Positions 1 through 64,000 of a stretch of DNA of 64,000 bases are shown piece by piece. A model generated the notes under the pieces. It saw nothing but the letters and a program-made list of their open reading frames with translations. It was not told the origin of the DNA and did no database searches. Source of the DNA: Blasia pusilla. Its lineage: Eukaryota. Positions within the stretch are counted from its first letter, which is position 1. Each line of letters starts with the position of its first letter. The stretch spans positions 2,108,001 to 2,172,000 of the forward strand of contig CM114271.1 in assembly GCA_050084515.1 (NCBI GenBank), read 5' to 3'. The position numbers were made by a program, and so were the translations under genes.

Positions 1-1954
1 CTCTTTGTACTTCCCCTCAATCGCATGTTTCCTCCACCACCCATGAATTTCTTCTTGGCATTCCATGGCCTCTTTCAAGGTTTTGCTATCCTTGCAGCGT
101 TGGAGTAGAGTGACATGCTCTGTCCTCTTATTCTCCTTGATGCAAGATTTGCTGTAGTGGGTCATAGATTGTTGACAATGGAAAGCATCCAACCTTTCTC
201 TCTTCGGTTGAACCTCCCCACCCCAAAACACTTCCCTGATAGCAATCCACCCAGGTTGTGCATTGTCCGCCATGAACCCATAAATTTCCGGAGGTGGCCT
301 TTTTTTTTCCTTCACCACCTCCAATAAGAGTAACCAACACATCTTCAAACTGCCAACGTCTTCTGCTTTTACTTCACAGAAAAATATAGTTTTGAGTCCC
401 TTCTCCACATAGTCATAAACCTGAGCACCCATTGTCAACCATCCGTTCAGCACTCTGTAGCAAATATCAAAGCTTACCCAGCTCCCGTAAAGATCTTCCC
501 CTTCCCTCATTCGATCTATAAGATCGAGGCCACTCGACGGACCTGTCATTGACATTTTGAAGTCATAGGCCGTGGATCCTTCGCCTCCCTGGCCCATGAA
601 CTGCCATCTCTAAATGAATGGAAATCTGGAGTTTGCCCTGATTATTGCAATGGCATCCATTCCGGCCCTCTTTCCATCTAGTACCTGTATTTGACTCAGC
701 AAATTCCGGAAGCATTCAGGATCAGCGAGAGATGCGAGATTTTCCCAGAGTTGTTTCTCCTCAACAACCGTGATCTCGCCTTGTCTAGGGATTCCAAGAA
801 ATTGTTCACAAATTTGTGATGTTGTTGTTAGCTTGATCACTCCAAGCTTTGAACCCGAGAGTTTCTGAAGACCTCGGCCACTTTCTTCGCCACATCCTCC
901 TTGATGTGTCTCTCAATTGCATCGATCACAGGATGAGTGTGGGAGCCAACATGAACTACTAGCCTTGTGTACTCTGACGTGGAGCCCAAGTCGTGGACAA
1001 TGAAAAATATGTATGCAGGACACGCTCCAACGCAAAAAGGGGATGCTTGACAATTAGGTCATCGATGGCCTCCCGGAGGTATGGTGGCATCAACCTCATA
1101 TGGAGTTTATGCATTCTTGGGGGGGAATTGCGACATATTGACCTGCCCGTTGCACTCTAGATAGGGGCATGCTAGACTTCTACACTCTAAGGCTCCAACA
1201 CATTGGCGGCGGGAGACAATCCAGGACCATCTAGAATTGAAGCACTAGTCCGTTAAAGCCTGCACCATCGATGACAATCAGACTTTCTGTCCATACCCTT
1301 CAAGCGTCCTCCATCTTTCTTTTGAGCAGGAGCAGCAAGTGGAGGCAACTCAAAAATATAATTACCATCGTACGTGGACGGCAACTCGTCGAAAAGAATG
1401 TGCTTGAACATTTTCAAGGCGAGAGACGATAGCAAACTATTGCCTGATACTCGTAAGAGGAATGAGTAGGCGGACAGAGGGCCCGGTTGGTGTCCGACCG
1501 ATCCACTGAGGTTGACAACAGCGGGAATTTCTTCAGGAAGTACAACATTGTAACGAACGTGTGAAGTTGGAGTCAATGTCGGATCTATTGAGCTAGGAGT
1601 TGCAAACGTAGAGCTCGGTGCATTAGGAAATTCTCGACCGTCTACTTGGGAAACTAAGGAATTCAGAGGCAAGCCGTAAACTCTGTATTGACCATTTGCT
1701 AGAGGTAGGAGATTCCATACTTTACGGTCTTCAATCACTGGCTGGATTGTCTCACCTATTATGTCCTCCGTACCATCCACCCTAACATCCTTAGACACAA
1801 AGATGGTTCCAATTGGGAGAAGAAATCGAACTGAGAGAAAATTTTCATCCACTGGTATGAAAGACTCACGAGCTTGCGGTCGAATGATTTTGGATTGAGG
1901 AAGGGCCGCTAGATGACTGCCACAAGTGAGCTTCACATAGTTGTCCATTCCCAA
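1..1954 (-). pseudogene. MULE/Mutator-family DDE transposase, disrupted, 3' part runs off window
   Basis: Manual translation of 609->1 is open: WVSFD (D at 466-468) ICYRVLNGWLTMGAQVYD..TIFFCEVKAE..YGFMADNA (D at 265-267)..RERLDAFH. This matches the MULE D..D..CxxH layout. Upstream lie FELPP..GMD..HRW, a Cys-rich segment and VHVGSHTHP (GCM/WRKY-like Zn domain). There is an in-frame TAG at 610-612 and frameshifts. Confidence 0.8.
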
Positions 1955-2020
1955 AAGATTCCACTAGGAGGAGACAGAGAATAAGAATGAGGATAAGAGT
2001 GGGTATGGGAATGAGAATGT

Positions 2021-2030
2021 CCAATTTATA
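2021..2030 (-). promoter_or_regulatory. Putative TATA box of the transposase gene
   Basis: TATAAATTGG on the - strand about 70 bp upstream of the transposase ORF, followed by a CT-rich leader. Confidence 0.4.
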
Positions 2031-2441
2031 GTGAATAGGGACTCAGATTCTCCTGATAGAATTTGACTGACAAGATGAAGTTTGGTAGGTGAGATTGTCT
2101 AACATGATGGGTTTAATTCTGTTGCAACCTGTCAGAGTCCGATGGGTTGCAGAATTTGGGAATCAGAGACGTGGGTTGCGAAGCACCCAGTTCCGTTTTT
2201 TTTTTCCTTGTCCCAATGCAAATTGGAAGCTGTCGGAGTTGGTTGGGTTGGTACCCCCTTCATGCCGACCAATGGTCTTTTGAGACGATTTTGCTAGCAT
2301 CAAACACGAGACATCGCTTGCATTTGCTAAGGTAACTAATTGTTGGGGACTGTTACGGGATTGTCCAACTCAGGGTAGACCTTGGGTACCCGCGCGACCC
2401 ATTGAGGATTACAAGAGGTTACCCGAGGGATAGAAAAGAGT

Positions 2442-2735
2442 GCAACGTGTCTGTAACTGATGAGTTGCCTAGGTACCTTGCCTATTACCCCAAGATGAGG
2501 GAAGCGTGCAACCCGTCGGCCTGCGATAGGTTGCGCAAGTGCCTCGCCTTGTAATGCTTACATGAAGGAAGCGTGCAAATCGTCGGCCTCCGACGAGTTG
2601 CATAGGTACCCCGCCTTGTTATCCCAAGACGAGGGAAGGGTGCAACCCGTCAGTCTTCGATGGGTCGCGCGGGTACCTTGCGTTCTTCCCCCAAGACGGC
2701 GGAGGCGCGCAACCTTTCAGACTCCGACGGGTTGC
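2442..2735. repeat. ~67-bp tandem array (about 4.5 units), each unit carrying the 27-bp palindrome
   Basis: Palindrome-like copies begin at 2442, 2508, 2575, 2642 and 2709. Confidence 0.85.
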
Positions 2736-2878
2736 TTGGATAGTTCGGCTATGACGGATGCCTCCAACCGGTCGGAGACCGTCGGGTTGTGGTTTTCACG
2801 TCTAGACCTCCATAACGGCCTACACGTTGCCGTCGGAACGACGATGCGATCCAATGGTCAGTACAACGGCTAAAAAAT

Positions 2879-2886
2879 TATAAATA
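2879..2886 (+). promoter_or_regulatory. Putative TATA box of the ParB-MTase cargo gene
   Basis: TATAAATA about 190 bp upstream of the ATG at 3076, followed by a telo-box-like TAGGGTTT. Confidence 0.45.
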
Positions 2887-3075
2887 GGCTAGGGTTTGCT
2901 CATTTCAGGTTTTCTGTTTCGCGATCTCGATTGCTCTTCAGCGCAGCAGCGGACCAGATACCAAGGGGCGCTTTACACGGCGACTCATCACGAGATGATT
3001 CAAGTGACTCATCAACGCGACTCATCGTGCACAGAAAGTAATTTCGTTGTCGAGGAGGTGGCATTTTCGGGAACA

Positions 3076-6000
3076 ATGACGAGGAAAAAAACTCAAGCAA
3101 GCAAGGTTGGGAGCTTCACTCCCAAGTCCATGACTCCTGCATCACCATCTCCAAGGCCTCGTTCGGCCAATGAGATAAGGCAGCAAGAGATCGAGGAGCG
3201 TGAAAGGGAAGCAGAGATGCACACACAGGAGCTTCTTGCAGAACGTGTTAAGGAGGCGATTGAAAAATAGAACGCAGAGGCTGAGGCGTCGCAGGCCTTG
3301 AAGAAAAGGATCTCCGAGGAGAAGCGTGAAAAGAAGCGTGTGGACGCGTCGGTGAGGAGAGCAGAATTGGAAAAAGCTTGAAGGAAAAAAGAGATTGCCA
3401 TTGAAGAAAGCTCGGCCCGTCCAACCAAAAGTGTTGAGATGAAGGAAATGTCTCCGATGAAGTCCGGGGACACAATCAATATAAAATCGGCTGAGGAAAC
3501 GGGCAAAGTTCAAGTGACGGACGATGAGGTCATGAGGACCGCCAGTGTGGAGATGGTGGATATCTCTGAAGAAGCAGGAGAGCGGTCTTCCTTGTCTCTT
3601 AGCCCGGCGGAAGAACATCGACCTCTATCGCATTGACGAGTTTCCACAGGACTTGCCAACTGCTATCCCAGACCAGTTGGCGTGCCAAGGCAACAACCCA
3701 ATCTTCGAGCGGGTAAGATACGATCTTTGTTCTTTGAGTTATGTGAAGGCCCATGTTGCAATTCATTGTAGTTTATTGACCTTTTCCCCGTTGTGACACG
3801 TGGTAAAGCAGATGGCACTGATGGAGGGCCAGAACGCCCCAAGAATTCCACTTTGCCGATTGCGGACAATGGAGTAGGTCCGCGAAATTCAGTCTGACGA
3901 GGATATTGCAAAGCTGAAATAATCGGCAACGACAACATCCTACGTTGACAGCTTCCCTCCGTTCTATGTCAACCTTACGATAAACATGGAACCCAAGCGC
4001 TGGTGACGGAGGAGGACTTGGAGGCGCTCGACACATTCTGGAGGATGAGAGATCAGGAATTCACAAGGGCGATTGAGGGGACGGAATTCAGCTGGATGCG
4101 GAACCTGTATTTCTTCATCTAGGATGGAAACCACAGGTTCATGGCATGGACCCAGTTTGCAAAGGAGCGCCAAAACTCATTGGAGGCGTATTTTTGCGTG
4201 AAGGCAGTCGTGCTACATCCATACCCTCATCACATGGCGACGGTGGAGATGGCCTTGCATACCATGAACACTTAAGTTTCCTCTTCCTTTATTTTGATTG
4301 GTGCTAACCGTTGGACTCCGACGAGTTGTTTAACTAGTGGTAACAAAACTCGTCGAAGTCCGACGAGTTGCTTGACTGGATGCTATTTTTTGGATGTTTT
4401 TGGCCGAATGCAACTCGTCGGAGTCCGACGAGTTTCTTGACTGAACGTTGTTTTTTGGATTTTTTTGGCCGAAAGCAACTCGTTGGAGTCCACGAGTTGC
4501 TTGACTGGCCGTTGTTTTTAGGATGTTCTTGGCCAAAAGCCACTCGTCGGAATCCGACAAGTTGCTCAACTGGCCGCTGTTTTAGGATGTTTTTGGTCGA
4601 AAGCAACTCGTCGGAGTCTGACGAGTTGCTTGACTGGCCGCTCTTTTTAGGATTTTTTGGCCGAAAGAAACTCGTCGGACTCCGACGGGTTACATTCGTC
4701 GGCATGGGAAGGTGATCGGAGTAGGGGAGCTTGATTTTTGGCGTCAAATTGCAGCTTTACTTGAAATTGCGCAACCTGTCCAACTTCGACAGGTTGATAT
4801 GTTCACTTTTCTCGCGAAGACCACTCTCTCAATACAAATTATCTGACAACCCGTCGGAGTCCGACGGGTTGAAACTAGGCAATCACAAATCTGAATGCAA
4901 TCCGTCGGACTTCGATGGGTTGCAAAATTTAGCTCGTAGCTACCATTCCAACCATGAGGTGTGACGACCTGTCGGAGTCTAACGGATTGCAGGAACCCAT
5001 ATAGCTCGCAAAATTTCTTATATTGAGTTTGGATGCGCAGGATTGTATCCGAGGGGAATGTCATCCACCATTGGATCCAAGATTGCGATCGGGTGAAGAA
5101 AGTGTTAACGACGCACCCGGCAGAGTACAAGGGGTTCTTGGGCAACGCCCTTGTAAATGAGATGCTAACGAAGGGGGCTCAATTTATTTTTTTTTAAAAG
5201 AAAGACTTGGGCAAATACATTTATTTCCCAAGATGCAGCCGTGACAATCCTTTGCTGGTCGAAGATAAAAGCCGCCAAGAAGAGCGCTTCATTGGAGCTG
5301 GAGCAGAGGGAGAAAATGTATGTGTCTGAGCATGCTAAGTTCATCCAAGCTGCAGTATCTGCAGTTACGAAGTACACTGCAAGCAAGATGCAGCGCTACA
5401 TTGCCATTCTCAACCCCAAACTTGGCCCCGATTTCTACAAGGAGCTGAAGGCGATAATCAAGTGCCAACGGAAGAGGGATGAAGATCCGCAAGGTCGGAT
5501 TGGGGAGAAAGTGTCTCTCGACCGCGTCCATCAATTTGCCTTGCCTGGAATTACGGAATTCAGGAGAATCCGACTGATGAAAATCAGTCTCGAGGGCACA
5601 GAGGCCCAAGAGAGGGCGGCACACCATCCTCTAGGTGTCTCTGATCCAATGATCTCCCACTGGCTCTCGTGAATGGTCATTCTGGGACGCGTTGCGGCTT
5701 CTCCGGAAGTCCATGCTCGTGGGTCTCTAAGCGGAGCTGAAAAAAATAGAGCCAATTTTGGAGGAAGCAAACCTGGAGAGTGCTGAAGATTTTGAACTTG
5801 GGCTAGATGACATGCGAGACAAGCCCATAAAAAACCCAGGCTTCAGGACGATGTTCAAGGATCACATCCTCCCTCAAGCAGACCTTGATGAAGAAATAGA
5901 GGCGAAGAAAAGGGATTTCGCAAAGAAAAAGCGAGATCTTCAGGAGCAGGCGGCCGATGTATCTTGAGTAAGAGCTGCCCAACGCATGGTGTTCAGACAC

Positions 6001-8208
6001 CTCGTCCATTGTAAGAATGCAGGTACGTGGCCAAAAATACCGGTAGCCTATAAATTGTGGGCTTCTCCGCCTGATGGAGAGACATTTTCCATGTACGACA
6101 TGGAGATGGCTCAAAGCATGTCCGACTGGGAGGTGGAGAATTGCCCGATGTGGCTGGACTTCAACAACCATGAGGACATAACCAAGAAAAATCTACGCGT
6201 GCTCTATGATGCAGTGGCCGCAGGTAGGGACGACATTCCCAATTTCGTGTAGCTTGAAGACTTTTTTGAAGGAGATACGGAGGAGCAACCCATCGAGACA
6301 GCGGAGTTGGTGTCCAAGGTCGTCACCGCCAAGGACAAATCTACAGCGGGTCTCAAAGCCAAGGCGAGGGGATCGAAGAATTCCGAGGCCGAGTCTTCCC
6401 AAAAAGAGGCTAAGAATTCAAGGCGAGAGGCGGAATCGTCCGGGCGAGCGGGGAGAGAGGGTCGGACCAGGTCCTCCGCAAAAAAAACTCCACCAGAGTG
6501 TGAGGTAATAGAGACCCCAATAAGCCGACCGCAGACTCGGGAGAAGCGGAAGCGAGAGGCGCCAGGTTTGTCCCACGGAGTAGACCAGGATGTGGAATAC
6601 ACTCCATCATCCTTGGGAAGACATAGGGAAACAACGACCCGGACAAGCGTCATCATTCACTGCACGAATCTTCTGGATGAGCTGAAAAGTTTCAGTTCCC
6701 AAGCATCGATACCCTCCATCGACAAATTGACAACGATGGGACGGAAGCTTCAACAAAATGGGCACGCTCCATGGACGGTCTATGGGGAGGTCGAGGAGGT
6801 GGCGATGGATCTCCTTGTCGCTGATTTTCCCTCGGGGTTGCGCTTGTGGGAGGAGAATCCGTCCGACGGTTTCCCAGACTGGAATGTCCCTCTTTCTTAT
6901 GACCAGATCGCGCTCCTGTTTTCCTTTGCATACGCTTATCTCAGTGACAGGGGCTGTTTCTTGGTTTTGACTGGAAGGAGCGAGGACGAGCTCTTCAACA
7001 TGCAGTGCGTCAAGAGGTTGCTGAAGTGGAGGACGGCGCAATCGTGGGTCATCAAGAACGAGTACCCACTCCGATCCGCGACGAGTCAAATTCGGGTAAG
7101 GGCTCTAAATCCATATCCAAATTTTCTTGCTCCAACTGGTTGCATCTCTGCATGCAACCCATCGGATTGTCTGAGCTGGAGACTTCGGTGGTGCAATCCG
7201 TCTAAAAGCGACGGCTTGCAAATTTACCGCAAGTCTCCATTGGGTGAATGCAACCCGACGGGTTGCAAGTGCTTATGCTTTTCCTTGTGTTTCTGGAATG
7301 ATGCAACCCGTTTGAATATGACGGGTTGCTCTTAGCCAACCATGGGCTGCTCTAAGCCAGCATTCTGCCGCCTTCCGACGGGTTGCTCATGGCAAAAAAA
7401 ATCACTAACACTTGTAAAACAACCCATTGGACTCCGAAAAGTTGCTCCAATGTTAGGACTATAACTAAGTTCTCTGGAGTTAAGCGAAGTTCTTTGGGAA
7501 CGAGTTGCACATTGTGTCACCATTCTGATAGTATACCTTTCTTGTTGTTGCATACTGAAATTAGCTCTTTCTTGTTGCTGACATTTTTTGCAACCTGCTT
7601 CTTTACACATGGACCACTCCTTTGTCTACTATTTTGTAAGGCCCAAGCACAACTTCCAAGTGTTTCAGATCCTCGATCCAGTGGATCCATGCTCTGATGG
7701 GTACAGCTTAGATAGTTTATACAATTCTCCCCCGAGAATTTACATGGAAAATGGTACCCCCTTACTTGGAGGAAGGGAAAATTTGTCGGCATTGATGCAA
7801 ACGCTCATTGAGCTCTGCTCAAGGCCGGGTGACTTGGTGTTCGACTTAGTGGGCCTTTCAGGGGCAAGTATCAGAGGCGCTTGGCAGAGTGGCAGGAACA
7901 TTCTCTACCTTGAGGGAAGGCAAGAACTGTTTGACCTTTGCAAAGAGGCAAAGGCAGATTACGACAGGCTAGTTGGGGCGTAAAACTCTCCTCCAAAGCC
8001 GATAGCTCTGGTTCCAGACCCACCATTGGTAGTGACACCATCGTCACTTCCCATGATTCCCATAATCGGGAGGGCAAGGCTGACAGTAATTCTGGAGGAG
8101 CTCTCAAACGATGACGAGTGAGTTCAAAGAACTCAAGGACCCAGCTTGACTATAGCATTTTGGAGTAGGGATTTATTTGATGACGAGGCAGAAGAATTCA
8201 TAGAATAG
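3076..8208 (+). pseudogene. Spliced cargo gene: coiled-coil N-terminus, ParB/Srx-like domain, helical region, beta-class N6/N4 DNA methyltransferase-like domain
   Basis: Inferred exons are about 3076-3712, 3812-4271, 5041-7095 and 7594-8208; two splice sites are mutated. Exon 2 reads IPLCRL..VR..FYV..FFI*DGNHRFMAW (DGNHR at 4123-4137). Exon 3 ends with MDLLVADFPSGL..PDWN..YAYLSDRGCFLVL (motif IV-like, 6805-6834). Exon 4 has LMQTLIELCSRPGDLVFDLVGLSGASIRGAWQSGRNILYLEGRQELF (motif X-I-II-like). ORFs at 5758, 5986 and 6307 share one frame broken by single TGA/TAG stops. Confidence 0.75.
4345..4693. repeat. ~64-bp tandem array (about 5.4 units) inside cargo intron 2, each unit with the palindrome
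   Basis: GCAACTCGTCGGAGTCCGACGAGTTGC-like copies at 4345, 4410, 4475, 4539, 4603 and 4667, with near-identical spacers. Confidence 0.9.
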
Positions 8209-9288
8209 ATCAAATATACAGTTCCGAGCTTCCTTTGGATGTAATAAAGAACAAGATTTTTTCAAACGATGGTGGTGTTTGTAAAAGTTTGTTGAATATC
8301 TTTTTTAGTCTTGTCGATTGTGATCGTCTATGTACTCCGACACTTCATATTGTAACCCGTCGGATTGCCACAGGTTGCAACTTTTCACTTTTTGACCACT
8401 GCACCTTTTTAACCACTTCTAGGCAACCTGTCGCATTCTGACAGGTTGGCTGTGTGAGTGATTGGACTCTTTCCCTGTTAGTCCAACTTTACAAACATTC
8501 TGGCGGACTTCTTCACTTTGGCACCTTCCCCTAGTTTCGTCAAACAAGTCTTAGGCTTCCTCTCTTCTCTAAGACGTGTTGGATTCCTACTACCTGGCTG
8601 AGGACATGATGGTGTCTCCAAGGACGGAGCACATATTGATACTAGATGGGTGTCACCTTGCAGAGCGTACAAGATTTATTGTCGAGGAAGGCGATGGGAC
8701 TCAAATCAGGTTACATGGGACCGTTATGGTGTACCTAGGGGGGTGCCAAGGCTCTCGAATTCGCCAACATTTTCGATCCCCGTCTACAATCGGCGAGAGG
8801 AGATCACAAATTGTATCTCAGGACATTCCTTTTGTACAGGAACCTAGGAGAGTAAGGTGTAAATTTGTAGATGACGAAGCTGAAGAAATCATGGACTAGA
8901 TCAAATGTACATTCCCGAGCTTCCTTCGGATGTAATACAGGACAAGATTTTTTCAAACGATAATGGTGTTTGTAAAATTTTGCTGAATATTTTTTTTGGA
9001 CTTGTCGATTGTGTTCGTCTAGCTACTCAGAATGTTTATTTTGCAACCCGTCTGACTCCGATGGGTTGCAACTTTTCACTTTTTCACCAGTGCAACTTTT
9101 TAACCATTTCCAGGCAAGCTGTCGGATTCTGACAGGTTGGCTGCTTGAGTGATCATACTCTTTCCCTATGAGACCAACTTCTGAGGCATTGTGGCGGGCT
9201 TCTTCACTTTTGGCTTGTTCCCCTAGTATTGTCAAACCAGTTGTAGGCTTCTTTTCTTCTCTAAGACATGTTGGATTCCTATTGCCTG
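8171..9288 (+). repeat. ~425-bp direct duplication (8171-8597 / 8862-9288) of the cargo gene's last codons and 3' region
   Basis: FDDEAEEFIE* versus VDDEAEEIMD*, then collinear sequence at an offset of about 691 bp, including two palindromes per copy. Confidence 0.85.
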
Positions 9289-9959
9289 TCGGATTGCCAT
9301 TTCGAATTCCCAACGAGTTGGATCTTCGTGAATGCAGGGTGGAATGGAATCACTTCTCAAAATCTTTCCTTTGTTATGGTGAGCTTGCTTGCAAGGGGTG
9401 CAAGCCATCTGATTCGGACGGGTTGCAAGAGTTGCAACCTGTAAAATTCCGACGGATTGGGAGGGGTGCAGCTTCTCGGTTTCTCATATTTAGGATCTGA
9501 ATGAAGGGACATCAATTCCTCTTTACTCCAGACAGCTAACAATCTGTTGGTTCAATTATCGTCTTCTGTGTTCACATTTCACAAAAATGGTCTTTATTTG
9601 AACCTTTCATTGAGATGAGATTGCTACTTCTGGTCACAATATTTGCCAATGGTCCTCCAAAAAAAAAAGCCCTGGGCACAGCTTACTGTAGACTGAGACA
9701 GGCAATGTGAAAAAACTTAGGCTCACATGGAGAGTGATGGGAAAATGTTTGTAGTGGTCTTATGATATCTACTAGTTTTTCGCCCCCTGGAAAAAGGAGG
9801 TTTCTTTAGGCCCAAACGTGGACCACTACCTACTCTCTTCTAAAGATTTCATAAATTTGAAAGCAAACAAAAATTTCAAATATGTCAAAAAGTTTTGAAG
9901 AGAGGAGGCGGATTTGGCCCTTTTTTTTGAAGAGAGACTCTCCTCTCTTCCTCTCTCCT

Positions 9960-11980
9960 ACCAGAATACCAGCCCTCCTCCTAAACTCATGGTAATCATC
10001 CATGGGTGGTCCCTCCAAGTGCTGAAACAACCGCTTCCAAGCCAAGAAGGGTGTAAACAATGTGGCGTTCCGCAACATCTGCATATCATTCCACGTATCA
10101 AACTCCTGAATGAAGTCCTCCAACTCAATGGTGCCCACTACACCCAATTATCGTCATGGGCCCTTCATGGCCCCATACATCCCGTCCATGTCCCAAATCA
10201 ATGGAGCTGCAACACTCGATAACAACGTAGAAGACTTGGTGTTTGGAACACCCTCGTCCTCCTCTTCATCAACCGTCGGAAGTGGAAAAGGTAGCTGATA
10301 CCTCAATCCACTCCGTGTAAAACCACCACTGTCCGCACCACGGTCCCCAACCAGGTCACCAGACAGCTTCGTGATGACCAACGCCGATGTCGCACCACCA
10401 CCAAATCACCACCACTAAGTAACCAAGTGACGTCGATGTCGATGTACTATTCTAGCTCTACTAGCTATGGGTGTGGGCAACCTAACCTATCATCACCACA
10501 AGAAGCCTCCCACGGTCTACTCGTCATCACTCCAGTCTCACTGTGAGAGAAACAAATGAAGTTTGACTGGTCATCACTCCAACCTCACTACCCGTAGCAC
10601 ACAGGAGTAAAACTACTCTGGAAATCAGCATCAGCCCTAACAATGGGCGCCCAAGCAAGAAGCAATGATGGAGGGGATCCAAATACATGAAGTCCAACAA
10701 CAACCCTCCAATCGCAACTGGAAGTACAAAATGAAAATCAAGGTAACACAATCCACCAAACGTGGTGCCCCCTCAATCCACAGAACCAACCACACAATTC
10801 TAACGCAATGGTTACTCTGCCGGTGGTCGATGACGTGCTAGTCGCACTTGCAACACCTGAAAATATCACCTGCATAGAGAGTCCACACCGTACTATGCGC
10901 TAGAGGTCCATCAACCAAAAACCCGAGATGCATAAAAGCGCCTAATGCATCTCCAAATAACACCAAATGAGCTACATCAGTGTGTACACTGACATAGTTA
11001 AGTACTCAGCAGTTAAGCATCTTCCAGGCAGAATAGCCCAAAGATGGGTGACCAGTTATGCAACACTCAACTCACAAATCCTGCAAAAACTGCCTCACGC
11101 CCAAGCAAGCAAGCTTGCTTGCGCCTTGCTCCTTGCTCCTTACTTCGCCTCAAACGCCCACTCGCCCCGAGCTACCACGAGTTGCCTCGAAGCCTCGAAA
11201 CAACATGCTCGAGACATGCCCGTTCTTGCCCCGTTCGCCACGCTTTGCTATGGAGAGAGGCCCAGACAGGGCGCCTCCAACGGGATAGGCGTCTCCAACA
11301 ACAGACGAGTCACCAACCAACCAGCCCCTCCGATCTGCTGTCCACCATAGCCACACCTTGAGCTAGTCCGCAAAATTTTGACCAACGATAACTCCACAAA
11401 TCCTCGACCAAAATTGAATCTATTTCAACGAGAATTCAATTGGTCACCATATTCCATACATGCGTATTGGCAACATCGCAAGCACAATGGGTGCTAGAGA
11501 GCGGGATCGGATGTTGTGCGAATCCACATCGTCATACAACATACATCGTTGACATACCAGACTCACATACATACATAACATAGAGGAGAGCATACACAAA
11601 CACAAGTGTACCACAACTGAAATCCGTGAAAGATTCTATACGTGTGTAAAACACGTATAGAATCACATACAATCGAGCCAAACCCACTCCACGATGGGAG
11701 AATCCAGGTCGAAGCTTTCGAAAACCACCATAGCCAAGAGCTCTACTCACTACCAAGGCTAACTCCCAACGCAACACGCTCAACTCAAAGAACTAACTGT
11801 TCTTTGAGTACACTCCACACTATACCCTCCAACCTAAGGGTGGGCCCTATTGGAAAAGTCACCCTCAACGGAGTAACCCCCAACCCTATGTATGAAACCG
11901 CATCCCTACCTACACACTAAGGCCCTACATAAGGTATGACCTCTACTAGCACACTATACTCTATGACATAATCCGTATGG
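9960..11980 (-). mobile_element. Ty3/gypsy remnant: LTR-like segment (~11530-11980), leader and gag fragment
   Basis: Gag-like ELEDFIQEFDTW..FTPFLAWKRLFQHLEGPPMDDYHEF at 9970-10147. The stretch 11530-11720 is reverse-complement similar to LTR sequence at 14050-14280. Boundaries are approximate. Confidence 0.5.
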
Positions 11981-11989
11981 TCATGACAC

Positions 11990-14350
11990 GGATCCTACAA
12001 CGAGCCAGATGGTTTTGGTAGGAGGGGACATATATGTTGCAAGTTTGGGAGGATGGTAGAGTGCGTGTAGTGCCCCATCCTTCGTAGAGAGCACGTTTGG
12101 TGTGGTATGCCCACAAGGAGTTGGGTCATTTTGGAGTGAAGCGCACATACAACTTGCTCCAGATACAACATTGATGGCGAGGCATGCAGACTGAGGTTCA
12201 ACAGCTTGTTGCCATGTGCATGGTGTATGATCAAGTCCGAGCATCGTTCAATGCTCCGACTCCACACTTGCATCCACTTCCGATCATGGGTTTAGGTTAT
12301 AGATGGAGTTTGGATTTTGCAGGACCTTTGCCTTTGACGGAGCGCCATAGTCATTATGTGTTGTTGATGGTTGAGCACTTCTCGAAATGGATAGATTTGG
12401 TTGCATTGCCTGACAAAGCAAGTGAGGGAGTAGCATATGCCTTCCTAGATTGAGTTCTGAGTCATTACGGCCCACCAACTAAGGTGTGACACAGCAAGGT
12501 ACAGAGTTTTGCGGGGAGTTTCAGGCCTTGTGTGATCAGGCGCTGATCAACCCACACACCACTTCGCGTGATCATCCTGAGGCAGATGGACTAGCGGAGA
12601 GGGTTGTGCAGATGGTGAAGAGAGGATTACGCAAGTATGGCTTGCACAGAGGTCACCTAAGAGATTGGGACCTTCAGTTGCCGTGGTTGGCGATGGGATA
12701 CAGATTCAGCAGGCAGGCATCCTTAGCGTCTTTCTCACTGTACTTGCTACTTTATGGCTGAGAGCCAGATTTACCTACGGCCATTCGTCGAGATATTGGT
12801 GAGGTGTTGAACCTTGATGACCTTAATGTATGGATGCGAGCATGTTCTTAGAGGGCTGAGTTGTTTCGGAGAGTGATGCCCATGGCGTTTAAGAACTTGG
12901 CGATTGCGCAGCATCGGCATACATTGAGGTATGTGACTATTCGGGGAGGTGGTTATCGACCTACTATCCGGAGGTTTCATTAGGGAGACTATGTCTACTT
13001 GCAACAAACGGCACCTACCATGTTGGATGTGACTGGTGGGTGCACCATCTTGAGAGTGCATGAGATTTTGCCATCTGATGTTCTCTTATTGGAGGGACGC
13101 GATGGTATGGTTTGGAAGGACCATATGCATAACTGTGCACCATGTCATCTTCCAAACATTGACGATACAGTTGATTCAAGCTTAGCAGTAGTTCCTACAT
13201 GCTTGCGGTGTATGTTGTGTGGTTCGGCCCGTGGCGCAACCACTATGCTAGTCTGTGATGGGTGTTTCAGAGGATGGCATATGGCATGTCTCACACCACC
13301 TCTTACTAGGGTTCTTGAGGGACGATAGATGTGTCCTAGATGTACATAGAGTAGGGAGTTCTAGATTCCAACTTGTGTTTGTGACATGGATGACAAGAAG
13401 GCAACTAACGATGGGGCCACATGAGCACTCGGCCTTTTTGCTCTTAGCGTCCGACAGATGTATGTCATTGTAGGTAGGGATAGATGGCTATCTCGAGTTA
13501 GAGGGACCTAACCACCAGCTAGGGGGAAAATTGGAGATATTTTGGTACTTCTTGTCTCATTTTTTAGATACCATGAGTTAGCATGGAACCGTGTGTGTTT
13601 GTGTGTATGTTTGGCGATAGCGATGTATATTGTATAGCGATGTGTATATGCACGACAATTATCACGATTTTTTTTTATATATCGGAGAGATCTGGTAGAG
13701 TTCCTTTGCAAGTAGAGGAGGACAGGCTCAAGAGGTCGAGGATGACCTGCAGAAGTCACATGTTTCCCCTTCGTTTTGGCTCATTTGGAGCCATATAGAG
13801 AAACTTACTATTCGGGTAAGTTTCCATTTAGAGCATAGTTGAATTTCTACTTTGGGAAGTAACCCTTGACCTGCTACAGTAGGTCAAGAGCCAAGGAGGT
13901 GACCTACGAACATAGGTTACCGAGGAGAGAGCTTGGGAGAGGGAAGGGGGTATACCTCAAGGAGAGAGAGCTTGAGAACTCATTCTCTCTTTATTGAACC
14001 TCTTGGCACAAGATGGCGGAGTTATGGTCCCTTCCCTTGTGAGTGTAACCCAAACCTCTCATTAGGAGAGTGGGTTTGGTTTGACATTGAGAGAGAGTGC
14101 ACACATTTGAGAGTTATGGTGTTGAGAAAGATTGGATCTACTTGATTTAATTGGAGATATTTTGGTACTTCTTGTCTCGTTGTTTGGATACCATGAGTTA
14201 GCATGGGATCGTGTGTGTTTGTGTGTATGTTTGGTGACAACGATGTATGTTGTGTAGCGATGTGTATGTGCACGATAGCTTGAAGATGTGTAGTTGAAGG
14301 TATGAGATCCAAACTTGGAGTGGAACCCTTGGAGGATATATGTAACATCA
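11990..14350 (+). mobile_element. Ty3/gypsy 3' remnant: integrase with C-terminal PHD finger, PPT and 3' LTR
   Basis: HHCC zinc finger (GHFGVKRT..C), core WSLDFAGPLP..EHFSKW..QGTEF..HPEADGLAER and PHD at 13209-13346. PPT AGGGGGAAAA at 13521-13530. LTR-like TG(13532)...CA(14350) with an internal ~130-bp repeat (13531/14151). Many stops and frameshifts. Confidence 0.85.
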
Positions 14351-15168
14351 CCCAATTGAAATGACGGAGGCAATTCGAGACAATGCATTCCTATTGCTAT
14401 CCTAAAGGGGTGATGGATTAATGGTATCCCATCTAAATCATTTATTTGTGAGTTTTTCTTTCTTTCTTTCCTTCTTAGGACGGGCCAAGTTCTCTAACTA
14501 TATCATTGTTGCTCGAATTTATATCCATATTATAATTGGAAACCATATATGCATAATAAGAAAAACTATCAACAAGCTTGCAATTTTTTCCCTTAATTCA
14601 CACTTGATATTTTGAAAAGGAAAAATGAATGTAAGAGGGAATGTAAGAGGAGTACGAATTTTTAGACCTTTATGGAATGGTGGAACTATTTACGGGAGTG
14701 GGGTATTATTTAAGTTTTAATTGAAGAGTGGAATGTTATTATTTCTTTCAGATCTGAGAAAATAGAAATTATTTAAATTTTAAAATGAAAAGTATGATTC
14801 ATTAAAAAAAATTCCTCAAAAGGGAAGAATAAGAGATCCTCAAGTCTCTCACATAATCAAAATATTTTAAAGGCAATCTGATTCTTTCAAATGGAAAGGC
14901 ATACTATTTTACGATAATGCAAAAATGTCTACCATCCTAAGATAAAAAACTTAAATATGCATATGGGAATGGGACCCACTTATTAGTGAACCCAAATAGG
15001 GGAGAGCTCATCCACTCACTAGTCAACACCTCTTACTTCCTATCTCATTAAAAGCAAAAGAGCCCAACACTTTCATTCTCTTTGAGGAAAATAGGGAATG
15101 GCTGAGAAAACATAGGACATATGAGAACACGAACAGAATTTTGCTGGTGCTGAAGGGCCGGTCCAGCT

Positions 15169-17975
15169 ATGGCGGCATTGGTGTCGCTCGGGTTGGGATC
15201 CTTGGCTTCGCGCGGTGCAGCAGCATCCTCATGGCAGAGCTTCAGCCGTGTGCAAGCAACTCGCCAGCGCCAACCAGTGAGCTTGGCAGTGAAATGCGCA
15301 GGTAAGAGTTTGTCAGATGCTGTGTCTCCAGAGAGCAGAGCGGACAAGAGATGATGGTGGACGGTTTCAGGATTGCGTTTGGTTTGGACTGTCCGCTATG
15401 GTGCTGCAGTGTCCGAATGAATGAAAGAGTGAGAGCTGTGCAGCGTTTGAGATTCTGCTTTAGGGAGAGGAGAGAAGAGGTAGAGGATGGTGATGGTGAT
15501 GGTGTTGCGTTTGGTTTTGGTAGTCCGCTTTGGTGCTGCAGGGTATGAATGAAATAGTGCGAGATGTGCAGCAATTCTGATTGTGCTGTAGGGATTGGGG
15601 TTGGGGGCGCGAGTTCTGAGAGCAACTCGTTGTCTGGATGAAATGTGGCTGGAATGTTCGGGTACGGAGGTGTTGAGTGCTGTGAATAAGCGAGAGAAGC
15701 CTTGAGAGGTAGGATCAGTTCGGTTCCTGTTGCAAGCATTGTCTTAGTGTAATATCTCTGGCAGCAACTCGCTTTGTGGATACAATTGAGGATGTGAATT
15801 GGAGACGAGTGGCGAGTTGCCATTTGAGGTAGGAGCTGCTCGGTTCCTGATGTCAGCCTTTGGCTAAGTGTGCTATCTCTGTGAGCAATTTGCTTCTTTG
15901 CCAATTGTGAAGATCCGTAAAACTCAATTGTCAGTTCTTCTCCGTCGGAAATTTTCTTTGTGGATACAATTGAGGTTACGTACAATATCCACTACGGTTG
16001 TGCAGTGAGTTATGTATTTTGGCGAATTTTCTTTCTGTTGCGCATTCATGCTGGAATCTCAGCTCTGCACCTTCACCTAATGGCGAAGACCTGTGAAACG
16101 CAATTGCCGGTGGATTTCTGTCAGCAATTTGCTTATTTGTGGATATAATTGAGGCTGAGCACAATATTGGCCACCACGGTCGTGTAGTGAGTTGTCTGTT
16201 TGGGCGAATTGCCTTTTTGTTGCGAGTTCTGAGTTTTGCAGCTTCACCCAATTATTGGTGAGGACCTGTGAAATGCAATTATGGTATGTCGAGTCTCGAG
16301 TCTCCGGTGGGAAATTGCTCATGGAATCCAACTTTCACGGTAGATGATTGTCCCGGAGAGACCAAGTCACATTCGTGGAACGAGATTGGGTCGGAAAGAT
16401 TGCCGGGTCTGGCACTTGAATTCGCCAGAGAGCAGACATGTTGATTTTGAAAGTTGAGGGGTTAGCCATCATCTGACTTTGCCTCAGCGCGTGATCCGAT
16501 TGAGATTGGATCTCTATCATTGAACTCACTCCTAGGTAATGGATCTCCATGCGGTTGTAAATGGCTGACAATTAACCAGCCTGCTGATAGCGATTTTCTT
16601 GTGTCTTCTACTGACTATACGCTGTTAACCGCTCTTAGCTGTTTGAGCAGAAAGTTTCCCGACCTCTTAAATCCTTGAGATGTGGGCTCTTCAATCCATC
16701 TTACCCAGAGGTAATGTAGGTGACGTTGTCAACATGGGTCACAGTGGGACTCAACGCCATAATCTGAGCGATAACTTTGTGAGTGAGTGAGTGATAGCCT
16801 AATATTTATAAACGTTGTACACATTTGAAAAGAGGAGTTGCACCTCTTACAGCTTTGAATAGAAAATTGGGGACCATTTTCGTTGGTTTGAAGGGTGTCT
16901 GAGGGCCCTGATCGATTTGGTGAGACCTCTTAGCTGCTCTGCTGTTTTACCCTACTGAAACTATTGAAATTATCGGAATGTAGAGTTGAAAGACATTCGT
17001 TTGTGTTTTTGTGCGTTTGTTTGTGTAGCGGTGGTGCAAACAGAAGTTTTGACAGAGGGACCGTCGAAGGTTGAGCATGGAGCATGGATGACCTTTGTGG
17101 AGCGTGTGTCTGGAGAATGGGATGGTTATGGAGCTGATTTCACGCCCACAGGTGAGCCACTGGAGCTTCCCTCTTCAGTGGTTCCAGATGCCTTCAGAGA
17201 TTGGGGGGTGGAGATTCATGATTGGCAGACGATGTGCCCCACTCTAGCACACGAAGAGATTGATAGAAGTTTCACATACAGAGTGATTCGCTTACTCCCT
17301 ACGGTAGGCTGTGAAGCAGACGCTGCCACTCCTTACTGCATCGAAGAACGGGACCTGGAGACAGCTGAAAGCTATGCCTTCCATGCCAATGGTTCCTACA
17401 CTGCAGTGTGGCCAGGGAAGGGAGTTACTAAGAACAACCCAGAGCCTGGAAGAACTGGAAAGATTGTGATTCGGGACCTCGACTGCAAAGACCACTGGGA
17501 GATCGAGCACTGCCTAGTGAAAGAAGGTGCATCCACAAGATCTCGGGCAAGAATACTGCAACAATTCAAGATTGAGGAGAACACAAATCTGCTGAAATTG
17601 AAGCACATGACGATGTACCTTGAAGAATGGGAGGGTCCATTTAGAAACGGAGAATCTCTTGGAGGTTGTTCCACCAGTGGATCTAGTTTTGCTACAACCG
17701 ACCGTCTCCAATCTGCTCATTTGGCTGGGAGCTGGCATGTGGAGAGCTTCTTTGCTGAGGGAGAAGAATCTTCACGCAAGCAGCTACTTTCACAACGTTC
17801 AGCAGATGTTGAAAGAGCAGATGCATGCGGCATAGTTCCTCTTCCCAAGAACTTGTGGTCCACGGTGAAGGCCTCTGAGAATTTGAGCTACTACACCATT
17901 GAGGCTGGATGGCTGGTCACTCCTGATCAGACTATCGTATCAACATGTGAATATCTGCCCACAGGCCAATTTCAG
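15169..17975 (+). CDS. Conserved plant uncharacterised protein with putative plastid transit peptide (resembles Arabidopsis AT4G38225 family, from memory); last exon unresolved
   Basis: Exon 1 is 15169-15301 (Ser/Ala/Arg-rich, G|GTAAG). Exon 2 is 17029-17975, phase-consistent, with SGEWDGYGADF..VVPDAFRDWGVEIHDWQTMCPTLA..LLPTVGCEADAA and EEWEGPFRNGESLGGC. Donor CAG|GTGAG at 17976. Confidence 0.8.
15776..16290. repeat. Degenerate ~180-bp tandem repeat in intron 1
   Basis: TGTGGATA(C/T)AATTGAGG at about 15776, 15959 and 16138, with similar downstream sequence. Confidence 0.6.
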
Positions 17976-18129
17976 GTGAGAGGCGTACACCCGAAATGTT
18001 CTCGATGAAGTCACCATGATTTTTGCATTTTCATGGAGATCATTGATTCTCAGCCATTGAGGACAGTGGTTGTGGTGACTGCTCAAGACGTGATCACATC
18101 CTCCTCTCCTGTCCTCTCCTCTCATCATC

Positions 18130-18965
18130 ATCTCTCTCTCTCACAATTGCAACCAGGGCGCTGGGTCTATGGTCGCAAGGCTACAACAGGCACTACTTAA
18201 TGAGTACAGTCTCTCACAATTGCAACAACTGCGATAACCTCAGACTAGAGTTCCCTGATAGAGCTAGCTCATCCAAGGCCCTACCTTCATGGGTCTATGG
18301 TCGCGAGGCCACGACATGCACTACTTAATGAGTACTCTCTCTCTCTCAAAATTGCAACAACTGCGATAACATCAGATTAGAGTTCCCTGATAGAACTAGC
18401 TCTTCCAAGGCCCTGCCCTCATTGGTCTATGGTCGCAAGGCTACGACAGGCACTACTTAATGAGTACACACACTCTCTCTCTATCCATTGGGGATCCCAA
18501 TCAGGTAAAGTAAATAGTGTGGTGAAGAGTTTCTTGGCTGACACTTGGAAGCTCCGCACCGACACGTTGTTCGGTCAGCACTCACACTTTATGAGAGTGT
18601 CTCCCTCCTCTCATATGGTACCTTCTTCACTTGCTCCTTTCTCTACACCCATCCCAGTCTCAAGCACGGGGCGCGGGGTCTATGGTCGCAAGGCTTCGAC
18701 AGGTACTACTTAATGAGTACTCTCTCTCTCTCTCTTTCTGAGAGTGTCTCCCTCCTCTCATATGGTACCTTCTTCACTTGCTTCTCTCTCTACACCCATC
18801 CCAGTCTCAAGCACCGTCCAACCAGGGCGCGGGGTCTATGGTCGCAAGGCTACGACAGGCACTACTTAATGAGTAGTGTCTCTCAAAATTGCAACAACTG
18901 CGATAACATGAGACTAGAGTACCCTGATAGAGCTAGCTCTTCCAAGGCCCTACGCTCATGGTCAT
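18130..18965 (+). repeat. Modular repeat array (~130-bp units) interleaved with a dispersed, probably LINE-3'-end-derived fragment
   Basis: GGTCTATGGTCGCAAGGCTACGACAGGCACTACTTAATGAGTAC-like module occurs five times (about 18163, 18291, 18424, 18677, 18832). 18510-18640 is similar to the reverse complement of 33100-33220. Confidence 0.8.
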
Positions 18966-21238
18966 TGGTTTCATGGCTTGCAAGAACCACGCCCAGATTG
19001 ATAAATTCCCGCACAGTTTTATGAAGGTTAGGGAATATCTACTTGAAAATAGGACCTCCTGCTTTCTGCCATTCCTGCTCAAGTGTTGCATAATTGCAAA
19101 TCAAAATTCCATGGCCCATTTGAGTCCTAGGGTTTAGGGTTAGTAGCTCGTTGTGTCTTATAATTGATGGGTTCTCCCTTCCTCTTGTATCCATGGTGTC
19201 TTTCCTTTCTCGAGAAGACAATAGAACAATAAGACGTGCAATTAACTGCTTGTGGAGGTTGCTTTTCATGCAATGTTTTAGGTTTCCAACATCAGGTTTG
19301 AGCAAAGGAGTTGATGGTGAAATAAAATCCATCAAACACTCCAAACTGCAATCCCTATGGGAATATCAAGTCTGCTATATGGACCAGTGTAACATTGTAG
19401 TTCTATACATGAGGAGAAGGCTCTTCTTCCCCAGACTACATAGCGGGATGAACTCAGGCAAGGGTAAATTCCAACCGATCTTTCAGTGTGTGATACTCGA
19501 GTTCGGACGATGACCTTTGTTTTCTAGCTGATCAATTGGAGAAATAGAAGCATGTTCTAACCAAACGAGTTAATATGGATTGTTGGTTTGGGAATTGTGA
19601 ATATGACAAGCACGCGGTGGGTTGGTATGTCTTTAACAAACTCACTATCACAATGAGTGTGAAAGACTTCAAAAGAAATGCCTTGGAAGATTGGATGGTA
19701 GAATAGAATTCAAATCTTGGTTGCATGCACCATTGATCTCCTACATGAGTACGTCGGCCATAATGGCCTCTCGAAAGTATTCAACTCAATTATATGCCCA
19801 AAGGAAGTTTGGCACAAGAACCACAAATGGTTTCTCCAACCAAGATCCACTACGAGGTGCTCATGCAGGTATTGATTTACCTCTATCAAATAGGGCATGA
19901 TTATTAACAAGGTGTTCGTGCAATTGTGGATTTTCCCCTCTCAGGGTTTAGGGTCCGCGGACATGTCCATGTCTGTGCGGGCTTGGGTTCGCGTGGCCCA
20001 CACCCGAGCGTGTCGCATAGAGCCGGGCTGACGGAGCCAGCACCCGTTGGGTGGCCCATCAAAGCCGGCAACTAGGCGCGCACAAGGCTTGCACATGAAA
20101 CATACCCTTGGTTTCACGAATTCTTGTGTCCCATGTACTTTACAAGGTCAAAATTCACAAGCTTGCATATGCACAAACACAATGCAAATTCAATAGTGCA
20201 CCATCCATAAAATTGACTCTAACTATATTTATATTAATATATTTTGAATATTATATTTAATATGTCCTATAGATATAATTTTGAGTAATGCTATGAAAGG
20301 GAAGTTTCTCCCTATGTCCTAGCATAACATTCATTCCCAATCTGATTAATAAATATTATAATTTCTTGTCATACTTATAGCTACCTATGTCCTAGCATGA
20401 CATTTATTCCCAATATGATGTAGAAACACTAGAAAATACACATCGTGCTTATAGCCAAGAAATATAAGGCCAATACACTCCAAATTCATATGTGTGTGAT
20501 CTTGATATAAATCTTGCTTCGCTCCTTACAAGAGGAACAAGATCAATACAAAAGCATAGTTTTGTTGTAATGCACAAGGGATGCCACTCTTTGGCCATGA
20601 TATCAAAATATGGGATCCTAAGTGAGCTTCTTGAAGATTATTCACCCCCACCCCTCCTTTCTTCAACTTAGTAAAAAAGCATTTCAACACACAAAAACTC
20701 CATCATCTTGTATGCCCTTGCCCTAGCCCTAACAAAATGATGTTGCTTATAGATGCTACACATGTGATTTTTAAATCTGAATTATTTCCTTTAAAAAAAT
20801 TAGAATTGATATCGACAAACAATATCACTCATGTAATGGGTGATACTGTTAATTGTAACCCAAAATGATTATGCTATTTTTTTGCCAAAAACTCTTTAGT
20901 ACTCAAAATTATGACAATATGCATATCGCATATCTACACATCGTGATGAAGGCGACATTGGAAAAGGGCGCTATTAGGATATCCCTATGAGGGCCACTCA
21001 AAAGGATTCTTGCACATGTGTGGATCCAAGAGCCATTAGAGATCACACCTAAGATATGTAATCAATACAATTTTGTTTATTAAAAAACCTTTTTCAAAGA
21101 AATAGAGAGTATGCACAATAATCCCACCTTCTTGTCATTAGAAATTGGAAAAACCCCAAAACAGGAAGCAAAATAAAGGTTAAATAAAAATAAAATCAAC
21201 TATCCCCATTACTAGTGAGTAAATCCAATTTCACTTAA

Positions 21239-21560
21239 CTAGTATGTTGCCCATGCGATACACGAGTACCAGATTTTCCCCTTAATTTAATCACTTTTAA
21301 ATGACACTCATAACAATAGAAGAGTCTCAAGAGGACAAGTGTCAACATTGTCAATAGAAGGGGCTTAAAAGCGCATGTGTCAACACTTGAGAAGGGTTTC
21401 TTCTAATGCCATGCATGGGAGTGTAGGGACTAATCATGTTGCACACAAATTTTTTTATGTTGCCTATAGAATGGAAAACATTTTCTTGTTGCCCGGTTGC
21501 CACATGTCAAGCAGAGAGGTGTTTGCACATCAAGAAAGCACTCTCCAATAAAAATATAGA
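21239..21560 (-). mobile_element. Non-autonomous Helitron
   Basis: On the - strand it starts A|TCTATATTTTTATTGGAGAG and ends with an imperfect hairpin plus CTAG|T. No TSD; inserted between A and T. Confidence 0.7.
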
Positions 21561-23348
21561 TTATAAAAAAAACTTAAAAGAGAACAAAGAAGGGCAATAA
21601 TATCATGAGAAGGGAAGGAATCAAGAAATCCAAAAAGAAATACAAAAGAAAACAAGCAAGGCAAGAAGCCAACAAAAAACCAACTCAACAAGCTACACTA
21701 TTAATAACTAGAAACAAATATGGCAAGAATAGTAGTAGTTGGTCAGACATGAATGGACAAAAAGGTGCACGACCCCTAGCCACTTAGGCTTGACGTATCA
21801 ACACCAATGGTTGTACACATTGTAAAGCCACCAAGACACATTTCTAAAAATAAGTTGTGACTACGAAGAGAGAAGAACTATCTGAAGGGGCACACTGGTG
21901 ATCTTTGAGGGAATGGTAAGCATATGTTTTCTGGAAAGTATCCAAAGATAGATGTAAGTGACCAAATACTTTCCCTGCAAAAGAAATAAGTCCCTCGGTC
22001 ACATATATCATCATATAACTTAATCCCATGATTCTTTCTATTGCATCGGCCATAGAACCTTTACTAAATATACCTTGACAAACCAAATCAGAATGCGGTG
22101 GATAAACCATCACCACATCATTTGATAGATGAAAACCACCTCGAGAATTAACAAGATCAACTCTTTGACAAGAGTTTGCTTGTGTGGTAGAAGATAGGAC
22201 ATATATCTACTCTTACCCAACGATATACATTGTGGTACGAGCCATCGATGCTACCTCTAATCACATCAAAGGTTTTTGTTTGTTCTCCATCATGTGCATA
22301 TTAGAGAATGTGGTACTCTTTGGATCAATATATCCCCCCTATACACCATTCGACATACTTAGAAGAGAAGGATGGGGAAGTCTAAGGCATAACCACAAAG
22401 TTTCCAAGAATATACTCAAAGGGCGAAAAATGGAAGAAGAAGAGGATTTGTAGTAAGCCATGTCTGTGACTGTGTATTCCTATATGAACACAAACAAGCT
22501 CAATGATTGTCAGAGAATATCTTAGAGAGAATGTTGGAAGAGTCGATTTGGTGCAAATTCTCATAGATACGCCCTTGAATTTTATTAAACCCTTTTGTAC
22601 CAAATGAATAAAAGGAGGTATAATTACTTGTGTAGCAAGAGGAAAAAGAACTCGGGAAGATCTCAATTTTTGTTTGAATAATAGATTCATCCCTCCTCAA
22701 TATAGGCAATATGATCCATCAAGATATGTGCATCTCCTTGGAGAAACTTGAAGTCATAATCCGAGCAACCAAAACCTAACTTCCTAAACAAGTTGGTTAT
22801 GCATATGGGATTGTGGAGGAAAGCTCCACGCCTCCCAAAAAAAAAGGCAAGATAGTTTGTCTTGAAGCCAAGATACCAACATCTCCGTCAAATATGTCAA
22901 GACCCAAAAGTTGATCGGAAGTTGTCATGATAGAAGTGTTAAAAGAGATCAAACAATGTAAGAAATCTAAAGTAGGGGGACAAGTGTGAAGAAGGTAGAA
23001 GAGATGTTGTAGAAAACATTAGAGAGAATCCCATAAGCCACTTGGGAATCCCCCCAATGAAATAACAAATGAAGCCATTTTATATTTTTCAAAAGAGCTT
23101 CATCGAAGAACTTGTAGACATAATAAATAAAACAAATTGGGACCCTAAGAACCTGAACCTCTTCGATGCAAATGGTAAAATAAGGAATAGGTGGGATGAA
23201 TGTTGAGGGAAGGCATGAAGGAGAGGATATTCAACATTCACCAAGTTGGAATTTAAGGTAAGAGTTGCTTCACACAATGGATATAAGAAGAACCACTTTA
23301 AAAGGAGGACATATTAAATGGCATCATAAAAAATACAAGGGAAGAGAT
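21561..23348 (-). mobile_element. 5'-truncated, decayed copy of the CRE-like non-LTR retrotransposon at 42100-46370
   Basis: Peptides match the other copy (MVVYPPHSDLVC, LSYM..FAGKVFGHLHLSLDTF, LFKQKLRSSRVLFPLATQ), as does the T-rich 3' UTR. Confidence 0.85.
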
Positions 23349-24000
23349 AAAATTTAATTAATAAATACATGACGATCAATATATAAGATTTACTCTAGGC
23401 AGATGGGATGCTTCCATTAAAGTCTTAAACTTCTTTGCGAAAAAGTGTTTAATTTTAGAACTTTCCGCTATTTCATCAGTGTGGGAAAATTAAATTGATC
23501 AGTCAATCTATATTATCATGGGAGGGTGCCATCTTGATTCGCAAACACCTTTATATTTGACAAGTGACAAGTGGACAACAAGAAAATGTTTCACATTTCA
23601 CGGGCAACTAAAAAATTTTGAATTTGTGTACAACATCATTTATCCCTTCCTTCACCTTCATGCACTTTTTGATTTCCCATACATGGCTCGAGCATCTTAC
23701 TAATCCTTCACTAAAAATGGGCAAGGGTTAAGCCATAAGTCCCAATTAAATACTTTGTGGCGAAGTAACCCAGTAGGAGGGTTCCTTGAGTTACTAAGAG
23801 TTAACATAACAGAAAAGAAGAAGGAACTACCCGTTAGGGTTGCTTGTTAGTGACTCAAGCTAGTGAAGCCCTAGCTAGCGTGCAATGTTGTGTTTTAGCC
23901 CGAGGGAATCGAGAGAGAGTTTGCGCATTGTTTTGTCGAATTGGATTTGGTGAGGGCAGATTTGGACGCCAATTCGTGCCATCAAGTACGAGCTGCGAAG

Positions 24001-26595
24001 ATGGCGGAAGCGCTGGTCGATTTGCCGCCCAAGGGAGGTTTCAGCTTCGACTTATGCCGCAGAAATGCGATGTTGGAGAAGAACGGCATTGCACTGCCTC
24101 GATTTCGGAAGACGGGTACAACGATCGTCGGTCTTGTGTACAAGGTGATGAGGGTTGAAGAAATGGATTCTTTCAGCGTTTCTTAAGAGGATCCGTAAGG
24201 ATATTCATGCCGTTTTCGTCCGGAACAGAATTGCGGGTGAAATTTGAGTTAGGGTTTGAGAGAGTGTGGAATTCGAGTTTTCCGTGCGCGAGGAGAATAT
24301 TGATATGATTTCAGGGCTAGGATTTCCTGTGGGGGAGTTGGTGGTGCGGTTACGTATCACTGCGATTGATAGGGTGAGCTGGACTGAGACCAAAATTTGA
24401 TTTGAATGTCCTTTCGTCTGTGGATGTAGGACGGGGTGATCCTGGGAGCAGATACAAGAGCTACTGAGGGTGAAATTGTATGTGACAAGAACTGTGAGAA
24501 AATTCACTACATTGCACCCAACATCTACTGTTGCGGGGCGGGTACTGCTGCAGATACCGAGAATGTGACAGGTTTCGTGCTACCATATACTCTCCCCAAT
24601 TTTCTACTTTCTTCCCTTCCGATTGAGACGCGTTCGCATACTGATCTCCTTCCCCGACTATTTTCCCACAAGGGATGGGGCCATTCGGACGTCAGTTAAT
24701 CGAGAGTCTAGACGCCGTGAATTTTTTCAGCTCGTTTGGTTTAGAATAGATGGCTCCGATCGTCGACCGTCAAATTTTAGGTTTTCCTATTGCGTGTAAG
24801 CATCATCCAAGTAGGATTAGGTCGTACAATTAGATGTCTACAGCATAATTTATCTTCCCCGGTAAGTACTGTCTGATAGCGCTGCAGGAATATCACATGA
24901 ATCACATTGTAATCTATAAACGTCCTCTCGCAGATATGGTAAGATCTCAATTAGAATTGCACCGTTATGCAACGAATCGGGACTCACGAGTGGTGACGGC
25001 TCTTACAATGCTCAAGACACACCTTTTTGGGTATTCTCATATATGCCCACAGTTTTAAGTTATAGTAACTTCTAGAATTATCATGCCATTCTTTTCTTTC
25101 GTGGGTTTGAAGCTTATTGACGTGGCTCTGCAAGGATTTTGTCCTCTTGTGGCGCAGGGATGTTCAGTAAGCATTATTATACTAGAGTTTTTGATCCACT
25201 GTGGGCATGAACGGGTTTCAGCGTTTGTTGTACGCTCTCTGCATTTTGGAATATTGTATCTCCCTCTCAACTTTTGTGGTTGCTTGAACTCAAACTAGGT
25301 ACCGAGGTCAGGTTAGTGCGGCTTTGGTTCTGGGTGGAGTTGATGTAACTGGTCCTCATCTGCACACAGTAAGCTCCTACATCTTAGTTGATTATGCATC
25401 TGAGATTATTGATTCACAACTTATGATAGGCTATGATGGAGGTTAGATTGTGATGTTCCCTGTAATTGCACCTTAGAAAATTCCTACCTGAGGGTTCAGA
25501 CGGTTGGAATAAGGTTTGGAAATCTCATTTTATGGCGAATTTTTTTCCCTCTGCAGGTTTACCCTCATGGATCTACGGATACCTTACCTTTTGCCACCAT
25601 GGGGTCTGGGTCACTTGCGGCTATGTCTGTCTTCGAATCTAGATACAAAGAGGATATGACTGTATGTTCCTTAACTTGCAACGTTTTGAAAGTTGCTTAG
25701 AACTTACAGGTGTCTTTTTCAAGGAACTTTTAATTGTGGTGGATCCTACTTCCTCAAATCTATATTGTTACTCACAATGCAGAAAGAAGAGGGGATGGAA
25801 TTGGTTGCTGCTGCAATTTGTGCTGGAATATTCAATGATCTTGGAAGTGGCAGTAATGTTGATCTGTGCATTCTGACCAAGGTATTCCCTCATCTGAACT
25901 TTAAAGCAATGGAACTAGTGTGTTTTGAAGTACCCTGGATTCTGTTACCTTGACACATCCATGGGAATCTAATGGTGACTTGTAAGGTTTGGGACAGTTG
26001 TAGGTTCTTGTTATATGGACTTTTTGTTTAGTGATCAAAGCAAAGGCCTTGGGAATTAAATACAATCTTGGACCTTTTTACAGGGTCAGAAAAAAGCTGA
26101 ATATCTAAGGAACTACCAAAAGCCCAATCCACGTAGTTATGTACGCTCGAAAGGTTATGATTTTGCCAAGGGTCATACAGGTACTTTCTTTCTTTACACC
26201 TTGTTCTGTTTGCCTGTTAGGAGCCCATGGGGGCAGTTTTTCTGGGTTATGTGGGTCATATGAGAGCTATGTGGGTCATAAGTGGAGGATATGAGAGCTA
26301 TGTGGGTCATTGCAATTCAAAGGCCTTGCCCGACGTCAGTTATTCATATATGAGTTTTGGATGCTGTTGGCTCCTCAGGATAGAAATCTAGGCCTGCAAG
26401 GCATGGGTAGGGACTGATAGGGTCATAGGTTCTTATAGGGAGGGTCATGTCAATTGACTCTTATCTGAGTAACTGGTTTGGGGCATCTGAACTGATCAAG
26501 TCGGTGGATTCTGTTTTGCAGCGGTTCTTTCAACAAAGATCACCCCGCTTAAAGATCATGTAACCATTATTGAAGGCGAAGCAATGGAGGAGTAG
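24001..26595 (+). CDS. PBB: 20S proteasome subunit beta type-7 (beta-2)
   Basis: Eight GT-AG exons: 24001-24144, 24430-24571, 24934-25030, 25299-25368, 25557-25661, 25783-25881, 26084-26180, 26522-26595. Motifs KTG|TTIVG (catalytic Thr1), [27 protein letters not shown] and [12 protein letters not shown]. Confidence 0.97.
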
Positions 26596-29500
26596 CAACT
26601 TAGTTTACTTGCGGTTTTATTGTTATTCCAAGGTCCATTTTCCCTGTAGATACACCACAGATGTACATTCATTACTTCTCAGTGAAGTCTGAACTTTGAA
26701 ATCGCTTGTAAATCTGGGCCTCACTATCTTGAGAGATTTGCAGGTCGCAATGCCTTACTGTTATCAACCATCTTCTCAGATGACAAAGAGGCCTGTGCTT
26801 TCAAGGATCAAGGGTTGTAATAAGAAAGTCTGTGGTGAACACATGAGCATGGAATATATGAGAAATTACTGCACACAAACCCATTACTAGGGCTAAGTTC
26901 AACCCTCTGTGTGCCCTTTTCCCCCAATCTCAAAGTACAGTCGGAAGCAGTGCAGTGAACAGGTGAAAACTCCATGCACAATACCACTTCTTGAATTGCC
27001 CTAATAGCTGTGAAAGCAGTGGTTCTCCAACTCAGAGTTGGGGAAGCATGGATCAAATCTTGCAATTTCTTCCATGGGATTTCATTCTTGACTTAAGCTT
27101 ACAGAGAGTAGAAAGTAGTCTATTTCCTACTGATGCCGAGTTGATGGTGATTTATGTGCAAATGTGGACAACTAGTCGAGTCAGAGAGCGTGTTTGTGAA
27201 CATGGAAAAATAAACTTACTCTATCAAGTCTCAGACGCATCAAAGTTTAGGGTTGAGAGATGCAAATCAAATCCACTCTATTGCTGAAATTTTGATGGTA
27301 ACACATTACTCTCTAAAGGATTTGAGAGTAAGTTGCAAGATATAAAGGACTTGAGATATGCGAATGAAATTCTGTCCTTTCATTCATGTAAGGACGTTTC
27401 CTTTTAAAGTATATTATCTCTATGGGACTAGGCAATGTGAGTAATTGTATTGCCCTCGCTTTCAATCTAATCCTATTAATTATAACCTCAAAGAGTAGCC
27501 CCAACTCTTCCATGCCCATCCAAAGACATATTGGGGGGGGGGCACATTCCCAAGGTTGATTGAACCTACTTTTTCTTATTGTTCATTGTGATCTTCACAC
27601 CTGGCTTTTTGTTTTTGGTTTTTAATTATTTCTAAATTAAGAATCCTAAATAGATATGGAGTTCTCTCTTCTATCTTACAGTATCGTAGATTAGTGTCAT
27701 ACATTTTCTCATTCCCTGGTTGCTTCATTTTTATCATGTACAAGTGGGCAGTGTGTGCCTTGCATGGGAGTGAAATGATTAATCATATTTACACAATTTT
27801 TGTGTTTTTGTTTATAATGGAGAATATTTTCTTGTAATCCGGTTGTCACATGTCGAACAAAGAGGTGTTTACAAATCAAGAAGGCATTCTCCAATAATAA
27901 TATAGATTAGGAGGGCGTCGCATCAGTTCCTAAAAAACTTAGTCTTAAACCTAACTCCTAACCTTAGATGACCATCTCCCCACATCTCCACATCATAACA
28001 TCCTTCATATGTCAACCAAGGGTGCCTTGGTTGACATGGGGGATGTTAACCAAGGAATATGTTCTTATTCTATCATTTACACATCTATTGGGTGGGAGAA
28101 AAATTAACGTAGGGTTAACTTAATCCTAATTCAGTGATTTAATAAAAGTTTATGATGTAGCACTTGTTATCAAGTAGGAGACTATTGTGTAGTTGGATTA
28201 AGTTCCTTTGTGATGGAGTAGGACATCATTAAATAATTCACCCTAGTAACCCACGTTTGGCTCACCTCGAGCTAAACCAAGGATGTACAATTGCAAGGCT
28301 TATTACATATAATTTGTCAAGTTTGGGTCTTAGGGTTTAGGGTCTTCCTATTCTTAGTCCTTGTATAGTGTAAGGGAAACTCTTACACATTGACTTGTGC
28401 ATACTAAAGAAATTGATAGTATGAAAAGAAAAAATGTTATGTTGGATATGGGATGCTAAAGAAACAATATTGGGTAACAAAGATTTCCAATGGATATTAT
28501 AGAGAAGAAAACGTTCCTAATATATAAATTTGAGCAAGGTTGATTATGAAGCTTGATATGTGCAACTACTAGAGATCAAGGTGGGTAGAATTATGTCATT
28601 TTTTCATTAGAAACTATCATGTTCTAAATTACATTTAGAAAATGGAATAGAAAATATAATGAAGTGTAAATGTAAACTCTACTGCCATTATGATAATATT
28701 ACCGTCATTACGAGGAAAATCTGATGTAGAATTTTTCATCAGAATTTGTTTCTTAAAATTACGTTCGTAGGAAATTCAACCTTCCATGTTTAAAATTTGG
28801 ATCTATGCTAAAATTTTGAAACTCAACATTAAAAAAATCGACATAAATATTTTGATAGATTTGAGTGAATTAAATTCTACCAGTGTACAATGTATGATGC
28901 CCACAACTTCATTTTTTTTATTATGGGGCGAGTTCATGCTAGAAGTTCATGATAGAAGATGCCATTGCTAGAGGTATTTTTGAGTTTGATCACATTTTTC
29001 AAACTTTCAATGATATCATTTTATGCCGGTGAATTTAGGTTTTAAAAGTTCCTTTTTCCTTTGACTATGGGCATGTGTGTCCTAAGGATTCCACAACTCT
29101 ATTAATACCCTACTTATACTTGCCTATCTTGTTATATGTATGACATATATTTGTCTCAACTCAAGAAGGGCTAGGTCCAAATCCCATGGATGTCCGCTCA
29201 TTTCACGGCAACCTAAATCCATCGAGATAAGATAATTTTCTAATGGTTAATCGAAAAAATTCCAATGGATCATTTTCTTGTACAAAAGATGTTGAACATT
29301 TTATGCACCTAAAGTATTGGACACAAATATTACACAACCCCATGGGAAAAAGGACACTACTATTACAGATTCTAATCTATGTTACTATTGCATAGTATCC
29401 CTTCAACTTTTAAACGTGTAGAAACTTAAGTCAATTATGTCTTGACACATGTCCTTAATTTAGGGTCAATTTAAGAGCATAGAGTCCACTTCAAAATTGG

Positions 29501-31036
29501 TTAAACTATTATGTGCAAGTGCATCCATAAGTTCCCCTTTTTTCTCTAAATTAATTAGATAAAACAAATTTATATTATTATTGGAGAGTGCCCTTTCATT
29601 TTGCAAACTCCTCTCTTCTTGACACTTGGCATTTTCAAACTATGGGATTGCTCAAAATTGATTTCGAATGGCACTTACAAAATCATAATAGGTACTATAG
29701 GAAGTAATATAAACCCATGCATTGCTGACTCATACTAGTATAACAATAAAGAAAAGGGTTATTGCCATTCGGGTCGACTTTGGAAATCCCTAAAATACGG
29801 ATCTAAATTGATTTACTTGAATTACCCATTATTACTAACTAGTTGTGGCCATGCTGTTCACACGAGATCTTCAAATTTTAAAAAGCCTCATGTTTTCATT
29901 TCCTTTCCTCGTTTAATTTAATTTCTAGTATGTTGCCTTCAATTTAATTAACTTTAAATAGTAGGGCTTTAAGAGGACAAGTGTCAACCATAGAAGGACC
30001 TTAAAAATACAGGTGTTTAACCTGAAGGAGGTTTCTTCTAACCCCATCCTCTTTTAATTGAATTTTTTTCCCTTAATTTAATTATTATCTTTAAATGACA
30101 CCTAAATAAAAGGACCTTGAAAAGACATCTACATAATTAAAATAGGACAAGATTTGAGGAAAAACTCCTCGAGGGTTGACACCTCTCCTCTAAGGGCTCC
30201 TATGGTGTCGACATGTCATTTTGAAAGAGGGAGTTGAATTAAGGAAGGTAACAAAGATAATTAAGTATAATTTGTGCATAGCATGGGCACCAGTTAGTAT
30301 GTCAATAATAGAGGGATCTTAAAAATTTATTTAACCCCATTCTCCTTACGACCTCTACAAGTGCTCGTTGTTCTTTTTGTGGCCATCTAGACTATCCAAG
30401 TGTTTTATGCACTTATGGGTTAGTTAGAGTAGGTCCCCATGAAGCAATTCCATGGTTCCACGATCCTTTGGATGTACGATGTACGATTATCATTTCACAG
30501 ACCCAAGGTGGATCTTTGGTCCTTGTGTAGCCTAAAATTTATGGCGCAGAATCCTTCTATAGCACGCTTTGAACGGCTATAGAAGGAATATAGCCGATCA
30601 TCTTTTTCAATCCCATCATAACCAAACGGCCGATACCGGTAGAGTACACCTATAACATTGGATGAAATTATAGGACCGTCGGCCTAGTTCGGCCGCGGAC
30701 TCCAAGGAGATGGGATCTTACTCTCTTCCCCACCTGTCGTAAGGCCGCACACTCGTTTACTTATTAAAAGAGGATAGATTATTATTATTTTACTTATATT
30801 ATTATTACTATTACTATTACTAATAAGGTGCTTGTGCGATACACAGAAAATGAAAAAGTGTTTAAAGAGCTTTTGTTGGTGTATAGCTTGTGAAGGGAAG
30901 GAATTAATGATCCTCCACATAAATTTAAACTTTGTTGTTTAGTTATCACATGTCAAACATAGAGGTGTTTGCAAATCAAGAAGGTACTCTCCAATAATAA
31001 TATAGATTGTCCCACTATGTTGTCCTATTATGCATA

Positions 31037-31257
31037 CTAGTTAGGTGCCAGTCCGATGCACGGGAAATAAAAAAGTGTTTGAAGTGCTAGTGTATATCTT
31101 ATGAAGGGAAGAGATTAATGATACTGCACATAAATTCAAATTTTTTTTCTTACTGACCATAGCATGTGAAACATTTTCTTGCTGCCTAATTGCCATGTGT
31201 CAAGTAGAGAGATGTTTGCAAATAAAAAAGACACTCTCCCATAATAATATATATAGA
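31037..31257 (-). mobile_element. Non-autonomous Helitron (related partial copies at ~27690-27906, 30830-31006 and a + strand 3' end at 31425-31457)
   Basis: A|TCTATATATATTATT..GGAGAG start and CCCGTGCATCGGACTGGCACCTAACTAG|T end on the - strand. Confidence 0.7.
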
Positions 31258-31867
31258 TAAGATGCCCGTACTATGGAAAGGAAATAAAAAAATGTTTGAA
31301 GAATTAATGTATAGCCCGTGAAGGAAAGAGATAATGATATTTCACATAAATTCAAAGTTCTTTTCCATAATATGAAACATTTTCCCCTAGTTACCATGTG
31401 TTAAATGGGTGTTTAAACTAACCGGTGTCCGTGCTATGCGGGGGTCTTTTCTACTAGTCTCACTAAGTTGGAACTAGGGTTTGCCATTTGCACAAGGTGT
31501 CAAAGGCTTTCAAACTATCATATATGTAGTTGAACCTATCATGTACCACAACAATGAACAACAGAGGTCACAAATCAAGGTTTGTCACACATCTACAACA
31601 ATAGTGATCCGTCGATACCCAGAGAGCGCGAAGCCTCTGTTGTAGTGCTGGACAACCTTTTGTAGTCATACATAACATCAAATATTTTTACTCATTCCAA
31701 CTTCAAGACTTAATACATTTCATTACAACCCAACCAAAACATCTATTCAATATTAGTTACAGTTTTGAGTCTGAAATTGCAATAAAGCAAAAAACATGAA
31801 AACAAGACTACGGTCCCATTGTGATTGCCTCTATGGACCTACAAAATATATCTGTCTTGTTCATAAA

Positions 31868-32481
31868 TTAAATCCAAGAGATATGATGATAATTTGCACT
31901 GCCTAGTGTGGGGACAATTGGATGATCAAGGCAATAGATCATGAATCTGGTCTCATTATGTGCAACATGACGGCAAGATTCTCTACCATGTGCAAAACCT
32001 TCTTCCTTGCTCGCTACTAGGCAACCCGGATGCCATGCCTTGGGACATCTCAAACATTGGATGGCATTTGCCAGATGCTTGTCACAATGCAACATGTTGC
32101 ATGCCACACGTGTATGAAGGGAGCAAGACTGCACATCAAGTGGCAAGCATCCATGATAAAAGAAGCGAACACAGAAAGGTTAGGGGCACTCTCTGATTTA
32201 GTTTGAATGGAAGCCATTGTGCCACACTTAAAACATTTGTATATCCCCGAGGTACACTCAGGACAATACCAAGGGTCGCACACCTTGTCCTCTGGAATGA
32301 CCACGGCACGGCAATGAGACACCGTATGGCCAACTTTGTGACCATGGTGAAATTTTCGATGGCAAGGCCCATCACAAATCACTAGATCTCCATGGAAATC
32401 GCAAATAGCACACAAATGGGGACTGAATTGTCGCAACTCAATGTCTGAGAACAAGGGGATTTGTAGCAACCTCTTGCTCAT
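31868..32481 (-). pseudogene. EDM2-like tandem PHD-finger module, frameshifted/internally shortened
   Basis: CAICDFHGDLVICDGPCHRKFH..WYCPEC..KCFKCG, then in another frame CSLH..CLRCPKAWHPGCL..FMIYCLDHPIVPTLG..HI. This matches the EDM2/NSD-type PHD pattern and its IYC..H.I...LG...HI tail. Confidence 0.65.
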
Positions 32482-33592
32482 GTTCTTCCTAGTGTGTGGA
32501 TTATTTTTGGCTTGCCGCTTGTACCTTATCGTTATGGCTATTGGACATTGAATTAGTTATAACAATATAGAGGATATAGGCATGTACAATTTTAGACAAA
32601 ATAAATGACTTAAAAATCATTTGCCCAGATCTTAGACAAATATCTACTTTCGAGAAACTAAACTAGTCGACAACATAACTCATGGCAAATATTTAAAAAT
32701 TTATGATATTTTAATACCTTGATCAGGTCTTCATTGGGGTCACACCAATTGTACCCTTGAAAGAGATCAGACTTAATATAGAAACAGGTGAGTGGTCGGC
32801 CCTATCTAGTTACCAAAGTTACCATCACACCCATCTTGGAATCTAATCAGAGTAAATGGTTGATTAGCTGAGGCTAGGCTAGTGCAAGTCTGGTCCTCCA
32901 TTCTACAGTAATATTCCCTTCCCAGATTGAATCGAACGTAAGAGTTCCTTTAATGAGACAGGGAAGTGTTTCTCACATATCTTCTACGAGAAGCGAAGGA
33001 ATTTAGAGAGATCTAGCAATCGGGTTGCATTTGGCACTTTCAAACTCTATTTCTTACCATTCCCCGGGTACTCAACATGGATAAGTTTAGAGAGAAGAAC
33101 AAGGGAAGAAGATACCAGATCAGAGGAGGAAGACTCTCATAAAGAGCGGTTGCTGACTATAGAGGATATTAGAGCAAAGCTTCCAAGCATCAAGCAAGAA
33201 GCTCTTTGCAACACTACTTAGCTCAGCTGATTGATATCCCCCAACATATGTTCAAGCGATGAACAATTTTGGTGTGTTTAGCTTAGTAATTTCAGCATAG
33301 GCGTTTGCGTTCAGGTTACTCAACAAGACAAGAAAGGTGACATGTGGTTGTATGAGAATCAAATTCCTCTTCTATAAGTATGCAGGGTCTTAATATAAGG
33401 ATTCACAAGTAGTAGTCCAGGCGGCGTTGGCGATGGTGCTGCCCCACATCCGCGACGATTCCTCCAAGAAGTCCGCGGAGAAGAGAGTAAGCGACACTAG
33501 CTTCCACAATAGCCAGCACATGCTGGAATGCTTGTATAGCGTGGTCTCCCTATAGAGAGGAATTCATAAGAATGATGAGAAAGGCGCATCTC

Positions 33593-33780
<188 letters not shown>

Positions 33781-35040
33781 ACTGGAAAAATTGGAGAGGT
33801 TCGTCGCTCCAAAACAAGAGCAACGATTTCTCTGGCCTGCGAGTTTATTGAATGGAGAAAAAAGCTTGTCCACCACCAGCAAAGTGTTGATAACCATTCG
33901 CGAGCGCGCACGATAAATTCAATAAACTATAGCGCGCATCTTGAAATGTTCAGAAGTTGTAAGACCGAGATGAGTTGCAAATAGATTCAAATGAATAGTT
34001 CGAATGAAAGAAAAAAACACTAAGCAAAAAAAGTGGAGAGATAGGAAAACTGCGTACCAAATTTTGATACGAATACGAGCCTACTACAACGCATGCAACC
34101 TGCTTGTTGCGCTTGCTCAATCTTTGATTGGTGGCTAAGCTCGATGGTAGTCTTCAACCCTAAACCTCGGAATAAGGGGGAAACCAAAGGGGAAACCAAA
34201 CGCGGGAAAAGTGAGGAATATCTCATAGAATTGCAAATGATTTTTTTTTATCTAAGGAACCTAATTTATATTATATTAAGTTTTCAATATATATAGGTTT
34301 GAAAAGTATAGCATTGAATAAATGAAAAGTGGAAAAATCTTATGCAAACACATGTTAGATGTATTTTGCGAGTATAATCCCTATCTTATTTTAACATCTT
34401 CCATGGAAGGAGGACTAAAAAAAAGGACCATGTTGTTCTTTTAAGAGCGCCATGGAATAAATTGATGCCTATTGTTCTTCCACAAAACTTAATAAGTCTT
34501 CTGATGGATGCAATTAAAAAACCGCTTACTTTGTCGCACGTGATGGGGTATTTTTGTGGAAGTGAGACCCCCCGAGTTTTCGGTGGGTCTCCATCACTAT
34601 GAGGTTGTCTAATCCTATTCCGTATTCCATGTTAAAAAGTAAGTTAGAAATAAGATCTCTATCGAAATACTTCCTTTGCAAAATTTCCCCACGTTCAATA
34701 GTAGAAGTTAGGTCTTCAACTTACAAAAGCCAACCGAGAAGTCCTTGTCCTACTATTGTTGGGTTGTAAGGAGTTTTGGGATGTTGCTCTTCATTGGCGC
34801 TCATAAACTTCAAGCATTCAACGTGCCCCCTTAGAAATACTGCATGAGAATTTGAAATGTAACCCTACCATAGAAATTGCTTACATTTCTTGAATCTTGA
34901 AGTGATGGCAATTAAGTATCCTATCTGGATAAATGGGGATGGAAAATGGATCATGGAATGGTAGGCACCTTTCCTTTGGAAAAATGAATTGGGAAACTTG
35001 GTCTCCTCTACCACCTTGTCTCTCCCATTGCATCAAGAAG

Positions 35041-36440
35041 TGTGGTGAACTTTGAAATCAAACGAAATAGCCCTTTCACAATTTCAAATCCGAGAAAATC
35101 CTCTATGCATCAGATTGTAGACGAACAAAGAGCTCAAAACTCTCGTATAAATATGAGAATGCAACAAAGTCATGAAAGCTTTGTAGACATCTACATGACG
35201 GATGTTGTCGTACGCCTACTCTCCTTGAACATAAGTCTTTAGTGTTGCGGAAGCATGCGTTAAGTAGGACACGCTCCCAATACTGATCTGCACTCAAACA
35301 CCCACTCACGTTAGTTGGGTCTGGGTCAATCAACGTTCTAACTTTTTGAGTTATCGACTCGGCCTCTCATCAAGCTCAACCTTCCTAGTTTCACTATTTA
35401 CAACATAGGCAAGTCTCTCAAGACTTGGGACAGAGTTTCTGGTCGGTTCAGGAACCTCAAATGACGTTTGCACGTTTGGAGGTCCCAATTGTCCAATGGA
35501 CATCCAATGAGTCCCTAACTGTGACTCACGAAAATGAGCCGTGGGTTGGAATCCAAGTTTGGCATAAGAAATCCACTCCCTTGGATCAAGTTTGGGTTTC
35601 AAGTTCCAACGCCAAACGTTCAATGGTTTACGTTCGATCCAGGTTTTTTGGTCGCAACCATAAATACATGAAACGTATAAAATCTATTGCACCTTTCAAA
35701 AGTCAATAGAATTCAACGGTTTGGAGTGGAGAGGAGCAAAATTTGAATGCTTGGACATCGTTCATCAAGATCTAGTGGACATGAATGAGGAAAGCTTGAG
35801 GATCCTATATAAAGGAAGGGTTGGACATGTCATTTGCTCACATTTTCTTGATACTATCCTTACCTTTTGTGGAAAGGCTTATTCCTTATTATGAGATTAT
35901 ATTGTATTCAACAGGTCCATCACTACGTGTCTAAGCTTATGGGGTTTTGTTGGAGACGCCATTGCTAGAGGATCCCATTTTGAGATTATGTTGTAGTTAA
36001 CATATCTACATCATTATGAGCATGTCATGTTTAAGGCAATAGGTCTTTCTGGGGGACGCCAATGCTAGAGGCTCCCATGTTGCTTTCATATCATAGTAAG
36101 CGGGTCTCTATTATTATGAAAGTGGATATTGCCTTGTGAATGACCCCAAACCTCTCACTAAGAGAGTGAATTGGGTTTTGTATAAGAGAGAGCTTAATGA
36201 TGTGAGACTGTTGATGTACTTCAGATTTATTGGAGACTTTTTGGTATATAAGCATGTGTGCGTTTGTTTTCCATTTTTAAGTTGGTTTCCTTCTTGTTGA
36301 CCTAACATGAACAACTATATGATTTCTAAGTAGCTAGACCTACACTAGTAGTAATATAGTTGGATAGACTTGTTGAGCTTACACGGGTAGCAAAATGTTT
36401 TGGGAGGCGGGGGGGGGGGGGGAATTTGAGGATATAATCA
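35041..36440 (+). mobile_element. Possible solo LTR related to the gypsy LTR at 13532-14350
   Basis: 36130-36270 resembles 14035-14180. It has TG...CA ends and an internal TATATAAA, but no TSD was found. Confidence 0.35.
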
Positions 36441-36548
36441 TGATGCCATCAAATAAAAAAAATAAAATTCTTGGTGCCCCAGTACCATTTTTCAAGCATA
36501 GAGATTTGTAAATCAAGAGCTATATTCCCTTACTAGTATAGATGATTA

Positions 36549-39500
36549 TGTGGAAAACTGCTAAACAAGCATAATTGGTGGAAAACGGCTCTCACACATA
36601 CACCCCACCATGGAGAACGAAATTTGCAATGAGAGAATGAGTGGAGGCTGGTTCCCTTCTCAATTATATAGGGTATGTACAAGCAAACCTAACCTTAACC
36701 TTAACCATAGTCTCGAGTTAGACTAACTGTGATTAACTAACCTAGTTAAGATAATGTGTTTTAGCCTGACTAACCAAGATTAAGCTTTCCTACTTAGTTG
36801 AGTACCAAATATAGATTCAGGTGTCTCATGATTGTAACTCAATCTTCAATACTCCCCCTCAAGCTCATATCAATATCTGTAACACCTAAATCATTTTTAA
36901 ACATCTCAAACTTATCTCTAGACAATGCCTTTGTAAAGATGTCATCAATTTGCTTATGATTATTAGCAAGCTTGATGCTACTAATTTTTTCTGCATATAT
37001 TACACTAGGTCCTAAGTTACTAACACCAATCTTAACAAGTAATCGATGAAGCCACACCGCCTCACATGCTGCATGAGTTGCTCCTCTGTACTTAGCCTCT
37101 GTTCAAGATAAAGCAACTATAGGTTGCTTCTTTGAAGCCCAACTTATAGCTGCGCTTCCCAAAATAAATGAGTAACCAGATGTGGAGTGTCGATCACACA
37201 TATTTCTTGCCCAATCAGCATAAGTGTATCCCTGTAATTGAAAACTCATAGAAGGTTCAAATTGAAGCCCGAATTGAATAGAGAATTTTAAATACCGCAT
37301 AATCCTCCTCACGGCATCAAGGTGAGGTTTTCGAGGTGCTTGCATAAACTGGCTCACTAGGCCAACAACATAGCTCAAATCTGGTCTGGTTATAGTTAGA
37401 TAGATTAAACTTCCAACCATGCGCTTGTATATATTAGAATCTGCAAGCAACTCTCCTTCATCCACTCTTAGCTTCACACTCTGGTCCAACGGTGTAGAGA
37501 TTGGCTTACAAGCCGTCATACCATATTTTGAAAGCATATGAAGAGCATATTATCGTTGTAGTAACCACATGCTCTCTCCAACCTTGATAAACTCTATATC
37601 AAGGAAGTACTTGAGTTCTCCCAAGTCCTTCATATCAAATTCTGCTTGTAACTTAAGCTTGACTTATTGTACCATTTCTTCAATACTGCCAGTAATCAGG
37701 AGATCGTCAATATACAACACAATGAGAACTGTATGATCTTTTCCTCTCAAGAAATATAACCAGGAGTGAGAATCACATACCCTAAAACCCAATTCTTGTA
37801 GGACCTATGTAATCTTGCCATACCAAGCTCTTGGAGCTTGTTTGAGTCCGTATAGAGCTTTCTTCAACCTGCATACGCGAAATGGAAACTTGGGATGCTC
37901 GTATCGAGGTGGTTGAGTCATATATACCTCCTCGTATAGATCTCCATTCAAGAAGGAATTCTTGACGTCCATCTAATATAATCTCCACTTCTTACTTACT
38001 GCAACTGCAACCACTGTTGTCATAGTCGCCATCTTTGCAACAGGGCTAAATGTTTCTTCATAATCAATGCCATATTGTTGTGCATAGCCCTTAGCCACCA
38101 ATCTCGCTTTGTATCTATTAATTGTACCATCTTGATTACGCTTGATTTTGTAAACCCATTTGTAACCAATAGCTTCCTTACCATAAGGTATATCAACCAG
38201 CTCCTATGTCTGTTGATGTCTTAATTCAGCAAGCTCTTCCTCCATAGCTTCAATCCATTCGACTTTACTTGCAGCTTCTTCAAAGCATTTCGGCTCTTGT
38301 TCTTGAAGGGTAGTCATTATATATGCATGATGTATCACAAAAAAACCTTCATTTATGAATCTATGAAGTGGATGTATAACTCTACTTGATCTACGAAGTT
38401 GTTGTTTAGAGGTAGATGTCTCTGACATTTGACTCGAGCTTTGACTAGTGTCAACACATTGAATACGTACGCTTCCCATCCATGGACTCATAGATTTAAC
38501 TGATGAATCTAGGACCTCTCCTAATCCTGCACTAGTACTTGGGGGAGTTGAAGATAATGTCTGTCGGTTTACAATCATATTCTCCCCCTCAATAGACGAG
38601 TTTAGAGGTAGAATAGGCTCAGATGGAGCATACCATGACTTTAGCTCATCAAAGACAACATCCCGACTAATAATAAGCTTCCTAAATGATCGAATGTAGC
38701 ACTTGTACCCCTTAGTTCCATCAGCATAGCCAATGAAGATACATTTTTCAGACTTATTTTCAGACTAATTTTTGACGTATCTCTGAAGGAACATGGGCAT
38801 AACAAATACAACCAAATATTTTCAAGAAAGAAAAATCAGGCTTACTTCTTGTGAAGACTTCAAATGGAGTTTTATCATGAACTCCTGTTGTTGGAGTTCG
38901 GTTGATTAAGAAGAGTGCACATGCTATAGCCTCTGCCCAATACACCTTAGGCATGTTCTTCTCATTTAGCATAGCTCGTGCCGCTTCAGCAATATGTCGA
39001 TTCTTCCTCTCAACCACTCTATTTTTTTGTGGAGTGTAACGGCAAGTCACTTGACGTTGGATGCCATTCTGAAGTAAATAGTCATCAAACTCTGTTGAAA
39101 GATACTCTCCTCCTCCATCACAACGCAATTTCAGAATGTGTTCTCTAGTCTACTTCTCTACTAGAACTCTGAATGTTTGGAACACTGAGAATACCTCTGA
39201 CTTGGCTTTTAGAAAGTATACCCATATATACTTAGAGAAGTCATCAATAAATGAAATAAAGTACTGGTAATCTCTAAGGCTATGTTGTGATGCCTTCCAC
39301 ACATCAATATGGATCAACTCCAATATCATGGATGCTCTTCTTCCTTGCTTAGGAAAAGGAAATCTAGCTTGTTTTCCAAATTGGCAAGCAAGACATACCT
39401 CTAACGTAACAGGACTTGCTAATTTTAGGGAGTCCTATTACTATATTAGATGATGAAAGACTCTGTAATCTTTGAAGATTCATATGTCCAATTCTTTTAT

Positions 39501-41790
39501 GCCACATTTAGATCTGTGACTTGTTGGCCGGTTTGACCATACATTTATGTTTGAATCTCTGGCATAGAAATATCTAATTTGAGTATTCTGCCACATCAAG
39601 TTCCTTTGGCTATCATAGTCTAATCATCCATTTTTTCAATGAAACAACCATCTGCGTTAAACTTCACTTTCAAGAGCACAAAATGTTTAAACTGCATTAA
39701 ACATTGTCAAGAGCACAAAGACCATCAAATGCTATTGGAACTTTACCGGTATGCGTGATATGATGTTGAGTGTCATCTCTTATGAGCACAATTGCAAGAT
39801 CTTTCATCGGCTCCAAACTACTGAACCATTGAGCTTGTGAGATCATGTGATTTGATGCACCAGAGTCAATGTACCAATCTACTGTCGAGTCTTTCTTGAC
39901 CATTGCTCCCATATGATGATTCTTGGAAGTGGAAGTGGGAAGTGGTGTATTAATTAAAAAAATTAGATTTGATTTTCTCTTTGTGATTTTTTTAGTCATG
40001 ACCAAGAGATGCTCCGTTTGTGAATGTTGTTGTTCTTGGTATTGCTCTTGGTGTTGTTGCTCCACATAGTTTTATTGTTGTAAGGCTCCTGTTCTCATAT
40101 CTGCCTTCTTCTTGAAGCAAAGCTTTGCATAGTGACCCTTTATCGCACAGTAATTGCAAGATCCAGGGACCCTCTGCTGTTGACCTCCACCCCAACGGTT
40201 TCCACCATCATCACCTTGTGATTCTGTTTGGTACCGGTTAGTAGTTGAATGAGTGACGTTATATTGAGTCCCTTTTCCTCCATATGCTTGATATCCACCA
40301 TGACCACGGAAGTTTCTATCACGACCCCTGCCTCTGTTTAATTTATAACCTGCAAATAGTGCACTCTCTTGCAGACTAGACGAGCTATCGCTGCCTACTA
40401 GACGTATCTCTTCATTGATTAACAGAGGCACTAACTCTTGAAAGGTTGGATACTTCTCTCTCACAGAGATAGAGGTCTCAAAGGACTTATAATCTTTTGG
40501 AAGGCCTTGAAGAGTGAACAAAATCAGATCATCATCTTCTACTGTCACTCCAATGATATTCAATTGATCAACAATATGTCTGATACTCAAAATATAATCA
40601 TTGATGCTCTACGATTCTTTCCTCACTTCGTTCAATTGATGTTTCAATTGAAGCTTTCTGGTCTTTGTAGATGTCTGGAACAACTTTTCCAATGCATCCC
40701 AGGTCTCCTTCGAAATATCAACATCTTGAATGTAACCTATTATTGGCGAACTGATCGTTATTGAAATATGGTGGATTACTTGTCTTTCGCGTTTATTCCA
40801 GACGCAAACATTCAAGTCTTTTGAGTCACCTTCTCGCTTGGCCTTATCATCTGTGACAAGCTCCCATAGTTCTTGACCCATGAGAAATTGTTTCATGTGA
40901 AACTTCCAGACGTTGTAATTCTGCTTATCTAGCTTCTCGCCTGTGATTGTTGTTGAGGAATACTCCATGACGAATGATTTCACTTACAAAAATGTAATTT
41001 CAGGATCTCCTACTGGTCCAATTGAAGCATAGATCATTCCTACACAGAAATTGACCTGAAATTTTCCAAAATTGATCAAATGTATGAAAGAACTAGTCGA
41101 AATTGGCCTGTAGAGAGCAAACTCCACAACTTTTCTTCACTAATTGCACTTTCCTACATTGAAATTGCTACAGCAAGAGCTGAGAATGTCAGAATCGAGC
41201 AATTTTGGATGCGTTGGAAAGCTCTTGGCGAGCTCTACAAGAAGGCTAAAATAAGACCTAGATGCTGTTCTAGCTACTGCGGACCCAGATGGCTTAATCG
41301 AATGGAAAAGCCTTCAAAAATACCTCAAAGTTTTTATCACCGTAAAAGCTCCACCTGAAATCTACACCCACTGAGCTCTGAATAAAACTTCCTACTCCCA
41401 AACTGAAAATTTCTCCTTCTCTTGCCTCTCTTCTCTCCTCAAACACCAAGGATTTCAAGTGATGTTCTCCTATTGCTCTGATACCATGTGGAAAATTGCT
41501 AAACAAGCATAACTGGTGGAAAATGACTCTCACACACACATCCCACCATGGAGAACGAAATTTGCAATGAGAGAATGAGTGGAGGCTGGTCCCCTTCTTA
41601 ATTATATGTACAAGCAACCCTAACCCTAACCTTCACCATAGTCTCGAGTTAGGCTTCTTATGATTAACTAACCCTAGTTAAGATAATCGTGCTTAACTGA
41701 CTAACCAAGATTAACTTCCCTATTTCGTGTGAGTACCAAATATAGGAGTTCAGATGTCTCATGAGTTTGATTGTAACTCAATCTTCAATA
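36549..41790 (-). mobile_element. Full-length, decayed Ty1/copia LTR retrotransposon
   Basis: LTRs at 36549-36851 and 41487-41790. TSD GATTA at 36544-36548 and 41791-41795. PBS TGGTATCAGAGCA (41474-41486, iMet type) and PPT GAGGGGGAG (36852-36860). Order gag (CNYC..GH...C), protease (WYIDSGASNHM), integrase (RCDGGGEY), RT (GSLIYLTITRPDL), RNaseH. Confidence 0.97.
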
Positions 41791-42099
41791 GATTAGATTA
41801 CATCTTTGTGAGTTTTAAATCACTTCCAATGTTTTGGCACATGACATTTGTGTGGAGGACTATGGCGGAGAAGATGGAGGGACGTCTAGAATTTTGCTTG
41901 TAACTATTTCCATGGTGATCCAATCTTTTCAACCTAAGGCCCAATGTGTTCATGTCCTCAAGCTTGAACTTTGGATTCTTCTTTTTTTCACTTAAAATTG
42001 AGTTTTCCAAAGTTCTTGGGATCTTTGGACCTCCTTCTCTCCTAAATGTGCTCATAGATTCCTATACGCAATTTCAAACATAGGGCTCTCCTTATAGAG

Positions 42100-45000
42100 T
42101 GATATCGGGTTACCATCGGTTTAAGGGATTCCTCTTGCTTTTTTGGATCTTTTGATACGGGCTGGGCCCAACATTACGAACTCATTCCCTCATAGTAGTC
42201 ATTGGTGGATGGCTCACTTACTCCTCACATCCTCTTTTTTGGTGTTTCCAATTTCTTTCATAATTTTCTTCTGGAATGTCGGTTTTGGACGTGTTTAGGC
42301 CTGTTTCGATCGTCTTGACGAGCTCGTTCTTTTCATATCAAGTAGGTTTTATAGTTTTTCTTCCTTCTTTGTAGGTCCCTATTTTTGTGTACGGGTTTGT
42401 TTTAGGTCAATTCCTCCCAAAAGTCTTCGTTGCTCTTTCAACTCCTTACCTTACTGTTTCGCCCCTACATACGTTTGCCATCTCCTTAAGGATATTAGAA
42501 ATTCATATTCTTGCGCCACCTCTTACAATACCATATAGATTACTTTTCCTTTTCAATTTCTTTTTATATTTTTCTTATAGTAACTTTCAATCATAAATTC
42601 AGTATTGCCTAATCTTTATCTCTCCATCTAAATTTCTTTTGGACGGATTCCACTACTTTTCTTTGCTCGTTATCCTCATGCTTTCTCCAAACCACATTTC
42701 ATATGTCTTTCCTTATCTTCGATGACTTGCCTACCTTTACTTGTATATCATCAGAGATGGAGTTGGATTCTCCATCTACTCCCTTATATGGTTTTACACG
42801 CCCTCCTACGGCCGTAACCTCTCCCCCCGGTTCACCTCCTCATCGTAGATCTCGCCATTTTCCTCCAGATGCTAATACACTGATAACACTCGCTACTTTT
42901 CTTCCGGATTCTCCTCTTCTCCCTTCTTTGCCTTGTCCTATTGAGCCTAATCTTGATCCATTATTACCGAATCCTTCTACTTTGCCATCCCCACATATCT
43001 CATCTATGCCCTTGCTTCCAATTCCCATCTATTCTACCCGAATCTCCCCTCTTCCTCCTCCTCCTTCCACAAACTACTCACCCCCTCATCGTCGGCCATC
43101 ACCACCTCTTGCACCTCCCACCTCCTCTCCTTGTAACCCTTCTACTTCTCCATTTGTACCAAAGGTTCATTGCATACCTTATGGTAAGGAGTTTGCTCCT
43201 AATGGGATCAAAAGATATCAGCGGTACTGTCAATCCATGCATGGGCCTTCAATCCCTAACCCGATACCACCTCATACTGCACTCCGCATAACAATTTCTT
43301 GGACCTGGTTAAGCCAAATTGATCGCCTCCGCTCTTTCCATCCATGTCTTCCTCGTCCTAGACTCTACACTCGCATTCCTATTGCTCTTCGCCCCATCAC
43401 CCAACAAGCTTTGCTTTTCCCATTATAAAGGTTAGCGCATGACCCCACGAATATAAATGCTTGGTATCTCCTATTACTCTTCCCACAATGGGTTTTAGTC
43501 CTCCCTCCAAGGGATGGTGCAACGGATCATCGTGAAACCTCCACACGTATTCAATGCTTTATGTCTGGGGATTGGGAGAATCTTTAGAATGAGCATGTAC
43601 TTCGAGCAGAGGCCTTAGCTGCGGCTCATCCCACTCAACATGCCAATCATGGGAGACCTTCAATACAACAATGCCTTCGACGAAGTCTACTTTTGGGGCA
43701 GGTTGGTGAGTTTTCACGTGCAGCTCGAGCATTGGGTCCTCTTTCTCCGGTGGTTCCAAGTGCGGAAACAGTGGCTCTCTTAGAAGCTCTTCATCCTCCT
43801 TCAAGTGATGATGCTCCACTTTGTGTGGAAGACTATACAATGGACCTTGACATGGAGCTTGACTTGGAGGTTTTTCACAAGGGCTTTTCTGCATACTCCT
43901 TGCTTATCAGCAAGCGGGTTATCAGGGATGGTTTTTGAGCATCTCTACGATTTCTTTATCCCAGCAGATTCAACAAGTGGATTTGTCTCTCTATATAAGG
44001 TGTGTGCACATATGGCGGCATGTCGTCTCCCATTCTCTCTCTCTAGGCTCTTAGGGGCTTGTCGTTTGTTAGCTATGGATAAGCCTCCTTCAGGTGTGCG
44101 CCCTTTGGCTATTGGAGAGGTTTTATACCGCTTGGTTAGTCGATCCCTATGCTTGCAATTTTGTCCTCACTTTAGTGCCCACTTATTTCCTCATCAATTT
44201 GGAGTGGCAACTCCTAGAGGTTGTGAGGCTGTGGTGCATGGGATTCGCTCCACTCTTGATATTAATCCAGATTGGGTAGCAATTCAAGTCAATGTGGCTA
44301 ACGCATTCAATTCAGTTTCTCGTGCGGCCATCTTTGAGGAGTTACGTTGTGCAGGAGGAAAACTCGTGAGCCTCATTCCATTTTTTTTCTCCTTCTATGC
44401 CTATGATACGCCCATTATCTATTCCCATCATGCTACTTTTGGGGAATATAGTATTCTACAATCGGCTTGAGGCACACGTAAGGTGATCCCATGGGTGGCC
44501 TACTCTTTGCCCTTACCCATTTTCGTGCCCTTCGAGCATCAGTGCAAGCATTTCCATGTTGTCTTTTCCCTTCTATTGCTCATGACACTCACATTATAGG
44601 TCTTCCTTCTGAAGTGGTTCATGCTTATACCCATTTCGTGGAGCAACTCTCTTTCTTAAACCTTAAATTCCAACCTAGTAAATATGGAGTATGGTCTCCT
44701 TCATGCCTTCCCTCAACATTCACCCCACATACTTTTGATTTTCCCATCTACATTGAAGGGGTTAGAGTTCTTGGGGTCCCAATTGGCTTCATCGACTATG
44801 TCTCAAAGTTCTTGGACGAGGCCCTTTAGAAAGACGTGGAATGGATTCATTTGTTACCTCATCTAGGGGATCCCCAAGTGGCTTATGGGATTCTCTCCCA
44901 ATGTTTTCTACTACGTCCTTCCTACCTTCTTCGCACTTGTCCTCCCACTTCAAGGTTCTTACATCAGTTGGCCTCTTTTGATGCTTCTATCTGGGCAACT

Positions 45001-46370
45001 TTTGGTCAACTTCTTGGCTCGAATACCTTTGAGGGAGAGGATGGTGTCTTTGCTTCATGACAAGCTATCTTGCCTGTTTTTTTTTTGAGGGGTGGGACTG
45101 TCCTCCACAGTCGCATCTGCTCCCGCACTTTTTTGGGGAGTTGGGCGTTGGTAGCACCGATTATGGCTTCAAGGTTTCTCCAAGGAGATACACCTATCTT
45201 GATGGATCATATCGCCCATGTAGAGGAGGAGGACTTGTTATTTCAACAACAACTGAGATCTGCACGAGCTCTTCTTCCTCTTGCTACACAAGCAATTCTA
45301 CCCCCTTTTAGTCAACTCATTACGGAAGGGCTTGATCGACTTCAAGAGCATATCTTCGAGAATCTACATCAAACCAACTTTTCCAGTATTCTCTCCGAGG
45401 CATCCTCTGACGCTAATCGAGCTCGTCTACGTTCATGAGCGGGTACCCGAGCGGGGGCGTGGCTTACTGCAAATCCTCTTATTCTTCTATTTCTTCTTCC
45501 TCGAAGTATATTCTCGACAGCTTTACGGTTACGTCTTGGACTTCCCCATCCTTCTCTCTTAGGTGTGCCGAATTGTGTATGCGGGGATCCCATTAATGCC
45601 AAGGGTATCCATATTCTCCGATGTGCACATGGTGGAGAACGAACGGCCACACATAATGTCATTAGAGAGGCGGTAGCATCGGTGGCTCGTACTGCAGGAT
45701 ACACCGTTGGGCAAGAGCAACTCCATGTCCTACCTTCAACCACACAAGCAACCTCTCGTCGGAGAGTGGATCTTGTTATGTCTCGAGGTGGATTCCGGAC
45801 ACTAGGTAATGTGATGGTTGCTTATCCACCGCGTTTTGACTTGGTGTGTCGAGCCGCACATACCAAAGGTTTGGCGGCCGAAGCTGCAGCAAGAATCAAG
45901 GAGTTAAGTTATGTTGTGAGACATGCGACTGATGGATTTATTCCTTTTGCAGTGGAAGTATTCGGTCATTTACATGTGTCTTTTGATACTTTCCTGAAAA
46001 CATGTGCTCACCACTCCCTCGAGAATCATCACTTTGCCTCTTCCAGTAGTCCTTCTCTCTCGGTAGTTACTACTTATTTTCGGCAACGCATTCAGTGGCC
46101 TTACAACGTGCACAAGCCTTGGCATTGATACGTCGTGCGGAGGTGGTGGGGGGTCGCTCACCTCGTCGTCCATTCACGTCTGACCAACCACTCGTGTTCT
46201 TGTCAGATTTGTTTCAGGCTATCAATCGTGTAGCTCATTGAGCCGGTGTTTGCATTGGCTTGTTGCCATTTTCTTTTTGCATTCTTTCATGCATTTTTTG
46301 ACTCCTCTTTTGAGTTGTTATTACCTTTCTTTGTCCTCTTTTGAGGCTTATTTTATAATAAAGTGGATAT
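42100..46370 (+). mobile_element. Near full-length decayed CRE-like non-LTR retrotransposon (RT + CCHC + restriction-like endonuclease)
   Basis: Pro-rich N-terminus with a C2H2-like remnant. RT: KPPSGVRPLAIGEVLYRLV, QFGV..GCEAVVH, NVANAFNSVSR, GDPMGGLLFAL. C-terminal CVCG..HILRCAHGGERTATHNVIR, RRVDLV, KELSY and FIPFAVEVFG. T-rich 3' UTR with AATAAA. The 5' boundary is approximate. Confidence 0.85.
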
Positions 46371-48158
46371 ATCTAAAGAGCATAAAACACTTAGGAAAAT
46401 TTTCTTAGTTTTTATAAGTATTAATATAAAAAAATTTGAAACTTAAATAGCTTGTGGATAGCATGGATTATGCATTAATTGTTACTAGAGTATATCTTCC
46501 TCTTTTTCGTACCTTCCCTACTTGAGACATGGCACTTGAACATCATGAGAATAAATTTTTCCTTTATCAATAGAGGTATAGCACAAAATAAAATGATAAA
46601 TTTAATTTGTGTTATACTAGTTATTTTAACCAAATCTCATTTCACGTCAAAATTTGAAATTTAATTCTCATCTAAACTTCAAATTTCATTACATTCATTT
46701 AGCTTTCTTTCTATTTTCTTGTATATTTTTTATCCAATATTTGTTTTTATAGTTGGATGATGTATTTTAATCATAGAGGCGTTGAAAGAATCAAAAATTT
46801 TCTTCTTATAATAGTATCAAAAAATTCATATCTTTTAGAATATTCAATCTTTTTTTGCCTTATCTTGGGAATAATGGAAATATTTCCATCCATTAGCGAG
46901 GTGGGCTCTATGATTAGAAGGTGAGATCTTGACACAAAGCAATTTTTAATATAAGGTCTAAGGATTTTTTTGATTAAAGGTCAAAGATCATCAATCAAAG
47001 AAGTATTTGTTGTTATATTTTATCCATTTACGCCCTCTTAAGGGTCACAAAAATATTTTTTGGAGGTTGGTGATGAGCAAACCTATTACAAAATTTGACA
47101 GCAATATCATACTTTTTGTACATATTTTATTTCCTCTATTTATTTGTATCTTCCTATTTCTATATACCCAACATTCAAGCTAACTTCGTAGTTGTACATG
47201 CTATATGTTACCTATTATAGTATGCTCAACTTATAGTACGGTACTGGAGTGTTTCCCGTACTATGCATGGTTGACATTGAAGTCTTGAAACTAAAAAATT
47301 CTACCTGGTCCGTCTTCCTTTTCCCTACTCAATTTACCTTTCTCTTCTTCACTTTTGATTTTATTCCCTCATGTTGACATGTGTCAACACCAGAAAAGCC
47401 CTCATTGGAGAGGTGTCGATAGGAGGAGGAGGAGGAGGAGGAGGGATTTTCTAAACACGTCCTCCGTTAATAGTATAGATTGTGTTAAGGTGATACTAGG
47501 GTCATTATTCTCGACAAATCCATCCAACAAAATATAGAATTTTTAATGGGAATTCGAAAATAGGAAAATCTCTGATAGAGGAGTGTTTTTGTAAAGTCTT
47601 GAAATTTATGGCAATACTTTAAAAATACCAAATTAGAATTCTTTCCCTTTGGAAATCAGCCTATGCATCTAAGGTAACTACCCAAGCTACGCATTGTGTT
47701 TTATGCTTGCTAGAGTTCGCACCGTCACTTGGGATATAATATGCACATGTATGAGGACAACTTTATTTATTGGTGGCACAACAACCAACAGAAATTTCCC
47801 CACGACATATTCTTAACATCTCGTCATTACAAAAAAATTGGGCCAAAAACTATTTGGAATTTCCTTTAATCCTTTTCTTGGTGTTTCTCCAAACTTCATG
47901 TTCACTAGTGAGAACGCATGTGCAATGCACTTGCTCAAACACTTACCTTCCATATTTCCCACTTTACTCTACCATTAAGTAAGATCTTAGGATGTAAATA
48001 TTGCTATCACAACCCCGCCACATCTCATGGTTGCTTCCACCTTCTGAATTGTTGAACCTCCAATGTTACTAAAAATTTGTAGGGACGCTAGAGAACGTCC
48101 AATCTTATAGAAACAAACACCCATACATTTACGAAATTCACTCTTTTCTTAAAAAGTA

Positions 48159-48350
48159 CTAGTATGATGCTCATGCTATGCACATTGCACAAGTGAGGGG
48201 GAAATGTTTTTTCACCCCTTAAGTATTTGGTCTTCTTAATTTAAATTTTATTTAAATGTGACGCTTGTCAACAACGGTGGCGGTTTGAAAGAACATGAGT
48301 CAACATAGAAGGAGGGTTTCTCTAACCCCATCCTTTCTTAATAAGATAGA
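48159..48350 (-). mobile_element. Non-autonomous Helitron (second subfamily)
   Basis: A|TCTATCTTATTAAGAAAGGATGGGG start, hairpin plus CTAG|T end on the - strand. Confidence 0.65.
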
Positions 48351-49766
48351 TGAACTTACTTACTTCAAATTTATCTTCCTTCTATAAGGAGGCGCCACTT
48401 CTTTGGAATTACGAGTACTATAAAAGGCAACCCCCCTTTCCTTCCAATTGTAATATAGATTCCACACCTCAAAATATAATATAGATTTTACAACATGATG
48501 GAGTGTTCGCCCCTTACAAATCACTGGTTAACATGCCCCGTGCTACACATGAAAAGAAGGGTTTCAAAATATTGTTGGAAAAGAAAAATCGTGTCAAGAT
48601 CAACACTATTGACTCTTAAAGAGAAGTGGAGGTTCTACTTACACATCCCCTTCCTCATGGCTGCTAATTTTCCACTCCTCAATAATCTCACTATTACCTC
48701 CAATTATACCTCTTCCCCTCCAAAGATGCTCACTCCTACCAACATGAGACCTTGAGGGGCGAAATAATATCTCGCTACTATTTTGTCTTATTGTCACTAT
48801 TTTGTCCTAATGTGCATGTGGGGTCTGCCATTATAATATAGGTAGAAGATAATACAACAGCCACCAAAAGCAGCAGAATGAAAAGATTATTAATAAAATT
48901 CAAACATCTAAAAACTCGAGGAGAAAGTGCATAGCATTTTTTTTCCCTTGGTAGGTGGCAGATAACATTCATTTTCCCTGGATGACATTCATTTTCAAAG
49001 GTGGGAAAAATAATAGGAAGTGGGTGAATAGTACAATGTCCAACTGCTTCCCATAGCACATGACAGCTTTTTTAGTAGACAAGACAATACCATAAACATG
49101 GAAGGGATAGGAACATAACACCAAGGATGCAAAGTATTGCATTTCATACTCCTGCCCTTCAACCTTTCTTAAAGGTCTTTTCATTGTTCCTCTCCAAATT
49201 ATTTGTTCCAGATGTTTCCGGGAGGAAGCGGCACCTAAAATGTCCGATGTTGTTTAGAGGAACGTAGGTTCAGGAAAGGCTTTGAAGATGGGATGGCTAC
49301 CAAAATAAAGGAAAGTATTTACTGATTATGAGTCGAAAGTTTTCTGCTGATACACCAAATTGAGACCGTCTCCCTTAAGCGGCGCGTGTTGGAAGAGTGC
49401 GTAAGATATCCCATAGCTATGGTGTAAATTTTGGAACTCCTACACAATCATCTCTAGCTTAAGAGTAGATCTCAAACTGCTACTGGGAGATGTTCTACAC
49501 TAGCCTCCTACCATCAAGGATTGAGAACTTAATGATATCAATCCCAGTAAGCCCATCTGATTGGGATTCTAGCCTTGTACCATTAGCAATCTACAAAAAG
49601 AGCAGCCCTTGATGGTTCTCTGCATGATGTTGCAGGAAAATGTTTTGCATCTCTACATAATAGCTATACCATCAATTTTGTGCTCGGTACCACCTGACGG
49701 TAGGTTGTCCCATTATCAAAATGTGGAGAATCCAATACTGGATACTTGTCACAGATTAGGTCAATT

Positions 49767-52700
49767 TCATAGAAAGGCAACACCCTGGAAGACTTTCTGT
49801 GCTGGCCCAGTCATGTACACACGATTATCAGACTCTCTCCATTCAATCTGAAGAGGGCCGCCCGGAAGTTCTACAAGACACGCCTGTCAACAAAAAATTC
49901 GCAGTTAGCAATGGTCCATAAAGCCCCATCCGAACTGGCAGCAAGATTGTGTGCAGAGTTCAGAGAATGGCTTTGGCACACAATCAGAAAAGAAAAAGTT
50001 CAAACATGTGTGCTTGTATTTTAAGCCACTGAAAGAGACTAGTTTTGGGAAATGGATTAATGAACCGGTTTCTTCTCTGAGCAGACCCACAACTGCCACG
50101 AGAAACTCATTCACTGAATATTGGATCATCCGTGCAACACCATAAAGAAACTGTCTTGCACATGTAAAAGCACAAAGAAATATGCTTTAGAACAGAAATC
50201 TTTCTCCCCACAATTAAGACTTCTTTGTCCTTACCCTTTCAGCCCGTCCTTCCAAAACAGCAGCTACAACCAGGGCGCAAGCCCCTGTCCCACAAGCAAG
50301 AGTTGGCCCTGCCATGAAGGAGTACCGATTAGAACAGGGACCCAATCTTCTCCTCTGTTGAGCCCATATTAATTTGTTTCTCCTTGCTTGCTAGCCAAAA
50401 ATGGGGTATTTGCAACATCATAACTGAGTACACCCAAGACAAACAAGGGTCCCACAACCCCGAGTTCACATCCAATGTGAATTCATTTTTAGATCAGATT
50501 TTCCAGCTAAATTGTGAGGCTATTTTCAGTCTTTCCTTTCCTTTCTTTTTGACATTGTATTCTCTTCATACACGCAAGCTGAAGGAGGCATGCCTATGAA
50601 AAATTCAAAATTAAAATGCTCTGATATTTGCAATCTCAGCCTCCAGAAACATTGTATCAGGCAGCCAGCAGATGTTACCTGTCACAAATCCCTACAGAGG
50701 TGTGAAATGCAGCATATTCAGAGTTCAGACAACATCTCGCGCTGATGTCAGGGCCAGAGGAATCATTTTGCATGCAATTATGCTTCCAAGAAACATAACA
50801 CCGATGCCTCACCTGCACCTCTCTCCCAGACCCGCATTCGTAAATGAGCTGGTGACAGCACTTGCACAAATTCTGAAAGTTGAATGCACACAAATGTTAA
50901 TCAAAGTTGCCTGACACAGCGATTAAGGCTTCTCTCTAATGAAGGATTGATGGAAGTTATGCAGTAATGTTGATGAGAACAAAATGGCAAAAAGAGTTGA
51001 TAATGCATGACATCAATTATGAAACAATGCCTACACCAAACTGTGGCAAGCACATGCAAGCCTCACCCATCACCAACTACCTATCTTACAAAACAACCAC
51101 TCCATGCCTGAAAACAATCTGCAGTTGGAAGAAGTCAAAGTATGAGGCACTATGGGGAACAAGGAATTTCAGTAGAGAGTATTCACCTGTGTTGGTCCTT
51201 GCAGGGAAGACTTCATGATTCTCAAAGAGTGGACCAATCTGAGCCAAAGGTAGAGAATTCACATCCTGCAAGTACATGGTTCATCCCAGTGAGAAAGATT
51301 TGCCTGAACCATACATGAAACTACAATTTTTTGCTTAGTTATGACATACTTGCATATAGTGATAACGTGCTTCTGAACTACGCTGTAGAAGAGAAAAAGA
51401 AGAGGTTATTGCTCGAGTCTGACAAGTGCGAATGTTTATGGATGAAATACTCTTTCTCACGCAGCTAGATAGAGAACACTTACCTCACTGCCATTCAAGA
51501 GTGTGACACAGTGGGGATTCCCCATGCTGACACAAGTGACAGCCCATGTTCTTCCATCAACCACCAATGGTACCTTTACAACTGCACCATTCTCGGTGCT
51601 AGGAAGTTTTGTTGGAATCTTTGCAGCCTCTAGAATGGGTGGCCCCATATCTACGCAGACCTGCAAATTCGTAATGGAAACCAAGAAGACAACAGACTCC
51701 ATATGATTTTTGCTGCTGTGATGTAAGGTCTGCTATTACCTTCCCACAATGCAAGCTCTGCTATGCTACAGAATGAGAGGCACGTACACCAGGGCCTAGG
51801 CATTGAGAAGGTGCTCCTGGAGCAAATCTAAGTCCATCATCTATCAACAATATGATCTATGCTGTAGGTAGGCTGCACTTAGGGTTTAGGGAAGGATTAG
51901 ACAAAGGCATCAAAGGATAAACTCAGAGACAATGCCATCCAACCCAACTCATCAAGCAGTGGGTGTCATGACTCAAAACAGCGTGCTAGCCAAAGATAAC
52001 ACAATTAAATATCATTGGTTTAGCTGCAAGGAGATTTCTGAATGAAGAAGGTACACACCTGACCATCTTCCAACATTGTAGGAACAATCAATCCACCGAG
52101 GGTATCAATGCGGTAGCTGCAAGACCAAGATCAGGACAATAATGAGCACTGCCCTATCTGAGACACCACAAAATCAAGCATTTACTACCTGTTCTGCTTT
52201 TAGCTGTAATCCAGACGGTCAAGATAATCATGAGAAACCCTGCATACATAACATGATTTGTGAAAATCTGACCTTTAGTTTCCCACCATGACCACATATA
52301 ACTGTGTGTAAGAATGTCAGTGTGAAACTAGACATTGACTAATGACTAGTATCAATCTGATAAGCCACAGCTTCACCATAGAACTGGTCCTGTAAATATT
52401 AGGACCATGAAAGCATCCATACAGGTCAGCGGAAGGTGATCCCTGAAAGGCGGCATCTCCTGAAGCCGTGACTGTTTGGTGAGACTTGTATGGAGGCTCC
52501 ACTCCTGGCTTGTTATTGAGCTCACATAGATTGAATCCTGTGACCCAGATTTATCTGAAGTTGCCAACTAGGAGGTGGGCTTGCTTGGATGGTAATTTAT
52601 AGTCTGCCAGCAGACCCATTTTGGACAGGGTGGTGTCTACAAATTTAAGAAGTCTTGTAGACAAGATTAACGTAATGCAGGAATCTTTCCAGTGAGTGTG

Positions 52701-54715
52701 TATCACAAGAGTTCTTGTAGACCTGCACGATAATGATTTGATTGCACATCAAACTGCTCACGAATATTTCCAACACTGTGAATACAAGGAAACATTAGTG
52801 TCTAGATTGTCTGGAGAATCTGTACGTCCTGCAACCCATAAACTATCCAAGCCTACATGGTGTACTGTGAGAATATACACGTTGCCAACATAACAGGTTC
52901 ACTTGTTTGATAGCCACCTTCATTCAGACTGAGAGACAGGATTTTGACTCTAAAAGTGCTTAGCTTAGCTTACCTCCTTGATTCAGTTGTGTTTTCAAGC
53001 TCTGCTGCAAATTTGGCAAGACATCTGATGCCGTTTCCACACATCTGGATAGAGTGTAACCATTTAGATACACCTACAGCAAGGCATACAAGTGCAGTCT
53101 ACAAGGAAAGAGGAAGGGCATATAACTCAGGGTTTAGGATACAGACTCTTTACAGCGGCAAGAATAGAAACTTATACCTCAGGTTCACTGCCATCAGAGT
53201 TGAATATGCGCATAGAGTAATCACTCCCATTTACACCAGGGAGTAGGAAAATAACTCCATCTCCTCCCACTCCAAAATTTCTGTCACAAACCTTGGCAGC
53301 TTGCTCAGGAGTTATCAAAGGAGTGGATGAATCCCTATTGTCTACCTGCAACAACCAAGACAGAATTTCTTTGAGATAGCAGCTGTATGCTACAAGAGAA
53401 CCACCAACGTAAGTGTAAATTGTACACTATCAGTTCACAAACTACGAGAAGAAACAAAAGCTGTTTGACGCATTATTGCAAATCTGAGGCCATCAAAGAA
53501 TGGCTAACTTGTTGGAGCTGCTCAAGGAATGTGTGTTGGTCGAATACATTGGGTTTCTCACCAGTATGAAGTCGTTTCCCAAACCCTGGTACTTGACGAA
53601 TTGCAAAATTTTCTGCATGCACACCACCCAGCCTAGAGATTAAATCAGGACTTCGGTGAAATAGCTCCTAAACTGTAAGAGGTTATGGTAATTCTCCGCC
53701 GGACAATCTTGATGTAATGTAAAGAAGGATACGTGAAGCTGTAACTAAAAGGTGGGGCAATCACTACTTCGTCCTGATCCCTGCTTACCAACGAGAGCTT
53801 GCAGAGGGTACAACAAGCAAAAAATACTCTGTGTGAGTGCAGGAAGCCAGGGTTTTCCACTACCAATGATCAAAACTACTCCTAGGCGTTGTAACCTGTG
53901 TTGCTTCCTTCGGATTTAGATCTTACGAAAGTTCTCAGGAACAGGGCTCAGTCAATCAGAGCAAACAACTGTAGATTTAGATGCCCTATTTTCACGTTCG
54001 AATTTGTAGGGAGTGTGATGCAGCTGGCGTCTTCTCGATACATCCTTCCTTACGTATTGTGTGAAAGATGTGCTCTAGCACTGTATACAGTTCAGAGAGT
54101 CGCGTCAACAGAAGAGATTGTTTTAACCCAATCTCATAAACAGTGTGATGAATTTTTCTGTTGGGGTATTCTTGCATTAAAAGTTGGTGTGACCAACGTC
54201 TTCTCCAGGATTGGAAATTAAAGAATGAGAGCATACCTCGGATTTCTTCTTGAGAACTTTCTCTTGAGTCGTAGGGGTAGCGATGGCTGAAGCAGAGGCT
54301 GCGAAACCCATCATTCCACCGACCAATGGCAAATTTGTGTAAGGATAAAGCACAGAAGTGGCGAATTGAGTGGCACTGGATCTGGCCAGTGGATCATGAG
54401 ATTCGTGATTGTCTGATGCTCCGGCATTGCATTTACAACGATAAATAAGAAGATGACCGGAGACGCACCTAACGTCGGCCGCACCATGGCGTTCACACTC
54501 GTCAGTGCTCGAGAGCCACCGCAACGCGCGAAGAGCTGGCTCAAACCACCAATCCGCCGCGCGTTCACTACTGGCATCGCCGCGCTGCATCCCAGCACTC
54601 GACGCGTCTGCAAGCTCTCCATCTCGCGAGGCTGTGGAATCGCGCCATGCTGCGCCGGACCTAAACAAGCCGCTCCAACTCCTCCTCCTCCTCCTACTGC
54701 AACGAACATCGCCAT
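49767..54715 (-). CDS. DAPF: Diaminopimelate epimerase, chloroplastic
   Basis: Eleven exons: 54469-54715, 54237-54298, 53562-53612, 53178-53345, 52974-53044, 52059-52116, 51484-51660, 51187-51265, 50813-50872, 50235-50308, 49767-49883. Motifs [45 protein letters not shown] and YMTGPA. N-terminal transit peptide. Confidence 0.96.
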
Positions 54716-54814
54716 AGCAAAAGCTCCGCACCAAAATTCCTCGAGACCCAAATGCTGAAACCCTCCCTGAGCAGAACCTCTCGTACTCAGGCCAATGGAA
54801 GACAAGAGAAGGCT

Positions 54815-55140
54815 CGTCAAAGCTCCCCCGTTACGGCCAAAACGCGAGAGGCAAAGTACGAGGGGAGGTCGCGGGATTACGGGAGGGAGGACGGGTCAAA
54901 GCTCCCCTTACGGCTAAAGTGAGCGATGCGGGAGGCGAAGTACAAGGGCAGGTCTAGGGAGGACGAGTCAAAGCTCCCCTTACGGCCAAAACGAGGGACG
55001 CGGGAGGCAAAGTACAAGGGAAGGTCGCGGGAGTCCAGGAGGGAGGGCGAGTCAAAGCTACCCTTAAGGCCAAAGTGAGGGAGACGGGAAGCCCTTGAGA
55101 GGAGGGAGAGGAGGGAGGGAAGGTCAAAGCTTCCCTTGGG
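54815..55140. repeat. GC-rich ~70-85-bp minisatellite (5 units) immediately upstream of DAPF
   Basis: GTCAAAGCT(C/A/T)CCC core at about 54816, 54895, 54967, 55050 and 55123. Confidence 0.85.
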
Positions 55141-56199
55141 GCCCCCTCCATGTGCAGCGTCAAGCACCGACGCTGGCCGTTATAGCAAGTCAATTTGATC
55201 CTCCAGGTTATGATGACTTGATAGAGCCAGATCCCATGCACACCAAGAACTGGCGACCATAGAGGACTCAACAGCTTTTATATGTCCAATAGTTTTGGGC
55301 GTAAAATGGCCTAGTGTTTTGCGACCTCGACTTGGTAATGATGGGAAGTAGTTATTAGCAGCCGAGGCATTTTGTTACATTATCCACTGGAAAACTATTT
55401 TGGACGCATAAATGAGGATCGTCGTGACCTCAGAGCATGTCCATGGGATCAGGCTCTTAGAGTTGCCAATTTTTAGTCAAGGTGGTCGATCTCTCACGAG
55501 GTTGCAAAATATTAGGCCCAAGAGAGGGTTTGCATCCTCGCGCCCTCCTAAACCTGGTACGTCCTATTGAATTTTGAAAGAAGTGGCTATGATGGTGGAG
55601 GTCAACACTTCCTTTCGTAGTTGGCAAAAGAGAGAGTATCTTGGGGAAATTTGCATGCTTAATGGATGGTTTAATACTAACCCCATCCAAACAATATTTG
55701 GATAATTTGCAACAAAAAATTATAGTGTTAATAATAGGATATATCGACCGGTGAAATGTATGTAAATTACACCAAATATTATGCGTAAATGCTCCAAAAA
55801 CAATCTTGGAACACACCGAGTGCAAGAAGCTGCACAAGTTTATGTAGTCTTTGGTTCCTTTAGCGAAAGGCCTTTATCGGCTTATTCTTGTAAGGAATAA
55901 AGATGGGAGTTCATTCTTTTTTTCTCCTAAAACATCACATGACTGCTCAACATACAATTACTTCCTTGCCCAAGATAGCAAGCACTTGATTGGAAGACTT
56001 TGAACCCATGAGTATAAGACAAAGTTGAACCAGACAAAGTATGTGCCTAGTATCAAAGATCCTCTAATCTTTGAGGATTATTGTGTTGAGCAATATTTTG
56101 CAAGCCCTAAAGAGTTCATGATAGATTCAATCTCCCGAGAAGCAAATTGAGGGAGAGAATTAGACTGAATTGTGTATGGTAAAAACAAAACATAGAGTC

Positions 56200-57210
56200 T
56201 AGTTGACACTAGTCAGAGCTCAAGTCAGATGTCACAAACATCCACCTCTGAACATCAACTTGGTAGATCAAGTAGAGTCTCACATCCTACTCATAGATTT
56301 ATAAATGAAGGATTCCTTGCAACACATCATGCATGTATGATTACTATCCTTCAAGAATACGAGCCGAGTTGTTTTGAAGAAGCTGCAAGCAAGGTCGAAA
56401 GGAGTTGGCTGCCTTAAGAAATTAACAAACTTGGGAATTGGATGATATACCTTTTGGTAAGGAAGCTATTGGTTGCAGATGGGTTTACAAAGTCAAGCGC
56501 AATCAAAATGGTATAGTGAACAGATACAAATCCAGATTTTTAGCCAAGGGCTATGCACAACAATATGACATCGATTATGAGGAGACATTTAGCCATATTG
56601 TAAAGATGGTGACTACGAGAAGAGTGGTTGCACTTGCAGTAAATAAGAAGTGAAGATTACATCACATGGATGTCAAGAATGCCTTATAAAATGGAGATCT
56701 ATATGAGGAGGTATACATGACTCAACCACTTGGATATGAGCATCCAAAGCTTCCATTCTGTGTATGTAAGTTAAAGAAAGTTATATATGGGCTCAAGCAA
56801 GCTCCAAGAGCTTGGCATGGCAAGATTGTAGACTTCCTACAAGAGTTGGGCTTTAGGGTATGTGATTCTGACTCCTCGCTATATGGCTTGAGAGGACAAG
56901 ATCATACGATTATCATTGTGTTGTAATTTTACGACCTCTTGATTATTGGGAATATTGAGGATGTGGTACCATAAGTCAAGCTAAAGTTATAGGCAAAATT
57001 TGATATGAAGGACTTGGGAGAACCTAGATACTTCCTTGGTGTTGAGTTTATCAGGGTTGGAGAGAGCATGTGGTTATTACAACGACAATATGCTCTTCAC
57101 ATGTTGTCAAAATATGCTACGAGGACTTGTAAGCCAATGAATACAGTGTTGGACCAGAGTGTGAAGCTAAGAGTGGATGAAGGAGAGTTGCTTGCAGATT
57201 CTAATATGTA
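56200..57210 (+). mobile_element. Copia RT fragment of the same family as 36549-41790
   Basis: [62 protein letters not shown] and LDQSVKLRVDEGELLADSN closely match the full-length copy. Confidence 0.9.
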
Positions 57211-57216
57211 TGGTTT

Positions 57217-58275
57217 GAGGTGTTAACAGACCAGGATATAGAGTTTCACCCGGAGTTTCAGGCCTTGTGTGATCAGGTGTTGATCGACCACCACAACACT
57301 TCGCGAGATCATCTTGAGGCGGATGAACTAGCGGAGAGGGTTGTGCAGACGGTGAGGAGAGGATTAGGCAAGTATGGCTTGCAGAGAGGTCATCTAGGAG
57401 ATTGGGACCTTCAGTTGTCGTGGTTGGTGATGGGATACAAATTCAGCAAGGAGGCATCCTTAGCGTCTTTCTCACCGTACGTGCTGCTTTATGGCCGAGA
57501 GCTAGATTTACCCGCGGCCATTCGTCGAGATGTTGGTGAGGTGTTGAACCTTGATGACTTTGATGTATGGATGCAAGCATGTTCTCAGAGGGCTGATTTG
57601 TTTCGAAGAGTGATGCCCATGAGAACTTGGCGATTGCGCAACATCGGGATACATTGAGGTATGCGACTATTTGGGGAGGTGGTTATCGACCTACTATCTG
57701 GAGGTTTCATCAAGGAGACTATATCTACTTGGAACACACGACACCTCCGACGTTGGATGTGACTGAAGGGCGCACCATCTTGAGAGTGCGTGAGATTTTG
57801 CCATGTAGTGTTCTCTTATTGGAGGGACGCAATGTTATGGTTTGGAAGGACCATGTGTGTAACTATGCGCCATGTCACCTTCCTAACATTGACGGTACAG
57901 TTGATCCTAATTTAGCAGTAGTTCGTGCACACTTGCGATGTATGTTGTGTGGTTCCGCCCGTGGTGCATCCACTATGCTAGTCTATGATGGGTGTTCGAG
58001 AAGGTGGCATGTGGCATGTCTGACGCCATCTCTCACTAGGGTTCTTGAGGGACGATGGATGTGTCCCAGATGTACATAGGGTAGGTAGTTCTAGATTCCG
58101 ACTTGTGTCTGTGACATGGATGACAAGAAGGCGACTAACAATGGGGCCACATGAGCATCCGAACTTTTTTCTCCTAACGTCCGAGAGATGTGTGTCATGG
58201 TAGGTAGGGATAGATGGCTATTTGAAGTTAGTGGGACCTAACCACTAACTAGGGGGGCGATTGGAAATATGTTGG
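57217..58275 (+). mobile_element. Second gypsy integrase-PHD remnant with PPT
   Basis: EVLTDQ..TSRDHLEADELAER..CMLCGSARG..WHVACLTP..WMCPRCT*. Collinear with 12480-13545. PPT AGGGGGG at about 58251. Confidence 0.88.
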
Positions 58276-58936
58276 TGCAATAGACCATTCTTCAACCTCA
58301 TTTGACATCTCAACACAAAGTTATACCAAAATCGCCCGCTAACCGTGTATGCCGTCGACGAGGTAGAACACTACATGTCGGCTAACTAAGATATACAACT
58401 GTTGTGTGCATACATATCGCTACACAATACACGTCGTTGGTCACATCCACATCACACAAGCCATACTAAGCCATACCATTTTGTCCCTCCAATATGAGGA
58501 CTCCGGTCAGTAACACCTCGGACACACGTTGTGCGATCTTTGAGTACATGCATGAGTTTATTTCTTGTATGTGTGTGGATTTATCCATATATTGGGAAGA
58601 TCGGTGTTGTGTTGTGTGAATATGACCAATGATGCGTATTGTATAACGACGTGTTTGCACATGACAACTATCAATATAAGCACACAAAGACCTCCTTACT
58701 AAAATGTATATATAGAGAGGGAAACATTTAATATTGAAAATATTATATATAAACAAACTAATACATATTGTTATTGCAAAATTCCTCTTAGATTTTTAAA
58801 GTCTTCTCTTATTCACATGCTCCATTTTCAACCACTTACATCTTGGTATGTATACTTGGTAATTTAGAGTCAATTTTGAGGTAAATCATATTAATGGTTT
58901 GGAATTTATGAGGGTAGATTTGGGATAAGGCGTTAA

Positions 58937-59247
58937 TCTATATTATTTAAAGAGGATGGGTTTTGAGGAAACCCTTCTCATGTGTTGCCATTTGTCCCTT
59001 TAAGGTTGTTTATGGTGTTGAAACATGTCATTTTAAGAGAGGAAGTTGACATATGTCCTTTTCAAGATATTTATGGCGTCGAAACATGTCATTTTAAGAG
59101 AGGAAGTTAAGTTGAGAGGAGACAATGATTAAATGAGGAAAGGAAAAGAAGGTGGAAACGCTAAATTGTATGAAATATTTTTTTAAAGGCATTCGAGTGT
59201 TAGGGTAATTCAGATTACTCATTATTAGCCCCACGAGGATGCACTAG
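58937..59247 (+). mobile_element. Non-autonomous Helitron upstream of RPT6
   Basis: A|TCTATATTATTTAAAGAGGATGGG start and CTAG|T end. Related to 48159-48350. Confidence 0.55.
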
Positions 59248-59774
59248 TATCTCTCTCCAAGAAAGCATGTTTAAAAAAAAGAACTTTGAAGCAAAGAGAA
59301 TATTAAGAACACTCAATATACGCACATACAAGCCTCTCTAAGAGAATATCAATATAGAGAGGGAAAAAATTAATATTAGAAAACCAAATTTAAACAAACT
59401 ATTATCTCTCACCAAGAACGTATGTAAAAAGAAAATATTCACAACACTTAGTGTAAAAAAACTATATAATGTTCTTTCTATTAGAACTTTATAGTAAGCA
59501 CTTTATAGTAAGAACATTCGATATATGCACACTAAGCTCTCTTTACAAGAACGAATATAAACAGAGGGGACACTTTGATGAAAGCGCTTCTTTCGTCGTT
59601 TCTTTTCGAGAGAAGTGGAGAGAGAGAACTTCTGCTGAAACAGACGACGAAGAGAAAGTGCCACAGAAATCGGTGTCTGATCGGACGATTGTTGGGAGAA
59701 AAGAGGGCGGAAGTGAAGCGGAGCCCGGCGAATCGGTGGATTGTGGAGGGAAGAATTGTTGTGGAGCGGGAGAG

Positions 59775-62869
<3,095 letters not shown>

Positions 62870-64000
62870 TTTGATATTTCTAGGTGTCTCAAATGTAGAA
62901 ACAAAATGTCTGATTGTAATGATAATTGCCATGATGCCTCATGACCCAAAAGAAAGTGAGTGCTGTTAACATTTCTTGCCTTAGTGCTCCCATTGGCTGG
63001 CTTGACCTGTTTCTGTACAGAAATTCATAGGAACTGTGAGGCTTCTGCTTGTATTTCTGTTCTTGTCTATATTCTGGTCTGACCCCGAGGAGTTCAGAGC
63101 CAGACAAAGAATGGTAGCCTGATATTCCTTCTGCAGATGTTGAGTGATACTTCATCAGTATTGTCATGGGATAATGTTTATAAAGAAAGTAGGTGCAGTA
63201 TGTGCATCTATGCTGCTTCTTGGGGGCTTGCCATCAACCCATCTCAAATCATCCACCGGTAGATAGTTTGGTGTGGTCAAATATTGTAGAGATCCTCTCT
63301 TATTGTCCTTGTGATCAGCTTCCATAGAATCAATTCACAAACTGCCATCCAGGTTGTGAATTGGTTGGTCATACGATTGTGTTGTGTGCATACATTCTTG
63401 CATTAGTCCTCTGAGGGAATTCTCTTTTTTTATCCTTAGTTACCTCGGGCATTTATTCACGTTAACAATTTTAATCCCTCCCTCCCTCCCTCCCTCCTGT
63501 TAACAATTGTGATCCTCCCCTCCCTCCACTCTCATAGTGTGCTCATGTTATTTGTCATTTTGTGCATTTTGGCCTTCATCCACTACATACCTGGTCAGAT
63601 GCACCCCTCCATGTCCTAAACGCATCAGCAAGTTTCTCATACCTTTTATTGATTGATGGGTAGTATGTAGAGTGGAAGAGCAGAGGTTAGGTTTGATGGC
63701 TAAGACTACACCAAACTCATCTAATCCTACTTAACATCTCAACAAAACAAGCTGTAGACTTCCGCGGATTGATGAAATGTACGTTCACAACAAATGGGTA
63801 CGACGAGAGGAGAATCCAGAAAAGTGCAGAGTATGGGGTCAAGAGTGTGGAATGCATGCGTTTCATGGCAGGATTCTTCCCAACTATACCTACCACAGGT
63901 AGAAAAAATATCATGAAAAAACTTGCATCAGGAATATTAAATGAAGACGTCATATCTCATTGGAAGTTATCTAGTTGGAATTGCCATGGGATAATGCCAA

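What the first reader, a model, noticed from the sequence alone, without database searches (positions are those of the whole stretch)
1..9830. Candidate transposon-encoded epigenetic system: MULE transposase + ParB-like/amino-MTase fusion + repeated palindromic cis-sites
Seen: a MULE DDE transposase and a divergent spliced gene with ParB-like and beta-class DNA-MTase-like domains. The intergenic spacer, introns and 3' region hold about 25 copies of one palindrome, which I did not notice past about 9460. Established: Arabidopsis VANDAL MULEs encode VANC proteins that bind short motifs accumulated in the element's own non-coding repeats and counter silencing. Bacterial ParB loads at palindromic parS sites, and ParB-N/MTase fusions occur in phages. 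Inference: this may be an independent, prokaryote-derived self-marking or anti-silencing module in which the cargo protein recognises the element's palindromes. I cannot confirm from here that it is undescribed, and this copy is dead.
Basis: partly seen in the sequence, partly recalled or inferred. Interest (0 to 1): 0.92.

Follow-up and report, generated by a model that had tools for sequence, protein, structure and literature searches.

The report
Plant transposon carrying methylase-like cargo
This is a dead copy of a very abundant plant jumping gene that carries, beside its transposase, a gene resembling a bacterial DNA-methylating enzyme, and its non-coding DNA holds about two dozen copies of one 27-letter mirror-symmetric word, which suggests but does not prove that the element manages its own epigenetic state.

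Summary
A 27-bp dyad, GCAACCCGTCGGA-N-TCCGACGGGTTGC, occurs 23 times between 2124 and 9426 and nowhere else in the 64 kb. All 23 units lie in non-coding DNA. The last exon of the plus-strand gene is a beta-class N6/N4 DNA-methyltransferase C-terminal half. The preceding exon looks like the matching N-terminal half, but the catalytic motif reads D-[L/F]-P-x, not (D/N/S)PP(Y/F), in 3 of 3 family members.

The ParB/Srx-like part rests on a DGNHR motif and one sub-threshold Pfam hit. The transposase is Mutator-like only by language-model neighbours, because Pfam gave no hit. Raw reads show a high-copy, diverged family, and this copy's frameshifts are private to it. The only protein relatives among 1.84 billion representatives are two liverwort (Riccia) hypothetical proteins.

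The idea that the cargo binds the palindromes and marks or de-silences the element remains an untested inference. The degenerate catalytic motif argues against an active methylase. I rate this a new variant of a known kind (accessory gene plus cis-motif arrays, as in VANDAL/VANC), interest 0.6.

The parts
1..1963 (-). Remnant of the transposase gene (Mutator-like). It has no introns, at least about 650 codons, and runs off the window at base 1. The long open pieces are 1253-1963, 837-1058, 610-912 and 1-609.
   Evidence: The frames of the pieces (1963, 1058, 912 and 609 mod 3 = 1, 2, 0, 0) are joined exactly by the two bases that most family reads have and this copy lacks: +A behind 1222 in 650 of 842 reads, and +G behind 856 in 469 of 709 reads. 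The nearest ESM clusters to 1-609 are ZSWIM1-3 RNaseH-like/MULE at 0.95. Pfam gave no hit.
1964..3075 (.). Spacer between the two divergent genes. It holds 6 palindrome units (2124, 2508, 2575, 2642, 2709, 2764) and a 67-bp tandem array at 2459-2735.
   Evidence: Read depth here is the lowest of the element (116-144x), and an array-length variant (joint 2514->2689, 31 reads) occurs in other copies.
3076..3715 (+). Putative first exon of the cargo. It starts at ATG 3076 and is Lys/Glu-rich low complexity. It is broken by stops (ORF ends at 3270 and 3381) and a frame change. A GT donor follows 3715.
   Evidence: Read from the sequence and translations. That this exon belongs to the gene is an inference.
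3810..4275 (+). Putative second exon, the ParB/Srx-like piece. It carries DGNHR at 4123-4137, an in-frame TAG at 4120-4122 and a private 1-nt deletion behind 3968.
   Evidence: Translations are. Pfam DUF1015 matched at E 7e-4, below its cut-off, over residues that include DGNHR. +T behind 3968 appears in 157 of 233 reads, which restores the frame 2 to frame 1 transition. All other searches were negative.
4276..5232 (+). Putative intron 2. It holds 9 palindrome units (4303-4990) and a 64-bp tandem array at 4347-4691.
   Evidence: An AG acceptor precedes 5233.
5233..7095 (+). Long exon. It has a family-specific, mostly helical region, then the N-terminal half of the methyltransferase-like domain (6748-7095). 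The motif IV position reads DFPS at 6823-6834. The exon has a frame change near 5670 and stops at 5728, 5965 and 6250.
   Evidence: It is collinear with Riccia proteins P0001 (residues 30-485) and P0002 by tblastn, E 3e-17 to 7e-16. phmmer gave E 2e-11 and 1e-10. Motif evidence is in the alignment. hhalign placed it in the right register. Atlas neighbours of the P0001 counterpart are methyltransferases.
7096..7668 (+). Putative intron 3 (GT at 7096-7097, AG at 7667-7668). It holds 3 full palindrome units (7193, 7303, 7419) and further half or shortened units (7154, 7250-7266, 7375).
   Evidence: Both Riccia gene models end at this exon boundary. RNA reads cover 7631-7674, so the acceptor is not settled.
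7669..8121 (+). Last exon, the C-terminal half of the beta-class methyltransferase-like domain. The motif I region, FDLVGLSGAS, lies at 7840-7869. The stop at 7981-7983 is private to this copy, and the family frame runs on to TGA at 8119-8121.
   Evidence: Position 7983 reads A>C (TAA to TAC) in 475 of 493 DNA reads.
8122..9460 (+). 3' non-coding region with 5 full palindrome units (8352, 8423, 9043, 9114, 9400) and a degenerate one at 9434-9460. It contains an internal duplication, 8179-8596 against 8870-9288 (83% identical).
   Evidence: Other copies and their RNA lack 8176-8616 (joints 8130/8175->8617 occur in both DNA and RNA).
9461..9979 (.). Tail up to the probable right boundary of the element. 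There are no palindromes here. A different high-copy repeat starts at 9979.
   Evidence: 700 DNA reads have a common loose end just before 9979, and depth doubles beyond it. No TIR could be defined, because the left end lies outside the window.

Best explanation
Window 1 to about 9979 is a decayed copy of a high-copy, two-gene, Mutator-like DNA transposon of a land plant. The only protein relatives found are in Riccia liverworts.

Two genes diverge from a 1.1-kb spacer. On the minus strand lies an intronless transposase. On the plus strand lies a multi-exon accessory ('cargo') gene. Its product ends in a bacterial/phage-type beta-class (N6_N4_Mtase-like) amino-methyltransferase fold with a very short target-recognition region. 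This fold is preceded by a family-specific helical region and probably, some 950 bp upstream, by a ParB/Srx-superfamily module.

The catalytic tetrapeptide is D-[L/F]-P-x in all three known members. I therefore think the domain is more likely a DNA- or cofactor-binding pseudo-enzyme, or an enzyme with altered chemistry, than a standard 6mA/4mC methylase.

The 27-bp CpG-rich dyad fills the promoter spacer, both large introns and the 3' region, and has partly multiplied as 64-67-bp tandem repeats. I read it as a cis-acting protein-binding site of the family. The most likely binder is a dimer of the accessory protein, which would concentrate on the element's own non-coding DNA and modulate its chromatin or methylation state and expression, as VANC does on VANDAL21.

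Shown: the palindromes, the methyltransferase-like C-terminal half, the high copy number, and the private nature of this copy's breaks.

Inferred: the gene model and the ParB-MTase fusion, Mutator membership, binding of the palindromes by any element protein, and any epigenetic effect.

My odds are as follows. Anatomy as described, 0.85. ParB/Srx module real, 0.6. Palindromes are protein-binding cis sites, 0.6. The binder is the cargo protein, 0.35-0.4.
For: Palindromes. 23 of 23 full units lie inside 2124-9426 and in non-coding stretches, against 0 expected by shuffling. Conservation stops at the edges of the 27-mer although the flanks differ between about 14-16 contexts. So the word itself, and not a larger repeat, has been kept or multiplied. 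Arrays vary in length between copies (joints 2514->2689 and 4871->4406), as VANC target arrays do (PMC5735166).

Base pairing is not what is conserved. Double changes occur in 9 cells against 5.7+-2.0 in shuffles, with 47 of 500 shuffles as high. That fits a double-stranded protein site better than a hairpin.

Cargo. The methyltransferase C-terminal half is recognised by four libraries and two tblastn searches. The motif order, IV before I, is the beta-class order (and profile positions).

Family. Of 41,722 DNA reads laid, 35,551 are 90-95% alike. Depth is 115-440x over spacer and cargo and 575-1200x over the transposase, while only 230 reads are at least 99% alike.

RNA. Reads of the orientation expected for sense transcripts cover the last cargo exon and 3' region (depth 9-16 at 7601-8000 in three runs) and the transposase (1-10).

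Bacterial precedent. ParB-methylase fusions exist, for example B. cereus Bce_0392 (PMC5512222, passage read).
Against: No experiment or computation here links the protein to the palindromes.

The ParB-like call rests on one motif and one sub-threshold hit. No DNA-binding helix-turn-helix was detected, and Pfam found nothing in P0001 or P0002 at E<=10.

The ParB-like exon and the methyltransferase exons are not shown to be one transcript. No cargo intron joint was among the 15 listed, and RNA depth over 5201-7200 is at most 5.

The two Riccia gene models contain neither the ParB-like part nor the motif I exon.

The transposase is 3-10 times deeper in reads than the spacer and cargo, so cargo-less relatives may dominate the family.

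Both structure predictions were unusable, with pLDDT 42.6 and 40.2.

The closest phage methylases are methyltransferase-only and lack ParBc.
Confidence: 0.4

Rival explanations
1. The palindromes are binding sites of the transposase (or serve transposition or transposase-gene regulation), like the sub-terminal and promoter-proximal TnpA motifs of En/Spm. On this reading the cargo acts elsewhere or not at all on them.
For: Six units sit in the shared promoter spacer next to the transposase start. The transposase piece 837-1058 shows a C..C...HxH pattern typical of WRKY/FAR1-type DNA-binding fingers, read. The transposase is the most abundant and best-kept part of the family. The En/Spm comparison is recalled, not read here.
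Against: 17 of 23 units lie inside or behind the cargo gene, in its introns and 3' region, far from any terminus. No half-site occurs in the last 500 bp before the probable right end. The zinc-finger reading has no Pfam support.
Confidence: 0.2
2. The palindromes have no protein partner. They are self-propagating or slippage-prone minisatellite and dyad sequences, or hairpin-forming DNA or RNA that the host's silencing machinery targets, and they accumulate in non-coding DNA only because coding DNA cannot tolerate them.
For: Two clusters are plain tandem arrays. Array length varies between copies, and palindrome-centred strand-switch joints are seen in DNA reads (4411/4847 and 7101/7401 'opposite strands'). 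The arms are CpG-rich and decay by transitions, as methylated DNA does.
Against: The 27-mer is conserved with sharp edges in about 14-16 different sequence contexts, not only within arrays. There is no significant compensatory change, so pairing is not under selection. A one-sided T six bases after the dyad in 20 of 23 units is not expected of a pure hairpin or slippage product.
Confidence: 0.2
3. The cargo is a passenger. It would be a gene of bacterial or phage descent captured once by a Mutator-like element (Pack-MULE-style) and carried along without function for the element, with its methyltransferase fold already inactive.
For: Motif IV is degenerate in 3 of 3 members. The cargo is 3-5 times less deep than the transposase. 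RNA over most cargo exons is near zero.
Against: The family is old and diverged: Riccia relatives are only 30-34% identical, yet they keep the same blocks, with 24 invariant columns over 133. Most reads lack at least two of this copy's breaks in the cargo (+T behind 3968, and TAA to TAC at 7983), so open copies probably exist. The last exon is transcribed.
Confidence: 0.15

Closest known systems
VANDAL21 (Hiun) Mutator-like elements of Arabidopsis with the anti-silencing protein VANC21 (PMC5735166; abstract and passages read; PMC10398659 abstract seen)
   Same: Both are Mutator-type elements with accessory gene(s) beside the transposase. In both, one short motif is packed at high density in the element's own introns, intergenic and terminal non-coding DNA, partly as tandem repeats whose length differs between copies.
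   Different: No sequence relation of the cargo to VANC was found or tested. The motif here is a 27-bp dyad and not a 9-bp asymmetric word. The cargo has a methyltransferase-like fold of prokaryotic type. Binding and loss of methylation are shown for VANC and not shown here.
Bacterial and phage beta-class N6/N4 DNA methyltransferases (Pfam PF01555), e.g. phage N15 gp52, Morganella phage IME1369_02 methylase, M.RsrI, DpnA; and ParB-methylase fusions such as B. cereus Bce_0392 (PMC5512222, passage read)
   Same: The C-terminal motif I region is similar at 30-37% identity over 64-87 residues. The order is the same, motif IV region first and motif I last. If the ParB/Srx piece is real, the N-to-C domain order is also that of ParB-methylase fusions.
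   Different: Motif IV is D-[L/F]-P-x and not DPPY/SPPY. Only about 40-60 residues separate the two halves, against 150-200 in the phage enzymes aligned. A 330-residue family-specific region is inserted between the ParB-like and methyltransferase-like parts. The gene is interrupted by introns and sits in a eukaryotic transposon. The closest phage hits carry no ParBc domain.
Eukaryotic N4-cytosine methyltransferases of bacterial descent: Marchantia MpDN4MT1a/b (bioRxiv 10.1101/2021.02.12.428880, passages read) and bdelloid rotifer N4CMT (PMC8885841, listing and abstract only)
   Same: Both are beta-type amino-methyltransferase folds of prokaryotic origin in a eukaryote, and one of them is in a liverwort.
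   Different: Those enzymes keep TSPPY/SPPY and are host genes with shown 4mC activity. The present family lacks the motif, is transposon-borne and has hundreds of copies.
Transposon-borne DNA-modification domains: the inactive PCIF1-like methyltransferase domain of DIRS1 retrotransposons (PMC4738411, passage read) and TET/JBP genes on KDZ transposons of fungi (recalled, not read)
   Same: In each case a mobile element carries a nucleic-acid-modifying fold, and in DIRS1 the catalytic residues are lost.
   Different: The enzyme classes and transposon classes differ. No dedicated palindromic site arrays are described for those systems, as far as I read.
Phage ParB-methyltransferase fusions with dispersed 23-29-bp palindromes
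   Same: In both, a mobile genome encodes a ParB-like plus methyltransferase protein and carries 10-28 copies of one 23-29-bp dyad.
   Different: Those are phage genomes with clear ParB and methyltransferase domains. Their binding claim is itself only an inference. The exact 27-mer consensus has 0 matches in the viral, prokaryotic-genome and metagenome collections.

Membership tests
Mutator/MULE superfamily of DNA transposons | DDE RNase-H-like transposase recognised by the MULE profile (Pfam PF10551 or related) | tested here: inconclusive
   Pfam found no MULE, DBD_Tnp_Mut or FAR1 hit at E<=1 on any ORF piece. The ESM Atlas neighbours of 1-609 are ZSWIM1-3 RNaseH-like/MULE clusters (0.95, 167 shared features), and all ten best family-bearing hits belong to one family or clan. 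The AF2 model was unusable.
Mutator/MULE superfamily of DNA transposons | Terminal inverted repeats and 8-11-bp target-site duplication | not testable with these tools
   The left end lies beyond base 1, no genome is held, and there is no second copy in the window.
Beta-class N6/N4 amino-methyltransferases (Pfam PF01555 N6_N4_Mtase) | Profile match at or above the curated cut-off | tested here: not met
   The score was 16.8 bits against a cut-off of 26.7 (E 0.0067), covering only profile positions 169-220 of 221. P0001 and P0002 had no Pfam hit. Coherent sub-threshold support comes from PHROG, PADLOC, PDB and tblastn.
Beta-class N6/N4 amino-methyltransferases (Pfam PF01555 N6_N4_Mtase) | Catalytic motif IV (D/N/S)-P-P-(Y/F/W) | tested here: not met
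   The motif reads DFPS (window), DLPT (P0001) and DLPK (P0002), so 0 of 3 are canonical. hhalign places it opposite the DPPY of phage enzymes.
Beta-class N6/N4 amino-methyltransferases (Pfam PF01555 N6_N4_Mtase) | Permuted motif order: IV-VIII, short recognition region, then motif I (FxGxG) at the C-terminus | tested here: met
   The motif IV-like block lies at 6823-6834 and the motif I-like block at 7840-7869, on the same strand and in the same frame. The C-terminal half aligns to the last 50 profile positions, and the N-terminal half aligns to residues 23-123 of a 351-aa phage enzyme.
Beta-class N6/N4 amino-methyltransferases (Pfam PF01555 N6_N4_Mtase) | SAM-dependent methyl transfer to DNA | not testable with these tools
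   This needs an assay with an intact copy.
ParB/Srx superfamily (Pfam ParBc PF02195 and relatives) | Profile match to a superfamily member | tested here: inconclusive
   There was no ParBc hit. DUF1015 matched at E 7e-4, 19.0 bits against a cut-off of 25.8, over residues 16-76 of the read-through piece. DUF1015 resembles the serine kinase SbnI by Foldseek (bioRxiv 10.1101/2024.10.14.618325, passage read). That SbnI has a ParB/Srx fold is recalled, not read.
ParB/Srx superfamily (Pfam ParBc PF02195 and relatives) | Conserved G-x-x-R / DGxHR nucleotide-binding motif after a beta-strand | tested here: met
   LYFFI-(stop)-DGNHRFMAW is read directly at 4105-4149. A chance DGxHR somewhere in six frames of 10 kb is roughly a 1-in-10 event by my estimate, so this alone is weak.
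ParB-CTPase/parS systems | Helix-turn-helix next to the N-terminal domain that reads a palindromic parS, with loading and spreading | not tested
   No HTH family was detected in the 330-residue middle region. Binding cannot be computed here.
VANC-type anti-silencing systems | Element-encoded protein shown to bind motif arrays in the element's non-coding DNA and to remove methylation | not testable with these tools
   Only the cis-side layout is met. No homology to VANC was sought, because no VANC sequence was at hand.

The most novel reading that the evidence does not exclude
A bryophyte Mutator-like transposon family has taken over a whole phage-type module: a ParB/Srx-methyltransferase protein together with its parS-like palindromic docking sites. 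It uses this module to load a clamp or (pseudo)methylase along its own non-coding DNA, and so marks or shields itself from the host's 5mC silencing. This would be an independent, prokaryote-derived counterpart of the VANC anti-silencing system and a eukaryotic use of ParB-type site-specific loading.
Probability: 0.15. Interest if true: 0.9.

Novelty: new variant of a known kind. Interest (0 to 1): 0.6.

Why it matters
How transposons fight or steer epigenetic silencing is known in molecular detail for very few systems, mainly VANC and Spm TnpA, and all of these are in seed plants. This element has a recognisable DNA-enzyme fold of bacterial or phage descent and a long, easily assayed 27-bp site present in hundreds of genomic copies. 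It therefore offers a directly testable candidate in an early-diverging land-plant lineage.

A positive result would show convergent evolution of self-directed epigenetic control using prokaryotic parts. It would also give a first function for a eukaryotic ParB-like/methyltransferase-like protein. A negative result would still document an unusual, lineage-restricted passenger gene, with only two relatives among 1.84 billion representative proteins.

Tried and rejected
Homology searches that found nothing:
- The word-indexed search found nothing with ORF 6253-7335 against longer proteins, nothing with ORF 1-609 against longer proteins, and only the query itself with P0001.
- A profile of the N-terminal methyltransferase half had 0 hits against PDB sequences. 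tblastn of it against phages gave only chance hits at E>=4.
- The ParB-like piece had no phage match, only chance plasmid hits at E>=0.9, chance PDB hits at E 0.8, and nothing in PHROG, NCBIfam or PADLOC.

Structure and complex predictions:
- The complex prediction of N-half plus C-half plus SAM gave no verdict (score 0.15).
- AlphaFold2 of P0001 with a 5-row alignment reached pLDDT 42.6.
- AlphaFold2 of ORF 1-609 alone reached pLDDT 40.2.
- Both models are too poor for fold searches, so none was run.

Searches for related loci and for the palindrome:
- Related loci for the cargo: 0 confirmed in the prokaryote-genome, viral and metagenome collections.
- The exact 27-mer consensus had 0 matches in the same three collections. 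This copy itself has no perfect unit, so exact search is insensitive.
- The two 12-nt half-site strings appear in 2 unrelated papers only.

Sequencing runs and genome: no RNA holder was listed in the run index. No genome is held for the window.

Earlier scan notes: nothing was found by place or by sequence.

Ideas rejected:
- Selection for hairpin pairing is rejected, because covariation is not above shuffles.
- A special meaning of the central GANTC (the CcrM/HinfI site) is rejected. It is present in only 13 of 23 units, and GANTC density is 4.7 per kb in the element against 3.3 per kb elsewhere.
- Exons are not better kept than non-coding DNA across copies. The 3' non-coding region is as deep as the exons, so no selection claim is made.
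- The joints 8130/8175->8617 are not an intron, because they occur in DNA reads too.

Full report
WHAT IS THERE

The window is eukaryotic repeat-rich DNA, and no whole genome is held for it. The first 10 kb contain two divergently oriented gene remnants.

On the minus strand, four long open pieces (1253-1963, 837-1058, 610-912, 1-609) make up one intronless gene that runs off the window at base 1. Their frames are 1, 2, 0 and 0, taking the first-base coordinate mod 3. These frames are connected exactly by two single bases that most reads of the family have and this copy lacks: +A behind 1222 (650 of 842 reads) and +G behind 856 (469 of 709 reads).

On the plus strand the exon-like blocks are 3076-3715, about 3810-4275, 5233-7095 and 7669-8121. 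They are separated by stretches that begin with GT (or a mutated GT) and end with AG.

THE PALINDROME

The word GCAACCCGTCGGA-N-TCCGACGGGTTGC is real and far beyond chance. There are 8 matches at 3 mismatches or fewer, against 0 in 100 shuffles. The half-site has 20 matches, against a shuffled mean of 0.06. There are 23 full units with at most 3 mismatches per arm and an invariant 1-nt centre, all between 2124 and 9426. A degenerate 24th unit lies at 9434-9460.

None occurs in the other 54 kb of the window. At 2 mismatches or fewer per half-site, 37 of 38 matches are inside 2000-9500, and blastn finds no piece of the element elsewhere in the window.

All 23 units lie in non-coding stretches:
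- 6 in the spacer between the two genes
- 9 in the 4276-5232 intron
- 3 in the 7096-7668 intron
- 5 in the 3' region

Two clusters are tandem arrays with periods of 67 and 64 bp.

Information content drops to background at both edges of the 27-mer, although the units sit in some 14-16 different flanking contexts. The word itself is therefore the conserved unit. An unexplained asymmetry is a T six bases after the dyad in 20 of 23 units.

Compensatory change between the arms is not above expectation: 9 double-changed cells against 5.7+-2.0, with 47 of 500 shuffles as high. I therefore do not think a hairpin is what is selected. Most variant positions are transitions at the four CpGs of the unit, as expected of methylated, decaying DNA.

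THE CARGO

An exhaustive phmmer search of 1.84 billion representatives with ORF 6253-7335 found two proteins only (E 2e-11 and 1e-10). They are hypothetical proteins of the liverworts Riccia sorocarpa and R. fluitans.

tblastn shows the window is collinear with the longer one, P0001, from 5382 to 7098. It crosses one frame change near 5670 and three in-frame stops at 5728, 5965 and 6250. Both Riccia models stop at the same exon boundary as the window's 7095/7098.

The last exon is a recognisable C-terminal half of a beta-class DNA amino-methyltransferase:
- Pfam N6_N4_Mtase E 0.0067, positions 169-220 of 221, below the cut-off
- three PHROG DNA-methyltransferase families at E 1e-4 to 2e-3
- ten PADLOC methyltransferase models
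- M.RsrI and DpnA as best PDB sequences, E 0.13-0.7
- 287 phage and 263 plasmid records by tblastn, best E 3e-4 and 7e-4; no listed row names anything other than a DNA methylase, though a few rows carry no annotation or only a gene number

The closest phage proteins, including N15 gp52, are N6_N4_Mtase-only and have no ParBc domain.

The exon before it should be the N-terminal half. It has no significant sequence hit, but hhalign lays it on phage methylases in the expected register. The block containing motif IV falls on their DPPY block, the 'LSDRGCFLVL' block falls on their 'LKPNGSLYLF' block, and E is 0.2. For the equivalent part of P0001, every named language-model or structure neighbour is a class-I methyltransferase: MTS, UPF0020, N6_N4_Mtase, with TM 0.52-0.55.

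The order of motif IV before motif I is the beta-class order.

Two features depart from working enzymes. The catalytic tetrapeptide is DFPS, DLPT and DLPK in the three members. Only about 40-60 residues lie between the halves, where phage relatives have 150-200.

THE PARB-LIKE PART

Upstream, at 3810-4275, the frame restored by the family's +T behind 3968 (157 of 233 reads) reads a hydrophobic strand followed by DGNHRFMAW. This is the G-x-x-R box pattern of the ParB/Srx superfamily.

The only statistical support is a sub-threshold hit to DUF1015 (E 7e-4). A 2026 preprint relates DUF1015 by structure to the kinase SbnI. That SbnI is ParB/Srx-like is my recollection. All other searches were blank.

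I put the ParB/Srx reading at about 0.6. That this exon is fused to the methyltransferase exons is unproven: the Riccia models do not include it, and no splice joint was listed.

THE TRANSPOSASE

Pfam finds nothing in it. The ESM Atlas puts ORF 1-609 next to ZSWIM1-3 RNaseH-like/MULE clusters (0.95). The sequence shows D...D spacing and a C..C...HxH finger-like stretch. I call it Mutator-like with about 0.75 confidence. TIRs and TSD are out of reach.

THE FAMILY

I laid about 1% of a whole-genome run of the same species label, and three RNA runs, on 1-12000 at 90% identity or better. This placed 41,722 DNA reads: 230 are at least 99% alike, 5,941 are 95-99% alike and 35,551 are 90-95% alike.

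Summed depth by region:
- 575-1204x over the transposase
- 116-175x over the spacer and first exon
- 145-438x over the rest of the cargo and the 3' region
- 456-1314x over a different repeat beyond 9979

The reads that are at least 99% alike allow at most about 3x for single-copy DNA. My inference is that the element family has at least on the order of a hundred cargo-bearing and several hundred transposase-bearing copies. The cargo is therefore part of a repeated element and not a neighbouring host gene.

Coverage is continuous from transposase to 3' end, which is consistent with linkage in many copies. But the 3-10-fold excess of transposase reads leaves room for cargo-less relatives.

Several of this copy's breaks are private: +G behind 856, +A behind 1222, +T behind 3968, and TAA to TAC at 7983 in 475 of 493 reads. 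Open copies therefore probably exist.

RNA reads of the orientation expected for sense transcripts cover the last cargo exon and the 3' region. Depth is 9-16 at 7601-8000 and 9-12 at 8401-8800. They cover the transposase weakly (1-10), and the long cargo exon has depth of 5 or less.

HOW IT MOST LIKELY WORKS

The cis side is strongly reminiscent of VANDAL21. There, VANC21 binds a short motif packed in introns, intergenic and terminal non-coding DNA, and the motif multiplies by tandem repeats (PMC5735166).

My best reading, at 0.4 overall, is that the 27-bp dyad is a protein-binding site of the family and that the accessory protein is its most likely reader. The protein may act as a dimer, as many beta-class methyltransferases and ParB proteins do, and would influence the element's chromatin or expression.

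Because motif IV is degenerate in all three members, I favour binding or clamp-like action over ordinary 6mA/4mC deposition.

The rivals are transposase binding (0.2), no protein partner (0.2) and a functionless passenger gene (0.15). The rivals overlap and are not mutually exclusive.

COMPARISON AND NOVELTY

Known relatives in kind:
- VANC/VANDAL
- bacterial ParB-methylase fusions (Bce_0392; PMC5512222)
- chlorophyte and chytrid ParB-HTH-Dam fusions and the inactive methyltransferase of DIRS1 elements (PMC4738411)
- host 4mC enzymes of Marchantia and rotifers

My literature searches found no description of a land-plant transposon with such a cargo or of this palindrome. These were, which gave listings and abstracts only and had no access to supplements.

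Earlier AI notes of this scan report phage genomes in which ParB-methyltransferase fusions co-occur with dispersed 23-29-bp palindromes. That is an untested lead, not evidence.

I file this as a new variant of a known kind, with interest 0.6. The boldest reading is a prokaryote-derived ParB/methyltransferase-plus-site module used for self-directed epigenetic control. I give it 0.15.

Noticed in passing
window 9979-12000: A different, more abundant and transcribed repeat starts at 9979. 700 DNA reads share one loose end just before it, and DNA depth is 466-1314x. A joint 11988->11512 ('goes back 477') is seen in 474 DNA reads and in 83-112 reads of each RNA run, so most copies carry this roughly 477-bp unit in tandem or as a circle or LTR-type junction. 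A 47-bp indel polymorphism lies at 10518-10583.
   Followed up: no
window 2124-9426, position +6 after each palindrome: A T stands six bases downstream of the dyad in 20 of 23 units (13 of about 16 independent contexts), while the mirror position upstream is not conserved. This gives the otherwise symmetric site a polarity, the same on the plus strand throughout. It is unexplained.
   Followed up: partly
window 8179-8596 and 8870-9288: An internal duplication (83% identical over 419 bp) carries two palindrome units each. Other family copies and their transcripts lack 8176-8616 (joints 8130/8175->8617 occur in both DNA and RNA reads).
   Followed up: partly
window 3857-3893: All three RNA runs hold 32-49 reads that match only this 36-nt stretch, with unrelated sequence on both sides and two fixed differences (3877 G>T and 3884 G>A in 133 of 133 RNA reads with first mate on the plus strand, against 107 of 584 DNA reads at the two sites together). 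An expressed gene elsewhere shares a short piece with the ParB-like exon region.
   Followed up: no
window 38204-38764 (-) and 43784-44470 (+): These are retrotransposon debris: a retroviral-polymerase SH3-like domain (E 1.2e-15) and a weak reverse-transcriptase match (E 3e-5, below the cut-off). The other six long ORFs tested in 9500-64000 had no Pfam hit.
   Followed up: no
window 4405-4438 / 4665-4698, 7101 / 7401: DNA reads show strand-switch joints centred on palindrome units (4411/4847 with 59 reads; 7101/7401 with 44 reads). These are either true inversions between units in other copies or library artefacts at dyads.
   Followed up: no

Follow-up and report, generated by a model that had tools for sequence, protein, structure and literature searches.

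The 64-kb window of Blasia pusilla DNA analysed here, meaning the whole stretch at its full length, carries a 27-base palindrome, GCAACCCGTCGGA-N-TCCGACGGGTTGC, which within this window is a family-specific motif set in unrelated repeat units of non-coding DNA. In our best explanation, to which we give a probability of about 45%, the palindromes form dense, family-specific clusters of putative binding sites for an element-encoded protein, similar to the VANC targets in VANDAL21 or the TnpA motifs in Spm. Confinement, density, non-coding placement, ancestry and array variation of the motif all count for such docking sites, as does the fact that candidate binders are encoded beside them.

Distribution of the palindrome

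A mismatch scan of the window recovered 29 copies when up to 9 of the 26 specified bases were allowed to differ, and every one falls within 2124–9460. This bears out the earlier proposal, made in a sequence-only reading, of about 25 copies of a ~27-bp palindrome in this interval. At ≤7 mismatches 26 copies were retained, again all between 2124 and 9460. The remaining 56.6 kb of the window contained none at ≤9 mismatches, and 30 shuffled versions of the region averaged 0.1 copies at this threshold, with at most 1 in any of them. The 27-mer matched eight times at ≤3 mismatches, compared to zero in 100 dinucleotide shuffles. The perfect 12-1-12 copy reported before, CAACCCGTCGGAGTCCGACGGGTTG, can be read directly at 4847–4871, and all start positions given previously were recovered (2764 for 2765 and 7419 for 7418). 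Additional copies were located at 2225 and 2442 (8 mismatches each), 7360 (6 mismatches) and 4475 (with a one-base deletion), along with a half copy at 7154 and a solitary half-site at 1381. The 29 copies lie within 7.3 kb, local density is 5 to 20 per kb, and long-range inverted matches consist solely of palindrome against palindrome. The features of the element are arranged as follows.

1..1963, minus strand: decayed transposase-like block running past the left edge of the window; residues from 609–1 resemble a MULE/ZSWIM RNaseH-like domain
2124..2790: palindrome cluster 1, eight copies (2124, 2225, 2442, 2508, 2575, 2642, 2709, 2764), including a 67-bp array
3067..4275, plus strand: coding block A, with a charged, coiled-coil-like N-terminus, in-frame stops and a frameshift (...FFI*DGNHRFMAW...)
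4303..4990: palindrome cluster 2, eleven copies, comprising a 64-bp array, the perfect copy at 4847–4871 and singles at 4771, 4897 and 4964
5238..7098, plus strand: coding block B, three segments homologous to two Riccia hypothetical proteins at 28–33% identity
7154..7445: palindrome cluster 3, the half copy at 7154 and five copies (7193, 7250, 7303, 7360, 7419)
7639..7983, plus strand: last coding block, C-terminal half of a beta-class N4/N6 DNA-methylase-like domain (...LIELCSRPGDLVFDLVGLSGAS...)
8179..9288, plus strand: direct duplication with halves 8179–8596 and 8870–9288, 83% identical (419 bp)
8352..9460: palindrome cluster 4, 3′ non-coding, with pairs 8352/8423 and 9043/9114 (each 71 bp apart) and 9400/9434

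None of the 29 copies overlaps the four blocks with homology or family support, and the description of the motif as almost entirely non-coding thus holds. Frames of 115–140 aa stay open across the arrays; Pfam returned no family at E < 0.05 for the three array frames and two 3′-region frames scanned. Cluster 1 separates the minus-strand transposase-like block from the plus-strand gene and includes 4.1 units of a 67-bp tandem array (2459–2735). Cluster 2, with 5.4 units of 64 bp (4347–4691), sits between coding blocks A and B and therefore in an intron or intergenic spacer. The CpG observed/expected ratio is 0.97 in cluster 1 and 1.26 in cluster 2, compared to 0.52 for the remainder of the window. 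The copies of cluster 3 are spaced by 39–59 bp with no detectable likeness among the spacers, and the cluster is enclosed by a candidate GT..AG intron, running from 7096 to about 7640/7647, which would split the methylase-like domain; no splice joint for this intron was present among the joints listed from read mapping. In cluster 4, each half of the direct duplication carries one palindrome pair (8352/8423 and 9043/9114).

Spacers are alike inside an array (z 7.6–18.4) and never across clusters (maximum z 3.7, 15 spacers compared), in agreement with the prior suggestion that the motif rather than the unit is shared. As the same 27-mer was found in at least four unrelated contexts amid unrelated spacers, the motif was either selected or else copied on its own.

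Family abundance and decay of the motif

At ≥80% likeness, 98,454 of 12,434,590 sampled genomic reads (0.79%) fell on the 12 kb, identifying a high-copy repeat. The family-majority base restores the palindrome consensus at all eight listed in-palindrome differences, i.e. 2240 (cluster 1), 4305 (cluster 2), 7215, 7363, 7364 and 7368 (cluster 3), and 8353 and 8439 (cluster 4), a result that refers to the best-supported subset of 40 listed among 2,423 base differences. The palindromes are therefore attributed to the ancestor of the high-copy family, the copy studied here having decayed. Joints that skip or repeat array units (2514>2689, 2736>2690, 4871>4406, 4942>4844, 8338>8375 and 9390>9452) are each covered by 47–132 reads, and array length varies between family copies. 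Read depth in array bins (414–641) is about half of that in coding bins (870–1412). Mutator-like elements are characterised by terminal inverted repeats and a target-site duplication of 9–11 bp; here the left end of the element lies beyond base 1, so the window does not take in both termini, and a right end near 9979 is suggested solely by read breaks.

The deviations from the consensus were counted in 27 copies, with 2225, 4475, 7154 and 7250 left out. The total of 120 divides into 38 CpG transitions, 12 other changes at CpG positions, 37 non-CpG transitions and 33 non-CpG transversions, and the rate per site is 0.23 at CpG positions versus 0.14 elsewhere. CpG transitions are thus the largest class; at 38 of 120 they fall short of a majority, and the view that deviations are largely CG to TG/CA through 5mC decay was partly right but overstated. 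The outer GCAAC/GTTGC bases are conserved as well as the CCGAC core. Double changes at mirror positions are complementary in 10 cases and non-complementary in 10, so there is no compensatory excess, and 9 of 54 positions are different between the duplicated palindromes, matching the rate of the whole duplication. That duplicated palindromes diverge as fast as their flanks, and that compensation is lacking, counts against docking sites. The copy is dead, given its stops and frameshifts, and therefore unable to show constraint.

These data also bear on a scenario in which the motif has no sequence-specific function. Here an ancestral palindromic seed would have spread by replication slippage, unequal exchange and hairpin-primed repair, giving selfish or neutral arrays that are tolerated in non-coding DNA and removed from exons. 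The differing array lengths and the halved read depth over arrays fit such a process, and so do the missing compensatory signal and the unslowed palindrome divergence in this copy. In cluster 3, the copy at 7250–7266 is a 17-base palindrome without precisely its central ~10 bases, as expected from hairpin processing. However, slippage copies whole units, whereas the clusters have the 27-mer in common without its spacers. The same motif was acquired by four separate non-coding segments, and the family-majority bases hold it nearer its ideal form. We regard neutral spread as unlikely.

Encoded proteins

The two proteins proposed from the letters alone, a transposase and a cargo, correspond to both kinds of coding block present, the former transposase-like by an Atlas lead and the latter with a DNA-methylase-like domain. 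Searched by features, the transposase-like block scored 0.95 in the Atlas (168 of 256 shared), and the ten best family-bearing hits were all MULE-related. A MULE is expected to encode a DDE transposase with an RNaseH-like catalytic domain (Pfam PF10551 or relatives). An hmmscan of the block assigned it to no Pfam family, and none of the MULE models was hit even when E was relaxed to ≤ 10; a word-seeded search retrieved no sequence relatives, and the AF2 model (pLDDT 40) was unusable. Block 1..1963 is tentatively assigned to a MULE-like transposase fragment from this single lead. Moreover, 809 genomic reads break at 2735, so the block left of 2736 may not adjoin the rightward sequence in most copies, and the transposase-like and cargo blocks may not always share one element. 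The single Atlas lead and the 809 breaks both count against docking by an element protein.

Block A could be a gene in its own right or could supply the 5′ exons of the cargo. It showed a weak Pfam match to DUF1015 (E 0.0017, below the curated cut-off) and no match in PDB or NCBIfam, and no helix-turn-helix was found. The DGNHR stretch of block A resembles the phosphate motif of the ParB fold. The last segment of block B (6748–7098) contains the methylase motif-IV-like DLLVADFPSG followed by LSDRGCFLVL. The cargo gene is broken, and a phmmer search of its core against 1.84 billion representatives returned two Riccia liverwort proteins only; the core is therefore not close to any named family.

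The last block matched Pfam PF01555 at E 0.006 and 17.1 bits, under the gathering cut-off of 26.7, and this match is confined to the C-terminal block; the N-terminal half of the domain and both Riccia proteins gave no Pfam match. In the Atlas, the last block scored 0.94 (178 shared). PF01555 was the sole family on 27 of the 30 hits in the set, and two more of the listed clusters had it as well. The nearest Atlas cluster of the PF01555-like domain is mostly viral. PDB matches were weak (M.RsrI, E 0.13; DpnA, E 0.5), and within this range DLVFDLVGLSGAS aligns with motif I of both enzymes. In beta-class N4/N6 methylases, the FxGxG-like SAM-binding motif I follows the target-recognition region and the catalytic tetrapeptide reads (D/N/S)PP(Y/F/W). 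With motif IV placed by reading the alignment, the cargo has DFPS and the two Riccia proteins DLPT and DLPK, all departing from this pattern. We take these results as a lead that the cargo gene ends in a phage- or bacterial-type N4/N6 DNA-methylase-like domain whose catalytic motif is degenerate. Plus-sense RNA covers 7601–9200 at a depth of 9–27.

Proposed role and alternative explanations

The palindromes would represent family-specific cis-sites of an abundant DNA transposon. Tandem-repeat formation would have multiplied them in all of its non-coding segments, comprising the divergent 5′ region, spacers or introns, and the 3′ region. A sequence-specific protein of the element itself may dock at these dense clusters, and the symmetric 13-1-13 site would fit a dimer. 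Candidate binders are the N-terminal DNA-binding part of the MULE-like transposase and the methylase-like accessory protein. By binding dense clusters, such a protein could tell members of its own family apart from all other genomic sequence, and binding might relieve silencing, activate the promoters of the element or assist transposition assembly, in the manner of VANC on VANDAL21 and TnpA on Spm. We infer protein binding, the binder, its dimeric state and the consequences, and the analysis singles out neither encoded protein.

A more specific version, which we consider rather doubtful, names the cargo as the binder. This phage-type beta-class N4/N6 methylase-like protein, maybe with a ParB-fold module upstream, would have lost the canonical catalytic motif and kept DNA recognition; by coating the CpG-rich palindromes, it would shield the element from host cytosine methylation or mark its copies. 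The palindrome centre, GANTC, is the site type of the CcrM and HinfI methylases. If true, the cargo would be a bryophyte counterpart of VANC drawn from the prokaryotic restriction-modification and partition toolkit.

It is similarly improbable that the palindrome acts as a structure, a DNA hairpin or cruciform or an RNA hairpin, promoting recombination, inversion, replication pausing or transcript end formation. Good copies fold as 10–12 bp hairpins at −8 to −14 kcal/mol (z −3.4 to −6.2 versus shuffles), the cluster 2 hairpin reaching −14 kcal/mol as DNA at z −6. Reads switch strands at palindromes 4396/4411, 4411/4847 and 7101/7401, and convergent RNA coverage drops around 9200–9600, beside cluster 4. 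Some copies vary symmetrically (ACTCG...CGAGT in array 2 and at 2575; CCTGTC...GACAGG at 4771, 8423 and 9114), but all these variants are C>T/G>A changes at CpG or CCG, where chance alone should mirror the decay in about half of cases, and the balance of complementary and non-complementary double changes argues likewise. Twelve base pairs make a short stem for either cruciform extrusion or Dicer processing, which counts against a structural role. Further, the palindromes at 8352–8449 lie within a transcribed stretch whose transcript does not end there, and no Rfam family was matched.

Least probable is a function as sites for a host transcription factor, by which the promoters of the element would be stocked with host response elements as in ONSEN, which carries heat-shock elements. 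Each palindrome has two inverted CCGAC cores, the DRE/CRT core of DREB/CBF-type factors, and CCGAC/GTCGG occurs at 5.15 per kb in the element versus 0.53 per kb at 9480–64000. Clusters 1, 3 and perhaps 2 are located just upstream of coding or RNA coverage starts, with RNA molecule ends listed at 7617 and 7761 and a depth jump at 7601. Conversely, the conserved unit of 27 bases far exceeds the CCGAC core, with the outer GCAAC/GTTGC kept equally, and cluster 4 is downstream of the gene.

Comparison with known systems

A later follow-up study on VANC anti-silencing reportedly exists. As far as the available part of PMC5735166 describes, VANC binds motifs that have been amplified into very dynamic tandem repeats, which occupy introns as well as the intergenic and terminal non-coding parts of VANDAL21. 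The Blasia element resembles VANC/VANDAL21 and VANDAL6 of Arabidopsis in combining a putative Mutator-type element and an accessory gene with a family motif in dynamic non-coding tandem repeats, whose units vary between places and between copies (PMC5735166). Clusters, tandem arrays, confinement within the window and unrelated spacers all match the VANC-type arrays of that source. A VANC-type system further comprises a VANC-family protein, encoded by the element, whose binding to the motif brings about local loss of DNA methylation. In contrast, VANC motifs are asymmetric and of 8–9 bases (YAGTATTAY, AGTTGTCC; PMC5735166), whereas the Blasia unit is a 27-base palindrome with four CpGs. The Blasia accessory gene, known here from sequence, is methylase-like and its closest protein relatives are from liverworts, not crucifers. 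The difference between the known VANC/TnpA motifs, asymmetric and of 8–10 bases, and a 27-base palindrome counts against docking sites.

The 12-mer of maize TnpA begins with CCGAC, and inverted pairs are bound best. TnpA and the AtMu1 transposase, according to the part of bioRxiv 10.64898/2026.08.24.746577 at hand, bind dense motif clusters, with cluster density rather than the single site providing specificity; clusters of four per kb are specific to cognate Spm copies, a value exceeded by the local density in Blasia. Dense family-specific clusters in non-coding DNA are common to these systems. However, the TnpA/AtMu1 clusters are terminal or subterminal and the published motifs span ~10 bases (CCVTCGCAAA; bioRxiv 10.64898/2026.08.24.746577), while the Blasia clusters occupy internal spacers or introns too, and the Blasia element has no CACTA transposase.

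The Blasia arrays share short-repeat arrays in inverted orientation with Foldback-type and long-TIR Mutator elements, the palindromic unit reading identically both ways, albeit the Blasia arrays are internal and interleaved with genes. In Foldback-type elements and long-TIR Mutator relatives, short repeats in tandem make up the ends. ParB proteins, which have an N-terminal ParB-fold domain with a helix-turn-helix, are dimers that bind palindromic sites arranged in clusters. For the ParB/parS system, we compared with the accessible part of PMC4738411; fusions of a ParB fold with a PF01555 N4/N6 methylase exist in phages and plasmids, as stated in the portion of bioRxiv 10.1101/2025.10.10.680097 consulted, and the cargo, ending in a PF01555-like domain with the DGNHR stretch in the block upstream, would be similar. 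Yet the ParB-like assignment in Blasia relates to the weak DUF1015 match, with no helix-turn-helix found. The methylase motif of the cargo is degenerate, and the gene is eukaryotic, possibly intron-bearing and part of a transposon.

Prokaryote-type DNA methylase folds carried by, or present in, eukaryotes are described in the available parts of two further sources, namely DAM-carrying retrotransposons with Dam-type enzymes keeping their catalytic pocket (bioRxiv 10.64898/2026.05.21.726589) and the liverwort MpDN4MT1, through which liverworts already possess a functional methyltransferase family of the prokaryotic N4-cytosine type (bioRxiv 10.1101/2021.02.12.428880). Different from the DAM retrotransposons, the Blasia element is a DNA transposon, and its beta-class-like domain is without the canonical catalytic tetrapeptide (bioRxiv 10.64898/2026.05.21.726589).

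Conclusions

If the palindromes are docking sites for a protein of their own element, the principle of self-recognition would extend to early land plants, in a family that makes up ~0.3% of the genome and has its nearest protein relatives in liverworts. To our knowledge, it is only for Arabidopsis and maize elements (VANC, TnpA) that the sequence-specific recognition of a transposon by its own protein has been elucidated. The Blasia system would feature a much longer, symmetric and CpG-rich site together with a prokaryote-type methylase-like accessory gene, and, with a single 27-base site and two candidate proteins, would offer a directly testable pair. The system would further be relevant to the entry of prokaryotic DNA-methylase folds into liverwort genomes.

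Distribution and arrangement of the palindrome

Scanning the window together with shuffled sequence confirmed the palindrome GCAACCCGTCGGA-N-TCCGACGGGTTGC as real. Eight copies carry at most three mismatches, as opposed to none in 100 shuffles, and a perfect 12-1-12 copy can be read directly at 4847–4871. At up to seven mismatches over the 26 specified bases the scan returned 26 copies and at up to nine it returned 29, all within 2124–9460; the same region shuffled 30 times gave a mean of 0.1 copies, and the other 56.6 kb of the window held none at up to nine mismatches. Each start position listed in the sequence-only reading was recovered to within one base. Additional copies were located at 2225, 2442, 7360 and 4475 (one base deleted), along with a half copy at 7154 and an isolated half-site at 1381. 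The copies fall into four clusters:

2124–2790: cluster 1, including a 67-bp array of 4.1 units
4303–4990: cluster 2, including a 64-bp array of 5.4 units, plus single copies
7154–7445: cluster 3, copies 39–59 bp apart
8352–9460: cluster 4, pairs 71 bp apart inside a 419-bp direct duplication, plus one more pair

Comparison of 15 spacers in every pair revealed similarity within arrays (z 7.6–18.4), no between-cluster pair at z 4 (maximum 3.7) and no mutual likeness among the spacers of cluster 3. The shared element is thus the motif and not the repeat unit, as had been proposed. Equally borne out is the non-coding position of the palindromes, none of the 29 overlapping the transposase-like or plus-strand coding blocks, and open frames spanning the arrays matched no Pfam family. 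At 7250–7266 lies a perfect 17-base palindrome, GCAACCCG-A-CGGGTTGC, from which the middle ~10 bases of the 27-mer are missing, as though a hairpin had had its centre excised. Insertion of single palindromes in the manner of MITEs was rejected, as the flanks read show no target-site duplications.

The window as a whole is eukaryotic and repeat-rich (42.5% G+C, CpG observed/expected 0.58). Outside the palindrome region it contains the following coding remnants:

38204–40983, minus strand: copia-type gag and polymerase SH3-like fragments
43784–44470, plus strand: separate reverse-transcriptase fragment
57597–58079: PHD-finger frame

It also contains a perfect (AG)90 microsatellite (33594–33774) and a 132-bp tandem repeat of 2.4 copies with 87% matches (18162–18479).

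Encoded proteins

The coding blocks of the element and their candidate introns are:

1963 to 1 and beyond, minus strand: transposase-like block, a decayed frame
3067–4275, plus strand: broken frame with a charged N-terminus, a DGNHR stretch and a weak DUF1015 match (E 0.0017)
4276–5040: candidate intron
5238–7098, plus strand: Riccia-homologous block, three segments aligned to two hypothetical proteins
7096–7640/7647: candidate GT..AG intron, dividing the methylase-like domain and containing cluster 3
7639–7983, plus strand: PF01555-like block (Pfam E 0.006, under the cut-off)

A ParB-like reading of the 3067–4275 frame is a lead. The relatives of 5238–7098 are hypothetical proteins of Riccia sorocarpa and Riccia fluitans (KAL3687003.1 and KAL2653794.1; E 5e-12 and 2e-10), the only true matches among 1.84 billion representatives; a third match was dismissed as a repeat protein. 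For 7639–7983, Atlas (a feature-based protein comparison whose matches count as leads) scored 0.94, with the PF01555-only set supplying 27 of 30 matches and at least two other clusters also carrying PF01555; comparison with M.RsrI gave E 0.13. Read together, 6748–7098 and 7639–7983 would form one beta-class N4/N6 DNA-methylase-like domain. The canonical catalytic tetrapeptide of these methylases is (D/N/S)PP(Y/F/W). In the alignment the three proteins have DFPS, DLPT and DLPK at this position, and methyl transfer is therefore doubtful. The curated score for PF01555 membership was not reached, nor was the catalytic motif matched. The AlphaFold model of the methylase-like core, the Riccia-homologous part, had a pLDDT of 36.3, too low for a fold search. 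Word-seeded protein search found nothing for the core, nor, among longer proteins, for the C-terminal block, and the core alignment (A1) had no relatives in viral_contigs or genome_contigs. The single candidate from metagenome_contigs (L001) was a false match: the contig is bacterial, carries an integrase gene and lacks palindromes. Both Riccia gene models end a few residues from the start of the candidate intron in the window (…SATKQFKV and …RATQFKIK versus …SATSQIR followed by GT), and judging from these sequences they may be truncated at a conserved intron, without the C-terminal methylase half.

The final 203 residues of the minus-strand frame resemble a MULE/ZSWIM RNaseH-like domain by Atlas (0.95, 168 of 256 features), so that membership of the element in the MULE group stands as a lead. 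This fragment matched no Pfam family, had no sequence relative in a word-seeded search among longer proteins and gave an AlphaFold model of pLDDT 40.2, too low for a fold search.

Decay of this copy and abundance of the family

Deviations were counted in 27 palindrome copies, excluding 2225, 4475, 7154 and 7250. Of the 120 deviations found, CpG positions account for 38 transitions and 12 further changes; the others are 33 transversions and 37 transitions outside CpG, 14 of these transitions being C6>T or G22>A in a CCG context. CG to TG/CA changes, earlier said to make up most of the deviations, are the biggest single class, yet they account for under half. Mirror positions show 80 single changes and 10 complementary as well as 10 non-complementary double changes. 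The ACTCG...CGAGT variant makes up five of the complementary changes; located mostly within the 64-bp array, these five are not independent events. The two palindrome pairs of the duplication have diverged at 9 of 54 positions, a rate equal to that of the whole duplication (83% identity). On this evidence and the mirror counts, the copy shows no constraint on its palindromes, as expected of a dead copy.

Public reads from the same organism were aligned to 1–12000 at 80% likeness or above. The genomic sample comprised 12,434,590 reads, roughly one in every hundred from run X13. Of these, 98,454 matched (0.79%), only 230 of them being at least 99% alike and 56,732 less than 90% alike. Depth, with both read directions summed, ranged from 414 to 1,412 per 400-bp bin over 2001–9600. 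These bins sum to ~6.6 million letters out of 1,966 million, 0.34% of the sampled DNA, corresponding to a few hundred copy-equivalents or more. Bins over the arrays (2001–2800, 4401–4800 and 7201–7600) reached 414–641, about half the depth of the coding bins. Read joints that skip or repeat array units (2514>2689, 2736>2690, 4871>4406, 4942>4844, 8338>8375 and 9390>9452; 47–132 reads apiece) indicate that the arrays differ among family copies. Moreover, 8 of the best 40 of 2,423 base differences fall inside palindromes (2240, 4305, 7215, 7363, 7364, 7368, 8353 and 8439), and all eight change the window base to the motif consensus; thus, the palindromes were nearer the ideal in the ancestors of the family.

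Just past 2735, where the 67-bp array ends (2735/2736), 809 genomic reads break with a mixed continuation (agreement 0.57). DNA left of 2735 may therefore not adjoin 2736 onward in most copies, and the junction seen here is not the common form of the family. Joints from 8130, 8175 or 8177 to 8617, skipping 439–486 bases, occur in DNA reads, contigs from one independent run and RNA reads; one unit of the 419-bp duplication is therefore missing from many copies, a DNA variant and not splicing. Strand switches at or beside palindromes (7101 and 7401; 4396/4411/4847) may reflect other copies in which the DNA between palindromes is inverted, or merely ambiguous alignment of self-complementary sequence.

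To the right, 9600–12000 is a different high-copy repeat with far higher minus-sense RNA coverage (up to 138). Hundreds of reads, from both DNA and RNA, carry a head-to-tail joint there, 11988>11512, with two letters between. Reads break strongly at 9979/9984, 11512 and 11618, and the breaks at 9979 and 9984 suggest that this repeat belongs to a different family.

Transcription

RNA coverage was low, with 1,420 and 1,627 reads from two runs. Over 7601–9200, coverage was 8–27 on the first-mate-minus side and 0–3 on the other, which is plus-strand RNA if the libraries are stranded in the usual way. The stretch takes in the 3′ region, with its palindromes at 8352–8449 and 9043–9140, as well as the last coding block; coverage over 7201–7600 was 0–0.4. 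No splice joint spanning 7096–7640 was found among the joints listed, and this intron remains a candidate. Rfam returned no family at E ≤ 0.1 in 1–12000.

Function of the palindromes

The element combines a motif that is family-specific within the window, variable tandem repeats and unrelated units, and its palindromes occupy the upstream region, the spacers or introns and the 3′ region of a putative Mutator-like element with an accessory gene. The same pattern is described for VANC targets in VANDAL21 by Hosaka et al. (PMC5735166), and the palindrome clusters come close to the dense motif clusters of TnpA and the AtMu1 transposase (bioRxiv 10.64898/2026.08.24.746577). Because of these likenesses, binding by an element-encoded protein is judged the likeliest function, ahead of three rivals, with a probability of roughly 0.45.

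Neutral satellites seeded by the palindrome are unlikely. A hairpin with a purely structural role appears somewhat less probable still, and host-factor sites on the CCGAC core are the least probable of the three.

As to which protein would bind the palindromes, neither encoded protein stands out. The boldest reading, an improbable one, makes the binder the methylase-like cargo, which derives from a type of enzyme found in phages or bacteria that recognises short palindromes. GANTC occupies the palindrome centre in 13 of 27 copies. Of 33 GANTC sites, 14 lie inside palindromes; the other 19 correspond to ~2.6 per kb, not above the 3.25 per kb right of the element, and GANTC was rejected as a separate signal. 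Since it is not enriched outside palindromes, its presence at their centres lends no independent support to a methylase-like binder.

The 25-mer of the palindrome had no matches in metagenome_contigs and prokaryote genome_contigs (Y/R-degenerate form) or in viral_contigs (non-degenerate form). Literature searches on the motif letters returned nothing related among the matches listed, by title and start of abstract, and those on liverwort or Riccia transposons found nothing on this transposon family. The element could be assigned to none of the named families tested; in its working, the palindrome system would come nearest to those of VANC and TnpA.

Follow-up and report, generated by a model that had tools for sequence, protein, structure and literature searches.

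The window, the whole 64,000-nucleotide stretch analysed, carries on its plus strand the remains of a multi-domain gene whose pieces, from 3797 to 7980, are colinear with P0012, a 1147-aa protein of the moss Ceratodon purpureus (M758_1G295400). The first-pass annotation had placed a methyltransferase-like unit at 6805..7983; the two motif-like sequences do lie there, but the gene is much larger than first noted, reaching upstream to about 3797 and adding a domain with a DGNHR motif. A tblastn comparison of P0012 with the window aligned 3800-4269 with residues 226-382 (E 1e-13 for two pieces summed, 33% identity) and 7762-7932 with residues 1062-1118 (E 8e-8). When the moss profile was run by hmmsearch over the 1639 window ORFs, the top three and five of the six best matches were plus-strand pieces within 3797-7980; 4123-4272 was matched at E 9.5e-4 and 3949-4119 at E 0.1.

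The N-terminal domain exon or exons (3797..4272, plus strand, corresponding to P0012 residues 226-382) contain ..YFFI*DGNHRFMAW.., in which the DGNHR motif was read directly, and have decayed into two reading frames with three in-frame stops. A long plus-strand exon (5169..7095) comprises a poorly conserved central region, of which 5169-5669 aligns with residues 415-517 of P0012 (E 0.041), and, at about 6610-7095, the N half of the methyltransferase-like domain. This exon is broken by an extra base at 5667, which is absent in 141 of 167 DNA reads, and by in-frame stops at 5728-5730, 5965-5967 and 6250-6252. At 6805-6837 the codons ATG GAT CTC CTT GTC GCT GAT TTT CCC TCG GGG encode M-DLLVADFPSG, with DFPS at 6823-6834; the motif IV-like DLLVADFPSG (6808..6837, plus strand; the half that bears it is called exon 1 below) aligns with ADLIIIDTPFD of P0012 and with ADLIILDQPYN of a second C. 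purpureus protein, P0011 (KC19_7G101700, 661 aa). Both moss proteins carry the UniRef name 'DNA methylase N-4/N-6 domain-containing'.

The domain is split by an intron (7096..7608, plus strand) with donor GTAAGG at 7096. Across its junction the sequence stays colinear with the moss proteins, and family ORFs from metagenomes begin at the equivalent site. The intron end fits 7608/7609 better than the site suggested by an in-frame AG, and the dinucleotide that precedes 7609 in the window copy is AC, not AG. RNA reads with loose ends before 7609 were observed (9 in X17, 11 in X19), and one such end of 30 letters had no counterpart anywhere in the window. Intron content differs among copies, with 275 DNA reads diverging from the window sequence after 7101, and in the window copy the intron has additional DNA with palindromes at about 7102-7400.

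The C half of the domain is encoded by exon 2 (7609..7980, plus strand), which contains a motif X helix, the motif I-like DLVGLSGAS (7843-7869, residues D79-S87) and a motif II acid, the E of YLEG (7912-7914). The stretch PGDLVFDLVGLSGAS..YLE occupies 7834-7914 on the plus strand, downstream of DLLVADFPSG; continued to PGDLVFDLVGLSGAS...NILYLEG it shares the frame of that motif and lies within ORF 7582-7983. The order that had been described, a motif IV-like sequence before a motif I-like one with an intron beginning at 7096, is thus how the sequence reads. The TAA at 7981-7983 that ends exon 2 is private to the window copy: most copies have TAC (A>C at 7983 in 475 of 493 DNA reads and 17 of 17 RNA reads) and stay open to 8121, and in the window the frame continues past the stop (7981..8121, plus strand) in ORF 7984-8121, which has the same frame as exon 2. 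Several stops in frame, together with frameshifts, make the window copy a pseudogene.

The N-terminal domain exon lies between two tandem arrays of palindrome-bearing units, at 2459-2735 and 4347-4691. The first (2459..2735) consists of 4.1 units of 67 bp, each with the palindrome GCAACCCGTCGG..CCGACGGGTTGC; the second (4347..4691), of 5.4 units of 64 bp (TRF score 480, 84% matches), lies directly downstream of the exon and is probably intronic. The palindrome has 27 bp and reads GCAACCCGTCGGAGTCCGACGGGTTGC. Its core matched the window 17 times, always within 2130-9420, against 0.52 expected, and 17 matches were reached in none of 100 shuffles. On the other side of the first array is a broken, divergently oriented neighbouring gene (1..1963, minus strand), which is transcribed and is the most abundant part of the repeat, with a DNA depth of 560-1180 (both directions summed) against about 80-510 elsewhere. 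It differs from most copies by one base at 856 and at 1222, and RNA over it is mostly opposite in orientation to RNA over exon 2. Judged by eye only, its product resembles a DDE transposase that has a Cys/His cluster; searches with the minus-strand ORFs gave no Pfam match (E up to 10), no PHROG and no meaningful PDB match, and recognised no transposase family.

Read depth bore out the earlier placement of the domain inside a transposon-like unit. In about 1% of one run, 29,339 DNA reads mapped to 10 kb, only 97 of them at 99% identity or above; the family comprises roughly hundreds of copies, most of them 5-10% diverged. From the depth table and joints, the repeated unit takes in the whole gene, N-terminal domain to 3' flank, as well as the arrays of palindromes and the neighbour. 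In all three RNA runs, plus-strand RNA extended from 7609 to about 9018 at a depth of 3-14, and the reads carried variants that are rare in DNA, such as T>C at 7673 (6 of 139 DNA reads). A minority variant copy, which carries 7673C, 7674G, 7717C and 7719C, is transcribed. Because no transposase family was recognised and no element ends were defined, the label 'transposon' rests on copy number and context.

These data also allow another history, in which an unrelated transposon, or else segmental duplication, captured and multiplied a host gene or a fragment of one, which is now in neutral decay. Moss relatives annotated as ordinary hypothetical genes, the lack of a recognised transposase alongside, the 5-10% divergence of most copies, the broken state of the window copy and the small minority of copies to which the expressed variant belongs would all suit such a history. 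It accords poorly with repetition of the whole gene along with arrays and neighbour, with metagenome relatives on many contigs (P0007 on 20, P0008 on 15) and with red-algal transposons that carry accessory genes of the same two domain types, and we regard it as improbable.

Searches with exon 2 placed the domain among the permuted amino-methyltransferases. Exon 2 matched the Pfam family N6_N4_Mtase (PF01555) at E about 0.0067 and 16.8-16.9 bits, under the gathering cut-off of 26.7 bits, over profile positions 169-220 of 221; it also matched four PHROG DNA methyltransferase families (E 1.2e-4, 2.7e-4, 2e-3 and 0.33) and M.RsrI (E 0.13). An exhaustive HMMER search with exon 2 returned six matches at E<=0.001, of which four were short ORFs covering motifs X-I at 35-41% identity; the other two were repeat proteins, judged spurious. 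In the family alignment A1, seven of eight members matched PF01555 (best E 7.6e-6). The A1 profile matched DpnA (5hek) in the PDB at E 1.7e-4 and found P0011 (E 6.6e-47) and P0012 (E 3e-42) in C. purpureus. Both moss proteins exceed the PF01555 cut-off, P0011 with 35 bits and P0012 with 30.4 bits, the latter over profile positions 2-217 of 221. Among solved structures, the relatives that came out nearest are N6-adenine enzymes: DpnA, CcrM and RsrI. Word-based searches for homologues returned none, whether the query was the exon 1 ORF (near lengths) or exon 2 (longer lengths). Scans with A1 confirmed none of 76 pattern-matching stretches in metagenome loci and none of 18 in viral contigs. The single confirmed locus of a metagenome scan with P0009 (L001) was set aside as a bacterial contig with a chance HFFGIEAD match.

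Exon 1 was harder to place. Alone, it matched nothing in Pfam, PHROG or NCBIfam, and it was missing (E>10) from the moss-profile matches among the window ORFs. In pairwise comparison it aligned weakly with residues 417-472 of P0011 (E 0.002) and 903-988 of P0012 (E 0.079), and in shuffle controls with the two moss homologues its score was reached in 1 of 2000 and 19 of 2000 shuffles. Residue 903 of P0012 (DLIIID..) corresponds to PF01555 profile position 2. Given these alignments to the correct site in two moss homologues, the shuffle controls and the colinearity of the gene, we take exon 1 to be the motif IV half of the domain. Identity between the window and the moss proteins was 22-24% for the N half, rising to 40-43% across the final 57 residues, the N-half identity and the motif placement being those of a global alignment of three sequences (window, P0011 and P0012). 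In ESM features, exon 1 lay nearest methyltransferase clusters (0.85-0.88), which we treat as a lead. AlphaFold models of each half alone were poor (pLDDT 47.1 with the 8-row alignment, 40.5 from single sequence). Modelled as two chains, the halves scored 0.49 against 0.01 for the best control, on a mark reached by 51 of 78 solved complexes and 2 of 108 mismatched pairs, and in a range (0.60 or under) that held only 5 of those 78 complexes and all 4 passing mismatches (of 180). Contact agreement in these runs was at least 77% and partner pLDDT at least 57; the result weakly supports the pairing, and halves of one domain may pass through their resemblance to solved methylases.

Could the likeness be due to chance, with no methyltransferase ancestry? 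The window itself scores under curated cut-offs and exon 1 has no profile match, but independent libraries converge on the same family at the same region, the homologues exceed the Pfam cut-off over the full profile, and colinearity extends across 4 kb; we consider chance exceedingly improbable. From these comparisons, the resemblance of exon 2 to methyltransferases exceeds chance, and the family descends from PF01555 enzymes, its domain being by homology a relative of the permuted (beta-class) N6/N4 amino-methyltransferases. The relationship to beta-class enzymes proposed by the first-pass annotation is supported by the profile matches of exon 2, with the exon 1 half only weakly aligned, and the Rossmann-like methylase fold is a putative one.

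The permuted order is present, since the motif IV-like sequence (6808-6837, at PF01555 profile position 2) precedes the motif I-like sequence of exon 2 (positions 169-220). Enzymes of this class have the catalytic tetrad (D/N/S)-P-P-(Y/F/W) and the SAM loop D-P-F-x-G-x-G-T-T, which in DpnA, as aligned by the A1 profile, is DPFMGSGTT. Both are off consensus here. The tetrad is DFPS in the window, DQPY in P0011 and DTPF in P0012; DFPS is known from the window copy alone, and among the 40 variants listed out of 1151, none falls in 6808-6837. The SAM loop is DLVGLSGAS in the window and DL[A/S/T][A/S][S/L]TGAS in seven relatives and the two moss proteins, so that a deviant motif I (DLxASTGAS for DPFxGSGTT) is kept family-wide, in moss proteins and metagenome ORFs alike. 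Residues V77, D79, L80, A86, S87, S94 and E102 are invariant in A1; E102 (7912-7914) is the motif II acid and aligns with the E of FIGIE in DpnA. At the HPTQKP-like motif the window has GGRENL and the moss proteins GPHEKS. Deviant motifs had earlier been put down either to a dead module or to decay, and both apply: the odd motif I is fixed across the family, and the window copy also has stops and frameshifts. A different candidate for motif IV, NSPP at 7723-7734, was rejected: only about 20 residues separate it from the motif X helix downstream, its HMMER stretch scored -2.8, and it aligned with a family-conserved N..xP in the linker.

The strongly conserved odd motif I and the retained motif II acid are equally compatible with a SAM site that is unusual yet works. 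Intact copies might then encode a functional amino-methyltransferase for DNA (or RNA), atypical in its SAM loop and tetrad, that places 6mA or 4mC in the DNA of element or host, with the window holding a dead copy. Consistent with activity, the moss homologues score above the PF01555 cut-off, and they still show D..P[Y/F] (motif IV), P..KS (the HPTQKP-like motif), the second Gly (GxG) and the Glu of motif II. One variant copy yields transcripts, and the strong conservation of the non-canonical motif I implies selection. Characterised enzymes almost invariably keep the second Pro in motif IV and the first Gly in FxGxG. Against activity, both are replaced family-wide, the motif I aromatic is also gone, and the window lineage has further lost the motif IV aromatic (now S) and the HPTQKP-like motif (GGRENL). 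On this balance we hold an active enzyme to be unlikely.

For the N-terminal domain, language-model features of P0012 215-400 lay nearest DUF3723 clusters (0.96; 187-188 of 256 shared), and the DGNHR motif is one that we take to be ParB-like. With residues 200-470 of P0012, no Pfam family was matched at E<=10, hence neither ParBc nor DUF3723, and a PDB search returned no ParB chain. Features and motif give a lead to a possibly ParB/DUF3723-like domain.

The reading that we favour, and think probable, is that the window holds a pseudogenised multi-domain gene (about 3797-8121, plus strand) of a high-copy, transposon-like repeat, the gene product being an accessory protein of the transposon in which the methylase-like module is impaired. 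An intact family protein would comprise an N-terminal DGNHR domain, possibly ParB/DUF3723-like, a long and poorly conserved middle, and a C-terminal permuted methyltransferase-like domain split by the conserved intron. Its tetrad, D[Q/T/F]P[Y/F/S] for [D/N/S]PP[Y/F/W], and its SAM loop are non-canonical; the protein would be an accessory one rather than a conventional modification enzyme, with methyl transfer lost or strongly altered. Such a protein might bind the element's own DNA, for which the 27-bp palindrome arrays beside the N-terminal exon are candidate sites, and once bound may protect or mark that DNA against host silencing. The domain had been described as one that may be a catalytically dead DNA-binding module; its motifs are indeed non-canonical, and inactivity and binding are what we infer. 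Palindromes also occur within 7102-7400, DNA that is absent from most copies, and therefore they may be a separate small mobile repeat instead of binding sites. Protein and palindrome nevertheless form a concrete pair for testing.

The closest parallel to this architecture is within the moss proteins, which share the DGNHR N-terminal domain, the long middle, the C-terminal PF01555-like domain, a motif I of the form DLxxSxGAS and the same split of the domain into halves. They differ in motif IV (DQPY or DTPF, against DFPS in the window) and in the HPTQKP-like motif (GPHEKS against GGRENL); the window copy is a broken member of a high-copy family. Prokaryotic and phage beta-class enzymes such as DpnA (5hek/5hfj), M.RsrI (1eg2/1nw8) and CcrM (6pbd) have the same order of motif IV then motif I, and an alignable X-I-II region that includes the D preceding the SAM loop, the second Gly and the Glu of motif II. 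Unlike them, the window family is without DPPY, FxGxG and HPTQKP; it is interrupted by an intron, lies in a eukaryotic repeat and has a long extension N-terminal to the domain.

Marchantia DN4MT1a/b and bdelloid N4CMT are likewise described as eukaryotic genes derived from beta-class PF01555 enzymes of bacterial origin. In the published accounts, DN4MT1 is given no extra N- or C-terminal domains, and N4CMT a chromodomain and no eukaryotic homologues. As far as these descriptions allow comparison, both are active, low-copy host genes, in contrast to the high-copy, degenerate, multi-domain family of the window, and they argue against a close link, leaving unsupported the first-pass idea of a mobile relative or source of these enzymes. 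Surveys of 'bacterial' 4mC and 6mA methylases in eukaryote genomes should note that PF01555 matches in bryophyte-type genomes can be transposon-borne and motif-degenerate, and are then no evidence for a working 4mC or 6mA system.

Few transposons carry non-transposase genes, examples being VANC of VANDAL elements and TET/JBP of fungal KDZ elements. Together with the red-algal accessory genes (PAG), they give the best indication of how mobile DNA acts on the epigenetic silencing of its host, and a methylase-derived protein beside palindrome arrays in a land-plant repeat would extend the theme from red algae to land plants. A literature search, with most subscription journals and Repbase outside its scope, returned no land-plant transposon with a PF01555 or ParB-like gene. 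In red algae, one preprint describes Plavaka, Mutator and Zisupton elements with accessory genes PAG2 (PF01555 and SET) and PAG3 (ParB-like and 2OG oxygenase), tandem inverted-repeat arrays adjoining PAG3, and copies that are mostly degenerate and weakly expressed (bioRxiv 10.1101/2025.02.11.637652). By that description the likeness lies in PF01555-type and ParB-like domains on giant DNA transposons with inverted-repeat arrays; the window family differs in joining both domains in one polypeptide (if the N-terminal part is ParB-like), in having no SET or oxygenase domain and in its land-plant-type genome. DUF3723 genes are described as conserved accessory, non-transposase genes of fungal Starship elements (bioRxiv 10.1101/2021.12.13.472469). 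Their likeness to our family is that of the language-model features of P0012 215-400, and Starships, as described there, differ in being tyrosine-recombinase elements of fungi.

A broader proposal, which we put forward as speculative and doubtful, is that land-plant DNA transposons carry a self-recognition module, in which one protein, combining a ParB/DUF3723-like DNA clamp with a re-purposed PF01555 domain, would load on the palindromes of the element and shield or mark it against silencing, the same toolkit as red-algal PAG2/PAG3 and perhaps Starship DUF3723. If true, this would imply an ancient, pan-eukaryotic transposon accessory gene set of phage ParB-methylase origin. A precedent for a transposon-borne methyltransferase domain with substituted key residues is that of the DIRS1 retrotransposon, which is described as having catalytic and substrate-binding substitutions, was judged inactive and was proposed to act by binding instead of catalysis (PMC4738411, Iyer et al. 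2016). By the same description, the DIRS1 domain belongs to a PCIF1-like clade, not PF01555, and is part of a retroelement polyprotein, whereas that of the window family lies in a separate gene of a DNA element.

On the plus strand, M-DLLVADFPSG is encoded at 6805–6837, within a stop-to-stop frame of 6253–7335, and a donor-like GTAAGG directly follows the codon ending at 7095. Exon 2 shares the frame of exon 1; it reopens at 7582, closes at a TAA at 7981–7983 and contains GGRENLSALMQTLIELCSRPGDLVFDLVGLSGASIRGAWQSGRNILYLEGRQELFD. The sequence therefore reads as claimed in the first-pass annotation, with the motif IV-like DLLVADFPSG upstream of a motif I-like stretch and an intron starting at 7096. 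Searched against Pfam, exon 2 matched the last quarter of the N6_N4_Mtase profile PF01555 (positions 169–220 of 221; E 0.0067), with 16.8 bits falling below the Pfam cut-off of 26.7 bits. The PHROG library returned four 'DNA methyltransferase' families (E 1.2e-4, 2.7e-4, 2e-3 and 0.33), NCBIfam one DNA methyltransferase (E 0.14) and the PDB M.RsrI (E 0.13) and DpnA (E 0.7). These sequence matches are weak, yet all libraries agree on the family and the region.

When exon 2 was searched exhaustively with HMMER against 1.84 billion representatives, six matches reached E<=0.001. Two were repetitive proteins, matched in 22 and 6 stretches, and were set aside; the remaining four are short ORFs (112–203 aa) from metagenome assemblies, 35–41% identical over the same region. 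Among the cluster members of these relatives, one bears the name 'DNA modification methylase'; such members occur on up to 20 contigs. When exon 2 was aligned with seven metagenome relatives (alignment A1), PF01555 was matched by seven of the eight members (best E 7.6e-6), and the A1 profile found DpnA (5hek) in the PDB at E 1.7e-4. Among longer proteins, the A1 profile matched two from the moss Ceratodon purpureus, KC19_7G101700 (P0011, 661 aa; E 6.6e-47) and M758_1G295400 (P0012, 1147 aa; E 3e-42). Residues 903–1119 of P0012 correspond to positions 2–217 of the 221 in PF01555. Since both moss proteins exceed the Pfam cut-off for PF01555, we conclude that the family is a genuine offshoot of PF01555, and the proposed amino-methyltransferase fold is supported through these homologues.

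The motifs were also said to be deviant, and this was borne out. In the SAM-loop region, the moss proteins read VVVDLAASTGASLRACRASGRHYFGIEE and the window LVFDLVGLSGASIRGAWQSGRNILYLEG, and the metagenome ORFs are alike; V77, D79, L80, A86, S87, S94 and E102 (exon 2 numbering) are invariant in A1. The HMMER alignment places the family's DLtastgAs opposite DPFMGSGTT of DpnA, so that the proline, the aromatic residue and the first glycine are replaced family-wide, while the aspartate, the second glycine and the motif II glutamate are retained. Being family-wide, the motif I deviation is old and conserved. Motif IV reads DQPY in P0011, DTPF in P0012 and, as confirmed in the window copy, DFPS; its deviation thus appears graded and, as read from that copy, most degenerate in the window lineage. 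At the position aligned with HPTQKS of DpnA, the moss proteins carry GPHEKS and the window GGRENL.

Searched by itself, exon 1 matched nothing in Pfam, PHROGs or NCBIfam, and it was absent from the match list when a profile built from both moss proteins was run over all 1639 window ORFs. Pairwise, the window's DLLVADFPS...GCFLVL aligned to residues 417–472 of P0011 (E 0.002) and 903–988 of P0012 (E 0.079), with the observed scores reached in 1/2000 and 19/2000 shuffles. The putative assignment of exon 1 as the N half of the domain rests on this pairwise alignment to the correct place in the moss proteins; its ESM features lie nearest to methyltransferase clusters (0.85–0.88), which serves as a lead only. 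Globally aligned, the spliced window product is colinear with the two moss domains, with identities of 22/101 and 24/101 over the exon 1 part and 35/120 and 34/122 over the exon 2 part. Modelled as two chains, the halves scored 0.49 against 0.01 for the best control, which counts as weak support; halves of a single domain that itself resembles solved methylases can pass from memorised structures. Contact agreement in these runs was at least 77% and partner pLDDT at least 57. Of 78 solved complexes, 51 reached the mark applied to such models, as did 2 of 108 mismatched pairs; at <=0.60, only 5 of the 78 complexes did so, together with all 4 passing mismatches (of 180). Each half alone gave AlphaFold models too poor for use (pLDDT 47 and 40).

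The domain forms the end of a larger gene. With P0012 as tblastn query, exon 2 was matched at 7762–7932 (E 8e-8), and residues 226–382 matched 3800–4269 on the plus strand (E 1e-13), split over two frames and interrupted by three in-frame stops, ..YFFI*DGNHRFMAW.. lying opposite moss FYVWDGNHRLVAW; window 5169–5669 aligned to residues 415–517 (E 0.041). Five of the best six matches of the moss profile over window ORFs, the top three included, lie on the plus strand at 3797–7980 in protein order. This colinearity argues for one gene of ~4.3 kb, comprising on the plus strand an N-terminal domain identified by P0012 homology (3797–4272), a gap between homologous pieces that is an intron or an insert with a tandem array (about 4273–5168), a long exon including the exon 1 half (5169–7095), an intron with the GTAAGG donor (7096–7608) and the last exon, the exon 2 half (7609–7980). 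The N-terminal domain matched nothing in Pfam or the PDB; it carries DGxHR, which we take to be a ParB-type motif. By ESM features its nearest clusters are DUF3723 (0.96). DUF3723 is described, in the available part of a preprint, as a conserved accessory gene in fungal Starship elements (bioRxiv 10.1101/2021.12.13.472469). A 36-base stretch at 3857–3893 was matched by 34–49 RNA reads per run, both read ends continuing into unrelated sequence. The stretch probably resembles, over its short length, an abundant transcript of other origin.

Reads from three RNA runs and one genomic run, all carrying the same species label, were mapped to 1–10000 with a minimum likeness of 90%. With about 1% of the genomic run as input, 29,339 reads mapped there, only 97 of them at >=99% likeness, and hence the region exists in roughly hundreds of diverged copies. 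Genomic depth, summed over both directions, was 560–1180 over 1–2004 and about 80–510 elsewhere. Compared with most copies, the window copy has an extra base at 5667, missing from 141/167 reads, that breaks the long exon, and in-frame stops at 5728–5730, 5965–5967 and 6250–6252. Its stop at 7981–7983 is TAC in 475/493 DNA reads and 17/17 RNA reads, so the family frame continues to 8121. Some copies (28 reads) lack 2737–4845, the DNA between two palindrome arrays. The window copy is a pseudogene within a high-copy family. Joints from 8130/8175 to 8617 are seen in many genomic as well as RNA reads, which means that about 440–490 bases are missing from other copies, the expressed copy included. 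The 3' flank (8179–9169) also holds a duplication at 691-bp spacing (300 nt, 84% identical) and a further pair of 85 nt.

In each of the three RNA runs, reads whose first mate is on the minus strand, as expected of plus-strand RNA in usual stranded libraries, span 7609 to about 9018 with a depth of 3–14. Immediately upstream of 7609, loose ends occur in 9 reads of RNA run X17 and 11 of X19, and their letters extend the frame as ..GHTTYNE/MDHSF.., which by eye resembles moss ..HHPRFDDM/LTFTF.. at the same junction; the metagenome ORFs start at the equivalent position. RNA variants are rare in genomic reads (7673 T>C, 6/139; 7717 T>C, 7/143; 8084 C>G, 1/202), indicating that the transcripts come from one or a few specific copies with an upstream exon that has diverged too far to be placed on the window. 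The dinucleotide before 7609 in the window is AC, not AG; in-frame AGs lie at 7646–7647 and 7667–7668. At the donor side, 275 genomic reads diverge from the window after 7101; conservation thus stops right after GTAAGG, and the window intron holds extra palindrome-bearing DNA.

The 27-bp perfect-type palindrome (GCAACCCGTCGGAGTCCGACGGGTTGC and variants) occurs at least 17 times in the window, always inside this repeat unit (2130–9420), its core giving 17 matches against 0.52 expected, a number reached in 0/100 shuffles. Two tandem arrays, at 2459–2735 (67 bp x 4.1) and 4347–4691 (64 bp x 5.4), flank the N-terminal domain exon, one on each side, and genomic reads show numerous strand-switch joints at palindrome sites. 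The neighboring gene, in divergent orientation at 1–1963 on the minus strand, is broken, transcribed and cut by the window start; no other part of the repeat reaches its abundance (depth 560–1180). Visual inspection suggests a Cys/His cluster (about 840–1244) and a DDE-like D...D...CxxH-like pattern; it had no match in Pfam, PHROG or the PDB, and most copies have one base more at 856 and at 1222.

Intact members most likely encode an accessory protein of the element, with a methylase-derived domain whose catalysis would be lost or changed. This domain may act together with the putative ParB-like domain on the palindrome arrays. By description, the closest precedent in print is PAG2 and PAG3 of the Bostrychia moritziana preprint (10.1101/2025.02.11.637652). 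In its available text, these accessory genes are carried by giant red-algal Plavaka transposons and by Mutator and Zisupton elements; PAG2 combines PF01555 with SET, and PAG3 a ParB-like N-terminus with a 2OG oxygenase. Inverted-repeat tandem arrays adjoin PAG3. In the authors' proposal, the encoded protein binds its own element and modifies it, and VANDAL are cited as the sole transposons known to do so. As far as that text describes it, our family extends this recently described kind of transposon accessory gene; the literature searched yielded no land-plant transposon carrying a PF01555 or ParB-like gene. Transposon-borne methylase domains of DIRS1 were judged inactive by Iyer et al. (PMC4738411), whose available portion makes no mention of the present family. 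DN4MT1 of Marchantia is described without extra domains and bdelloid N4CMT without eukaryotic homologues in the accessible parts of their reports (PMC8885841; DN4MT1 preprint).

The window is eukaryotic. Elsewhere in it, copia-type LTR retrotransposon pieces lie at 37100–40610 on the minus strand, with gag (PF14223, E 1.2e-10) and integrase (SH3-like PF25597, E 1.2e-15) at 38.2–40.6 kb; a reverse transcriptase fragment lies apart from them at 43784–44470 on the plus strand (RVT_1, E 3e-5). PHD-finger ORFs occur at 57597–58079 (plus) and 32050–32556 (minus) (PF00628, E 1.4e-8; NSD-like PHD, E 7.7e-4). A long (GAGA/RE)n-type simple repeat at 33556–33984 is read as a RERERE... ORF, and a cluster of 60–143 nt direct repeats (families D5, D6, D10 and D12), unrelated to the methyltransferase-like domain, occupies 18130–18960.
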